DNA of 64,000 nt from Lama glama (Eukaryota): contig CM052816.1 of assembly GCA_028534125.1 (NCBI GenBank), positions 54,004,001 through 54,068,000 of the forward strand, written 5' to 3'. Shown in pieces: positions 1 through 64,000 of this stretch; position 1 is the first letter of the stretch; each line of letters begins with the position of its first letter. A model generated the notes under the pieces. It worked only from the letters and a program-made list of their open reading frames with translations, did no database searches and was not told where the DNA came from. The position numbers were made by a program, and so were the translations under genes.

Positions 1-1029
1 ACCTGGCTCATTCCCTGTTCTTAACAATCAGTCTTACTGATGTGTCTACAAACACAAAAATGTCCTTTGGCTCCTCATGTTTAGCATCACTAGTATAGAG
101 ATCTACCAGATCTATCTGTGTTCGGACTACTCCAATCTTGAACAAGTGATATTCTAATACTTACTATATTTCCCAATTTTATGAAAAGGCTCATGTCAAC
201 AGTTTGAATATTTTAAATCTGGTCTACTGCCTTTTCAGTTCTGTGCCTATTCATAGCTGAGTTGCACCTTACTAATCTGTGCAGTTGTATTTACATGAAT
301 GTAATGCTATTTTGCATTGAATTATAAGGTGGCCTCATAACATTTATGAAGTCAGTGTCACTTAATGTCAATAGTGACAGGTGTATGGTATATGCCACCA
401 GATTTGGCCCATGATAAAGAAGTTCTGTTACTGGCAATTGTGGCATGGTGGTAGAGATGTGGGGGCAGTGAGAGTGACCAGGGTGATAGTAGCAATTCAG
501 AGGGGTTTTTTAATTAATTGAAGTCCCTTTATTTATTCATTATTCTTTAGCTCCTTGTTACATAATCTACAACATCCAGAATAAGCCATCATGAGTAAAG
601 ATATATCCATGATTCTAGGCATCCACTTGTGGCCCTATGCTTCTAAGCGTTCTTACAGAGTCAGAGGTTAGGAAGATCAGATCATCTGTCTATGTGGTGT
701 GACTGAGACAGGGCACAGCTATTTTTCATGGTGGTCTATCCACTCTACAGAAGGACCAGGTTTGACTCAGGTGACTGAAATTAGCAATTATACATTCATG
801 ACCATGCCTATCTATAAATTGGTATCTCTGTTCCAAGGTATGGTATTGGAGGTTCCAAGGAACACAGAAGGAGAGATAGTCCTTGATTCTCCAGGAACTT
901 ACCAACAGTACTAAGCAGTATAGGGTGAGCTTCCAATGGACGCGATGGGTTTAAAAGAGGGAAAATTTAGAATGGGTAGCAAAAGCTGCACTGGGACTTT
1001 TTTTTTTTTTTTGGCATTTTGTCTGTATC

Positions 1030-1650
1030 TCAGTCATAGCATTTATTACACAGCATAGTTATTTGCCTACTACATGGTGGTCTTTTCCATTAGGGTATGG
1101 TCCATTCATCTTTGTCTCCTCAGCAATTTTCACAGTGCTTGGCACCTTCAATAAATGTTTAATGAATGAAGAAACGAATTTAGAGAGAAGTAGGGATTAG
1201 ATCCCTACTAATCCCTACTCCTCTATGATCTAGAAAATAGGAAAGTAAAGTAGGAGAGTTTTCCTGGTAAAGGAACGTGAGGTTGGAATATACAGTGGGT
1301 GTTCTGAAACAGATCTCGCCGGACAGGTTCGGTGGGTGAGGAGGGGGAGGTAAGTTTGGACGTGGAGGCTAGAACCAGATTGTGGAAAGACTTGAAAACC
1401 GGTTTACAGAGTTTGAACTTTATCTTCTAAGGTGAGCTGTTGGCATATTTAGTGTAGGGGAGGGATTTGACAAAAGTAGGGCATTAGGAAGATTAACTTG
1501 TCAGCTACAAGTGAAGTGGTTGGAGAAGAGACTAAAGCCAAAGAGGATAGTTAGGAGGCTACTGCAATGGTCCACATGAGAAATGCTGATGTTCTGGATG
1601 GAATGATTGGTGGTAGGAAAGTAGAGGAAGAAACAGATGCAATGAAGGAA
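1030..1650. mobile_element. L2 LINE fragments (decayed, opposite orientations)
   Basis: L2 3' end motif 'cacagtgcttggcac..tcaataaatgtttaatgaatgaa', then a purine-rich antisense L2 body ('gttaggaggctactgcaatggtcca'). Confidence 0.65.
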
Positions 1651-1729
1651 AACATATAAGAATAATGTATTAAAATAAAAATTCCAGAAAACATTCTATG
1701 GATATATTAGATTAGGAGTTTTTGTTATC

Positions 1730-1870
1730 TCACCATTCCCAGCAGCTTTTATAGTATGAATACTTGTTCTGAGCATACATTTGACTGTAAATTAGAGAGA
1801 TGTTTAGGGGAGCTAGTAAATGAATGATTTGACCCAGTGTGTTCAGGGAAAGGGACCAAGAGCCAGGTTC
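1730..1870 (-). mobile_element. MIR SINE fragment
   Basis: Degenerate MIR core ('gttatctca...taaatgaatgatttgacccagtg'). Confidence 0.45.
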
Positions 1871-4239
1871 CCATGGTGGGACTGCTGTCACTTTGCTCCC
1901 TTCAGTCTCTCCTCCTCTGCCTGAGAGCGAGCCTACAGACTGCAGAGAATTTGACTTCCTCAGGGGAACCAAGGGCTACACTTGATCATGAGGTGGGGCC
2001 TGAACATGGGAAGATGGTCATTTCCCGCAGCCTCACAAACCATCAGAATCCTCTTCTCTACAGATTTAATTAGACCCAATGCTTGGAAAATGATTTTACT
2101 TAGTCCTGAATTATGTAGAGTGATGGCAACGAGTTATTTCCTGGGTAGAGTTGGGAAGGAAACTGATCTGAAGGAAACTGAGCAGTTGTCTTTTCTTCAA
2201 TCCCAATTTTCATAAACATTTATACTGTGTAGGTTCAGGTCATGTGGACAACAGAATGACTAAGATTCTTTACCATAACTGTTATGAGGAAGCTTTTGAA
2301 GTGGGGATACTATCATTTTCATAATAAGTACAACAAAACACTTCTGTAGACATACCCACACAGAGGGAAAGATTTAGTAAGTAATATGTAACACTGAAAT
2401 CTTAATACTTCTACAGAGATCTTTGATCAATTTTCTCTTTTAAAATAAACCCACAAAATACAAAAATTAATACTGTGGCTTGGACCTAAGCTTGAAGTAG
2501 ATTATGCATCTTCAGTTTGATATTGTTTTGTGTTCCTTATTCACCTCAGTGATCAGAGGTGGCCTTAAATTTCAGCACTGAAGTGGTGCTTCATGACCTC
2601 TTGAACAGGTTAAATAAATTGTATCTATAATCCCTAAATTTAATATGATGTGTTGTTAAATGAGGAAGAGAATGAACCATTATCCTTTGTATTTGAAGAT
2701 GACTCCACTCATGGTGATTGCTGATCATGTGTGCAAGCTACCAGGAGACGTGAATGACCTGCTCCTTTCTACACTGTAATCGAAAGCTGTCTGGGCTCAT
2801 TTTCAACCCCGCCTGCAGGATCCTTCTTTACATCTTAGCTTAATAACAGTGTCACAGCAATACTATTACTGCTACTGATGATGATGGTGGTGGTGGTGGT
2901 AGTGATAATGGTGATGCCATCAACAATAATACAATAGCAGGAGACTTAATAACCAATGTAATCAATTTAATCAATAGTCTTGTTGATCTTTTATCAAAAC
3001 CCTGTGAGATGGGAAAGGATCTCATTCCCCTATTTTCTGATCACTGGACACCAATGTCATCTATTTCCAAGAATATTTAAAATTGAAAAATGCATATTTA
3101 ATTTCTCTTAAATATTAGTAGAATAATATCTTTGAATTGTTTAAATTCAGTCTTAAGTAGCTAACTGGTTTGTTTCTATCCCCAAATGATACCTTTCTTT
3201 TCTTTGGTCTTTCATGAAAATCCAAACCAAAGACACGGCTTCCATTTTCCTATTCGTTTTTTTAATATGGATTTTTAATGGCAATTTTATTCCAAACCCT
3301 GCACAAACATAAATACTGCATTAAAGGAAGATGAATTTATTTTGACCTTTACTGAAAATGCACTGTGAAACAAAGCACTTAAGCATTTATAGCCTGTTAG
3401 ACACTCACATTACCCACTTCTATGTAGATAAGAAAGTCCTTCCCAGCCAAAGTAATGTTCGCAAGTAGAGCAGTTTTACAGAGCACTTAACTGCAAAGCC
3501 AGATATCATGTTCTTCACTATGAGTCTGCTTTGGTCGGTTTTATGCATCTAAGATGTATAGAAATTAAGGGAGTATCTAAAACATTACATTCAAGAAACA
3601 TAGAGAATGACATTTTAAGGGTTTTGATGAAAATACAGGACACTTGCAACAAAATGCTTGGGGAAAACCATTATTTATTACAAAGGAGATGAGTGCACAG
3701 TGGTTTTGTTTTGTTTCTCTTTTAAAACTGTCTCATACCTCCCTCTTGCAAAGGAATTGGTGGCATTGTTTTAATTTCTGGTTTCAATTCTATTTATAAT
3801 TGCTAACATACCCTGTCCCCTCAACATAAAACACCCTCTATTTGCATAAACAGTAATGAGTATTTTTGTGCATTTTGTTTTTGACTTGATCTTTTTCCTT
3901 TAGTCATAAGCCTCTGACTGCAGAGCTATTTCCTCCTTCCAGATTCTTGTGTCAGAGAGTTGAGATGTTAAACCACAGCAACCATGAAACTTTAAAATCC
4001 CTGATGCATGATGAATGGGTGCTGGGCAAAGCAGCTTAAAATCTATGCTTTTGCTTCTCTTTAAACACTTTAAATTGACAGCGCCATAGATCAAACATTT
4101 TTACTGAGAGGAGAAGCTTTGGCAATTTAACTTAAACAAGTGCACAGTTACCATCATCTCAAGACCTCACCCCTCCACAATTACCCCTTCCACCTGGTGG
4201 ATAGGGTACATTTCTCATTCAGAGCAAGTGTGTCTGTGT

Positions 4240-4560
4240 GTGCGCGCGCGCGCCCATGCAGCTGTACTACAGAGCAGCCGCTTGTAACCTGGCTGCTGTA
4301 ACACCAAACGCAACTTCCCCCACCGACCCCCATCCCACCCATCGCACCCATTCCAGCCATCCCACACCCCGGGGCGAGCCGGGGACTTCCACCCGCTGTC
4401 CGGGCCTGCTGCGGAGCATGCGCTGTGGTCGCGCCTCCGCCCACCGCCACCATAGCCTGCCCCCAACTCGTCTCTCCTCTTCCTCCTCCTCCTCTTCTCC
4501 CTCCCCACCCCCTCCTGGAGCAGCGGAGTTGGCGCGCTGCCCATTCAGGCGTTCAGCGTC
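4240..4560. promoter_or_regulatory. Orphan CpG island
   Basis: CpG-rich tract beginning (GT)n(GC)n, with no recognisable coding exon. Confidence 0.7.
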
Positions 4561-4589
4561 AGCTCCTCAGGGATCAGCAGGCAAAGTCA

Positions 4590-5030
4590 CAGTCTGCACA
4601 AACAGAGCTTTCAAATTCATAAAATTCATAGGATTTTTCACAAATGAATGAACACAATTTTCTACCAATTTCCTCATTATGCAAATATGCAAAATATCAA
4701 ATTTAGGCCAATTAGGGTCCTCCACAGTCCCAAATTCACCCGTTTAAGCCATAATTGCAGAAACTATCAAATAATTACGGTCGCTAATTGGAAATATTTG
4801 TGACAGATACAACAAATTCTTGCACAAATTACATTTCATTCGAGGAACCACTGCGCGCCACTGAAATTTTATCGAAGTCTAATTTAACTTACATAATGAG
4901 TTGAATTGAGTACTTGTTATCAAATTTGAGCAATTCATAGCCCCGTAATGTGGAATGATCAAATAAATTAAAAGGGAATTTATTCAATATTTTGTTGTGA
5001 TCCTTTTCTCGGAACCATTGCTATTTTGTA
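4590..5030. promoter_or_regulatory. Candidate highly conserved enhancer, an AT-rich core between two CpG islands
   Basis: Octamer ATGCAAAT at 4679-4686 followed by ATGCAAAA, many TAAT/AATTA cores, and CpGs retained despite AT-richness. Confidence 0.65.
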
Positions 5031-5039
5031 GGGAATTTC

Positions 5040-6070
5040 CTCCTCCCGCGGCCCGAGACCGGTGCTTGGTGTCACGCAAGCCCCGGCTGTGCCCGCCGCG
5101 CGGCGGCGGCGGCGGCGGCGCGAGGAGGCAGCGGGTGACCGACAGGGAGCCGGGAGCTGGAGCCTCCTTGCTGCGGGCAGCAAGGCGAAAAGCCGACCCG
5201 CGTTCAGCTCCGCAAGCGCGGAGCCGTCGGAGGCCGGCTCGGCCCGGCTGCTTTGTTTTATTTAATTGGGTGGAGGGGTCAGTGAATACTTCCGGGTGAA
5301 GTGAGGGGAGTTCTAGAAATCATCCGATTTCAGGGAGTGTAAACACGTGGGGGCACACACTCCTGCCACTTGCGCATCCTACACACATGGCACACGCACA
5401 TCGCACCAGGACACATACTACACCCAGCACACACGCACCCATCTACACCATACACGCACACGCCACATGCACTTGGTCGTACGGGCACACGCCACGTATA
5501 GGCTCACACATTCTCTCTTACACACACAGCACACTGACACGCTCCTACATACTCGCACGCGCACACACGGGGCCGCCCGCACGCCGCGCAGGCTTGAGCC
5601 AGACGCGCACAGCCCGGGTGGCTGCAAAGCCTAGCCCTGCTGGGGGAGAGCAGAAGCGCGCTCCCTCGAAGGGCCTCATGCGGGCCAGTCTGCAACGGGT
5701 TAACTGATAGCTGGGGTCCCGCGACAGCGGTGTGTGTACAGTGTCTCACGGGCGGGCGGGCAGACAGACAGACACACCGGGTAGAGGAACCCACACTGTC
5801 TCTCCCTGGCCTTTGCGTGTGTCCTCTGGAGGGGTAAAACAGGGGTAATTCAATGTCTCTTTAACTGAGAGTCTCCCTGACACACGAATCCACTCAGCCC
5901 TAATGCGCGCGTGCCTTGCGCGTGGGCACAGACACACGCATCGCCGGAATTACCCTCTCCCGAAGGTCAGCTCGCGGACAGGGCATTCGTTTTCCCTTTT
6001 CACAGTCCCGCACACACATACACTAGCACATTTTTTTCCAACTGCCTTGTGGCCTCGTTGGCGGATTATA
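5040..6070. promoter_or_regulatory. Orphan CpG island containing (CGG)6 and a degenerate CA-rich tract
   Basis: High CpG density, (CGG)6 at 5101-5118, and CACACG/CGCAC-rich low-complexity sequence at about 5345-5610. Confidence 0.75.
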
Positions 6071-9000
6071 AATGTCTCCTTCTCCCTGTGATTTGTTTAA
6101 TCCGTGGAAATGGTGCTGGTCCTATGTAAACAAGCCAAGTGCGGAATGAAGGCAGTCACCCATGCGTGGCCAGCCTGCCTATTTGTCAGAAAACCTTCAT
6201 AAATACTGAGCCGGGGCTGGGCAAGGATGTGATGTCTCCATTTTTGCCAGGAAAGGGCACGAGGAAGACAAAGCGAGGCAAGGCAGCGTGTAACCTTTAA
6301 GGGACAGATAGTCTGGGAGCCCCGAGGCCGGGGAAGCTCCCGGGCTAATTCAGCGCTGGAGGATGACTGATGTGAGGCTGGCCACCGGCCTGGCGTCTGC
6401 TGCACGGGAGCAGATAGGGCCTGGGCATTTTTATACCTCGGAGCACGCAGATATGCGCCGCATCTTCTCAGGCTGCTCCCGTGAGGCGGAGGCCTTACTG
6501 CTGGGCTGGAGTTGCCCCTTGAAGAGGGAATCCCAGGAACCGGCCTATCTCCAAGCATAACCACCTCTCCTTGTAAACCTTTCTGAATATTACATTTACA
6601 ACTTCACCCGGATTCATTCAAAATTCACAGATTCTGATCTTTGGCCCCCAAACCCATCCTTTTTTTAAAAAAAAGAACAATGCATATGTGGCTAATTACA
6701 TACTCCTAACAAAAGCAGTAATTACTGCCTGTAATTATCATGGTCCTTATTTAGAAAGAATGTGAGAAAATGTCGAGTATTAAAACATGAAAGCAGCTAT
6801 TAATCAAACCTTTACACCTTCTTTAACTCAGGCGTAATGGTGGGTATTATCATAAATCTACTCTGATAGTAACACAAGAATAATGAGTTCAGTAATGATA
6901 GCGATGATGATCATAATGATTTTAACCAACAAAGAATGGTGTAGATTTATTGCTAATAATGTGGTACAGGAACCTCTTTCATTAAAATTACCTATGTGTG
7001 TTCTCCTCGCTGGGGTAACCTCTGTGTGTGTGTGTGTGCGCGCGTGTATGTGTGTTTCCACCTTTCCTTGTGGCTAAAGACCAAAGCTGATTGCTTACTG
7101 GATGAGATATCCTTCTGGAAAGCCTTTATCTGCATCCCTGTCTGGCCTCAGAGTTCTCCCTTCTCCTTAGAAGCATCTAGAACATCCAGAAACATGTTAA
7201 CTGTGTAGTACCCACTCCAGAGAGATAGCTAGGATGGTTCAAGATGGATGTGGAAGGCCCAGGGCCTGGAAAGAACAGATTTTCTGAGGCAGGCCTCCTC
7301 CTTTTCCATCCTGCCCAGCTCCTCACCCCTGCACCGTCCCCAGCAAAGATCACTACTGGGGAGTGAAGGATGGCCTTCTGCAAGGGCAGGCCCTCTAGGA
7401 CACAATCTCCTCAGTATAGGGGTGTTTGGTTTGGCGCTTTGCTTTGACACAATGGAAATGGGAGGGAGATGGGGATTCTTGAGACTCTAGCAGCTTTAAA
7501 ACTTGACTTGCCTTCCAAAGTTAAGCAAAGCCCTCAGTATAACCTGGGGCCTGGGCTGTTGGGGCCACAGAGATTGTGAAGGAAAGGCGGGCTTGGAGAC
7601 CCATTGTCTCTCAGAAGGGTGAATGCCTTAGGGACCAGCCAGCTGGAAAATACAATAAACAGAGGGAATGTTCAGGTCACCTGACTGTGTCCTTGTTTTT
7701 TAATGAAATTAACTTGACATTTGTCCTTTGCAAATGTTCTAAAAATTCTCAATGGAGATCCATGTTTTAATGTAAACTATAATATTAAACATATCATTGA
7801 AAAAAAAAACCTTCACTTTTTGGATATATTGCTCTACTTTAGTGAGGGAAAAGCCTCAGGAGTTCAAACTCCAAAACATAATTTTGGCCCTCAATTTTCA
7901 GCCCTAAGCTAACTCTCCAAAGCAAATCATAAACTTTATGAAGGCTGTTAAGAAGGCTCTGAAAATTTGAACTCCCAGAGACCAGTCAGAAAACATAACT
8001 ACCCTTCCTGAAGTCCCTGACCAGAAAAAAAGTAAATGTAGCTATGCTCAAAATCTGTAGACATACTTCGTAGTTTTCTTATGCTAATCTGATTATATTT
8101 TCTGGTGCCAACCTTTCCAATTAACTGTAAAATTCTGACAGTTATGGAATATGGATTGCAGTGGTAACGTAATTAGAACTTATACATAATAAATAATACA
8201 TCTGTAGTATTTTAACCTCCACTACCAGTTATGAGATCAGTGTGTGGGCCAATTAACTACAGGGGCTTTTTTAAAATTAAGGCACTATAAACACACTGGT
8301 TCTAAATGTTCTAATTAGTAACTTGCTCATTAATTAACTTTCTGATTAATTGTGTAGCAATCTAATTTGTAGATGAGCCACTTAAAGACTGATACCTTGT
8401 AATTCTTTCTTCTGTCTTTAAAATTCCCCCATAAAATGTGATTTTGTATCCAGCTGGCCTCTTAGTTGTGGAAATTCTTTGCTTAATAGATGCTATGCCT
8501 TTGGACTAAAATTAAATATCACTTAATCCTCCCTTATCCGTAGTGGACAGGTTGGCTGGAGGCAGTGGGGTGTGCGGGGGTGTCTGGCCAGGGCAGAGTA
8601 CTGCAAATCAGAAGAGGAAGTGAATGAGGGCCAAATTTACTCCACACACTTGAGCCTGAAAATACTTCCCCCTTTCTGATATGGAAGAGAGAAAGCATTT
8701 ATGCATGACTTTCATCAAAACCAACTCTCAAACCCAAAAACCACTTTAGGGGAAAAGAAATAATTTTTAAAGAAAACTTACTGTGGCCTCCACACCCCTA
8801 TCATGGATTAGCCCAGGGAATAATTTAATGCAGTGGACAAAGGGCTAATGGCCGATTTCAATAAAGGCCGCCTTGCACTGGAACATCCTGGGGCTGTTCT
8901 ATTAGCATCAGAAAGGGCTCGGGGTCCTCCTTCCACCAGAGCTATTGTTGCCCGGGTGTGTCGCCAGTCCCATCCTGCAGAAAGCCTTTAGCCCTGATGG

Positions 9001-10099
9001 CAGATGATTCTCTAAGTGAATAGAGATGAAGGCAGGGATATTAAGTGACTCTATAAAACATCCCGGACACAATTGTGTGATTGATGGAGGACAAAGTGGG
9101 AACAGCAGGACACAGGATCCTGGGAGAAGCAGCCTTGTCAATGCGAGAAACCCATCTCTGGAAACAGCTTCTCCTGGAGGAGTTTGCAGTCTATTTGTAT
9201 GAGTAATCAGCTGGGCCCCCTCTCTGTCAGCCCTGTTTACTCACTGATTTTCTCAACAAGACAACCATTGACACTGGATGGATGGGGCTAATCTGGCGCA
9301 GAACTGGCGGCTTCGCAGAGGCTACAGGTCGAAAATAGAGCGCGGTGCCAGCTTCACCTCGCCTAATCTAGCGGCTAATATTTATTAGAGCCAATTTATA
9401 CCGCTGCTCTCTGAAAGAGCAAGGAAGGCCTGGGTGCAATTAATAACATGGGCAATAACCACAGACAAACAAATAAATAAGGGTTTGTGAACTGTTTGGT
9501 TGGTTTTAAGGGAGGATGGGAAGGGAAAGTGTTGGGTTTGCCACCTGGAACTGGAAGGAGAGGAAGTAAAGGTAGCTGGGAAGCCCCTGATGAGGGGCTT
9601 TCTCCTTGTCCCCCTCATCCAGTCTCAGAACAACCCGGCTGGCTGCAAGATGGCTTTGGAACCTACACAAATGCATGTAATTCCACTTGCATCTAACAGA
9701 ATCTGTACAAAGGCACCTGCCCTATCAGGCACAGGTGCGTGCACACACTCCTGTTGTAAATATCCAGTTTATGCTCATCCCCACCCGAGGTGGAAGGAAC
9801 CACAAACCGCTCCCTTTGCACCGCACTCAGCAGGCAAGCCCTGCAGCCATGGAGAACAGTGGCTGGTGGCTGACTAGGAGCTAGGAGCTGGGGAGTTGGG
9901 GGAGTGGAGAGAATGCGTATATGGTCCTAGGCAGAGAGACTAGGGTCTTAGAGGCTTCAAACCCCTCCCTGTAAAATCGATGTCCTAGTACCTGAGGCCT
10001 CTTTGTAGACATGCTACCAATTGCTGAGTTTGCTGCGTTCGGATGTGTAACATGATTTTGTCGGACGAAACTGGAGAGAAACAGAAGGACAAAGTGTGT

Positions 10100-10520
10100 G
10101 TGCGATCCAGAGCGCGTCTTGGGTATGGAGTCCGGGTAGGTATCGAGTCTCCGATAGGCGCACATTGCAAAGGGTTGGTAGGAAGCGCATTGTTCATCAC
10201 TGTGCTCGGTTGCAGCGGAGGCTGCTGCACAAGTGGTGACCTCGCCGCCGCCGCCGAGGCCTGCAAACCGCAGGCTGCGAGAAAAGGAGCCCTTTGCCCT
10301 CTCGCCCTAGTCTCCCCACTCGCCCTCCCCGACCCCCTCCGGGCCAGCGGGCGCCCGCGCCTTGCTAATTGGTCGGCTCCCTTCATGCACACACCTCCAC
10401 TAATTTTACATTTCTCATTCTGCGGGTAGCTGGAAAGCGGCTCAGGGAATACGGTTCCTTCTCTTAGCTACCGCATGAATACAGTGAGTGGTGTCCGTCC
10501 AGGCCTCCCTGGTCGGGGGG
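10100..10520. promoter_or_regulatory. Small CpG-rich island
   Basis: Clustered CpGs, a (GCC)4 run and CTAATT cores on its right side. Confidence 0.55.
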
Positions 10521-11829
10521 TTTGGTAAATTAGCAGCTTGGCTATATAATCAGGCATTCGCCATTGAGGCCACAGTGCTGTATCCGTGAACCAGGTGAGA
10601 CTTCATCATCTAATGGGTTGGGAGGTGTGACCGAGCTGCTAAGTTAGCAATTAAATTTCACAAATATCATTCGATTGCATTTTTTTTCACAAGCCAGAGT
10701 CAGGTTACCCCAGGCATTAAAGGAAAAAAAAATTCCTTCCAAAAGATACGCACTAAAGAAAATGCTTTCTTTTATGACACATGTGAAATCACATGGTATC
10801 AAAACACGCTATTTTAATTCTATTATCCTATAAAACACAGCCCTTGTAGTTGTGGTTCTAAGTGTGTAGTAAAGAAAGGGAGTGTTTCTGATCAGCCAGT
10901 TCCTCCAAAGGCAGAGAAGGACTATGTGTAAAATACATCATATTAGATAGTATCTAATCTAGGACAGGAAAATCTGGGAAATAATAGAGATTTGCCCCTT
11001 TGGGCCTATTGTTTAGATTTATTATTGTATTAAGCGTTGGAATCAAAGAGAAAAGGGCAAACACTCAGGTAAAACGTTATTTCAAGCCTGTAACCCAGTG
11101 GGCAGGAGCCAGCCCCCTGGTGTCTTTGAGGCCGAAAGTCCTGTACCTCCACCTTGATGTTAGGGTGCAGCCATATAATTGGGGCTGTTTCCTGAAATTC
11201 TGGTGTGCTGTATTGGGAGATCTTAGATTTTCGTCCCCTAAACAAGAAAGCTCTCCCTTGATAGTGAGTTTCCTGTGTCTGTAGGTATATGGGATAAATA
11301 TGTGGTATCTATAATAGAGAGTAAGACAGAGAGCAAGACCTAGTAGATAGAATTTTCTAAGTGTTAAATTTCTAAATGGAAACATAACAGAAAATATTAT
11401 TAGCTTTATCTGCCGACACCAGGGACGCAGTTTAAAGTATTTTTCATTTAATTTGATAGTGAATAAAGCACTTAAGGCACTTGATGATTTATTGATCAAA
11501 TAGAAATCAGGCGCCAGACAACAGCTCCTTATTTAGTCCCCACTCACACGATTAAAAGCCAAGTGAACTTTTTTTTCTTTTTACAATTTGCTCAATACGC
11601 TTTATGTTATATAAAGAATAAAAAGAAAACCATTCTTCCGACCTATAAATCTCTCCTTTGGCTAATATGAATGACTACGGGGCACGTGAACCTCCATTGA
11701 ACTGTAAACACTGTTTTAATGGACAGTAATGGCCCTATGATTTTTAGCTATTGTTCCAAAATGACTACCATGTTTATTGCCGTCATTAAAAATGAATTAA
11801 AGAGTTATGAAACTCCTCAATAATGAGAA

Positions 11830-13010
11830 CTCGGGCCGTTTATAAGCGGTGGTTCTCTTCTCCCCAGCGCACTCGAAGGTTCTGCTGCTCTGGGTGGCGC
11901 AGGCCTCGGGACAACCACCCGGGGCAACGGGGTTGGGGGAGGGGGCAGAGCCTTTTTCTCGGGGAAACAGGTGAGGGCCTAGAGGACTGGGAGGAGAGGA
12001 AGCAAGAGGCGGTAGGGGAGGGGAGGGGAGTCGGGACAGCCCCGCCAGCTCAGATGCCCACAGGGGAGGAGGCGCGCGGGTGGGTGGAGGCAGGAGCCGG
12101 GGGTCGGGGGAGAGCAGGCTGTGCCTCCTGGGCGGCATGAGGGCTGCAGCCGGGAACCGGGACGGCTGAGGGGAGGCGTCAAGTGGAAAGAATGGAGAGA
12201 ATGAGGTGGGGGCAGGGAGCGGCGTCCATCGGGCCGTAGCTAGGCCCCCCGGAAAGCGCCCTGGGACAGGACAGGGGCCCGCGGGGGACAGGGCGGGGGC
12301 GGCCGGGCAGTCATCCCTCGCCTCCTCGGGCCCCGCGGCAGCACAGGGGGCGTCCAGCCCCCTCCCTCCGGCCCCCGTGCCGCTGGGGGCCTCGCAGGAA
12401 AATGGCTCAGCAAAGTTGCACACAGCCCGTACACTGTTCTCCGAGGGGTCCCTGGCTGGAGCCTGCACGTTTCTCTTTGCATTAGCAAAGCCCAAAGTCA
12501 TCCAGTTTGCGCTAATCACCACAATTAGTCCTGAATTATCACCGGACTCTGACAGACGTTCCTTGTAACTCTCTTTTATTTCCAACAGCCCTAATCAGCC
12601 GCTCTCATTACAAACGCTGATTAAACTGCAAATTATCCAGCAGCGGCCCTGTTCCCGTCTACCAGCAGCTCGTTCAATATCAATTAAGGCCGAGCGGCAA
12701 AGCCTGCAGCCTCCGAGAGCTTCCAACTGCCTGATAGTGGCACTTATTAGTTTGGAAAACTAGGAAAATACTAATAATCAACAACCTAGGGGAAAGAGGA
12801 GGCAACCAAACAAAAGGAAGGCAGGAACGCAGCCGGAGAAAGGAGCGAGGCGCCGCCGCCTGCCCACCCCCCATGCCTCTGGCCCCAGGTGCGATCCCAG
12901 CCCTGAACCCGGGGCGGGGCTCCCGGGAGGGGTCCCTTCACTGGGAGGGCCCCAGTTCCCAGAACCAGCGAGGATGTGCCGGCCAGCCAAATAAATACAT
13001 TCGCTAACGT
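11830..13010. promoter_or_regulatory. Orphan CpG island with an embedded homeodomain-motif-rich core (about 12470-12700)
   Basis: GC/CpG-rich flanks surround a core with CTAATC x2, CAATTA x2, GAATTA, GATTA, CATTA and AAATTA. Confidence 0.75.
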
Positions 13011-14699
13011 ATTGTCTTAGGCTCACTCGAGACTTTTTTTTTTTCCACAAAGAATGCATCGAATTTGGGCATTTAAAACCAACCTAACTTCCAGAACTGC
13101 CTTTATCGAGTCGTTCTGAAATCCGTTTCCAATAAGCAGTTTCGTTTGATGCTTAAAAAACATTGACCTCGTCTCGTAAATAAAAAGGGAGTTGATGACG
13201 GCTGATTTTATTTACCTATTCTGTCAAATTAGATTTCCACGGCAGAGCGCTGTTCACATGGGCTGCAAAAATGCAGTGCTGCCGCTCCACCTCGGGACTG
13301 AAGTGAAAAGACAAAAGCTGCCTTTCTCTCCTCTCCTTGCCCAATCTCTCCCTCTCTGCTTCTCCTCCCTCTCACTTTCTTTCCTCGGAGGGTGGCTGCA
13401 GACAGGAGAAACTAGCTCTACCCCTCCAAGGAAATTTGGATTTACCAAGGGATTTGATTGGGAGGGGTGAAGGAAACCGCCGGAGAAAGGCCCTGGTGGG
13501 TTTTAAGGGGGCTACAACTTTTCAGTCTGGGCCACTAACCCTTCTAGCCACCCTCTGTCCCCTCAGCAGGAACAAGCTCCCTGATCGCTTTTCTTTCCTG
13601 TTTAATGGAATTGCCCCTCACCTTCAAACACTAAAACATCAGGAGAGCCATAACTCCCTAAAGCTGGAGAAAGGAGTTAATAAGCTGTTAATTTCTATCC
13701 AGAATTAGACGAGGTATGTGTTTGAGAGTTAACAATGTATGTGTGTATTTGTTTCACTAAAAACTGATGGACCCAAATCCCTTTGAGAATTTGAGTAAGG
13801 AGTGAATTATTGGAGACTGCTTAATGTGGCTAAGCCCATCAGATTTATTCTTTTCAAAAGAAGTGGGAAGTTTACGTTTTTGTCCCTTTCCTAAACTGGG
13901 AGCAAGCTAGTTATAGTTACATCTTCTCAAAATTTAAACACAAGAAAAGATCTCCTGTTCCCAAGGAGCTGATGTGCTTCCTTCTCTCTGGAGTGGAAAA
14001 ACCATGACTGGTTGTTTTCCCTTTTGCATTGACTGCCAGGAAGCTCAAAGCTAAACCCTTTGCATGCCTAGCATGCATGCTTAGCATGATACCTATCTTT
14101 GTGATAGAATTACTTCCTCTCATTCCTTTACCCTCTATTTCTCCTGCTTTTTGTTGGAAATAAGCAGCATGTAAACAAATGTCTTCTGAATATTTTTACT
14201 CTGTCTTTACAACACCAGCCCTACTTTGAGAAGTATAGCACTTGTATAATTGAATATACTTTGGGCTTCTTGGGGGAAAGACCCTTTATAATTTCAGGCA
14301 TTTGCCTCATTCTATTTCTGACACTTAGCTGCCTTCCAAACTATAGGAGAAATTCCTTTGATTTAAAGAATGTTTCTGCTCTTTCTCATCAGTGTTGGTG
14401 ATGCCATCTGTCTTCCTTTACACGTTCACAACCACTACTACCTTGGCTAGGACTTGGATCATCTTATGCCCCCATTTCAAAAGGAGGATTCTAAGCGAGT
14501 CTCCCAAACAGTTCCCAGTAAGATCTCCTAAAACCACTGTGGTCTCCAACTGCAGCTCAAATAGCATTTTCTTCTCTCAATCGTTTAACATATTTTGTGC
14601 ATATATCTCTTGAAACTTCATAATTTCTGTTTTGATGCTAATCTTCATTTGCTATTATTGGCTTTTACCCAACCTCAAGCTTTTCCTATTTGAAAATAT

Positions 14700-14860
14700 A
14701 TTATTGCTATGTGTCAGGTCCTTGCTAAATTCTTTATGTGTATATCTCATTTGATCCCTAAACAACTCTCTGTTGTAGGTAGTATTATCAATACCACTAT
14801 TCACATATAAAACTTATAAAATAAGAGCTCAAAGATCACTAGCTAGTGGCTGTGTGAATC
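14700..14860 (-). mobile_element. MIR SINE fragment
   Basis: 'tgtgtcagg..tgctaaattctttatgtgtatatctcatttgatcc..aacaactct..gtaggtagtattat' matches the MIR core. Confidence 0.6.
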
Positions 14861-17800
14861 AGAGGACCAAGCATGGATTCTGCCTTTGCTGAGTATTTGG
14901 CCTATCCAATCTTTGAGGAAGGAATGAGGCTTTCTGTTTTGTTCTCTTCTATTTCACATAGTAAAATGGCATTTAGGAAAACCATACATGGAATGCCAGA
15001 TATTTCAAATCTGTAGGATCCCCTTCCCCCAACTACACACAAATATGCTTTCAAAGAGGTTGACTTTGATAATGAGGTTTCCTACTCCAAAGTCTCAGCG
15101 AACATAATCTCTGGATTATCCATTTTCTCACTAAATTGGGGAAACATTTCCTTCTTGTACTAGTAAATCCACCCTGATCCGATTGCCACTAGTAGCTGTT
15201 GACACGTACCTAAGAAAACACGCTCCTGGGGAGTCCCCTTCTTGGGACAACACTCTGATAAGTACAGGACAAGGCATCTCTCCAGCTGGCATGGGTCAAA
15301 CCTTCGGAAGCGCACTCCCACAGCATTTTGGAATTCGGCATTCCAAATAATAAGCTTCCCATGTGAGATCCATTCAAAAGGCAAGATTAGAGGAACTAGC
15401 TAAGGACAGCTTTTAAATAAAGACATATGTGCAAGAGTTTGTGAATTTTCTATAAAAGCTGAAATTATTTCCTCAGTCAATTTAGCAATATTGGTGGGAG
15501 GAGAGTTTTGCCCAAGTGTCCTGAAACCCAGATTAAAGTCCTCATCTTGATGAGCAAGGCCTTATTTTGGATATTTTTTAATCTAATTTTATGTCCTGTC
15601 ATGAAAACCTTGAAAAATTACTTGCTGTCATGACATTTTAAAAATTGCCTTTTATCCCTGAAACTAGAGAATAAAGATGCTTTTAGCAATAAAATATTGT
15701 ACAGGATAAGGCCCATGTTTAAAAATACTGCTGACAAAGACACATTTGAAAAAAAAAACAACTAATGCTACTGCCACTCGCAGGTTGAGCCTCCTTGTGC
15801 GAACCTTTGGTGTAGACATCTAAGAGGCCATTTCTACTTACATGGAACAGTTAGAGGTTATTGTAACCATCTTAGCAATAGACAGGAGCTCAGCTGGAAC
15901 TGATATGTGTGATCACTGATTGATTACCTGTCTGCTTGATAGTGTGTAGTTGAGTGAACTCGTTTCCTTTACAGGACAGAAAGATTCACAAAGTAGAAAG
16001 TGCAGGTCCTTAAATTACATGAAAATTAATGTTAAGGATATCGTGATGAATCTCTGTGCATATATATGCACATATTATGGGTGTGGGTATACCCTGATTT
16101 AAGAAAATCACAGCTGTGGCAGTCTATATTTACAGCACAGACAAAAGGATGACATTATTAGCTTTACAAAAAAGAATAATTTATTTCCTACTGGAGAATT
16201 AGCCTCAAGCTTCTGCATTTTCCTATTGCATTTGACCCACAGTTTGATCTGTAACTGTTCTCTTTAAACACAGCTTTGTGGGGACTCATCCCTTGCACAA
16301 AGCAAGGTGCATCTATATTGTCTGTTTTCTCAGAATTCTGTTGCTCGAATAAGAATATCTTATTCACCTTCCTAACCCAAGAGCTGAGAAGAGTACCTTT
16401 AAATAATAACCGTTCCATAGGTATCGGCTGAAATGAAAACAGGAAAACTAGTGTTGCTGTGACGATAGCCCTGGGTCCTTAGTTCTTTCTTTGCTGGGTC
16501 CGCACTTGAAGGACTGATCTGCTAGTAGGAAGGAGATGGTTGCATTTTTGCAGTGTTTGTTCCTGTTTGCTATTATGTCTCTTGAGAGCAGGATCAGGTC
16601 TAGACTCAAAATACTACTTACTGGGCTGCCCTAACTACTTCTCTCTGATGTCTGAGGTCAGTTGGAGGCTCTGCTTCAGTTAATCTTTCTAGTGTTTGGC
16701 CGGTGTATTGGTCTTCTTCCACCTCAATTCAGTGAACAGAAACCCAGCTCTCATACCTGCCCTCATTAATTCTGCTAAGGTGGAGGGGATGCAGCCTGTA
16801 ACGCAATGTCCCAGATGTGCACTTATGTCAGAATTCATTGACATCCATTTGTCCATCCAAAGGAATCCACATAACCAGCCAGGCTCCCTGTCGCTGACTT
16901 CATGTGACTCTAGGTGCTCCAGTACTCAATATCTTAATAACTGGTTACTACCATAAGTTGATATTCCCAAGAGTGGTGGGTGGGGCTTAATCTTTATGAG
17001 TCATGGATTCCTTTGAGGATCTGATGAGTTATAAACCTACTCCTCAGAAAGATGCACATATTCACATTCCTGGAAAATTCTGCATACAATTTTAACCCCA
17101 GGTTAAAAATCTCTTCCTTACAGATGGGCCTCTTTAGTCTTTGTTTGCTCTGAGTCACGCCATCAGAGTTCTTGTTCACTCATCACCAGTAACAAAAATA
17201 GTAACTGAGGGAAGATTAAGTCACCTTTTTTCAAATTCCTACAAGAACCATTAATATCTGTGAAATCAGTTTCTCTCTTTCTCTTATAATCACCAGTTCA
17301 CACGTGTACACAGTGTTCTGCCTTTAGGCTGTTTCAGTGTGCCCATCTTTAGACGGAAGTAACCTCATTCATACATATGCACATGGACAGCTAAATACGC
17401 TAAACTTATACTAGCATTTTTAACAGAACAAAAGGAAATCTTAGGTTTCACTCTCTTTTTCTTTTATGTCTCCTTTCCCATCTCTGACAGATTTGTCACA
17501 AATACTGAAAGGGACAAAAAGAGAAGATACAAAGCCCTAGTAAGCCAGACTAACCTAATCAATCATGTCAAGCTGTCTATTTCAGATGGAGACCCCACAT
17601 CATGCAAATCTACCTATAGATTTGCATGTGTATAACATACACACATTTAGGATTTCTGAAGGAAAGTTTTTCATTCCCTTTGTGAGAACTAAGCAAAACT
17701 CTAAATAGTTCTTCCTTTAAAATGCCAGAGCAGATGTATTTTCAGATAACCTGTCATGTATGTAACCAAAGTGGACTTTTAATTATGGGACATTAACTCT

Positions 17801-18999
17801 AAATTAATATCTCATTATAACCAGAGAGTATAGAGCATATAAACTGTCATCAGAACTGAACACATTTGTACTTTATGGGATCAGTTTTGATTTTTGCTGC
17901 TCGCTTCTTTAGAGTTCCGTCTCACCTCCATCCCAAATGCCTTTTCCAACAGTACTCAGAGCAGGGGAGCTTTTATTCACCCTGTGAGCAGTGGCAGCTT
18001 GAATGGCAATTGCTCTAAACACGGCACCAGAGGGTCCAATCAGACTCTTTGAGGAGTGATGCTGCCACCTGCATCCCTGTCCTAGATAGGCTCTTCTGTG
18101 GCATCCTGGAAACAGCAGTAAAGCAATAACCCCACGTTGTGTGTTCACTTCTCCCAACCCACATCTGAAGCCAGAATATTTTGCTCAGTGGCTTGGATCA
18201 AGTTCCTAACTTTGCTAGGTCTGGGTGACCAATGAACAAAATAATTCTTTTACTCACAAGGACTCTGAGAATCTTGATTAAGCAGTTTAAGAATTAAAAG
18301 TATAACAAGATATTAACAATATATTCTAGAGAAATATTGAAAATTCAGGGAAAGAAGCCCCCACTGAGAATAGGAGGCAACCATCTGAATAAGGCAGAAT
18401 AACTGGCAAAGAAGAAAATCAAGATGGCAACTACGAACAATGAACATAGTTTTCTTATAGATCTATTTTTCTTATAAAAACATTCATGAAAATTGTATTC
18501 TTGAATACACTCTTGAGTGAAAAATTTATACACATTATTCTTATTAATAATAAAGAGATTAACAGTATATTCATAAAAAATCTTCATATTTAATAAATAT
18601 ATATTCTCCTGTACTCCTCAGTCTCTCCCTCAGTTTTCTCTTCACCTCCAACTTCAGCAGCAGCAAATGGACAGAGAAAATTTAAATCTGTCAAATGTCA
18701 TTATGAAGACAGAGTTAAGTCAATCTAAAATAGTTGAAAGAAACAAGGAAATTCAGCTTTCGTTGAATTGGCTTTGAGCAAATTGGCCTTCTTGCTTCAG
18801 TACCAGATTCTCCTGCTATTAACCAGTTTTGAATCCAGTCTTAACTATAGGGTTTCTGTCTTGTTCCTAAGTCCCACATCTCACCTAATCCTTCAGGTCT
18901 CGTGAATGGATTTCCCTGCTGTTCATTGAGTCTAGGCTCTGCCTTCTTGCCAGTACAGTTTTCAGATAGGAAGTCCTACCCCTATGGCTAGAGTCCTGT

Positions 19000-19990
19000 T
19001 GATCATTCAAGAAAACTTATTGAGCACCTACTGTGTGCCAGGCACTCTACTAACACCAGGGAGATGGCAGTGAACCAGACAAATAAAGCTTAGATTTACT
19101 TCCTGACACTTATATTTGGTAGAAGACGATAAACAATCAAAAGTAGGCTAATGAAAGAGATCATTTTAGACATTGATGAGGGCTGAAAAGAAAGTTAAAT
19201 GGATTGAATTAACAGAGAGAGATGGAAGGGGGCTACTTTCGATCAGGTTGTCACGAAGGAATCTGACTAGGTGACATTTAAGCCATGATCCAACTAACCA
19301 GGGCTCAGCCAGATGAAGACTGGGGAAAAGAGAATTCTATGCAGCAGGAATAGTTGGTACAAAGGCCCTCATTCAGTACTGTTCTTAGAAAATTGTGACT
19401 GGAGATAATGAAAAAGTAGGAAGTGACAGGAGCATGGATATTGTTCTAGATGAAACAGAAAGCCACTCGAGGGTTTTAACATGGGAGTGGTGTGATTGAC
19501 TTTGTGGTTGTTGTTTTTAGAGGATCCTGGGGATTGAACCCAGGATCCCATGCATGCTAATCATGTGCTCTGCTGCTGAGGTCTACCCACCCAGCCCCCT
19601 TCCACTGCCTCCAACTTTGTTTTTAAAGGATCACATTGGCTGCAGGAGGGGTGGAAGAAGATTTATAGAGGGCCAGGAGTGGAAGCAGAGAAATCAGTTG
19701 GGTAACTACTGCAGATACTATGGAGAGAGGGTGGTGGCTTGATGTGGAGGTTCTTGTGAAGATAGGGAAGCAAATGGATTTGGGATATATTTTGAAGGGA
19801 AATGACATGATGATGGGTTAGATGTGGGAGATGAGGTAAAAGAGGAAATAGGTTGCCTTCCAGGTCTTGATCTTCAGCCCCTGGGGATGGGGTATTGTTT
19901 CTGGAAATGAGGAAGGGCAGGTTTTGTTGGGGGTGGAGACCATAAGCATTCTCTTTGAGATACTCTTGAACATCTAAGTAGTTGCTTCTA
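19000..19990 (-). mobile_element. L2 LINE fragment interrupted by a SINE
   Basis: Antisense L2 3' end 'cattcaag..ttattgagcacctactgtgtgccaggcact' followed by a purine-rich L2 body. Confidence 0.8.
19506..19613 (-). mobile_element. tRNA-derived SINE (camelid vic-1-like)
   Basis: Antisense B-box region 'ctggggattgaacccagg..catgcatgcta'; flanking direct repeat ACTTTGT at 19499-19505 and 19614-19620. Confidence 0.8.
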
Positions 19991-20394
19991 ACCATTCATC
20001 CCACCTGCACAACCCCCTAGCCCCCCAAATCCTACCGTGCCGAACACCTACTTTCTTGCAACCTCAAACAGTATCTGACTTCAAGTGTCTAGTTTCTTTG
20101 CTGTGCCCTTTCAAAGTGCCTGACACTGTATTCCCTCATGCCTCCAAGATGTCTGCTGCTGCCTGACCATCATGTTTTGTTTTGTTTGGTTTGGTTTGCT
20201 ACCACGATTTGGGCATTGTCTTCTCCAGGCCCCGTGGTGTGGTTAGGTATGTTTCCCCAACACCAGTCCAGTCTCAGTGGAGGAGTCTGAGTGCAGGTTC
20301 CAGGCTCCTGCCCTTCCCTTTCTTGCCCTGAGCAGATTGCTTCACCTCTCTAGGCATTGGCCTCCATGTTTGTAAAATGAATGAGATGAATTCT

Positions 20395-20575
20395 CGGTAT
20401 GATGTCCCTGGACCAGCAGCATCAATACCACCTAGGAATTGGAGAGAAATGCAAATTCTCAAGCCCCACCCAGACCCATTGAATCAGATCCTCTGGGGGT
20501 GGGGCCCAGCCCTCCATTTTAGTAAATTCTGCAGGTGAATCTCAAAATCCATGCCAAATTTTGAGAGCCATTGAA
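20395..20575. mobile_element. MER5A-like hAT-Charlie MITE
   Basis: 'ccctggaccagcagcatca..agaaatgcaaattctc..gccccacccagacc..tgaatcaga..ggggtggggcccagc'. Confidence 0.8.
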
Positions 20576-21829
20576 CTAGAAATTCTTTAAGCTCCCAATC
20601 AGTGCTCATTTTCTATGAATCCATTATCCTTTAATCTGATCTATATGATTTAAGTGACTTTTTAAAATTCTGTAATTGTGTCTCAAGGTTATACACAGTT
20701 CAGGCAAGTGAAAGAGCAAATCCTAAAGCAACACATTCCTTATATAAGTATTTATGTAGTTTCTCCAAACATTTACTTAAATTCATCAGCCTCCAGCCAT
20801 AATACTTTTAAAGAAACTTTAATAAAAAAAATCACTCTGAGATTTATCACAGTGGAGTTGTACATCATTTTAGTGAATGGTTGAAAACTGCTGAACAGGT
20901 GTAATAATGCCTTTGGGATTAAATAATTGTAACAGAATTACATCTTCATAATGACAGCAAAGGGACGTGGCACCTCTCACTGCTCTATCACAGTTGATTT
21001 TAGAAGGGCTATAAGAGTTGGATCTCGTCTGAACCATTACTTACCACCTACGGTTTGATATGCTGTGTTTGTAAACTGACCACGAAATTGTAATTATTAA
21101 GCTGTGATCGTATGTAATTTTCCAAGAGTCTAATTGGTGTAATGTTTTATATTACAGTTTTCTTAAATTTGTATCTGTGTGATGCCAGAATCACCAATTG
21201 TTTCCATCAATTCAGTTAAAAAAACAAAAACAAAAGCAAATAACACCAAATCAATTAAAGCCATTTGTTTGCTGTCAACATGACAAAATTAAAACTTATT
21301 TAACTTAATGTCTTCTGCTTCTACTAGTTCCAGAGGCAATGCGTAACTTAAGAAAATAATTTAGAGATGTAAAGATTCATCACATTCTCAAACCTCAGGA
21401 AACAAAACAAAACAAAACAAAACAACCCAAAGCTCATGAGTTCTCAAAATGTCCAGGAGATAATCTAAACTTAATGCATTGTTGCCATTGTTTTAGTAAA
21501 CATAAGATTTTTTAAAATTGTAAATATCTTTCAGGTTAACTTAGGGAAAAAAAATCACTAAATTTCTAAACTTTGCTGCAAGAGCTAAGGATTAAAAAAA
21601 TAGCAAGGGAAATGATTTTAAAACAATGTGTACAAAGAGGTGAATTCTCAGTAAACAAATGTGTTTAGATTTCCCAATTTTGGGCCCCTATTTTCTTGGT
21701 GAATATAAAAACAGATCCTGCCTTTCTAAATCATAAACCGGACCCCTGGAAAGACAGATAAAAGACAGATTTCAGATATCCTTTTTGTCCTTGGTACAGT
21801 CAGCGCAACTATGTAATCGTATCAGTTTC

Positions 21830-22000
21830 TAAAACTGGACAGCTACATGTAAAAGAATGAAATTAGAACATTCTCTAACACCATATACAAAAATAAACTC
21901 AAAATGGATTAAAGACTTAAATGTAAGTCTGGATACCATAAAAATCCTAGAGGAAAACACAGGCACAACATTATGACATAAATTTCAGCAATTTTTTTCC
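21830..22000 (+). mobile_element. L1 ORF2 internal fragment
   Basis: 'aaaactggacagctacatgtaaaagaatgaaattagaaca..aaaatggattaaagacttaaatgtaag', a characteristic L1 ORF2 C-terminal region. Confidence 0.85.
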
Positions 22001-23879
22001 TAAAGGAAATATAACAAGATTTTAAGTGTGTGTTCCAGTTGATGTTTAAGCTGAAAAAAAAAAAAAAGAAAGAAATACGAAGGCGATGTAATATAAGCCA
22101 CAGGGTTTTCACAGTTAATTGAAACATCTGAGTAAAATGAAGATTACCTGTGTTTTATGTCTGCCACTGATGAGAAAACGAGAGATTGGTGTGATGTACT
22201 CATTGGTTTGTGAGTCTAAAGGTGTGTGGAGAGTGTCACAAATCACCATGATGTCCCTGAGAAGGAGATTTTACCTCTGAAGCTCCGATTAATAAAAGAA
22301 AGATATTTAGCTAGATAGCTCTTGGTTGCCTATGCATCTGTGTGTTCTGACACATAGCAGCCCCTTCATTTCAGGGCTGGAATAACTTACACTCATGAAA
22401 TCAGCTCAGGATTCATTGTGTTTAGATTAGTATATGTAAAACATCTCAGCTGGAGGCAGTAAAGAGTCAAAACAAATCACACTACACCTGGTTTGAAGAT
22501 CTGTTCTCATTTGTAAAGGTGATACGAATTTGATGTAAGAATACCAGATCATTTTCCCCTGAGCACAAAATTTGTTTATGGCTTAACCAGAAAAGAAGCG
22601 GCTAAGATACAGAGTTAGATGTATTCATCTCCTGCTGTGTACTCCTCTGAGGTCAGCCTGGTCCCTGCCAAACTCCGCAGCTTTTTCTCTTATCTTGAAA
22701 GCGCGGATGAATCGGGAGGGGTGGTCAGAGTGATGGCAGCAACAACGGGAAGACTTGAGCTAAAAGCCCCACCAGACCCGTCATATCCGTTTCCACTAGC
22801 GTACGCTGAGCTGAGGGACAGACTAATAGGAATTCAAGGGAACAAATGAACAGATTGCTCCTCCAAGTCCCCTGTCAGACGCAACATCTTGCCTTGTCTT
22901 GAGTCAGGAAAACAGAAAGAGGCATTCATCTGAATAGGAAGGCAAAACCAAAAACCAATCATAGACCACCCCACTGCCCAGGGCCAGAGTGATTTTTGAT
23001 TTGTCCAAGACTGCAGAGTTTGCTGGGGCAGAGCCAGTTTCCCAGTCTAACAACTTCCTTCTACACCACCGTTTCCCAAAGGACGTTTCTCAGAAAACTT
23101 GGTTCCATGGCGATTAGGGAAACAGGTGTCACAAAAACAGGGTGCTGTGGTCAAATTAGTTGAGGAAGCCGACCTGCAGGATGCTTGTCTGTCAACTGAG
23201 GCAGCTGATCTAGGACAGTGGTTCTCAATCAGTGAGAGAAGGGAAGTAGTATTGCAAACACTGGTGGCTGGACCAGAGTCTCCTGGAGGTGAGGTGGGGT
23301 CGCATATGGTGGACAAAACTTTCCATGTCCACACACCTGCTTGTGGAGAGCCACTGACTTTAAGGTCCCTCCCAGCTTTATTGTTACTGACCTTATAACA
23401 TTGTACACGTTGTGTTATTTAACCCAGTAGTTCTTCATAGAGGAACTTTTCCTTCTGACCAACTTACGTCTTTGAAATATACATATATACACATATGTAC
23501 ATACATACATATTTAATATATATATGCACATAGTGATATTCACTGAAGCAGTGTTGGTACTAAGAGATAAGATCCAGCTAAATATCCACCAAAGGAAAGT
23601 GTATAGGCATTACAAAGAACAGATCTACTTTCAGATGTATGATTAAATGAAAAAGCAGAGTATGGACATTAGACATTGGGGAAAAAACTGTAACATACAT
23701 CCTTAATGTAAGAAATATATATAAAAGCCTATACATAAAGCGCAAGTTTGTTTATGTATAGACTACCTCTGGACAGATACTCAAAAACGTAACAGTAGTT
23801 TCACCTGGTGTCTCAGGGACAGGGGTGTCAAAAAACTCACTTTACACTGCGGACCCCTTTGTTTGAATTTTGTACCTTA

Positions 23880-24345
23880 TGCAAGATGGCTGCTCTTAAT
23901 TCCTTCCCATCCTAAAGATGGAGTCTGTGTCTTCTCCCTTTGAATCTGAGCTGGCCTTGGGAAATGCTTTGACAGAAATGTCCTTATGGCATGTCTGACC
24001 TTAGTCTTTAGAAGGACTGGCTACTTCTGCTTCCTCCCTAAAAGAAGCCAGCTAGTGCATAAGAGTTCAGTTACCCTAAGAATACCATGTTGTGAGGAAG
24101 CCAAGCTGACCACATAGGAATACCACATGGAGTGAGAGATACCCAGCCAGCCTCAAGCTGCTGCAGCCATCCCTGTGGAGACGCTCAGGAGAGTGAGTGA
24201 GGAAGCCCTTAGACACCCCCAGTGGAGGTGAAGAACCACCCAGCTGAGCCTCTCCCAGATGGTAGAACTGTGAAAAATAACAAATTCTTGTTGTTTTCAA
24301 CCACTGAGTTTACAGCTGGTTTATTAAGCAGAAAGAGATAAGAAA
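23880..24345 (+). mobile_element. MaLR (MLT1-like) solo LTR
   Basis: 'ccctttgaatctgagctggcct', 'gtgagtgaggaagcc', and a 3' end 'ttgttgttttcaaccactgagttt..gcagaaagagataa'. Confidence 0.75.
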
Positions 24346-24594
24346 TAATTGCCTATTAAACATAAACATGTAAAATAATTTTAGGAGTATTTTTCTATAT
24401 AATTCTGTAAATGCATGATTTGAGAGCATTTTAATAAAAGGATAAGGAAGAGAGCCACTGGTGGCTGAAGTGGGGGACCAGAGGCTATCACCTGGGAGGG
24501 AAAAGAGTGAAACTAGTGGGCGTAGGGGCAAATTTTGCTGACTCCATGAAATAAACCCAGGTTTGGCTTCTGACGGGGCAACACACCCCATTCC

Positions 24595-24595
24595 A

Positions 24596-24639
<44 letters not shown>

Positions 24640-24641
24640 AC
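24595..24641. repeat. Compound (CT)n(CA)n microsatellite
   Basis: Directly visible in the sequence. Confidence 0.95.
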
Positions 24642-26369
24642 CACTTAATTATTCTTGTAACTATGGGGAGAGGAGGGAAAATTAAGCAGGTTAATTGCTG
24701 CCATCATCAACCAAAGTCTGAGACCGTGTGTTCCAAGTTTCACCACTGGATGCCTTTTGGGAACTGATGATACAACAGAGAAAGAAACAAGACAAAAGAA
24801 CCTAAGTAGCATAGCCTCAATAATTCAAAATAATAGACAGGAGGAGGGAGAAATTAGTTTGATTTTAATGAAAAGAATGAATTCTAAAATATTTTAAAGG
24901 ACTGCAGTGATTATTTTTAAGTACAGTACATTTTACAAAGCTATAAATGGGTATCTAATAAGTTAAATGAGGTAAGTTAATGAAAGAAGTAAGATTCACA
25001 AGAGGCCTACGTTATGTAATTATGTAGCATAAAACAGAAAGTCCTTTAACATGTTGAAATTAATTGCATGACCCAGAAATTGAAGGTACATTGAAGTTTT
25101 AGTTTGAAAAAGCAGTTAATTTCAGATCAGAGCTTTGTACATAGTAGGCATTCAACAGATGCTTGGTAAAGTAAAATGAACCACCTAGTAAGGTCCATTG
25201 GCAACTGCCACTCCCTCTGGATGGAGGATTACATCTAATTCCCGCTGTGTTGGCGGTAACTGCGCCCTCCTCCCCTCCAAAGCATATCCAGAGGCAACTG
25301 AGAGGGAGAAGGTACCTTTGAACACAATCTCATTTATTTTTTCAAAAAAGCAAATCATTTTTTTAAAAAAGCATCAGTAATATAACTATCAATAGTAACA
25401 AATTACTTGCTGAATTGTGCAGTTAAGAACAGCTAATTTAAGACATTTTCTGCAGAAAATTCCAATTACAGTGTGAATAGGTTAAGTGGGAAGGATTAAT
25501 AAGGAGAAGAGTAGAAACAACCAGAATAACAGATCACAGTCCGGGTTCAGGCAGAAGACCTTGCAGTGGTGATGAGAGGGTGTGCGTAACAAGAGAGGGG
25601 TGGGCACATTAGAATATAGGCGTCAAACAAGGAGGAGATTTTGTCACCTCCTTGGGTTTTTCTGGGACAGATCCCAACACTCTGCTCTGGGTGATGAGCC
25701 CAGCTCTGAACAGCAAGTCAGAACATTGGGGAAGGACATTGTCGTCCTCGGCTAGAATATTAATTGGAATCTCTCCAAAGCATTACCTCGGGTAAGATCT
25801 GCTTCCTTAGTTCTTTTCATCAGTGGGGACTCAAGTGAATTTCTAAGACCATAACATATCTTAGTATCAAGATCAATACTGAATTAGCAGACATGGCTAA
25901 GGATAACTGGGGGGAAATAATTAGCAAAATTAAGGAGGATTTGCACCACTGGGAACCATAAAAGTTATTTTATGGGTCCATGTAAATGCAATAAAATCTC
26001 TGTCTGTGCCACAATTTAATTTCACATCAAAAAGGTCCCCACAGATAGTCTGTAAGATTATTTTACTAAAATTGAATATGTCTATGTCTTCCAGTTGTGA
26101 GGAAGAAAAAGCTTACCCTGCCCAGAAAGTTACGTTTCACATGGAGGCCAGGAATAAGATCTGATCTCAAGCACTTCTGATGACAGCTACTCAAAGTAGG
26201 TAACATAATTAATTTTTATTAATAATAGCACTTCATAATTGGCAGAGGCAGAACATAATATATCAAAAGGATACTTCCAAGAATGGCACATACTTTTTTT
26301 CGAATTAAAAAGTCAAATATTAACAATAGTGGAATACAATGTGTGTCACGCACACAGATTGCTATATAT

Positions 26370-27220
26370 TTTTAGCAAATTTATTGACACATAATTCACA
26401 TACCGTATAATTCTCCCATTTAAAGCATCCAATTTAATAGTTTTTTGTATATTCACAGAGTTGTGCAACTGTCACCATAATCAATTTTAGATTTCATTAC
26501 CCCCAAAAGAAACCCCATCCCCATTAACAGTCACTCCCCCAGCCCTAGACAACCACTCATGTATTTTCCATCTCTATAGATTCGCCTATTTGGATATTTC
26601 ATATAAATGGAATCATACAATATGTGGTCTTTTGTGACTGACTTCCTGCGCTCAGCATAATGTTCTTACGTTTCATCCATGTTGTAGCATGTATCAATAC
26701 TTCGTTTCTTCTCATTGTCAACTAATTTTCCATTAGATAGCTATACTACATTTTATTTATAGACCCATCTGTTGATGGACATTTGAGTTGTTCCACTTTT
26801 TGGCTGCTATGAGTAATGTTGCTATGAACATTCTTGTACAAGTTTTTGTGTGGACAAATTTTTGTGCTTTTTCATTTCTCTTGGGTCTATACCTAGGAGT
26901 CGAATTGCTAGGTCGTATGGTACCTTTATATTTAACACTTTGGTGACCTGCCAAACCATTTTACAAAGTGGCTGCACTATTTTACATTCATATTTACATT
27001 ATATATATAAGTATTCCAATATCTCTGTATCCCCAGCTACGCTTATTTTTTATGTCTTTTTTATTATAGTCGCCTAGTAGGTATGTAGTGTTATCTCATT
27101 GTTTTGTTTTGACTAGTGATGTTTAGCACCTTTTCATTTGCTTATCAGCCATTTGTATAATTTTTAGAGAAATGCCTGATTCAGACCCTTTGGCCATGTT
27201 TAAATTGGTTTGTTTTTTTT
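26370..27220 (-). mobile_element. L1 (L1M-type) 3' fragment
   Basis: Antisense L1 3' UTR/ORF2 end ('atataaatggaatcatacaatatgtggtcttttgtgactg', 'gttgatggacatttgagttg'). Confidence 0.88.
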
Positions 27221-28769
27221 AAATAAAGCTTGACTCTTAAGTTCCATAAGGGTGAGGACTGTCATCTGTCTTGCTCTTTTCTCTGTCTCCACCCAATACT
27301 GGTCCATAGTTGTGTTTAAAATGTATCTGTTGGATGACTGAATAGTGATGGCTAAAGATAGAGATGATATAGTGCAGTTGTAGGGAATTCCTCTAATTAC
27401 CTGCCAGGCCATTGCAGGAGACAGCATGGAGGGTGGTTATGAGTAAATGCACACTGATTTACACTGATACTAAATCCCATTGCACAGTCCAGGACATATT
27501 TAGATGGTTTGCCTTTGCCGTACATGATCTTGTAGCATTCTCTTTTCCCTAAAAGTCCTAAAGCCCCCAGACTTTTGTTGTCCTGGGATCGTATGATCTG
27601 CAGGTGGTCCAAGAATTTTGTTCTGAATATATAGCTGCATGAGGATGGGAAGCTCTAATGACTAATTTATTTTAAAATCAAAGTAGAATGAAATAAAATG
27701 TAAATTACACCTTGAAGCACACTTATCCTTCTTTTGTATCTCCAAGTGAAAGTGATAGATGCAACCCCTGCATGCACAAGTGTTTTGCACAGAAAAGTTC
27801 TGTCCTTTGGCCACAACCCAACCCCAGTCAGGCATCTTACAAATCCATCTTATTGATCAAAGGGTAATTCTCTGTGTGGCTCATTGCACAAATAACTCTC
27901 AGACTAGAAAAGTAGCTTGGCCTGTATGCCTGCTGCTGAGAGTCTATGAGTTTCCTTTTCCTCTGCGAAGGACTGACTATTTCAGTCATCAAATAATGAT
28001 TTCTTTAAAAGTAAATCTAGCATATTTTATTCTGACCTAGCCCTATTTGTATTTTTCAAAACTTGGTGTTGTGAGCCAGTCAACCATAACATCAATTGCT
28101 TATTTGAGGGCTCCAGCACAATTTTCGTTGAATTAAAAACTGCCATTCTTAATTTGAAAATGAAGACAATTTTATGCAATTTATTTTAAATGAATTATGG
28201 TGGAGTTTAAAATAATTCCTGAAGGAATCATTGTACCTGGTAGTGTTCTGGTTTTTGTGGCTGCAGGTCCTAGAAGCTAGTTTTTACTTCAGCATAACTT
28301 TTCTATAGACGCACCCTCTGGACCCCAGAGAGCTGCTCTTGACCTGGATAGGATACACATGTTAGGAATACAGAAGAAAGGCCATGTAAGGGAAGTAATC
28401 TAGAGGGTCCCCTCAGGTACAGGGAGGCTCCCACTTTCCTCAAACATCTGCCCTGCTGGTGTACAGTTTGGGGTCCACAGCTTTCTGAAGCGTCATGGGA
28501 TGAAGAGGTAATAGGAATATCTTTGGGGTGGGGAGAGTGGGCAGAAGTTCAGATGGGCTTCCTCAGACTCTTTTCCCTGCTTTTATCTGCCCTTGTGGTA
28601 GACATCTGAGCGATCATCAAGTTTAAGGTCACAGCCTTTATAATCCAATCTGTCTCAGCCAGTTTAGGCAATGAAAGCAGGACCAGGAATCAAACTTATT
28701 TACTTAAATCCACACAGCAGGATGATCTAGTTTGGTCCAGTGAAAGAATGAAGCTTGAAGGGAGAATCA

Positions 28770-28940
28770 GAAGTAGGATTCTAGTTCCAGCTTTGTTACC
28801 AATTAGCTGTGACCTTGAGCAAATCAACTTAACTTCTCTGTGACTCAATGTCTTCATTTTCAAATGGGAATGAAGACACCTGCTTTAACTTAGTTTGCTA
28901 TGATAATCAGATGAGATTACATACATGAAAATTCCCTAAA
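28770..28940 (+). mobile_element. MIR SINE
   Basis: 'ttctagttccagctttgttaccaattagctgtgaccttgagcaaatca..tcttcattttcaaatggg'. Confidence 0.75.
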
Positions 28941-30639
28941 ATTTTTTAAAAGCAATAAAAAATGGCAGGTTTAAAAATGCTATCCATTAAAAGAATCTGA
29001 AAATATATGTATATATGTATGTATATGCATACCTGAAACTAACATTGTAAATCAACTACACCTCAATATAAAATAAAATTTGAAAAGAGTAGAAAAACTG
29101 CTATCCATTTATGTATAAAGTGGCTTAAAAATTATAAATAAATATAAAGTAAGTATATTTATTATAAGTAATAAATATAAATAAATATTAAGTAAATAAA
29201 GTAAGCAAGTAAAAGTTGAAATAATACAAACTAGAAATTTATAAGAAAATATTCAGCATCATTTTTATTGTTCTATCAAATTTTATAGGGAAAGAAAGCC
29301 TATATAATAACAAGGTCTACTGGTTAATCAGGCTCTCAGGGAAAAAAAGCATAAGATCTATAAATAAGCATTGATCTGAGGTAAAGGTCTATGAAACTGT
29401 TGCATTTTCAACAAATAAGCAAAAGGCCCAATCTCAGTAGTGAGGTTACTTGCCTGACCTGAGTTGAGGTAACTTGGGTTTTGGGTCAGGAGATCTGGGC
29501 TTGAGGACAACTTGGCTACTTAATGTGGTAGTTTACGTGCCATGACCAAGCCATGAATGCCTAGAATGGTCTGGTGCCTGTTCACACCTATAGTACCATG
29601 TAAAGCATTAATACATGTCACTCAAGCCCGATGTCGGAGAAGTGAGTCTTGAAATTCTTGCCGTACCAGCACTGTGGCATCCTCCCCTTAACCATGCTTG
29701 GAGTCTGGAACCAAGGAGTTTTCCATTTGTGTCCACTCAAGGGCTTTCTAAGGACTGGCTGAGTCATGGCCTCTTTCAAGTAGAAAAACTGCAACACCCC
29801 CAGATAAGCTAGATATCTGTTTATAGCAAAGAACTCTAGCCATATCTGTGATGCCCAGTGGAAGCCGGTAACTGGGAGGGAAAAGATGCTGCAAAGTGGA
29901 AAATCACCAGGAATGAATGAGGAGTCTGGAAGAGTGTCATGGGGCAGGAAGTGCCATGGGGCTGTGCTCAGAATCCCCCAACTTAGCTCTCTTCGGATGG
30001 TCCAGGGGTCCCAGAGGGAGAGCAGGACTAAGGGGGCTGTGTCTGGGAGTGCCAGCTCCTGTTGCTAAGCTACCTCCTCTGAGAACCAGAGTCAGGTGCT
30101 TTCCTGCAACGTGGAGAGGAAGGTAAGCAGTGAAGACCCACAGGAAGTGATGTGAGGAAATGCTAACAGGAGAAGTGGAGAAGGAGCCCAGAGAGCTTCT
30201 GCCCTGTACCAACACCCAAAATTCCAGAGCCAGGAAGGCAGTGAGCAGGAGCTGAAGCAAGGGACCACTGAGAGGAGGTAGGCAGCTCTGATTAGACATC
30301 AGCTATCAGCCCTCCTGGAAACTCCTACAGAGAGTTATAAGGAATGGAAAGGAGCGAAGTCCTGACATTCTGGCAGGTGGAGGCAACTGCTTTAGCAGAC
30401 TTGGGTTCAAGAAACTAGAGTGTCCTTTACCTAAAACTCACACTGGGTGGGAAACTCTTAGGTTACATCATGGCTGGGCTGGGTCTGCATGGACCAATTC
30501 TGTTGCCCATTTTCAATCAGGTTAAGCAACAATCCTCCCAAAACACACACACACATAGCATTAATAGTTATTTAACCAGATTGACCTCTGCTTTTCATGT
30601 AGGGGTAGATTTAGCATCTCATATGTGAGGTGCACCTGT

Positions 30640-30900
30640 TCCTCCCTCCCTCTAACCCCTGGCAATCACTTATCTTTTTACAGTTGTTTTGCCTTTTCTT
30701 GAGTGTCATTGAAATCATACAATGTGTAGTCCTTTAAGATTGCCTTCTTTCACTTAATAATATGCATTTAAGTTTCCTTCCTGTCTTTTCATGGCTTGAT
30801 AGCACATTTCTTTTTAGTGATGTATAATTGTCCATTGTATGGATATACCACAATTTATTTATCCATTTACCTAGCAAAGGACATGTTGTTTGCTGCCAGA
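30640..30900 (-). mobile_element. L1 3' fragment
   Basis: 'ctaacccctggcaatcact..cttctttcacttaataatatgcatttaag'. Confidence 0.75.
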
Positions 30901-31594
30901 GATTTTTTTAAGCACCCAATTCCCTGCATTAAATACTTTCATGCTGAAGATACTTACAGTAGTTTTTATTTCCTGCACTTTACTCTGATATACAGGAGAA
31001 AGTGTCTATTAAAATAGATTCTGTTGGCATAGAGCAGAAGTCACGACAGAATAGAGTCCAGCTCAGAAATAGATTTACCTAACCACTGCTTTTCTAATGT
31101 GTATTTTCATCATGTTGGTTGAACTCCTCTGACACCTCCACCTTGTTCTTCTCCCTGTGGGAGTGAAGAAATTACTGTCACTGACCAAGCTCAAAAAAGA
31201 ATTGGGGGGTCTAAGGTTCAGACTTCATAACAGAACCAGCATAATTGGGCTCCCCCTGCTTCTATGTCTTTGCTCCTACAGATAGTTCTTCTCTCAGTTC
31301 TAAGAGAACACTGAGTTTTTTCTCATCACATGGTCTTTCCACTTGTGTAAGGGATGCCCTTCCTCCAGCTCACCACATGTCTGGACCTTTTGCATCCTTC
31401 AGGTTTTAGTTCAAATGTTACCTCCTTATGTAATGTAAACCCTCACTGTTGTTTTCCAGGATGTCTCCCTTTTTCACGGAGAGATATACTTAATTCAGGC
31501 ACTAAGGATCTCAAGCTTTACTTCTGATCAAGCAAAAGCTCTGTCCATATCTGACCAGTTACATATGAGAGGCAGTATGGGAAGAGAATTCATT

Positions 31595-32165
31595 TTCATT
31601 ATCTGTTGCTGTGCAACAAACCATCTCAAAAATTGGTGAAGACAGTTTGTTATCAACTCTCACAAATCTGTAAGTTAACTAGTTCTAACTGGATGGTTAT
31701 TCTGTTGGTCTTTCTTGCAGTTTCTCATGTAGTTGCCATCAGACAGTGGTTAGCTCTGGCACATCCAGAATGGCTTCACTCACATGTTTGGTGCTTTGGT
31801 AGGGATACTTGGAAGGCTGGATCCAGTTTGATGCTGGGATGGCTAGGCGTCTCTCTTCTACGCAGTCTCAGGGCCTCTCCCTGTCCCCATGGCTTCCCCA
31901 CACTATGTCTCCATGTGGTTTCTCCAATAAAGTAGCTAAACTTCTAACATGGTGGCCCACAGCTCCCAACAGCACAAAAACAGAAGCTGCCAGGCCTTCT
32001 GAAGGCATATTGCTAGATCTGATACAACATCACTTCTGCCACATCTTTTGATTAAATCAAGTTATAGAGCCAGTCCAGATTCCATGTGGAAGGGGACCAT
32101 AGAAGGATGTGAATACTGGGAGGCCTGGTGCATTGGGGTTCATCTTTGCATACTAGCTACCATAG
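31595..32165 (-). mobile_element. MaLR (MLT1-like) solo LTR
   Basis: 'ttatctgttgctgtgcaacaaacca..catcacttctgccacatc..ggatgtgaatactgggagg..tagctacca'. Confidence 0.75.
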
Positions 32166-32819
32166 TACTTAAACATTGTCAGTCAGTGGACTTTGTCAAC
32201 ATTCATCAAGCCGGCTAATGAGTAATAATGATGACCACTCGTGATAATGAAGGTAATGATGATGATGAATGAGAATTCTATCTGCTATTTAAAACTGTTT
32301 TTCTTCTTGAGAATTTGAGATAGTTCCTAGGAAACCATAGGAAGAGTCTCCAAGAACTGGGCTTCAAATGATCTAAGAATCAAAAAAGTTAAAAGCAACA
32401 CATGGTGGATGATGTTAGCCATCTGGAAAAATCTTTAGGGCTAACCTCTAAATCACTCAAGAAAAGTAGCCATTAAATTTCATAAATAGGAGGGTGTTGA
32501 TAACCAAAAAGAGAGAGTTTTCATGGAGAGTTGGGTTGGAAATCAGAATACAGCGGGTAAAGGAGTGAATGGGATGTGGCAACATGGGCAGGACAAGGGT
32601 AACAACTTTTTCAAGCAATGTAGCCAGGAGCTCGGATGCATTACTGGTGAGAAAGGAAATAGGTACAATCTTTCTGGGTGGTAATTAGGCAGCAGACAAT
32701 AAAAGCTTTGACTATATTAATCTCTTTTGACCCAGTTTTTCAACTTTTAAGAAATTAGCTTCATGAAATAATCAGACATGTGCAAGGATTTATATACCAA
32801 GAAATTCACTAAACAATTT

Positions 32820-33440
32820 TTTTTGTTTTATTGTGAAATATACCTTATATACAGAAGCATGCAGCAAATATTGGAGTTTAAAGAATAGTAATAAAGTAAG
32901 TACCTATCTAGCCACAGTCCAGGATAACAAGTAAGACATTTCTCCCCATGTGCCCTTTCCCAGTTTCATGTCTCTCTCCACTGCTACGAGTAACAATCAT
33001 CCTAACCTTTGAACAATCATTTCTTTGCTTTTCCTTTATAGTTTTACCACCTTTGAATGTATGTCTACATGATGTAATGTTTAGTTTTGTATGCTTTTGA
33101 ATTTAATACAAATGCAGTCATGCTGTTTGTATTCTTCTATAATTTGCTTCTTTTCTTCTCCATTTTGTCTTTAAGTTGCTTCATTGTTGATGGGTGTGGT
33201 TCCAGTTCATTCATTTCTACTGTGGTATAATATTTATCTATTCTACCTTGATAAATATTTGATTATCTATTTTACTTTTGCTATTATGACCAACTTTTCA
33301 AACAATGCTAAACTGTTTTCCAAGGTGATTTTACTAATTTACCTTTTGATGTATGAGAGTTTGAGTTACACCACATCCTCATCAACAGTTAAAATTGTCA
33401 AACATTTCACTTTTGCCAATCTGAGGTAGAGAATGGTATC
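32820..33440 (-). mobile_element. Old L1 (L1ME-like) 3' fragment
   Basis: Degenerate T-rich antisense L1 motifs ('aatgctaaactgttttccaagg', 'ccacatcctcatcaaca'). Confidence 0.6.
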
Positions 33441-34019
33441 TGTCAAGCAGAGCACTGTGTACCAGTTGCCAATATTGGGGGAGGGCTCCAACTACTTGGA
33501 GGATAGCAAAGGTCATTGCCGTGCCAGCCACCAGGAATAGAAATCCAAAAACTTCAGCCCACTGTATTTTGGTACTGGAGTCACCAAGGGAAACACAACA
33601 TGGTCATGCATTGGATGGAATGCATTTACCCACATAGCAGAGTAACAGAGCAAAATCAGCTCTAATAGTGTGTGTTGGTTTCCCATGGCTAGAGGGTCCC
33701 CTTAGCAGCCAGTGCAAGGCAATGCCCAACATGACAGTTGGCCTTCTTTTACTGAATAGGAGAACCCTGACCCCCATGGAGTCTGAAATACTGAAAGCCA
33801 GCGTGCCTGAGGTCATAGACACACAGGTTCAAGCAGAACAAAAGAGCACACATTGAGCCTGAATCAGGAAAAGATAATCCACATAAGGCGATAAACCCAG
33901 CACAGGCTGTGCGGGCTCTTTGTCTCTTGATTAGGAAGTGTTCCAGGCCCAAGGCCCAAGCAGGGACTAAAAGACTGCACATGAGACAGGCTTTCCCAGT
34001 GATATCTTATTATGTTCTT

Positions 34020-34500
34020 TCTAATTACAGTTTTATTGAGGTACAATTCACATTTCATACAGCTCACCCACTTTAGAGTGTACAGCTCAATGGTATTTAG
34101 TATATTCACAGAGTTGTGCAATCATTACCAAGACCTTATTTTTAGAACATGTTTATTACCCTAAAGAGGAACCCTATATCCATCAGCAGTTACTCCCTAT
34201 TACCTCCAGCCCCTGACAACTACTGACCTACTTCCTGTCTCTACGGATTTTCTACGCTGGGTGTTTCATACAGATGGAATTCCGTCTGTATGTTGCCTTT
34301 TGTGACTGGCTTCTTTCACTTAGCATACTGTTACCAAGGTTCATCAATGTTGTAACATATATCAGTACTTCATTCTTCATTTCTTTTTACTTTATGAATA
34401 GTAAACCATTATATGGGTATACTAAATTTTATATTATATGTTTTATGATGAATGTTTATCCATTCATTAGTTGATGAACATTTGGGTTGTTTATTTTCTT
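34020..34500 (-). mobile_element. L1 (L1MB-like) 3' end
   Basis: 'cagttttattgaggtacaattcaca..ttttgtgactggcttctttcacttagcat'. Confidence 0.85.
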
Positions 34501-34628
34501 ATTGCAGAATGCAAGGTCTTAAAACACTTTAATTCCATTTATTCCCCTCAGGACTTCTATGAAACTGTTGTCATGTATTTTAGCTTTAAATTATTGTCAT
34601 GGACTCAATGTTAAAAATGTAAACAATT

Positions 34629-34774
34629 GAGGGGAGGGTATAGTTCAGTGGTAGTGTGCATGCCTCACATACACAAGGTCCTGGGTTCAATCCCCAGTAC
34701 CTTCATTAAAATAACTAAATAAAAACCTAATTACTTTCCCTGCCAGAAAGAATAAAAAAATAAATAAAAAAAAT
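34629..34774 (+). mobile_element. tRNA-derived SINE (vic-1-like) with a 20-bp TSD
   Basis: GGGGAGGGTATAGTTCAGTGG A-box, GGTTCAATCCC B-box and A-rich tail; perfect TSD TGTTAAAAATGTAAACAATT at 34609-34628 and 34775-34794. Confidence 0.92.
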
Positions 34775-35115
34775 TGTTAAAAATGTAAACAATTTAAAAC
34801 AATTGCATAGAGAACATGAAGGGGATAAACAGAGTTAAAGTTTTCTAAGATCTTGAATTTTACAGTAGAAAAGTAGATATGTTAATTACAAAGATTGATA
34901 CATAGGTTGTTGTTTTGTAATTAATTTTTAAAATTTACCCACATAATTACTTTTTTATTATTCATTTGTTTTCATTTCAGACCTTCTATTTGAACTTACA
35001 TTCTTTCCAGTATAAATATATGTGTGTGTTTAAATATCAATGAGCCAAGAAAATAAAACACTGTCAACTTAGAATTCTATACCAAGTGAGAGTATCTTCC
35101 AAGAATGAGGGCAAG

Positions 35116-35197
35116 GTGGAAGAGTACAGCTCAGTGGTGGAATGCATGCCTAGCATGTGCAAGGTCCTGAATTCAATCTCCAGGACTTCTGTTAAAA

Positions 35198-35240
<43 letters not shown>

Positions 35241-35287
35241 ACCTAATTATCTCCCCCTCATAAAAATTTTAAATTAAAAAAAAAGAC
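35116..35287 (+). mobile_element. tRNA-derived SINE (vic-1-like) with internal (AAAT)n, inserted in an L1 ORF1 remnant
   Basis: A/B boxes and TSD AATGAGGGCAAG at 35104-35115 and 35288-35299. The flanks rejoin into L1 ORF1-like sequence ('gtcaacttagaattctatacca..ttttcagataaa'). Confidence 0.9.
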
Positions 35288-36629
35288 AATGAGGGCAAGA
35301 TGAAAGTATTTTCAGATAAAAACACAGAGACAGTTTGCTAGCAGGAGATGCACACTAAAGGAAATTCTAATGAATATAGTTTGGCACATTGAAAGTATCA
35401 TTCCATTGGCTTCTAGTGTCCATTATCTCTCTAGGGAGCATAGATCTTAATTTATCTATTGCTCTTTTCAAAGTAAACTACCTTTTATTCCTGGCTGCTT
35501 TTAAGATTTTTGTTTGTTTGTTTGATTGTTTGTATTTGCTTTTCTGGCTTCTGTCTTCATGTAGTCTTTGGCTTGGATATTCTTTATTTCCTTGCTCCTT
35601 GATGCTTTTGAATATGGTAGATTTGTTTTCAATGGGATTATCTATCTGGGAGCTTGGCCTGGCATGATACCAGAAGTGAAACATCACCATTTAGTAATAC
35701 AAAATTAGAAACAATCTTGCTACCCAATAATAACTACTGGTTAAATAAAAGGATATAGCCTTTCAATGGAATAACATATAGCCTTTTAACTCATATTTTT
35801 AATGGGAAACATTTGTCTTTTTAAAGGGTATAGTTTATCAAAGCAGGGTAAAAGGTAGGGTTGGAACTTGGATGCTTTGGGAGCTTCCTTTGTTTTAGGC
35901 CTGTCCTATGAGTATTTATATGGATTAATGCTTTTAATATATACAACAGCCCATGGCATAGAGGTTATTGTTCCTCATCTAAAGAAAATACTCAGAAGGA
36001 GTCAATAACTTGCCCAAAATAATCCACCAAGGACAAAGAAAATTATAAGTGACTATGTATATTAACTGTCTGAAGAAAAGATACTAACAGAAGGCCAAGA
36101 GCCAGGGAAAGGTGAGAGAAAGAGCCAGCTTGGGGGGGGGGTGCTCTGTCTACCTCTATACGAGTGGTGAGGATACTAACTGACTGATGTGAGATCTGAT
36201 CAGTTTGACCAACACATCTCTGTAATGGCATCAGACAAATATAGAGCCATGGAGCACATCCAGCTAACTCTCCCACTCTCACTCCATGACCATCAGCTCT
36301 CTTCTGATACATATTTTCCTGCAGATGAAAGGATGTGTGTCCCAGTTTAACCATCTAGGCAGTGGTCTTTCTCACTATAAATTAGTACTTTGGGCTTTGA
36401 GTTTATTCATCTGTCCCTTGGAAGTCAGATCATGTGACCCCATCCCTCTGAGCTCTGTCATTTCTTGGTGCTCTCACAAAGTTGAGTTTCTGGACCTGCA
36501 AAGCTGAGGACCAAATCTTGGACCAAGAGTACTCTTGCAAAGTAATTCCCTGGGAGCCCCTCAGTGGCAGCCAGCTAGTCTATCTGGTATCTTCACTTTG
36601 CTTAATTTAAGTGTAGTTTGAGTAAGTTG

Positions 36630-37215
36630 TTGAAATGTGCTGTCAGTTATCAAGTTTTTATCTCTTACATTTAAACCCACCTGTCTATACTTTGCAATAT
36701 GATGCTAGGTCTAGAATTCTGAAAATAACATTTCTTCTTTGTCAGGGAGCCTGTAATGCTAGAGGAGGAAAGAAGGGACTTGCACTTTGCTGTGCTTCCT
36801 GAATGTTTCCTGTTTCTGTGAGCATCATGCTAGCATCTCTCACTCTTTTCTCTCTTTTAATCCTAACAGCTCCAGTTCCTTCCTGTAGCAGCAGCTTAAT
36901 TCAGTTTTGAGTTGTTCTCAACATTGCAGAACCATATTCATCCTGCCTTCTCAGAGATACCTGTGTAAGCTAAGGCCCTCTTTTTAGAGATCAACTTCCT
37001 TCTCTGATTTCCTAAGTTTTAACAATTCCAATTTCTTTTCTTCATTCCCCGGTTCTAGGGGTTGTAAATGCTTCTTGCAGCTGATACTTCAGAGACACTT
37101 CATTTTGCCTTTTCCTTTACTTAGTTAACAACTGTATACATAGATAACAATTATATTTTCTCTGTTCTAGTAACTGGTATGGTTTCTGTCTCTTGACTGT
37201 ACCTTGAATGATACA
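36630..37215. mobile_element. Old ERVL-class solo LTR (LTR33/41-like)
   Basis: Ends 'ggtttctgtctcttgactgtaccttgaatgataca', resembling old ERVL LTR termini. Confidence 0.5.
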
Positions 37216-38466
37216 GATGTATAAGAGCTACAATTTTCTGCTCTTTCTTTTATTGAAATTGGCAAGAGGATATTTACTCATGTCTAAGAATTTATACATG
37301 ATTTGCAAAACATAACAAAACAAAACCCAAAACAAGATGAGTTCACATCATACAATTTGTCAAAATAGGAAGAAATCTAGAAGAAATAAATGAACAATAA
37401 AATGGCATATTTTGTAGATATTTGATATTTTCCCCCATTCTCCACAACTGAGCAGTTGCTCATAGTGCTCTTATATCTTTTTCTTAGTTCTGGAAGCCAG
37501 TAAATCCCAAAATAACACCATTACAGTAAAACAAGCTGCATAGCCCAAAGATGGATTTACTGGAATGATGTCAAATGATTGTTTCCGTAGTATTGAGTGC
37601 TTACTTTAGGACTTTCTTAGAGCTGAGTTGTTGAAAGGTTATTATTTTGGCTTGAGGAGAAGCTTGAAAGGATATTCTAGGGGAAGAGAGCATGGCTTAA
37701 CAGTGCTTACTTCTGGGGCAGTTCTGGGGCTGCCTGGAGAACAAAGGAAGAACAACTCAAGGACATGTTTTGAACAGTGTGTAGCCAAAGTTGTCTCCAA
37801 GAGGAGAAACAGCTTAGCTGTTAATGTTAAAGAAATAAGCAGTACTGAGGCTTATACCAAAATTTAAATTTAAAAATTGTGGTTTTGTGTAATTAGCCAG
37901 GCTTAGATTGCTGAATATTGCTGAAAAATGTACATGCTTCAGATCAGTTTAGGATGTCCCAGTTCAAAAAGGAAAGCTTCTTGAGCAGAGTTACCCTATC
38001 AGCTGATCACCTACTTATGACATAAATTTCCTTCATTTTCCCTGCAATCTTTAACCTCCCTCCATCACAGGTCTGGGCAACACAGGTGTAGCTCAAGGCA
38101 GGATTTATGGAAATAATTGTCTGTTTTTATATTTCTGCAGTAAGCCAAGGATGCCTATTTCAGAGAAGTTAACCCATGTACCTTTTTCCTCTAGACAGCA
38201 TTTCAATATTAATAATATATAAAAGTGACCAGATAGGCTTAAGTCTTTTTGAGGACTGTGATTACAAGATATGCAACCTTTCCCATCATCTACACAGTTC
38301 TCTTTCCCAAGCACAGCACCAAAGATATTTGAATCAAATTGTATTATATATCTGAAGCATTTAACTCCTCATCCCTTACTACAGTCTTAACTTTACCATC
38401 AGTAAGACCTCCATTCTAATCTTTGTCTTGCCTCATTCATAGACCCCTCTTAATTATCCTCTTTTT

Positions 38467-38595
38467 GGGGAGGATATAGCTCAAATGGTAGAGCACATGC
38501 TTAGCACAAACAAGGTCCTGGATTCAATTCCTAGTACCTCCTCTAAAAATAAATAAGTGTACTTAATTACCTCCCCTACCCCCTACCCCCAAAAT
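38467..38595 (+). mobile_element. tRNA-derived SINE (vic-1-like)
   Basis: GGGGAGGATATAGCTCAAATGGTAGAGCACATGCTTAGC head; TSD TTATCCTCTTTTT at 38454-38466 and 38596-38608. Confidence 0.9.
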
Positions 38596-38639
38596 TTATC
38601 CTCTTTTTTCAATTACCTCCCAAGACACCAAACTCCTAG

Positions 38640-39490
38640 ACATCATTTTCCGTGCATGACGATGTAATCCATATGATCATGGTAACATAAAAGTGAGAAG
38701 CTAAAGGGACCTAAATGGTTGAAAGTCATCTGTATTTTACTTAAAATGGTAAGATACTAGCTCTGAGTAGACTGTAAATGGTTGGGTATGTATATTATAA
38801 TCCCTAGAACAAATATGCACATACATATGTACACACACACACACACACACACACAAAGGGATATAGCCCAGATGACAGTAGATAAATTAAAATATTAAAG
38901 AATATTCAAATAATCTAAAGGAAGACAGCAAAGGTGGAGTGGGGAACAGAAGAATAAATAATGAAGGGGACAAACAGAAAATGAATAGTAAAGTGGTTAA
39001 CTTTAATCCAACCATATGATAGTTACATTAAATGTAAAATGGTTTAAACACGCCAGATAAAGACAGACATAGTTAGATTAGTCACATAAACAAGCAAACA
39101 AACATGACCAAAATATATACCATCTACAAGAAACTTACTTCAAATATAGTTATATAAGTAGGTTAAAGTAAAAGGATGCAGAAAGATGTACCATAAGAAC
39201 ACTCATTAAAAGAAATAAGGAGTGACTGCACTAACAAAAGACAAATTAGACTTCAGAGCATAGAAAATTACCAAGGACAAAGGCAGACTTTGCAGGTTGA
39301 TAAAGTAGTTAATTCATCCAGGAGTCATAACAATCCTAAATGTGAATGCACCTAGCAACAGAGATTCAAAATACGTCAAATAATAGTTGACAGAACTGAA
39401 AGGAGAAGGAGACACATTTATAGTTATGGTAGGAGACTACGATACTCCTCTTTTCGTATTAGGTAGAACTAATAGAAATTCAGCAAAGAT
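38640..39490 (+). mobile_element. Old L1 fragment (inter-ORF and ORF2 endonuclease start) with an internal (CA)n
   Basis: A-rich; 'ttacattaaatgtaaaatggtttaaacac', 'ctacaagaaacttacttcaaatatag', 'taacaatcctaaatgtgaatgcacctagcaacagag'. Confidence 0.8.
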
Positions 39491-40884
39491 GTAATGCCTT
39501 GAGCACATCCTTTTGACATAGTTAACCCCAAACTTATTTCCATCCTCCTTTCTTTTCCTCAGCTCACTTCTGCTCTCCATTCTCTTTCAGCTCCTAGCTT
39601 TGTATTAAATTCATCGTTTTTGTCTTTGTAGTTTTATATCCATTTCCAATTGGTTGCAAAAGCAAAAATAGGGCTAATGAAAGTTTAAAGGGGCACAGAG
39701 TGTGCCCAGCTTAGTCTGTCTGCAACAGCCACTGGCAACTGGTAATGTGTTTTTTTTTTTTTTAACTCTGAAGCTTCCCTTTCTCCTTTTGAATAATTCA
39801 CAAAGTATTCATACAGCCTGCTCTTATCACTTTGTAACTGAGAGATACATTATGGTCTAAAGAGACAGTGCGTCTTGAATGCTGTTCCCCACTATTTTTT
39901 TATTCCTGTTAGAATAGTTAAAATGTAGCTGCTTTGATTTGTGTGATGTTCAACTAAACTTCATCCACCATTTACAAAGCAATGTTTGTAAAACACTGAT
40001 TTTTTTCGTCTTTACTGATGGAAATTAACATTTACAAAGCAAGAAAGCAAAATTCCACTATGTGGAATAGTGCAAACAACTTTATTTATCAGTCTTTACT
40101 TGTAAGCACTAATTATTATTTAATATGGGTTGAGTTAAGTTATATTACATTCCCAATGTTTATTCTCCAATGATATGGCAAAGATGAATTTTCATTTTTT
40201 AAAAATAAAAAATTGAACACACTAATAAACCTTTTTCTGTAATTTTATTTATTTTCATCTTTATTTTCCTTTACCTTTTAGGAATTTTCTTGTCTGATGT
40301 TTTTTTTTTGCTGTGCTAAAATAAAACTATAGTCTGTCTTAGGAGGCACTCACTATTTTAAATATTTTGATAAATTTTTTAAAAATATACAATGTGCCCT
40401 TCAGAGTGATGAAGTTCACTTACATAGACTGCCATATTTGGAAATGAACACTTATTGCATCTTAAGAATTATATCTTTATTTACATTATAGCATTTTATC
40501 ATACCATAAGCCTTTCAGAAGAAAAATGAAACATTTATACCTTTTCCAAAAGTATGCAGCTAGCATTGAACGTGATAGGCATAAACACACAATTTATATA
40601 GAATATTTTAAATGTATACATTGGAAGGATATTTTAATATTGCAAATTGCCAATAAGAGATTTAACATGTAAGAACCCCTTTCCTGTACTGTTTGTAACA
40701 AAGGTCAGTCCAATAGCATTTTTACCTCAACTTATAACACTTATATATTGATAAGCAATAGTTTCCTTTGGAATCCTTTGCTAGTTCACTGAAAAAAATA
40801 AACTTTCTCCACAATGTAATTTTATTAAAGCACATCAATTTTGGATAAATTTTTAAGTTTGCCTCTGTGGGTCAAGAAAATAAT

Positions 40885-41100
40885 AATAATTATTCACTGA
40901 GTGCTTATGAAGTACTAGGCATTGTGCTAAAATTTTTACATACATTGTCTTATATAAGTTTCACAGACATCACAGCACTTGTGTGGCAGATATTTTATCT
41001 CCACTTTACAGTTTAGGAAACTGAGTCTCAGAGAGAATTAATAAATTGCTCAAAGTTATCCAATAAGACCATGTCTTAGCTGAAGCCCAAATCCTTGCTT
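40885..41100 (-). mobile_element. MIR SINE
   Basis: 'ctccactttacagtttaggaaactgagtctcagagag'. Confidence 0.75.
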
Positions 41101-42839
41101 CCAATCATGTCAGGAGCACCACTGCATGACTGAATACCAAACCACAAACACCAAAACGTTTTCATAACAAGTGGGGAAAAATCAATCATTAATTACTGGT
41201 AACTTGGTGTCATATTAGACTTCCAGTTGTTTTACTGTATTTCACCAAGGTCACTATTGAATTCTGTTAATCTGATTTCTTTGTGGTTAAAAATCCAAGG
41301 AGAATTGGTTGAGTTCTATCAACTCTGAAGTTTCTATATCATTTGGAAGCATGTAACTCTTATCATAAAAAAATTCTTAAAATCACAATTATATAATTAA
41401 ATGGCAATCACACCCACATGTGTGTGCAAAAATATGGTAATAAGGGAATAGAAATAATTATAGTAATAATGAAATAACAATACAATAATTAAATATTAGG
41501 CTAGTAATGTTGGAATTGGAAGTTTTGTAAGTTGAAATATGGAAGTTGAAATGAAATTTCTCTCCTCGATTAAGAAGTAATATCTTTATATTACCTTAAA
41601 ATATTAGAGGAAATGCCATTTCACAAAGTCTCCTTCTCATTGGCAGACTATTCTGCAGAATACTAGTAAGCTTCACATCATTCAAAGATGATAGCTTTAT
41701 TTTTTTTTTACTTTAGGTTTATAACACAGTAAGAATTCTCTAGGCCTTAAGTAGCTTACCATAATGAACAAGAAACTCTGCAGAAGATAATTTCAAAAAT
41801 AAGTAAATAATTTAAATGTAAAACCCTGTATGAATCGATGTTTGTAACTCAGTATTTAGAATATTCTTTGAGCAATCTAGAAACTGTAATATGTTGCCCA
41901 AAAACCCTTGTCTCTTTTTTTGCTGCATTTATTATTAATATCAAAAAAGAATATATAATGAGAATTGAAAATATTTCATATCTAAGAAAGATATCTTATT
42001 GAAAAGAATAAAAAGTCTTGGGCATGATAAAAATAAAATACTCATAAATATTTTGGTGAGAGTTTCAAATAGAACAGTCATAGACAGCTCATGGTAAACA
42101 CATAAAAATATTTTATCTGTAACATGTAACCTAAAAACACCTTTCAGAGCTCTCTTGATTGACCCTGAATAAAAATCTTACTTCAGGTGACAAAAAAAGG
42201 TCCATTAATGTTGCTCATGCATTTCAACATAAAAATGGAATGGAATCATTGACTACAAGTAGAAATGTGCAAAACTACTCAAGATGAATATGCTGCTTTG
42301 AGCCTACACATTCACTCCACTTTTGTCTGCCAGCTTGATTTTTGAATTGGGCATTCATGGATAAAAGGTATGTGATCTGAAAAAATAGTGTGTGTCTTTT
42401 AAAAGTAGTGTCATGTAATGTCATTCCTTTTGGCAAAATTTATGTTACACGGTATTGGACTACGGGCTAATGTAACATGATGCATTAAAAACTGCACATG
42501 ATGATTGTAATGTGTGTCAGAACAATGAATTGTTATATCAGATACCTGTTCAGCTGTAAATAGGGCCCTCTGTAAGTCACTGACAAAAGCATTGTGTTCT
42601 TTTGATGCCTGTATAGAACTCTTGTTGTCTAAAACATGCACCCTCCCAACATCCATACTCTGACCTGTGACCATTTAAGTTGCATGTTTAATACACGCAC
42701 ACAACCAAAACAGCACATTAGGGAAACCACCATTGGAGATATTTTTCGTTTCATAGGCATTTTTCTTCCAAAAATCCAATGGCTCTATCTTCCCCCTTCT
42801 CCCCAACAGAGACATACACATGGAATTCTAATGGACTCT

Positions 42840-43290
42840 GCATTAATTAGAAAATCCTTTAGGCTACAAACAACAGAAATCTCATAAACAGTAGTTAAAT
42901 ACGTAAGCATTTGTTCTTCTCACATAAGATGACTAGAGACAGTTGCTGGTTTTGATTTAGCAGCTCGGGAATGTCTGGACTGGTGTGTCTGAAATATCCA
43001 TCTTTCCCTCATGATTGAAAGATGGATGTTTTAACTCTAGTTATTCCATCTACTTTCATGGAATAAGTGGGAAAACAGCCAATTCCCTGTATTTGTCCCT
43101 TTTATCAAGAAATCCAAAGCATTTCCAGCAACCACCTACATATTTCCACTTACATCTAACTGCCCAGAATTGTGTACCTTGCCACCTCTAGCTGCAAGGA
43201 AGCTTGAGAGAGTAGGCCCTACAATGGAAGAAGGTTAAGAAGAACGGTATAAGGAATGAGTGTTTGGTAAGCCAGTTAATAGTGTCTACT
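42840..43290 (-). mobile_element. Old MaLR (MLT1-like) LTR
   Basis: 'ttccacttacatctaactgcccagaattgtg..gccacctctagctgcaagg'. Confidence 0.55.
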
Positions 43291-43369
43291 GTAGATGCCC
43301 CTAACAATTCATAAATAGAGCAGAGAACATAATATTGGGAAGGGTTTAAATAGTGATCAATTCATACGG

Positions 43370-43645
43370 TAAAAAATTTAATACTGACTTCACCATACAC
43401 AAATACAAATTCTAGTGGAATGTGGGTCTAAATGTGAAATGTGAAAAATAAATCTCCTATAAGAAGACATAGGATAATATCTTCATGATGTGTGTAGGCA
43501 AAGATTTTTTAAATAGGATACAAAAAGTGCTCATCATAAAGGGGAAAATGTAGTAACTGGACTCCTAAAACCTAAATCTAGAATTGAGAACTTCTGTTCA
43601 TCCAACATACTGTAATTCAGAGAGTGAAAAGGCAAGCCAGAGTTA
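43370..43645 (+). mobile_element. L1 ORF2 fragment
   Basis: 'caccatacacaaa..ctaaatgtgaaa..gtaggcaaagattttttaaataggatacaaaaag..aacttctgttcatc'. Confidence 0.75.
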
Positions 43646-44719
43646 TGTTGTTCACAGTTTCTGGTGTTATAAATAGTTCTCCTCCTTGCACATATCTTGA
43701 GCATTTGTACTTGAAACCCAGAGAAGAATTTGTGGATCACAGGGTACACATATATTCAGCATTAGTAGACTTGATCGAATCTTTGTTCTTGGGTTTCAGT
43801 GGAGACATGCCTGGGGAGCTTCAGCCTGACCTTCCTCCATGGCTTCCTAAGAAGAGTCATACATTCAGTCATAGATGTAATATGACTAATGCCCTGGCTG
43901 AGCCTTATGGCTTGGTGGAAACACGGTTTGAGACAGAAAACACCAGGTAACATCAGCACACAGTTGGTGTTTTAGTTTCCTATTGCTGCTGTAACAAATC
44001 CCTGCAATCCTAGTGACTTTGAACAACACTCCTAATGAATGTGCTAAGTTCCAGACACGCTCTTCTCTGTATCTACGGTGAAGTCACAACCCTAGCTCCT
44101 TATGGAATTCAGGATCAATTTCCACTACCAGTATAGGAAGTTCTTTTTTTTTTTTTTTTTTTTTTGCCTGATGATCCACTCACATGAAGGGTCCCAAACA
44201 AGCAAATAGTAGGTTTAGCTTTAAGTTCAATGGAATTCTTCCTTTCTCCTATCATGGAAGCATTCTTTATGGGACTAGAACCTCTAATGTAACAGAGCCC
44301 AAGGTGGCATGGACTACTCTAAGAACAGATTCCACAGGTGGATTACTGGATGCGATGGTGAAAGATGCCTATCCAATTTTCATTCCTTGGTTTCTTGGTT
44401 CTATTCCACGTAGTCTACATATTGAGGGACAGATGTCAGCTATTAGTTCAGTGCGTATATCATATTCTGGAGAATGATGCTCCAATACTACAGTGTACTG
44501 TCCCCAAATTACCATTTTAGCTGAGGCTTTAACAAACCATTCTATCATTCTATTAAACTGGTTGCTTCTAGGTGATGAGGCATATGGTAAGACCAGTGGG
44601 TTCTGCAGTCTTATTGCTATATTTCCTTTGGTCTTAGGCAATGTTGAGTGTATTACCATGTCAATAAACAAATCCATATCGAGAATAGATGTCAATTTTG
44701 GTAAGGATAGATCACAGCC

Positions 44720-45171
44720 TGTGTCATTTTAGATCCTTCAAGAAGCGGATGCCAAGATAGGATTAGACACGCAAGAATTTATTGGAGGAAACATCTATGA
44801 AGGATATGGTGAGAGAGAGCAGAAATAGCAGGGAGAACCTTCAGATTGCAAGGCAGGTCTGGTCTGACACCTGTGAAAAGAAGGAGAGAAGGAAAGATTG
44901 GGTAGAAAAAGTTGTAGACTACAGTGCAGTTCTTAGAAAATCTTGACAAGGTCAATAAAGAGTTCCCGAATGAAGAAATAGCTTTCCCATTAGAGAAATC
45001 ATCAGGCTTTAGTACCTCCACTAGCTCAGTAATTGTGTGGGATGGAATCATGGACTTGGTGTAAATATATGAATCCAAAGTTGTGGAAGCTTAAGGCTGA
45101 TAGTCAGCTATGCTCCCCACAGAAGTTTGTCTCAAAGGTAGATCTGAGTGTGTACTCTCATAGTTGCTACA
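44720..45171 (-). mobile_element. LTR16-like solo LTR nested in the ERV-L integrase
   Basis: TG...CA termini and 'agaagcggatgccaagataggattagacacgcaagaatttattgg'. It splits the integrase between WKVQ and ILTKIDIYS. Confidence 0.7.
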
Positions 45172-45335
45172 CTGCACTTTCCAGGGTGGAAGGGGTCCTA
45201 TGTAATCAAGCTGCCACCAGACAATCTACTCTTGGAATGGTGCCATATCGAGGGCTCAGTGTTGGTCTTTACTGCTGGCAGGTTAGCCATTCAGCAGTGG
45301 CAGTAGCTAGATCAGCCCTGATGAAAGGGTGCCTT

Positions 45336-45806
45336 TGTATTAGTTATTAGTGGATGCATAATGAATTGTCCCAGATGTTAGTGGTTTAAAACAATGGTGC
45401 AGTTTAGGAAGGTGCCTCTGGCTCAGGCTCTCTCAAGAGATTGCAGTCAAACTGTATTCTAGACTGAGGTCTCATCTGAAGGCTCAACTCAGAGGATCCT
45501 CTTCTGGGGTCACCCACATGGTTGTCACCAGGCCTCAGTCCCTTATCACATGGGCTCCTCCACAGGGCTAGCTCATGATGTGGCAACTGACTACTGACAG
45601 TGTGAATGACCCATGAGAAAGCAAGAAAGGGCACCCAAGATGGAAGCCATTTTAATAACCTAATATTAGAACTGACATCCCCTCACTTGTGCCATATTCT
45701 GTTTGTTAGAGTCAATACGTCCATACTTATGGGGAGGGGTTACACAAGGGCAGCAATGCTGGGGGGCAGGAATCCTTGGTGGCCATCCCTGTGGCTGCTT
45801 ATCAAA
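45336..45806 (-). mobile_element. MaLR (MLT1-like) solo LTR nested in the ERV-L integrase zinc finger
   Basis: 'tgtattagtta..gtggtttaaaacaa..catctgaaggctc..tgccatattctgtttgttaga'; 5-bp TSD GCCTT/GCCTC. Confidence 0.8.
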
Positions 45807-46624
45807 GCCTCCATCTCTGCTACTCTCCAGTGGCTGCTCTGTTCATGGACTAGCACTGAGGTGGCTGAGTGGACAAGTTGCTTGACATCCACAGGACAAG
45901 TCATTTTGTCTGCTTGGTTATCGAGCGTCTCCACAGCGATCAATGCTCCTTGATGGGCATTAACATGAGACACAAAATCACAAGCTTTATGTGCTCTCCT
46001 CATTCCTGTATTTCTTTTTCTATAACTGCCAGTTTGGTTTCTTTCCGGCCTCTGACCAACCAGCTAAGCCGTTCATCACTGCCCAGGAATCCATACCTCA
46101 GGCTACTTCACCTTCCACGCAAAGTGATAAAGTGTTCTGCTTGCAGCTTTGCAGCCTGGGGAGGATTAACCTTTCCCTGTGTCCTTTAGGGCAGTCCCTA
46201 CTTGGCCTGTGTTGCTGCAGCCATCCATATACAGTTAACATCAACATATTGTACTCACCTGTTGGTAGATGAGATCCAAATTTTTTCTTTCTCCATTAGA
46301 AAACTTTGGTCAAGAGAATCCTCAGGGAGGTCATAGGTTTGAGTTGATGGAGATGTGTTGGTGTAACTAACAGAGCTAGATGTCCTAGGAGATGGGGACA
46401 CATTTATCTAATTTGCTTGTGCCTTCCAGACCTGCTTAGGCCCAATTCCAAATGTACCATTTTTGCACCATGGATAATTATTATGCCCACTCACAGTGAG
46501 TCTGCTAATACTCTTCTAATAATTAGTGGCATTGGTCCTATAGTTACTTGGTGTCACATCAATTCCAAGTCTCTACTAGGGTGCAGAGTGTTTCTGGAGT
46601 TGTCTTTCAAAGAGTAGTTCTAGT

Positions 46625-46790
46625 GGGGAGGGTATAGCTCAGTGGCAGACTGCATGCTTAGCATGTAGAAGATTCTGGGTTCAATCCCTAGTACCTCCAT
46701 TAGAAAAAAAAAACCCTAATAATTAAATAATAAACCTAATTATCCCCCCGCCCCAAAAACTCAAACAAATAAAAAAACAACTTTTAAAAA
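46625..46790 (+). mobile_element. tRNA-derived SINE (vic-1-like)
   Basis: GGGGAGGGTATAGCTCAGTGG..GCATGCTTAGCATG..GGGTTCAATCCCTAGTACCTCC followed by an A-rich tail. Confidence 0.92.
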
Positions 46791-46999
46791 GTGAGTACTT
46801 CTCTACCTCAGTAGGCATGGTCTGTATGCTGCCGTCCTCTCAGGGTTTACCAAAGACTTCACATACATAGCAGTTTATCCAGCGGATGCATCAGCATCAC
46901 TGGGTCTGCTGTTCACACAGCCTGAGGGGAGCTCGCACTGTGGCCTGGCCCTGATGCAGAGCCCACTGCTCTGTGCCCCACTTGGTGTTCTGAATCACC

Positions 47000-47290
47000 T
47001 GATTAATGAGTAAGAACCGTACTCCCAAGTGCAGTATATTAAAAGTGATTCCGGAGGCCAGAGGGGAGCAACAAATAAGTGAAACAGAGGAAAAAGAAAA
47101 GTCAATGCCAAGTGTGGATTGCTGAGTTCACCATTGCCACAGGTGACTGGGGTTTGACTTCCTGAGAACATCTGAAGAGCCTTATGATGTGTATCTTAGA
47201 ATTGCCTGGTCCCTGGAGAATGAAAGGGGAAGCATGGTCCACAGGCTTCTGTTCCCCTGCACTACTGGGTTGTGCACTTGTGTACTGAGC
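47000..47290 (-). mobile_element. LTR16-like remnant, possibly the ERV-L element's own LTR
   Basis: 'aagtgaaacagaggaaaaagaaaagtcaatg..caggtgactggggtttg..gtatcttagaattg'. Confidence 0.45.
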
Positions 47291-48809
47291 AGTTCCCACG
47301 CTTGTCTACCTCTGTGGGGCCCACGGCCCAGGCCTGAAGGAAGGCACTGTCTGTACTCATGTGATGCTGTTCAAAGTCTGAGTGTGACTAGGAGCCAGTG
47401 CAGTGGCTCCCAGAAGAGGGAAGGCCAAGAGAATCTGAAAAGACATCCTAGAGGGAGAGAAGGAAGGGGATCTTTTAGATCTTTTCAGAAGAGGTGCAGT
47501 TCCTAATGATGAACGAAGTACTTCAAGTCTTTCAAGCACCTAGAGGTAATTATTAGAGACATTTCACAAAAATATCCTTTTATCAACAGTACTTCTTTAT
47601 TTAAGTAATCTCTCCAGTTGGCCACCTGGTTTTATTAAGGGGAATTACAACATCAGAGCAACTGCACTGTAAGTCTCCCTATAGCCCTGTAAGTCTCATC
47701 ACATGCAGGTTGTCTCAGAGTGAAAACATGACCAGTCTCTTGCTTTCATCAAAATTAGACATCTATCTTGGTCCCATATTTGACTTTTATTTAACTCAGC
47801 AAATACTTACTGTGCATCAACTTGCCTCCAGGCATTAAGCTTGGTGCTGGGGAAACTACCATGAATGTAATGTGGTCTCTAATCTTGAGGAGCTCAGAGT
47901 CAATTGGGGGAAAGTGGAATGAAGTGAGACTAAGTTCAAAGTCCTGTAGGTGTGTGCAGAAAACAACTTGTATGTGTAAGGGAATCTGCAGCATTCTTTA
48001 ATAAAATATTACCTCAGCCCTCCAAGATAAGCAATGGAGAATTGCTACCCAGGGAGGAGATGGCTAGACTTGGTGCTTGTTCAAGATTCACCCCTTCCCA
48101 GGGCTCTCTCAGATCTCTTCCACTCCCAATCTTGAATGTTGATAAATTATCCCTTATAGAGTCTCCTACAGATTGATTCCTGTAGTTCACCTGAGGCCCA
48201 GGCTGGAATATTTTAACAGAACTCAATTGAGATTTAAGGATAACAGAACAAAAGGGTGTCAAACAGTGAGAAATGCAGTTTACATAGTTTCCATTTCAAA
48301 TACCCTGGGGCATCTCCCTGACTAGACCTTGCAGGCCTCCTATGGTTAATACTCCCCCATACTAACAAGAAATAACCTTCTGTTGGTCTACCTTCTCAAA
48401 GTCCAGATACAAAGGAGCAAGGTCCAGAGAAAGATGGTGTGTGTGGAGGGAGAGTGGGTGCGGGGTAGCTGTGGGATGTTTCAGATTATTTTAGTAGCCT
48501 TCTTGCTGGAATGAGAAGGCTCTGTGACATTGTTAAATGGGGGAAAAAAAAAGAGTTTTAAAGCAGCATTTATTCATTCAAGAAATATTTATTGAGTACC
48601 TACTGTGTGTCAGGCATATGCTGGGATACAGTGGTGAATTAAGTCCAACATGGGGCTTTTTTGTATGGAGTTAATAGTCCATATAGGAATTCAATGGGAT
48701 CTCATTAATGATTACATGTATATTTCTATATTCATATAAATGTGTATCCTACTGTATTCTTAGTTTCCTATTTAGGACCTCTTTCCCAGATGACTTATTT
48801 ATTTAATGA

Positions 48810-49040
48810 ATGCTTTGTTTGGGGCTTAATAAGTACCAGCCCTGTCCTAGGCACTTTATAAATGTTAATTCATTTAAGCTTTGTAACAGCCTTATGAGGT
48901 AGGTATTATTATCACCCACAATTTACAGATGAAGAAACTGAGGCATAGAGAGGTTAGTAACTTGTCCAAGTTTTCACAGTTAGTAAGAAGTAGAGCTAGG
49001 ATGTGATCCTATGCAGTCTGGCCCCAGAGTTCACGCTGTA
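48810..49040 (-). mobile_element. MIR SINE
   Basis: 'tgaggtaggtattattatcaccc..tttacagatgaagaaactgaggcatagagaggttagtaacttgtccaag'. Confidence 0.88.
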
Positions 49041-50978
49041 AATTCCTGACTCTGGAAACAGTTACACCTGATGCCCTATCCTTAGGGATGGGGCCAAAAC
49101 CCATAGCTTCAAGCATGCAATATAGACACATGGACACAGATACACAAACACTGTCTTTGAGGGCCTGGGCATGGCCCTGGGTACATACAGCATCAGCAGA
49201 GGTCTTTTCACTGGTACATACACTAGTTTATTACTGGTTCACAGATACAAAAATCATCAGACCAAAGAGATAAAAAGCAAATGGGTGGAGGCAGAGTTGG
49301 GGGTTTGGAGAAACAGTAGATGTTTACATCAGAAAACCTAGGCTGAGAGAAATCCTGCAAATCAGTGCAAAACTAAGCTCTGAGGTTCTGGAAATCAAGG
49401 CAAAAAGGAAAATATGAAGAGTAATAGGGCTTTGTTCCTTGACAGTAGCAACAGCCGTAGCTGCACAATCTTTTGGTGTGTGGGTCTGACTGCTGTTGTT
49501 TCTTTGCCTTAAGGGGTTGCCCAGTAACTGTATGTTAATGATCTACTGGATTTCTGATTGTAGCATTTTGCTTTGGTGAGTCTGGTGGTTTTCCTGTTTT
49601 GTTTTATTTTTACTACCGCCCCCACTCCCCAGTATTTCATAGCTCTGCTATGTCACTTGAAATTGTATTTTAGTGTGCCAACCAGTCAGATGACAGTATT
49701 TACTGAATTTAACACCTGCTGTGTACAGAACACAGGTGGAAGCTAGGAGAGGAAGATTTAGAGAAGACAAGATTCTTACCTCTAAAGATGTTTATAATCC
49801 AACAAGGAGAGTGAGCACGCCCTCGTGAAGGACTCAAACAATAGTTTTTAGAAGAAATATACCAAAAATAAAAATTAATACTGGGTGATTCCAACGTATC
49901 CAGAGAGCATTAAATAAGCAGGGGTCAGTCATGGTAGACTTTCTCCAGGAAGTGGGTTTTGATTTTGGATTTATGCTATTTTAACTGGCAGGATCTTGAA
50001 CTGTCCGGAGCTAGCCACAAAAGCCAGCATGAGTTAATTAAGTGTAGGGAAGGGTAAAGACAGTCAGGTAAGTGTTTTTCAAGAATGACACCAAGAAATA
50101 AGAAAACAAAGAGGCTCTGCCCTGTGTTTCTTGGGGACACCGTCAGGAAGAGGCTGCTAGAGCTTACCGGAGGTGCGCCTCACTTTAGGCAATAGACATG
50201 GTTTTTGAAAATGTAAAACAATAGTCAAAAGCTGTTGAGTATCTACTGTGTGTTAGGCATTGAGCTTTAACCTTCATATCTGCACTGTGAAGCGGCCATT
50301 ATTATTCCATTTTGCACGCAAGGCAACAGGCTCAGCAGCAAGGTTAAGGAGCCTATGTGAGCCCAGTGTCATTTAGCTATTGAGGGGTAAAACCTCGAGT
50401 GTCAGTTGGTTTGCTTGATCACGAAGCCCAATCTTTTGTGTGCCATATACTTTTGTAAGTTGAATACTTAAGATACATAAGAGGTGATGATTATTTGATT
50501 AAGTCCTGTAGTCATTTCTTTTGTGACGTGCATTTATCTAGTTTTTGCGGAGGTCTGAGGTAGAGGGTAAGGATTTTCTTAACTGCGCACATGATAGTTT
50601 ATTTTTTTAAACCTACATCATTTTGCCCCATTTGAAGCTAGATAATGACATCGAAAATATCTTATAGACAATTTTTAGATCATTTCATCCATTTAGCAGA
50701 TAATCTTGAAAAGCAAATTCATGGCCAGTCTATCCAGGCAGACACCGAAGTTTCCACGAACACCCAGGCTTTGGAGACCGGGAAAAGTGTAACTTGTGTC
50801 CACACTAAAAGGAGGGCTGTTCAAGAACTAAAAGGAGGGTTGTCTGAGCGAGAGCAGGACAGGTTCCGCGAGAAAAGTGGGTGGAATGGGGCACAGCAGG
50901 CGAGGAGTGACCCGCCCCCCGCCCCCCTTGGCCCCCGCCCCGCGGGTGTGGCTGCGGCGCCGGGGACGCGCCGGGGTG

Positions 50979-50990
50979 TGCGCATGCGCG
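50979..50990. promoter_or_regulatory. NRF1 binding site
   Basis: TGCGCATGCGCG matches the NRF1 consensus YGCGCAYGCGCR, about 105 bp upstream of the ATG. Confidence 0.75.
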
Positions 50991-51093
50991 CCGGGCCGCG
51001 GCGGCTACGCGGACGAGACCGCCTCTTTCGCGCCGTCTCCCTTCACGGTTACCCCGGCTCTCTGCCCCTCCTTCCCGCGGCGCTCGAGGGACC

Positions 51094-51146
51094 ATGGCCG
51101 ATCCTCGCGTGAGGCAGATCAAGATCAAAACCGGCGTGGTGAAGCG
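51094..51146 (+). CDS. TBCA: Tubulin-specific chaperone A (tubulin folding cofactor A), coding exon 1; later exons lie beyond the window
   Basis: ACCATGG Kozak start, 53 nt translating to MADPRVRQIKIKTGVVK(R), which I recognise as the TBCA N-terminus. A canonical donor CG|GTAAGA follows at 51147 (phase 2). No exon 2 was recognised downstream. Confidence 0.96.
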
Positions 51147-52159
51147 GTAAGAAGCCGGAGACGGCGCAGCCGCCGCCGCCTCCTCTCCCCCGCCTCATGG
51201 CGGCCCGAGAAGCCGGGCGGAGCGCAGGCCCGAGGCGGGCCCCGGACTCCAGGCCTCACCTGGGGCGCCGCGGCCGGTGGGGACGGGGCAGGGACGGAGG
51301 GGGCGCGCGGGGGCCCGAGTCCGTGGGCCGAAGCACTCCTGTCTCCCTTTTCCCCCAGAAGCTGGGTGGTGGAGGGCGAGAGTCGCGGCGGCCCCGCCCC
51401 TCCTGCGACCGCGGTGGGGAAGGCGGAGGGGCGGCGGCCCAGCCCCGCGACGCTGGGCCGAGCTCGGGTCCTACCTCCGGGTGCGCGCCCCGGGTCTCCT
51501 TGCCGAACCCGACTGGAGGAGGGCGCGTTCAGTCCATTACCGGCCCTCAGGTGGACGCGCAGGCCCGTGGTGAAGTTTAGGAGGGTCGCCGCGAGCCCCT
51601 TCCTCATCCAAAGCGAGACCTTGCGAGCGCCCCGTCATCTAACGTGGCCGGCGTGACTCGTAGCCTTAAAAACCGGGGCGTGAACTTCTAGCACACTCGA
51701 CAAACTTCTGTGGCCTAACTCTCCCCAGGCAATTCCCTGAGGCTCGCCCCACAGCCTGTGGGATGCTGTTTAACTATCTGTCCTGGGTATGCCAGTCCTG
51801 TAATTGGCCGTCATTCTGACCGCTGATAGACACTGAAGTGCTTATTAGAACTTTATTATTCAGACCCCAAAAGATCAAACTTTTGAGTCAAGCATTTCAA
51901 GAGAAAAGGTGAACAGCCTTCTGAAGAAGCAGGTTATTGCAGTGGAAATCTCTAATCCTAGCTGTCTGGCTAATTCCTCTTTGCCCACCTTTTCTCCCTT
52001 TACCGGTATTTTCACCAGGCGAATGACAAGGCAAAGGGGAAAATAAATTCACTTTTTAGGATGTTGCCTCCCAGAGTTCGCAAATCACTGTGCTTTCCTA
52101 GAAGCTGTCTTTATTGTTACAGCAGTAAGGACATAGGATAGGTAGTAGTTAAATGTACA

Positions 52160-52490
52160 GCCTTTTCTGAAATGAGACTGCTTGAGTTCAGATCTTGATT
52201 CTGCCATTTATGTACTGTTGAATTTATTACATTGCACTGTGCCTCAGTTTCCTCGTTTGTAAAATGGAGTACGTACCTCATGCAGTTGTTGCAAAAAAAA
52301 AAAAAAAGCCTGCTATGCTGTTTAACAGTATGTGGCAAATACTAGTAAATGTTAACTAATAATATGGTTTGTATTGCCGTTTTACAAATGCGAAGCTGAG
52401 ATTTAATTAAGTCAAAATAGAAAAAGTAGACTTGTTCAGGATCACTGTGCTAGTTAGTGGCAGAGCAAGGAAAAAAACTAAGGTTTCTGA
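52160..52490. mobile_element. MIR fragments (two, opposite orientation)
   Basis: 'ctgtgcctcagtttcctcgtttgtaaaatggag' and 'ttttacaaatgcgaagctgag..gctagttagtggcagagc'. Confidence 0.75.
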
Positions 52491-52849
52491 TGTACAACCT
52501 TTTGTTTTAAGTTACAGTGCCCCCCAAGAGTATTTTTAAAATGTGTGATAATAGGAGGGGAGTTGAGATGTGTAATTGAAAATGTAAATAATTTGCACTG
52601 TCACTCACCCCAGAGTTCTGTTGTTCACTTTTGCTAGACTTACTTTTGGTTATGCATTTTAGTATATCTGTTTATCAGAAGTATAATGAAGAGTGCTTTA
52701 GACAAAAAGTCATGAGAAATGATTTCTAATGGTAGTTCCCCATGACATACAACCTTGTCATTTCTCATTCTAATGATCTATACTAGTTTATAAATTACTC
52801 AGTTCAAGTAGTTGTATACTTACAGTTCCTGGCCTAGAGAAGACACACT

Positions 52850-53560
52850 TTTTAAAAATTGAGATATAGTTAATTTACTGTATTAGTTTCAGGTGTATAA
52901 TGATTCAAAATTTCTATAAATTATTCTCCACTTAAAGTTACTGTAAAATATTGGCTATGTACTGTACAGTATATCCTTGTAGCTTACTTATTTTATACAT
53001 AGTAGTTTGAAATTCTTAATCCCCTACCCCTTTTCCCTCTCCCCACTGGTTTAACTACTAGCTTGCTCATCTGAGTCAGTTTCTGTTATATTGTATTCAT
53101 TCATGTGTTTTATTTTTAGATTCCACATTAGTGATAACATATAGTATTTGTCTGTCTCTATCTGACTTATTCACTAAGCACAATACCTTCCAGGTCCATT
53201 CATGTTTTTGCAAATGGCAGAATTCCATTCTTTTTATGGCTGAGTAGTACTCCATTGTACATATATACCACATCTTTATCCATTCATCAGTTGATGGACA
53301 CTTAGGTTGCTTCCATATCTTTGCTATTGTAAATAATGCTGCTGTGAGCATTGGGGTGCATTTACCTTTTCAAATTAGTGTGTTCATTTTCTAAAGATAA
53401 ATACCCAGGACTGAAATTGCTAAATCATATGGTAGTTCTATTTTTGTTTTTTTGAGGAACTGTATGCCATTTTCCATAGTGGCTGCACCAGTTTACATTC
53501 CCACCAACAGTGTACAGTTGTTCCCTTTTCGCAGCATCCTTGCCAACATCTGTTATTTGT
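52850..53560 (-). mobile_element. L1 3' end
   Basis: Minus-strand ORF 53097-53351 (TAALFTIAKIWKQPKCPSTDEWIKMWYICTMEYYSAIK) is the L1 ORF2 C-terminus, followed by 3' UTR. Confidence 0.92.
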
Positions 53561-55285
53561 GGGAAGACACATTCATTTAGATAAGTAATTTAAGTTTTTA
53601 AACTTTGAAGATTTCCCACGTACTTATGGAAAATGCTTGGAAATAAAGTTTTGTTTTCATTTTATTTCACTAGTAGAGCATTTTCAAACTTTAATTCTTC
53701 ATACCTAAGTAAATTTATCATTTTTGTGAAATCCCTTCATAATTTACTATCTCTCAAATTGCTTATAAATTAATGGAAATGTCTACTGTACATTTTTTTC
53801 ATGGCTTTTCTGTTGACGTTTTGGTGTAGAGTTTTCCCATATGTACTGAAATGAGATGTACTTTTTAAAAAAAAACCTAAAATTTCTATTTTAGCTGCTT
53901 ATTACTCATATTTGGCCTTGGTAGATACTCTCTAAATATGTAAATATTGTTCCCTGCTCTCTTTTCTGTTACTTTTCTCCTGAAAATTATTTTACTCTGA
54001 CTCTTTTCATCTTCTGCCTTAGCATCCTATTTTTTTAAATTCTGTATTTTGCTTCAGCAAAGGAAAAAAATAAATGGGGCAGATACGGCAACATAATAAT
54101 TGTTGGGAATGAATGATCATGGGGCTTTATTCTTCTGTATATATGTTTTAAATTTTTCATAATAAAATATGCATTTTTTTCTCCTCTCTCCAAATTTAGT
54201 TTCAAAATCTTCTTGATTATTTTCATGATTCAGACATGTTCTTGGTTTTGTGATCAGGATCCTGTTCATTGGTTTCTTAAAGCAGTGGTCTAAAATTCAA
54301 TTTCTATTCTTGGTTTTTTTTTTTTTTTCTAGTCAAGATGTTCATTTCCCATAGCCTCATTTCTCTTCAGAAATTACAAATTTTATTCGGAAAAAGAGAT
54401 TTAAAGTCATTCATGTTCCCAGTTCCTTCAGTTTTTTTCTCCAGGAATTAAGAGCCACTAGGTATTAGTCCTAGAGTTCAGTTTGGCTAGACCATACTGG
54501 GGAGGGCGGATTCTTAGAGTATAGTGTCTAATCAATACTTCAGATGATCCAAAAGTTCCCTGTAATGGGTTTTAGGAAGAAATCTGTACAGGCAGATGGA
54601 ATGTTACTGGAGTATGGAAACTGGCCATTAATAGATGGTATTTGGCAACAGAGAAATCGAACAATGAGTGGAAGATATACATTTCAGCATGTTGGCAAAA
54701 TGGTGATTTTAGACCCTAAGGGAAGAAGCAGAAGCCTCAGAGCACTCTGGTCCTAGAGAAACTTTGTTACTTCACATGGTAACAAAGGCAAAGTATCTGA
54801 TACTTGGAAATAGATTTCAAGAGAGGTTAGATTCCTAGAAACAGGAAAGGGTCCAGTTAGAAAGAATGGCTTGTTAAGGTGAGAGTTAGCAATGAGGCTG
54901 ACTTGATACTGAGCTTCTGACTCCTAGGACTTGTTAAATATCTCCTTCCCAGCAACAGAATTGTTGTTCCAGGGCTAATTCTGGCTGTGAAACTAGATAT
55001 ACGTGTGTACTAGGGGCTGGGTAATTATATTGCATTTCTTCAGGCAGCATCCTGTGTTCACGTATGACTCATTGTTAGTGGGTATTCCTTGGTAGGTTTG
55101 GGTCTGGCGGGCTCTTTTTAAAGATTTGAATCCGTGTTCTAAGTAGATTGTTGGACCTACTGATAAGTGACTGGGTCACAGCTTATCTGGCAACCCTAGC
55201 TAGGAGTTACCAAATATGACTCCAAATTTCTTCTTTTCCAGTGCAGAACTGTAAATCCTTTTTTTTTTCAATGTCTCAGTGGCAT

Positions 55286-55385
55286 CAGTTACCTGGGTTT
55301 ATCTGTGACTGAAGGGTTTCCAGAATGTAGAACCTTCAGTGCTAAAATTGGAAAAGTCCCAGGCAAACCAGGATGATTTGTATTA
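55286..55385. mobile_element. MER81-like hAT-Blackjack MITE
   Basis: 'ccttcagtgctaaaattggaaaagtcccaggcaaaccaggatg'. Confidence 0.6.
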
Positions 55386-55619
55386 GTACTTCTGTAACTA
55401 GCTAACATAGCACTGTTTTGTATGTGCTGTGATTATTTAGAGGCTATTTGCTGATAGTACAATTGTGAATTGAGTGTTTTACCTTACTTAAATTAAAACT
55501 TAAATGCATCCTGTAAGTAAGAAGTTTTGCCAAGGTAGCTTCTTTTTCTGTATAAATTTAATTTGTTGATGATTTAGAAAATAATTTTCTCTAAAGTGGA
55601 AAAAAATGTAACATTGATT

Positions 55620-57400
55620 TTTTTCTAGTTTTATTGAGATGTAACTGACATACAGCAACTGTATAAGTTTAAGGTATACAACATAATGATTTGACTTACA
55701 TACATCATAAAATGATTACCACAGTAAGTTTAGTGAATTTCTATCATCTCTTATAGATACAAAATTACAGACATAGGAAAAATTTATTTTCCTTTTGATT
55801 AGAGCTCAGGATTTACTCTCCGACAACCTTCATGTATAACATACAACAGTGTTAATTATATTTATCGTGTTGTACGTTACAGCCCTAGTACTTATTTGTC
55901 TTATAACTGGAAGTTTGTACCTTTTGATTACTTTTATTCAATTCCCTTTCCCACTATTCCCTACCTCTGGTCACCACAAATTTGATCTCTTTTTCTATGA
56001 GTTTGTTTGTTTGATTGTTTTTGAGGTATAATTGACCTAAAACACTGTGTTGGTTCCTGATATACAGCATAGTAATTCAGCATTTCTGTACATTTCAAAA
56101 TGATCACCATGATAAGTCTAGTTACCATTTGTCACCATACAAAGGTATTACATAGTTATTGACTATATTCCCCACCCTGTACCTTTCATACCTGTGACTC
56201 ATTTATTTTGTAACTGGAAGTTTGTACCTCTTCATCTCCCTCACCCCTTTCTCTCCTCCCCCAATATGCGTCCCCTTTGGTAGCCACCTGTTTGTTCTCT
56301 GTATCTGTGATTCTGTTTCTGTTTAGTTATGTTTGTTCATTTGTTTTGTTTTTTAGATTCCACATATAAGTTAAATCATACAGCATTTATTTTTCTCTGT
56401 CTGACTTATTTTACTTAGCATAATACCCTCTAAGTCTGTCTATTTTGGCACATTGGCAAGATTTCATTCTTTTTTGTGGCTGAGTAATATTCCATATGTG
56501 TGTGTATGTGTGTGTATTTCATGTCTCCTTTATCCATTCATCTATTCATGGGCACTTAGGTTACTTCCATATCTTGGCTGTTGTACATGCTCAATGAACA
56601 TAAGGGTGCATATATCTTTTTGAATTAGTATTTTCATTTTCTTTGGATGAATACTCAAGAGTGGAATTGCTGGATAATATAGTAGTACTATTTTTAATTT
56701 TTTGAGGAATCTCCATACTGTTTTCCATAGTGGCTGCACTAGTTTACATTTGCACCAGCAGTGTACAGGGGTTCCTTTTTCTCCACATCCTCACCAACAT
56801 TTCTTTGTTTTCTTTTTGATAATAGCCATTCTGACAGATGTGAGGTGATAACCTTGTTGTGGTTTTCATTTACATTTCCCTGACAATGAGTGATGTTGAG
56901 TATCTTTTCATGTGCTTGTTGGCCGTCTGTGTATCTTCTTTGAAAAAATGTCTGTTCAGGTCCTCTGCCATTTTTTAATCAGGTTTTTTTTTTTTATCTT
57001 GAGTTATATGAGTTCTTTGTATATTTTGGATAATAACCTGTTATGGGATATATTGGTTGCAGGTATCTTCTGTTCAGTAGGCAGCCTTTTCATTTTGTTG
57101 ATAGTTTCCTTTGTTGTACAAAGTGTTTAGTTTAAAGCAGTCCCGTTTGTTTCTTTTTGTTTTTGTTTCCTTTGCCTGAGGAGACAAATCCAAAAAGAAA
57201 TTGCTAAGGAATGAAGTCAGAGTGTAGTGACTATTTTTTCTTCTATAAGTTTTATGGTTTCAGGTATTACTTCTAAGTCTTTCATCCATTTTGAGTTTAT
57301 TTTTGTATATTATGTGAGAAAGTCCAGTTTGATTCTTTTGCACATAGCTGTCCAGTTTTCCCAATACCATTTATTGAAGAGGCTGTCTTTCCCCCATTTT
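55620..57400 (-). mobile_element. L1 3' fragment (about 1.8 kb)
   Basis: Minus-strand [25 protein letters not shown] is L1 ORF2; the 3' UTR lies to its left. Confidence 0.92.
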
Positions 57401-59214
57401 TTGCTAAAGTAGAAAAGATAGCATTGATGTTTTAAATGTTGATATGTTATTTCAGCTAAATGATGTATGTCTGCCATAAGTTTCCAAGTAGGATTTCTAT
57501 TTATATAAAATACAGTTTTTTTAGACTAGAATTATGGTTAATTAATGGAGTTCTTCTGCAAGAACAAAATGTTTTCACTCATTTAACATAAAAGATTATC
57601 TAATATCTTAAAAGCCAACTTATTTTCAATAAAGTCTGCTAAAAAAGTCCACTGGTGAGTGAATTAATTGATTAAAAATGCTTTCTTAATTATATCTTTT
57701 TATAACCATTTTAGATTGGTAATGGCTTAAAATCCAATGTGAACAGAGAATGTTAGGGCATTGGAAATAACACTGACGTTGGCCCATAGTTTTCTTCTGA
57801 TTAAATGAAAGTGACATCAGTAGATTAGAATGAGACTAGGACAATTCACACTGCAATTGTGTTAGTTTAACTTTAACAATCTTTTAACACTCTTGTTTAA
57901 ATGTAGCTGACATACCATAATTACAAATCTGCAAGCCTTGATTATAGAATTTTACATCATCAATCTGTGGGGAAATTGTATTGATTTTTTTTTTTAAATA
58001 AAGCAAGCACCTTTCCCAAACTGTGGCGTCTTCCCAGGTTTGTTTATACCTGTATCTCTAATACATAACTTTTGTTCATCAGGCATAAAAACAACATAAA
58101 AGGTAAGTGAGATCTCCATGTTATTAAATATATATATGCTGATTACATATTTGATAGTTACATGAAAGTAAAAACTACAAATGACACATGCACTTACATA
58201 GACATAGAGATACAGTTTTCTCCCTTTAGCTTTTGTTGTTTATCCACTTCCCATATTTAAAGTGATTATGGGTAGAAATATGGTGGAAAATATCTGAGAG
58301 AGGTCATAGCCTTGTAAATTATTCTTGTAAGCTTTAGTAGCTTTGTATCTTTTAGTATTTTTTTTCCCCTCCTCTCTCACATCATACCCCTTTGATGTGA
58401 GTTAAAGTAAGTTCAGCCAAAATGGCCAACTTCTTACCTTGAAATTTAGCCAACTCCTTTTGGAATTTCTGTAATGTACCCAGTTCTCCAAAGTGATGGT
58501 CAAAGTCACTGTCAAAATGGATTGCAGGTGGTCAGCTCTTTACAACCTTCTGCCAACTATTTGGCAAGCACTGACTTTTAGGAGCTGCACAGCTGGCAAT
58601 TAGATGTCTTTAAGCTGGAAAGGGAGAAAGCTAAGGCCACTGATGACCATGGTTTTCCCAGCACAAGTTGTATTATTCTGCAAGTTAAATGTGGAAGTGA
58701 AAGACCTTTTGACCTCTATGTGTGTGTGTCTGTGTGTCTTTAGATGTGTTCTGTGTTTCATTGCATTTTTTGTGTGGTAGAAAATTTTGAAAATCTATAG
58801 TAAGTAAGGTTGGAAAATTTTGTTGAAAATAGTAGTCCAGAACAACTTAGAATATAAGTGCTTAGATGTGTGATCTCTCTATTCCAATATTCCATTTCCA
58901 ATAACACAGTTATAGAAGAATATAATTTCTACTGTGATGCTGTTCAGTGTGCCCAAGTGGAGCTCATTTTAAAATAACATCAAAGTTCTGACTGATCTGA
59001 AGATCACTTATTTTGCAGCCTCACTCAGAACCTCTATCTTTGAAGCACCTGGTATGGTGATGGTGTATAATAAATACTCAATAGAAGTCCTTCCAGCTGA
59101 CAAATGCATGAATGAAACCTTACTCTATAAGGATTTTTTTGAGCTAATAAGCACTAGGAAGCTCCTGAATCAATTACAATGTAATAACATAATAGTTACT
59201 GTAGTTATTATTGC

Positions 59215-59450
59215 AGTTGGAATCAAAGAGGTGGAATTCCAGGCTCTACTTACTACATAGGTGACCCTGAGAAAATTACTTAACCTTTAAAAGCCCCAGT
59301 GTTCTTAGCTGGAAAATGGAATATCTTTCCTGTATTGTTGTTTGGAGAATGTTAAGGTAATCATAAAAAGCATTTAGCCCAAATGCATGATATGTGTGTT
59401 CAATATATGTGAATATATGTGTTCACTATGTGTTAGCTGCTCTCATTAGT
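59215..59450 (+). mobile_element. MIR SINE
   Basis: 'ggctctacttactacataggtgaccctgagaaaattacttaacct'. Confidence 0.65.
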
Positions 59451-59959
59451 ATAATCATCATTCTGTAGATGTATAAACAGTTTAATCTCTCTGGAAGAGA
59501 CCTTGGAAATTGCTTTATTTTAATTTATTTTATTTTTAGTAAAGGTAGATTTATTTAGAGAGATACATACTGCATGCTTTCTTTTAAATTGTGATAAAAA
59601 TTCGCTTTCAGTTTGTCATTTTCACTTATTGGCTGTGAAGGGAGAAGGGAGGAACATGAAGCTTGTGTTGTTGATTAATCTCTAGGACTTTGTAATGGCC
59701 ATTTTTCTTAAAACTGCTGAGGCACTGATTCCCTGCTTTGAAGCCCCAGCAAAAAAGTCTCTTTATATCAGTGACCTTGTCTTTTAAATGTCTTAAAAAG
59801 TACTATATAAAAACGTCATTAACACAATGTGTTAGGGCCAGTTTTACTCTTACTGCACTCTTATAAAGTTTATCTTAGAAAAGAGTAGTCACAAAAAGTA
59901 TGTATGGACAAAAGCAGTGTACATCTTAGAACTAAAATAATGATAATAACACATCTGAT

Positions 59960-60520
59960 TTTGTGCTCCTCCCCTCACCTGAGGTAACTGTTTTTAATCT
60001 TGTGTTTATTATTACCTTGCTTTTTTATTTTATATAACTGTATTATTTGTGTCTTACTAAGATGTATACTGTTTTGTTATTTTTTAGTTTGTAAGAATAT
60101 CATCTAGGACTTAATATTTTTTGGTGTTATATTGGTAAAATTCATCCATGTTTTTACATTTAGGTGCAGTATGTTCATTTTGACTGTTACGTAATGTTCC
60201 ATTGTATGATAATATCACAGTTTATCCATTCTTTTCTTGATGGGCATTTGGATTGTGCATTTGCTAACTGTGTTTCTACATACATTCTTGTTCATGTCCT
60301 TGGTAATGATGCATGACAATTATTCTTGGGTATGTGTCCAGTAATGGAATTGTTGGGTCATGAGGTATATGAATGTTCTACTCTATAAGATAATGCCAAA
60401 CTATTTTCCAAAGGGATTGTACAATTTTACATTCTCAACTGCATTGTATGAGAGTTCTTTTCATTGATCCACATCCTCTCTAAAATTTGGTAGACTTCTT
60501 AATTTTTCACTAATAATATT
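59960..60520 (-). mobile_element. Old L1 (L1ME-like) fragment
   Basis: 'ttcatccatg..ttccattgtatga..gatgggcatttggattg..gataatgccaaactattttccaaag'. Confidence 0.7.
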
Positions 60521-60924
60521 GTTTTTATACCTTTCATTTTGTAAAATAAAGTTAAATAATTTTGATTATCTTTTTAAATAAGCATCCCCACAGATGAAGA
60601 GAATAAAAGGAATGTGAGGCTCCAGTCCTACAAGCACAAACTTTATTGCCTCCTTCCTCCTCGTGTAGAATAATGTGTATGCCTCAAGCAGCCCAGGGTT
60701 TTTACCTGGTGGGAAAGTGGGTTCCTTTGGAAAGGGCAGCCCTAACCATTTCCAGAATTGTGCATTCAGTGTTCGATGCTTGGGGGCTGAGAAGAGGCCT
60801 GCAGATAGAGGTGGGGATAGTGAGGCTTGAAAATCATTTTGGTTCTGGGTTGATCAGATTGGAGCTGAGGCCGAGGAAGGCCAACAATATTACTTATTAA
60901 ATGTTACATTAATTCTGTAAAATT

Positions 60925-61575
60925 TTTTCCAGTTTTATTGAGATATAACTGACATATAACATTGTATTTATTCAAAGTGTGCAACATAATGATTTGATAT
61001 ATGTATATATTGCAAAGTGATTACCACAGTAAGTTTAGTTAGCTTCAGCTCACACAGTTGTAATTTTTTTCTTATGATGAGAACTTTTAAGATCTACTTT
61101 CTTAGTAACTTTCAAATATTCAATACAGTATTGTTAATTATAGTCACCATGCTGTGCATTATGTCCCCAGTACTTATTGTTTATAACTGGAAGTTTGTAC
61201 CATTTGGTCACCATCACTAATCCCCCCCCCTCTACCCCTCACCTGTATTAACCAAACTAAATCAAACCAAAACTATGAGTTTGGTTTTTTAGAGTCTTCA
61301 TGTAAGTGAGATCAGACAGTATTTGTCTTTCTCTGTCTGACTTATTTCACTTAGCATAATGCCTTCAGTGTCTATCCATGTTGTTGGGAATGGCAGGATT
61401 TCCTTTTTTATGGCTGAATAATATTCCAGTGTGTGTGTATACATTTATTTTTTAAACCACATTCTTTTTCCCCCTTCATCTGTCAGTGGACACTCAGGTT
61501 TCTGTGTCTTGGCTATTGTAAACAATGCTTCAGTGAATATAGGAGTACAGAATCATTTTGAGATAGTGATTTCTG
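60925..61575 (-). mobile_element. L1 3' end (L1MA-like)
   Basis: 'cagttttattgagatataactgacatataacattg..ctgacttatttcacttagcataatg'. Confidence 0.88.
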
Positions 61576-62289
61576 TTAATTCTGATTTATGATGCCTTAA
61601 GTTTTTAAGTTTGGCACAGCATTTCTAGAGAAAGATTTTAATTTATTGTTGATGATTTTTAATCTAGCACTGTATGTTTTTGTAATTGTCACTGCCATAG
61701 GTTTGAAAATCTGGCAGGCATACATACCTTCAGTCTTCTCTACCTGCCCCCCCCAACCAAGAGCAAGATGTTTAATTTTTATTTATTTATATCATCTTTT
61801 CTATATCCTATAGGAATTAGAAAATATGTAGGTCTCAATTAGATATTTTTATTTTTTATATTTATATTACTCTTTTTAAACTACTGTAGCATTTCTAATA
61901 CTAGATTAAGTAGAAGTAGTCTCAGGAGCCAACATTGGCTTTTGTTTGTAAAAAGAGTAATTCTGATGATTTTCTGTGTTTTAAATGGGTAATATTGTAC
62001 ATAACTTTTTTTTTAATTTTAATTTTTTATTGAGGTGTAGTTGATTTACAATGTTAGTTGCAGGTGTACAGCAGTGCGATTCAGTTATGCATATACATAC
62101 ATATATATACATATATTTTCAGGTTCTTTTCCATTATACTTATATGTAACATTTCTGAGATGACTCTGGATATTCATTTTGACATCTTATGGTGAACGCT
62201 GTGGCTGCCTCCTCAGTATCTGGTTTTTCTGCCTGATATATACCTGTATTTTCATTAACACTGTCCACTGTTTGTTACAGCATAAACAC

Positions 62290-62720
62290 AGCTCATGTTC
62301 TTTGAGGGAAACTGCTCCACCTCTAGCTTTAGAAATGGGCCTCTGAGTGATATTAGCCAATCATATTCCATTTCCCTATTACAGAAATTCATCCTGGGTG
62401 GACATGTGATTTAGGCTGATTTAAATAAGGTACATTTCAGAACTCTTGCTTAGAATTCTGGGACAGAAGTGCTTTCTTCCGTGTAACTCTGATTGTGGCT
62501 GCAGCATTCCTTTAGCACTAGGGAATCTGGCCTTGGGATGAAGCTTGTACCATAGGTAGCAGAGTGAAGAGAAAAAAAGAAGGTTCTTAATGGCATTTTT
62601 GCTGGATCAGACAACCTTAAAGCAGATCCTCCTCCTGGAATTTAGTTACATGAGCCAGAAAATCTCTATAGTGTTTAAATCCCTTGAGTTGAAATCCTGT
62701 TACTTGCAGTAGAGTACTAA
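62290..62720 (+). mobile_element. Old MaLR (MLT1-like) LTR
   Basis: 'tttagttacatgagccagaaaat..tgtttaaatc..tgttacttgca'. Confidence 0.55.
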
Positions 62721-63289
62721 TTGATGTCATTACTCTAATCCCTAATTTAGGTGTACCTATGTATAATGTAAGGAGTGATTTCCTTTATTGAACAGACTAG
62801 AGATTGTCTTTCTTCCTTTCTGTCCCTTCATCCTTCCTTGTAAATTCTGTGGCTTTAGGTTTAACTTTTACTCCTCTTTCCCCGTCCATTTCAGTGTCCT
62901 CTTGAGGTCTGACCGATCCTCTGCATCAGAAATAGGGAAGAATGCTGTCTGTCTTTAACCCTCCCCCTCAACTCTCAACTCTTACCTAGTTCAGTGCTGT
63001 TCTTTGATCAGTGCAGGTGGAAAAAAGAGGGAGAGGAGGAAGGGACAGATAGACCTATCTTGCCTTAATCCCAACCATTTGTTCTCAGACTATGTCCTTC
63101 TGTTCCATTCCTTCAACCTACCTCCTAGGAGGTAGGAGAGTCACCAGTTCTGTTGCAAAGACTGCAATAAATTAGGAGGCGTTCTTGGCATTTGTTTTGA
63201 ATTTCTTTTTCCTTCTGAGCTTAGTTATATACAGTAAACATAATATCCTGTAGAAAGTGTTTCATTCATATACTCAATAGCATTAAATA

Positions 63290-63457
63290 GACTTTTGTGG
63301 GACATTTTATGAAGCTTAACACCAAGTACATGTATAGCATTTTTCGACTTTTGTGGGACATTTTATGAAGCTTAACACCAAGTACATGTATAGCATTTTT
63401 CGACTTTTGTGGGACATTTGATGAAGCTTAACACCAAGTACATGTATAGCATTTTTC
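63290..63457. repeat. Tandem repeat, 3 x 56 bp
   Basis: Unit GACTTTTGTGGGACATTTTATGAAGCTTAACACCAAGTACATGTATAGCATTTTTC starts at 63290, 63346 and 63402, with a single T>G difference at 63420. Confidence 0.97.
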
Positions 63458-63597
63458 CTATGGAAAATATGATTACTGAGATCCCTAAAACCCTGTGGGT
63501 AATTAACATTTTTATATTATAACTGAGTCCCCAAATGGAGAATAACTTATATTGTGATAACCTGGTTTCATGTTTACTCTAAATTTTTTCTAGGGCG

Positions 63598-63684
63598 TGG
63601 AGGGTATAGTTTAGAGATAGAGCACATACGTGGCGTGTATGAGGTCCTGGGTTCAATCCCCACTGCCTCAATTTAAAAAAAAAA
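63598..63684 (+). mobile_element. tRNA-derived SINE (vic-1-like, short form)
   Basis: GGAGGGTATAG..GAGGTCCTGGGTTCAATCCCC followed by an A tail. Confidence 0.85.
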
Positions 63685-64000
63685 TGTTTTAAATAAATAT
63701 TTTCTGTCTCTTGTTTTCATGTAATATTGTCAGCCATTAACATGTCTCTTAGTCTTCCTGCTTCTAGTAACTTCTGCTTATATCTGTCACTGTTTTTTTG
63801 TTGTTTTTTGCTATTGCTCATCTATTTTAGGGGAACTTAGACTGTTTTCACTTATTTCTGAATAATGATGTGAAAATTGAGAATGTCAGAAGTCTGCTCT
63901 CTGATTATTGCTTGACTTGGACTAGACTTTCTTTCTCTAGCCGCCATAACATTGTACCTTAATCTCCTATAGGATATAAGCTCCTTAAAGGCAGGAATAT

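What the first reader, a model, noticed from the sequence alone, without database searches (positions are those of the whole stretch)
3100..14650. About 11.5-kb apparently transposon-free, gene-less regulatory block with alternating orphan CpG islands and homeodomain-site modules
Seen: no SINE, LINE or LTR recognisable by eye here, whereas the rest of the window is full of them, and there are four CpG-rich islands with no coding exon. Established: transposon-free regions with orphan CpG islands mark developmental regulatory blocks, and TBCA neighbours the homeobox gene OTP in mammals. Inference: this is a long-range enhancer cluster for OTP that skips the bystander housekeeping gene TBCA, with the islands possibly acting as Polycomb-bound tethering elements.
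Basis: partly seen in the sequence, partly recalled or inferred. Interest (0 to 1): 0.7.

Follow-up and report, generated by a model that had tools for sequence, protein, structure and literature searches.

The report
Known ultraconserved block near OTP gene
This 11-kb transposon-poor stretch with four CpG islands is the counterpart of an already catalogued ultraconserved human region, and it likely helps control the brain-development gene OTP from a distance, though that link is untested.

Summary
The observation largely holds. Window 3,100-14,650 has four CpG islands (CpG o/e 0.53 vs 0.14 elsewhere), no Pfam-matching ORF, and no significant hit to the window's own repeats. An L2-like remnant probably trims the right end to about 14,350. 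TAAT-site enrichment is real in three modules, not throughout. The block is not new. Published uc.158 primers match exactly at 12,499-12,676. The human coordinates of uc.159 (UCNE OTP_Frodo, VISTA hs264) project onto the AT-rich valley at about 4,560-5,020. The human counterpart is the catalogued 11.7-kb transposon-free region hs5.254, in the UCNEbase OTP regulatory block. Human fetal retina shows H3K27me3 with H3K4me1/2/3, H3K27ac and Pol II at OTP_Frodo, which fits Polycomb-marked islands. Against a plain enhancer cluster: hs264 is negative in E11.5 mouse reporters, a retinal peak-to-gene table links it to TBCA, and uc.158 gives an RNA on the TBCA strand whose 5' end projects into island 4, so 'gene-less' holds only for coding exons. 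I found no contact or deletion data linking the block to OTP. Most likely it is a Polycomb-bookmarked long-range element for OTP (about 0.55). The elements are known; the mechanism is open.

The parts
3100..14350 (.). Transposon-poor block; counterpart of human transposon-free region hs5.254 (11,740 bp), which projects to about 2,100-13,890 if indels are ignored
   Evidence: window-derived repeat searches; published list, mapped with a recalled hg18-hg38 offset that was cross-checked on hs5.253 and hs5.255
4243..4558 (.). CpG island 1 (GC 0.68, o/e 0.81)
4560..5020 (.). AT-rich valley between islands 1 and 2; likely uc.159 / UCNE OTP_Frodo / VISTA hs264 (assigned by position and length only)
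   Evidence: predicted 4,526-4,572 to 4,997-5,043 from hg38 coordinates; GC falls to 0.26-0.40 over 4,561-5,040
4944..6610 (.). CpG island 2 (GC 0.58, o/e 0.81), with (GCG)7 at 5,100-5,120 and a CA-rich degenerate stretch at 5,340-5,580
6640..7000 (.). AT-rich module enriched for TAAT homeodomain cores
   Evidence: TAATYR 7 vs 2.1 expected (p=0.018, region picked by eye)
8060..8520 (.). AT-rich module enriched for TAAT homeodomain cores
   Evidence: TAATYR 11 vs 2.7 expected (p=0.004, region picked by eye)
9978..10586 (.). CpG island 3 (GC 0.56, o/e 0.80)
11781..13113 (.). CpG island 4 (GC 0.59, o/e 0.65); the most promoter-like island (10 GC-box-like words vs 3.3 expected); the published uc.158- 5' end would project to about 12,150-12,190 on the + strand
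   Evidence: RACE +306 nt from PMC5530482 (mouse liver RNA); projection assumes no indels
12453..12722 (+). Ultraconserved element uc.158 (224 bp lies within these bounds), TAAT-rich; + is the strand of the uc.158- RNA and of TBCA
   Evidence: published primers F2 and R2 match with 0 mismatches at 12,499-12,518 (+) and 12,657-12,676 (-), 0 of 100 shuffles; TAATYR 6 vs 0.8
14350..14580 (+).
   Evidence: score 59 vs window 1,440-1,700, 2 of 300 random windows as high; not significant against two other copies
14720..14798 (+). MIR-like copy just outside the block
   Evidence: held out, E=0.22; held out, E=0.024
50746..51822 (+). TBCA promoter CpG island with an NRF1-type palindrome at 50,980 and coding exon 1 (ATG at 51,094), about 38 kb from uc.158

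Best explanation
This block is the counterpart of human transposon-free region hs5.254, carrying ultraconserved element uc.158 and probably uc.159, and it likely acts as a Polycomb-bookmarked long-range regulatory element for the homeobox gene OTP, across the bystander gene TBCA. Shown here: four CpG islands interleaved with AT-rich modules, three of them TAAT-rich, and no detectable repeat. Shown in published human data: uc.159/OTP_Frodo is open chromatin with both H3K27me3 and H3K4 methylation. Inferred: unmethylated islands poor in NRF1/CRE/CCAAT-type sites recruit PRC2/PRC1 and loop to the CpG-rich OTP promoter about 205-213 kb away (human distance). Homeodomain factors would then bind the AT-rich modules in particular neural cells and switch OTP on or tune it. 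Insertions would be purged because they break the modules or bring methylation into the islands. A context-dependent element of this kind could be silent as an isolated E11.5 reporter.
For: Exact uc.158 primer matches. uc.159 coordinates project onto the sharply bounded AT valley. Human TFR hs5.254 was found at the hg18 position I predicted before looking. UCNEbase names the cluster after OTP as its putative target. OTP_Frodo has H3K27me3 in 3 of 4 and H3K4me3 in 4 of 4 fetal retina stages, is DNase/ATAC-open, and shares a retinal TAD with TBCA but not with the AP3B1 promoter. No NRF1, CRE or CCAAT consensus word in the four islands, while the TBCA island has an NRF1 palindrome, in line with Ku 2008 (PMC2567431, passages). 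Orphan CGIs boost poised-enhancer contact with CpG-rich developmental promoters (Pachano preprint, abstract and section 3). 61% of developmental enhancers skip neighbours (10.1101/2022.11.18.516017, passages).
Against: VISTA hs264 is negative, as are hs172 and hs265 in the same cluster; the only positive listed (hs262 = otpECR6, forebrain) lies 6.6 kb from the OTP start, not here. Retinal peak-to-gene links OTP_Frodo to TBCA. H3K4me3, H3K27ac and Pol II at OTP_Frodo, the GC-box-rich island 4 and the uc.158- RNA look promoter-like. The UCNEbase target is a synteny-based inference. uc.159 is assigned by position, not sequence. No chromatin or contact data from this species were seen. TAAT enrichment is absent from the presumed uc.159 module.
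Confidence: 0.55

Rival explanations
1. The block is a purely repressive or topological Polycomb element (silencer or tether) for OTP. It holds OTP in a Polycomb loop and has no activating modules of its own.
For: hs264 reporter-negative; H3K27me3 at OTP_Frodo in retina; precedent in the Hoxa2 Polycomb tethering element, which keeps H3K27me3 (PMC13376775, passages).
Against: H3K27ac, H3K4me1 and Pol II are also at OTP_Frodo; TAAT-rich modules suggest factor binding; Hoxa2PTE has CTCF sites, whereas my single CTCF consensus found none here and the retina table lists no CTCF at OTP_Frodo.
Confidence: 0.15
2. The islands are mainly bivalent promoters of non-coding RNA or of a far-upstream TBCA-strand transcript (uc.158- from island 4), and the constraint acts through transcription or the RNA.
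For: uc.158- is an RNA on the human minus strand with a RACE-mapped 5' end 306 nt upstream, Wnt-induced in liver cancer and proposed as a miR-193b decoy (PMC5530482, passages and supplement part 1). That strand is window +, the TBCA strand. One human TBCA annotation spans both UCEs. H3K4me3 and Pol II are present.
Against: The uc.158 RNA strand folds no better than shuffles (z=-0.49); no Rfam match; normal human liver is reported negative for the RNA; mouse annotation has uc.158 intergenic; one transcript start does not explain four islands, a second UCE 7.5 kb away and 11 kb without transposons.
Confidence: 0.15
3. The block is an enhancer cluster for the nearest genes, TBCA (or AP3B1), not OTP.
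For: Retinal GREAT and peak-to-gene assignments give TBCA; TBCA is the nearest promoter in the window (38 kb).
Against: GREAT is proximity-based, and that study's GREAT targets were filtered for retinal expression. TBCA has a housekeeping-type NRF1 CpG promoter. In the GRB model, bystanders do not respond to such elements (PMC5585340 passages; PMC2688929 passages).
Confidence: 0.1
4. The repeat gap and CpG enrichment are a neutral by-product, or an artefact of undetected old repeats.
For: No repeat library could be run; the window-derived searches miss some old copies (1 of 11 MIR, 3 of 8 L2 ends).
Against: The human counterpart is RepeatMasker-defined transposon-free over 11.7 kb, one of 856 such regions of 10 kb or more; uc.158 primers match exactly; CpG o/e is 0.53 vs 0.14.
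Confidence: 0.02

Closest known systems
Human transposon-free region hs5.254 (Simons et al. 2007, PMC2241635; hg18 chr5:77,174,846-77,186,586)
   Same: Same locus by projection from uc.158, nearly the same length (11.7 kb vs about 11.3 kb here), holds both UCEs
   Different: Projected edges sit about 1 kb left (2,100) and 0.5 kb left (13,890) of the edges seen here; the name occurs only in the human list among the six supplementary files searched; the hg18-hg38 offset is recalled
Ultraconserved elements uc.158 and uc.159 (coordinates from PMC12660711); T-UCR uc.158- (PMC5530482)
   Same: uc.158 primers match exactly; uc.159 fits by position and length; strand relation to TBCA is the same
   Different: Distance from uc.158 to TBCA is about 38 kb here, about 68 kb in human (derived) and 78.6 kb in mouse; full-length identity and transcription were not tested in this species
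UCNEbase OTP ultraconserved genomic regulatory block: OTP_Frodo = VISTA hs264 (PMC10881467 supplements, PMC3531063)
   Same: OTP_Frodo overlaps uc.159 and projects to about 4,490-4,980; the cluster is named after OTP
   Different: hs264 is reporter-negative; the validated OTP enhancer (hs262/otpECR6, PMC4248439) is another element near the gene
Poised enhancers with orphan CpG islands (Pachano et al., 10.1101/2020.08.05.237768)
   Same: Distal CpG islands beside conserved TF-site modules, H3K27me3 plus H3K4me1, CpG-rich developmental gene in the domain
   Different: No ES-cell p300/H3K27me3 profile, activation, contact or deletion data for this block; H3K4me3 and Pol II point partly to promoter character
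Hoxa2 Polycomb tethering element (PMC13376775)
   Same: Distal H3K27me3-marked region, next to orphan CpG islands, in a homeobox regulatory landscape
   Different: Hoxa2PTE is 36-42 kb, has CTCF sites, and has contact and deletion proof; none of these is shown here

Membership tests
Transposon-free region (Simons) | >=10 kb with no RepeatMasker DNA/LINE/SINE/LTR annotation, in this genome | tested here: inconclusive
   No repeat library; window-derived searches show no significant hit over about 3.1-14.3 kb but miss 1 of 11 MIR and 3 of 8 L2-end copies, and no DNA-transposon or LTR profile was used
Transposon-free region (Simons) | Human counterpart is a listed TFR >=10 kb | tested here: met
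   hs5.254, 11,740 bp; offset recalled, cross-checked because hs5.253 then holds the OTP start and uc.157, and hs5.255 holds OTP_Hans
Ultraconserved element uc.158 | Sequence identity with the published element | tested here: met
   Both published primers match with 0 mismatches, 178 bp apart end to end, inside a 224-bp element; only these 40 bases were compared
Ultraconserved element uc.159 / UCNE OTP_Frodo | Sequence identity with the published element | tested here: inconclusive
   Position and length fit the AT valley; no sequence comparison was obtained
Orphan CpG island | GC>0.5, CpG o/e>0.6, >200 bp | tested here: met
   4 islands
Orphan CpG island | Distant from an annotated protein-coding start | tested here: met
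   TBCA exon 1 is about 38 kb from island 4; no Pfam ORF; a non-coding start in island 4 is suggested by published RACE
Orphan CpG island | Unmethylated in vivo | not testable with these tools
   Only implied by CpG retention
Genomic regulatory block element | Member of a syntenic conserved-element cluster around a developmental TF gene | tested here: met
   OTP_Frodo is in the UCNEbase OTP cluster; rests on the positional assignment of uc.159; OTP itself is outside the window
Genomic regulatory block element | Regulates the target gene and not the bystander | not testable with these tools
   No contact or deletion data found; retinal peak-to-gene points to TBCA
Poised enhancer | H3K27me3 with p300/H3K4me1 in pluripotent cells, H3K27ac on differentiation | not testable with these tools
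   Only human fetal retina marks were seen: H3K27me3, H3K4me1/2/3, H3K27ac, Pol II in bulk tissue
Classical developmental enhancer | Reproducible reporter activity in vivo | not testable with these tools
   Published result for hs264 is negative at E11.5; no result found for uc.158 or the other modules ('hs263', a recalled id: no hit in PMC10881467 supplements, and no relevant paper)
Polycomb tethering element | Persistent H3K27me3, contact with the target promoter, deletion impairs enhancer recruitment | not testable with these tools
   H3K27me3 in 3 of 4 fetal retina stages; contact and deletion unknown; no CTCF consensus word (one recalled pattern)

The most novel reading that the evidence does not exclude
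The block is a spacing-locked Polycomb tethering hub for OTP. Its ultraconserved cores are reporter-silent because they work topologically, with the islands. The 7.5-kb interval between uc.159 and uc.158 is held to within tens of bases between human and this mammal, while the distance to TBCA varies from 38 to 79 kb. It would be a compact natural test case for why some ultraconserved elements show no enhancer activity and why transposon-free regions exist.
Probability: 0.2. Interest if true: 0.6.

Novelty: already known. Interest (0 to 1): 0.27.

Why it matters
The elements are catalogued, so the discovery value is low. What stays open is function. OTP specifies neuroendocrine hypothalamic neurons (PMC4248439), and its loss is linked to obesity and anxiety in a mouse paper cited in PMC12660711 (title only seen). 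If this block tethers or tunes OTP, it is a place to look for non-coding variants. It would also be a clean deletion test of why a reporter-negative ultraconserved element sits among Polycomb islands. It may also change how the uc.158- 'lncRNA' of liver cancer is read: as a transcript from a de-repressed Polycomb island on the TBCA strand.

Tried and rejected
No whole genome is held for this window, so no genome-wide copy-number test of repeats was possible. A first tile search timed out and was rerun with filters. Self-BLAST alone was rejected as evidence for 'transposon-free', because it also misses the old repeats in 1-18,449. Two-to-three-copy L2 body profiles found only their own seeds. 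Protein-coding reading rejected: 0 of 21 ORFs >=100 aa hit Pfam. Structured-RNA reading rejected: no Rfam hit; uc.158 folding z=-0.49. Direct TCF control of uc.158: no CTTTGWW word in 11,500-13,200 or 4,000-5,100 (recalled consensus). The zebrafish otp ECR study concerns elements near OTP, not this block. Kikuta 2007 (Genome Research, and a Genome Biology companion) could not be read; its otp content is known to me only as a citation in PMC4248439 and from recall. PMC13513235's supplement could not be read, parts 2-3 of PMC5530482's supplement (RACE figure) were not read, and bioRxiv supplements are closed; any of these may hold element sequences or OTP contacts. Earlier scan notes: nothing on this place, its relatives or these words. 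No cross-species alignment and no expression reads for the block were obtained, so uc.159 identity, conservation of the 6.6-7.0 and 8.1-8.5 kb modules, and transcription in this species remain open.


Full report
Setting. The window is mammalian DNA with L1 pieces, a tRNA-headed SINE family and old MIR/L2-like remnants (family names are my recognition, not a library result). TBCA coding exon 1 begins at 51,094 on the + strand: the translated 18 residues match PDB 1h7c, tubulin-specific chaperone A, at E=1.3e-5. It sits in a 1.1-kb CpG island. The block lies 37-48 kb upstream. OTP is outside the window. No whole genome is held.

CpG islands. The block has 335 CpG at o/e 0.53, against 256 at o/e 0.14 in the rest of the window without the TBCA island. 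Four islands pass a 200-bp GC>=0.5, o/e>=0.6 scan: 4,243-4,558, 4,944-6,610, 9,978-10,586 and 11,781-13,113; a fifth patch trims to 107 bp. A 500-bp stricter scan also gives four, the first borderline. With recalled consensus words, none of the four has an NRF1, CRE or CCAAT site, while the TBCA island has an NRF1 palindrome. Island 4 has 10 GC-box-like words against 3.3 expected and one YY1-like word, so it is the most promoter-like.

Coding and RNA. All 21 ORFs of 100 aa or more, out of 42 of 80 aa or more, lack Pfam matches. Rfam finds nothing at E<=0.1.

Repeats. Self-BLAST covers 0% of the block and 13.8% of the rest, but finds nothing anywhere in 1-18,449, so it does not test old repeats. 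nhmmer with 319 tiles gave two block hits at E 0.026-0.05, a level at which the reversed-window null gave six. Leave-one-out profiles recovered 10 of 11 MIR-like copies (E<=0.024) and 5 of 8 L2 3' ends (E<=0.12), with null hits no better than E=1.4. The block had one hit at E=1.6 in 19 runs. The longest hit-free gap is 13.5 kb around the block and the next is 4.4 kb; seeds were hand-picked outside the block. An L2-like piece at about 14,350-14,580 (2 of 300 random windows score as high against one copy; not significant against two others) probably shortens the block. The MIR-like piece I saw at the left edge was the one copy not recovered.

Homeodomain modules. TAATYR is enriched over dinucleotide shuffles in 3 of 7 eye-picked modules: 6,640-7,000, 8,060-8,520 and 12,450-12,780. 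It is not enriched at 4,530-5,050 or 11,420-11,850. In fixed bins, 3 of 23 inside and 6 of 105 outside exceed z=2; totals are 40 vs 25.5 expected inside and 155 vs 170 outside. The alternation is real but less regular than the title suggests.

Identity with known elements. The uc.158 qPCR primers of PMC5530482 (supplement part 1 of 3 read) match the window with no mismatch at 12,499-12,518 (+) and 12,657-12,676 (-). PMC12660711 (passages and supplement rows) gives hg38 uc.158 at chr5:77,844,429-77,844,652, uc.159 at 77,852,108-77,852,579 and the OTP start at 77,638,712. Anchored on the primers and with no net indel, uc.159 falls at 4,526-4,572 to 4,997-5,043. This is the AT-rich valley (GC 0.26-0.40 over 4,561-5,040) between islands 1 and 2. 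The assignment rests on position and length, so any claim of frozen spacing depends on it. With a recalled hg18 offset I predicted a human transposon-free region near chr5:77,174,000-77,186,000, and the list of Simons 2007 (PMC2241635; passages and supplement rows) has hs5.254 at 77,174,846-77,186,586. With the same offset, neighbours hs5.253 and hs5.255 hold the OTP start with uc.157, and OTP_Hans. Human has 856 such regions of 10 kb or more.

Published functional data. In PMC10881467 (passages and supplement rows), UCNE OTP_Frodo (77,852,176-77,852,611) overlaps uc.159. It is DNase- and ATAC-open in fetal retina. It carries H3K27me3 in 3 of 4, H3K4me3 in 4 of 4, H3K27ac in 3 of 4 and Pol II in 1 of 4 fetal stages, with no CTCF. 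It is VISTA hs264, negative at E11.5. hs172 and hs265 in the cluster are negative too; hs262, next to OTP, is positive in forebrain and contains zebrafish otpECR6 (PMC4248439; parts 1-2 of 6 and passages). Peak-to-gene linkage gives TBCA for OTP_Frodo and OTP for OTP_Faust and OTP_Florentino. UCNEbase names a block after its putative target, inferred from genomic context (PMC3531063, passages). uc.158 is not among the OTP rows I saw there.

'Gene-less' needs a caveat. PMC12660711 counts both UCEs as intronic to a TBCA annotation reaching 77,868,780, while mouse uc.158 is intergenic and PMC10881467 lists OTP_Frodo as intergenic. uc.158- is an RNA on the human minus strand with 306 extra 5' bases by RACE on mouse liver RNA (PMC5530482, passages). 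Here that is the + strand, the TBCA strand, and the start would fall near 12,150-12,190 in island 4. That strand folds no better than shuffles (z=-0.49), and no TCF consensus lies near it.

Mechanism. Shown: islands, AT-rich modules, uc.158, absence of detectable repeats, and mixed Polycomb and active marks on the human counterpart in bulk retina. Inferred: the islands recruit Polycomb (Ku 2008, PMC2567431, passages), help the block contact a CpG-rich developmental promoter (Pachano preprint, abstract and section 3), and let homeodomain-bound modules act on OTP about 205-213 kb away, past TBCA. Precedents are promoter skipping (10.1101/2022.11.18.516017, passages), the GRB model (PMC2688929 and PMC5585340, passages) and the Hoxa2 tethering element (PMC13376775, passages). 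Text searches of these four papers and of Ku 2008 found no mention of OTP. I put this reading at 0.55, a silencer or tether without activating modules at 0.15, a non-coding or far-upstream TBCA-strand promoter at 0.15, a TBCA/AP3B1 enhancer at 0.10, and a neutral gap at 0.02.

Novelty. The region, both elements, their transposon-free state in human and their assignment to OTP are in print. Ten searches of the CC-licensed library (listings only, except for the papers named above and PMC13513235 and PMC9829027, passages) showed no contact or deletion study of the block. Subscription papers, including Kikuta 2007, were not readable. Verdict: real, already known as a feature, function untested; interest 0.27.

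Noticed in passing
window 12,150-12,720 (+): The published uc.158- RNA runs on the same strand as TBCA and its RACE 5' end would fall in island 4, so it could be a transcript from a de-repressed Polycomb island or a far-upstream TBCA start rather than an independent lncRNA.
   Followed up: partly
window 12,700 to 51,094: uc.158 to TBCA is about 38 kb here, about 68 kb in human and 78.6 kb in mouse, whereas the uc.159-uc.158 interval appears unchanged (positional assignment only).
   Followed up: partly
window 50,746-51,822: TBCA promoter CpG island with an NRF1-type palindrome at 50,980, GC boxes and coding exon 1 at 51,094.
   Followed up: yes
window 19,492-19,597 (-), 34,631, 35,097, 38,466, 46,606, 63,588: Six copies of a tRNA-headed SINE family; three reach Rfam's tRNA threshold (34,634, 46,628, 63,600) and are most likely SINE heads, not tRNA genes.
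   Followed up: partly
window 41,101-45,521: Second-longest gap without repeat hits (4.4 kb), with a TAAT-rich bin at 41,001-41,500 (9 vs 2.6 expected); other TAAT-rich bins at 34,501, 46,501 and 57,501. Possibly further conserved elements.
   Followed up: no
window 63,277-63,457: About three tandem copies of a roughly 57-bp unit, 93% alike between the outer copies.
   Followed up: no
window 22,599-22,881: Weak CpG patch (GC 0.51, o/e 0.59, 11 CpG) outside the block.
   Followed up: no
window 5,340-5,580: CA-rich degenerate simple sequence with 18 CpG, which supplies part of island 2's CpG count.
   Followed up: partly
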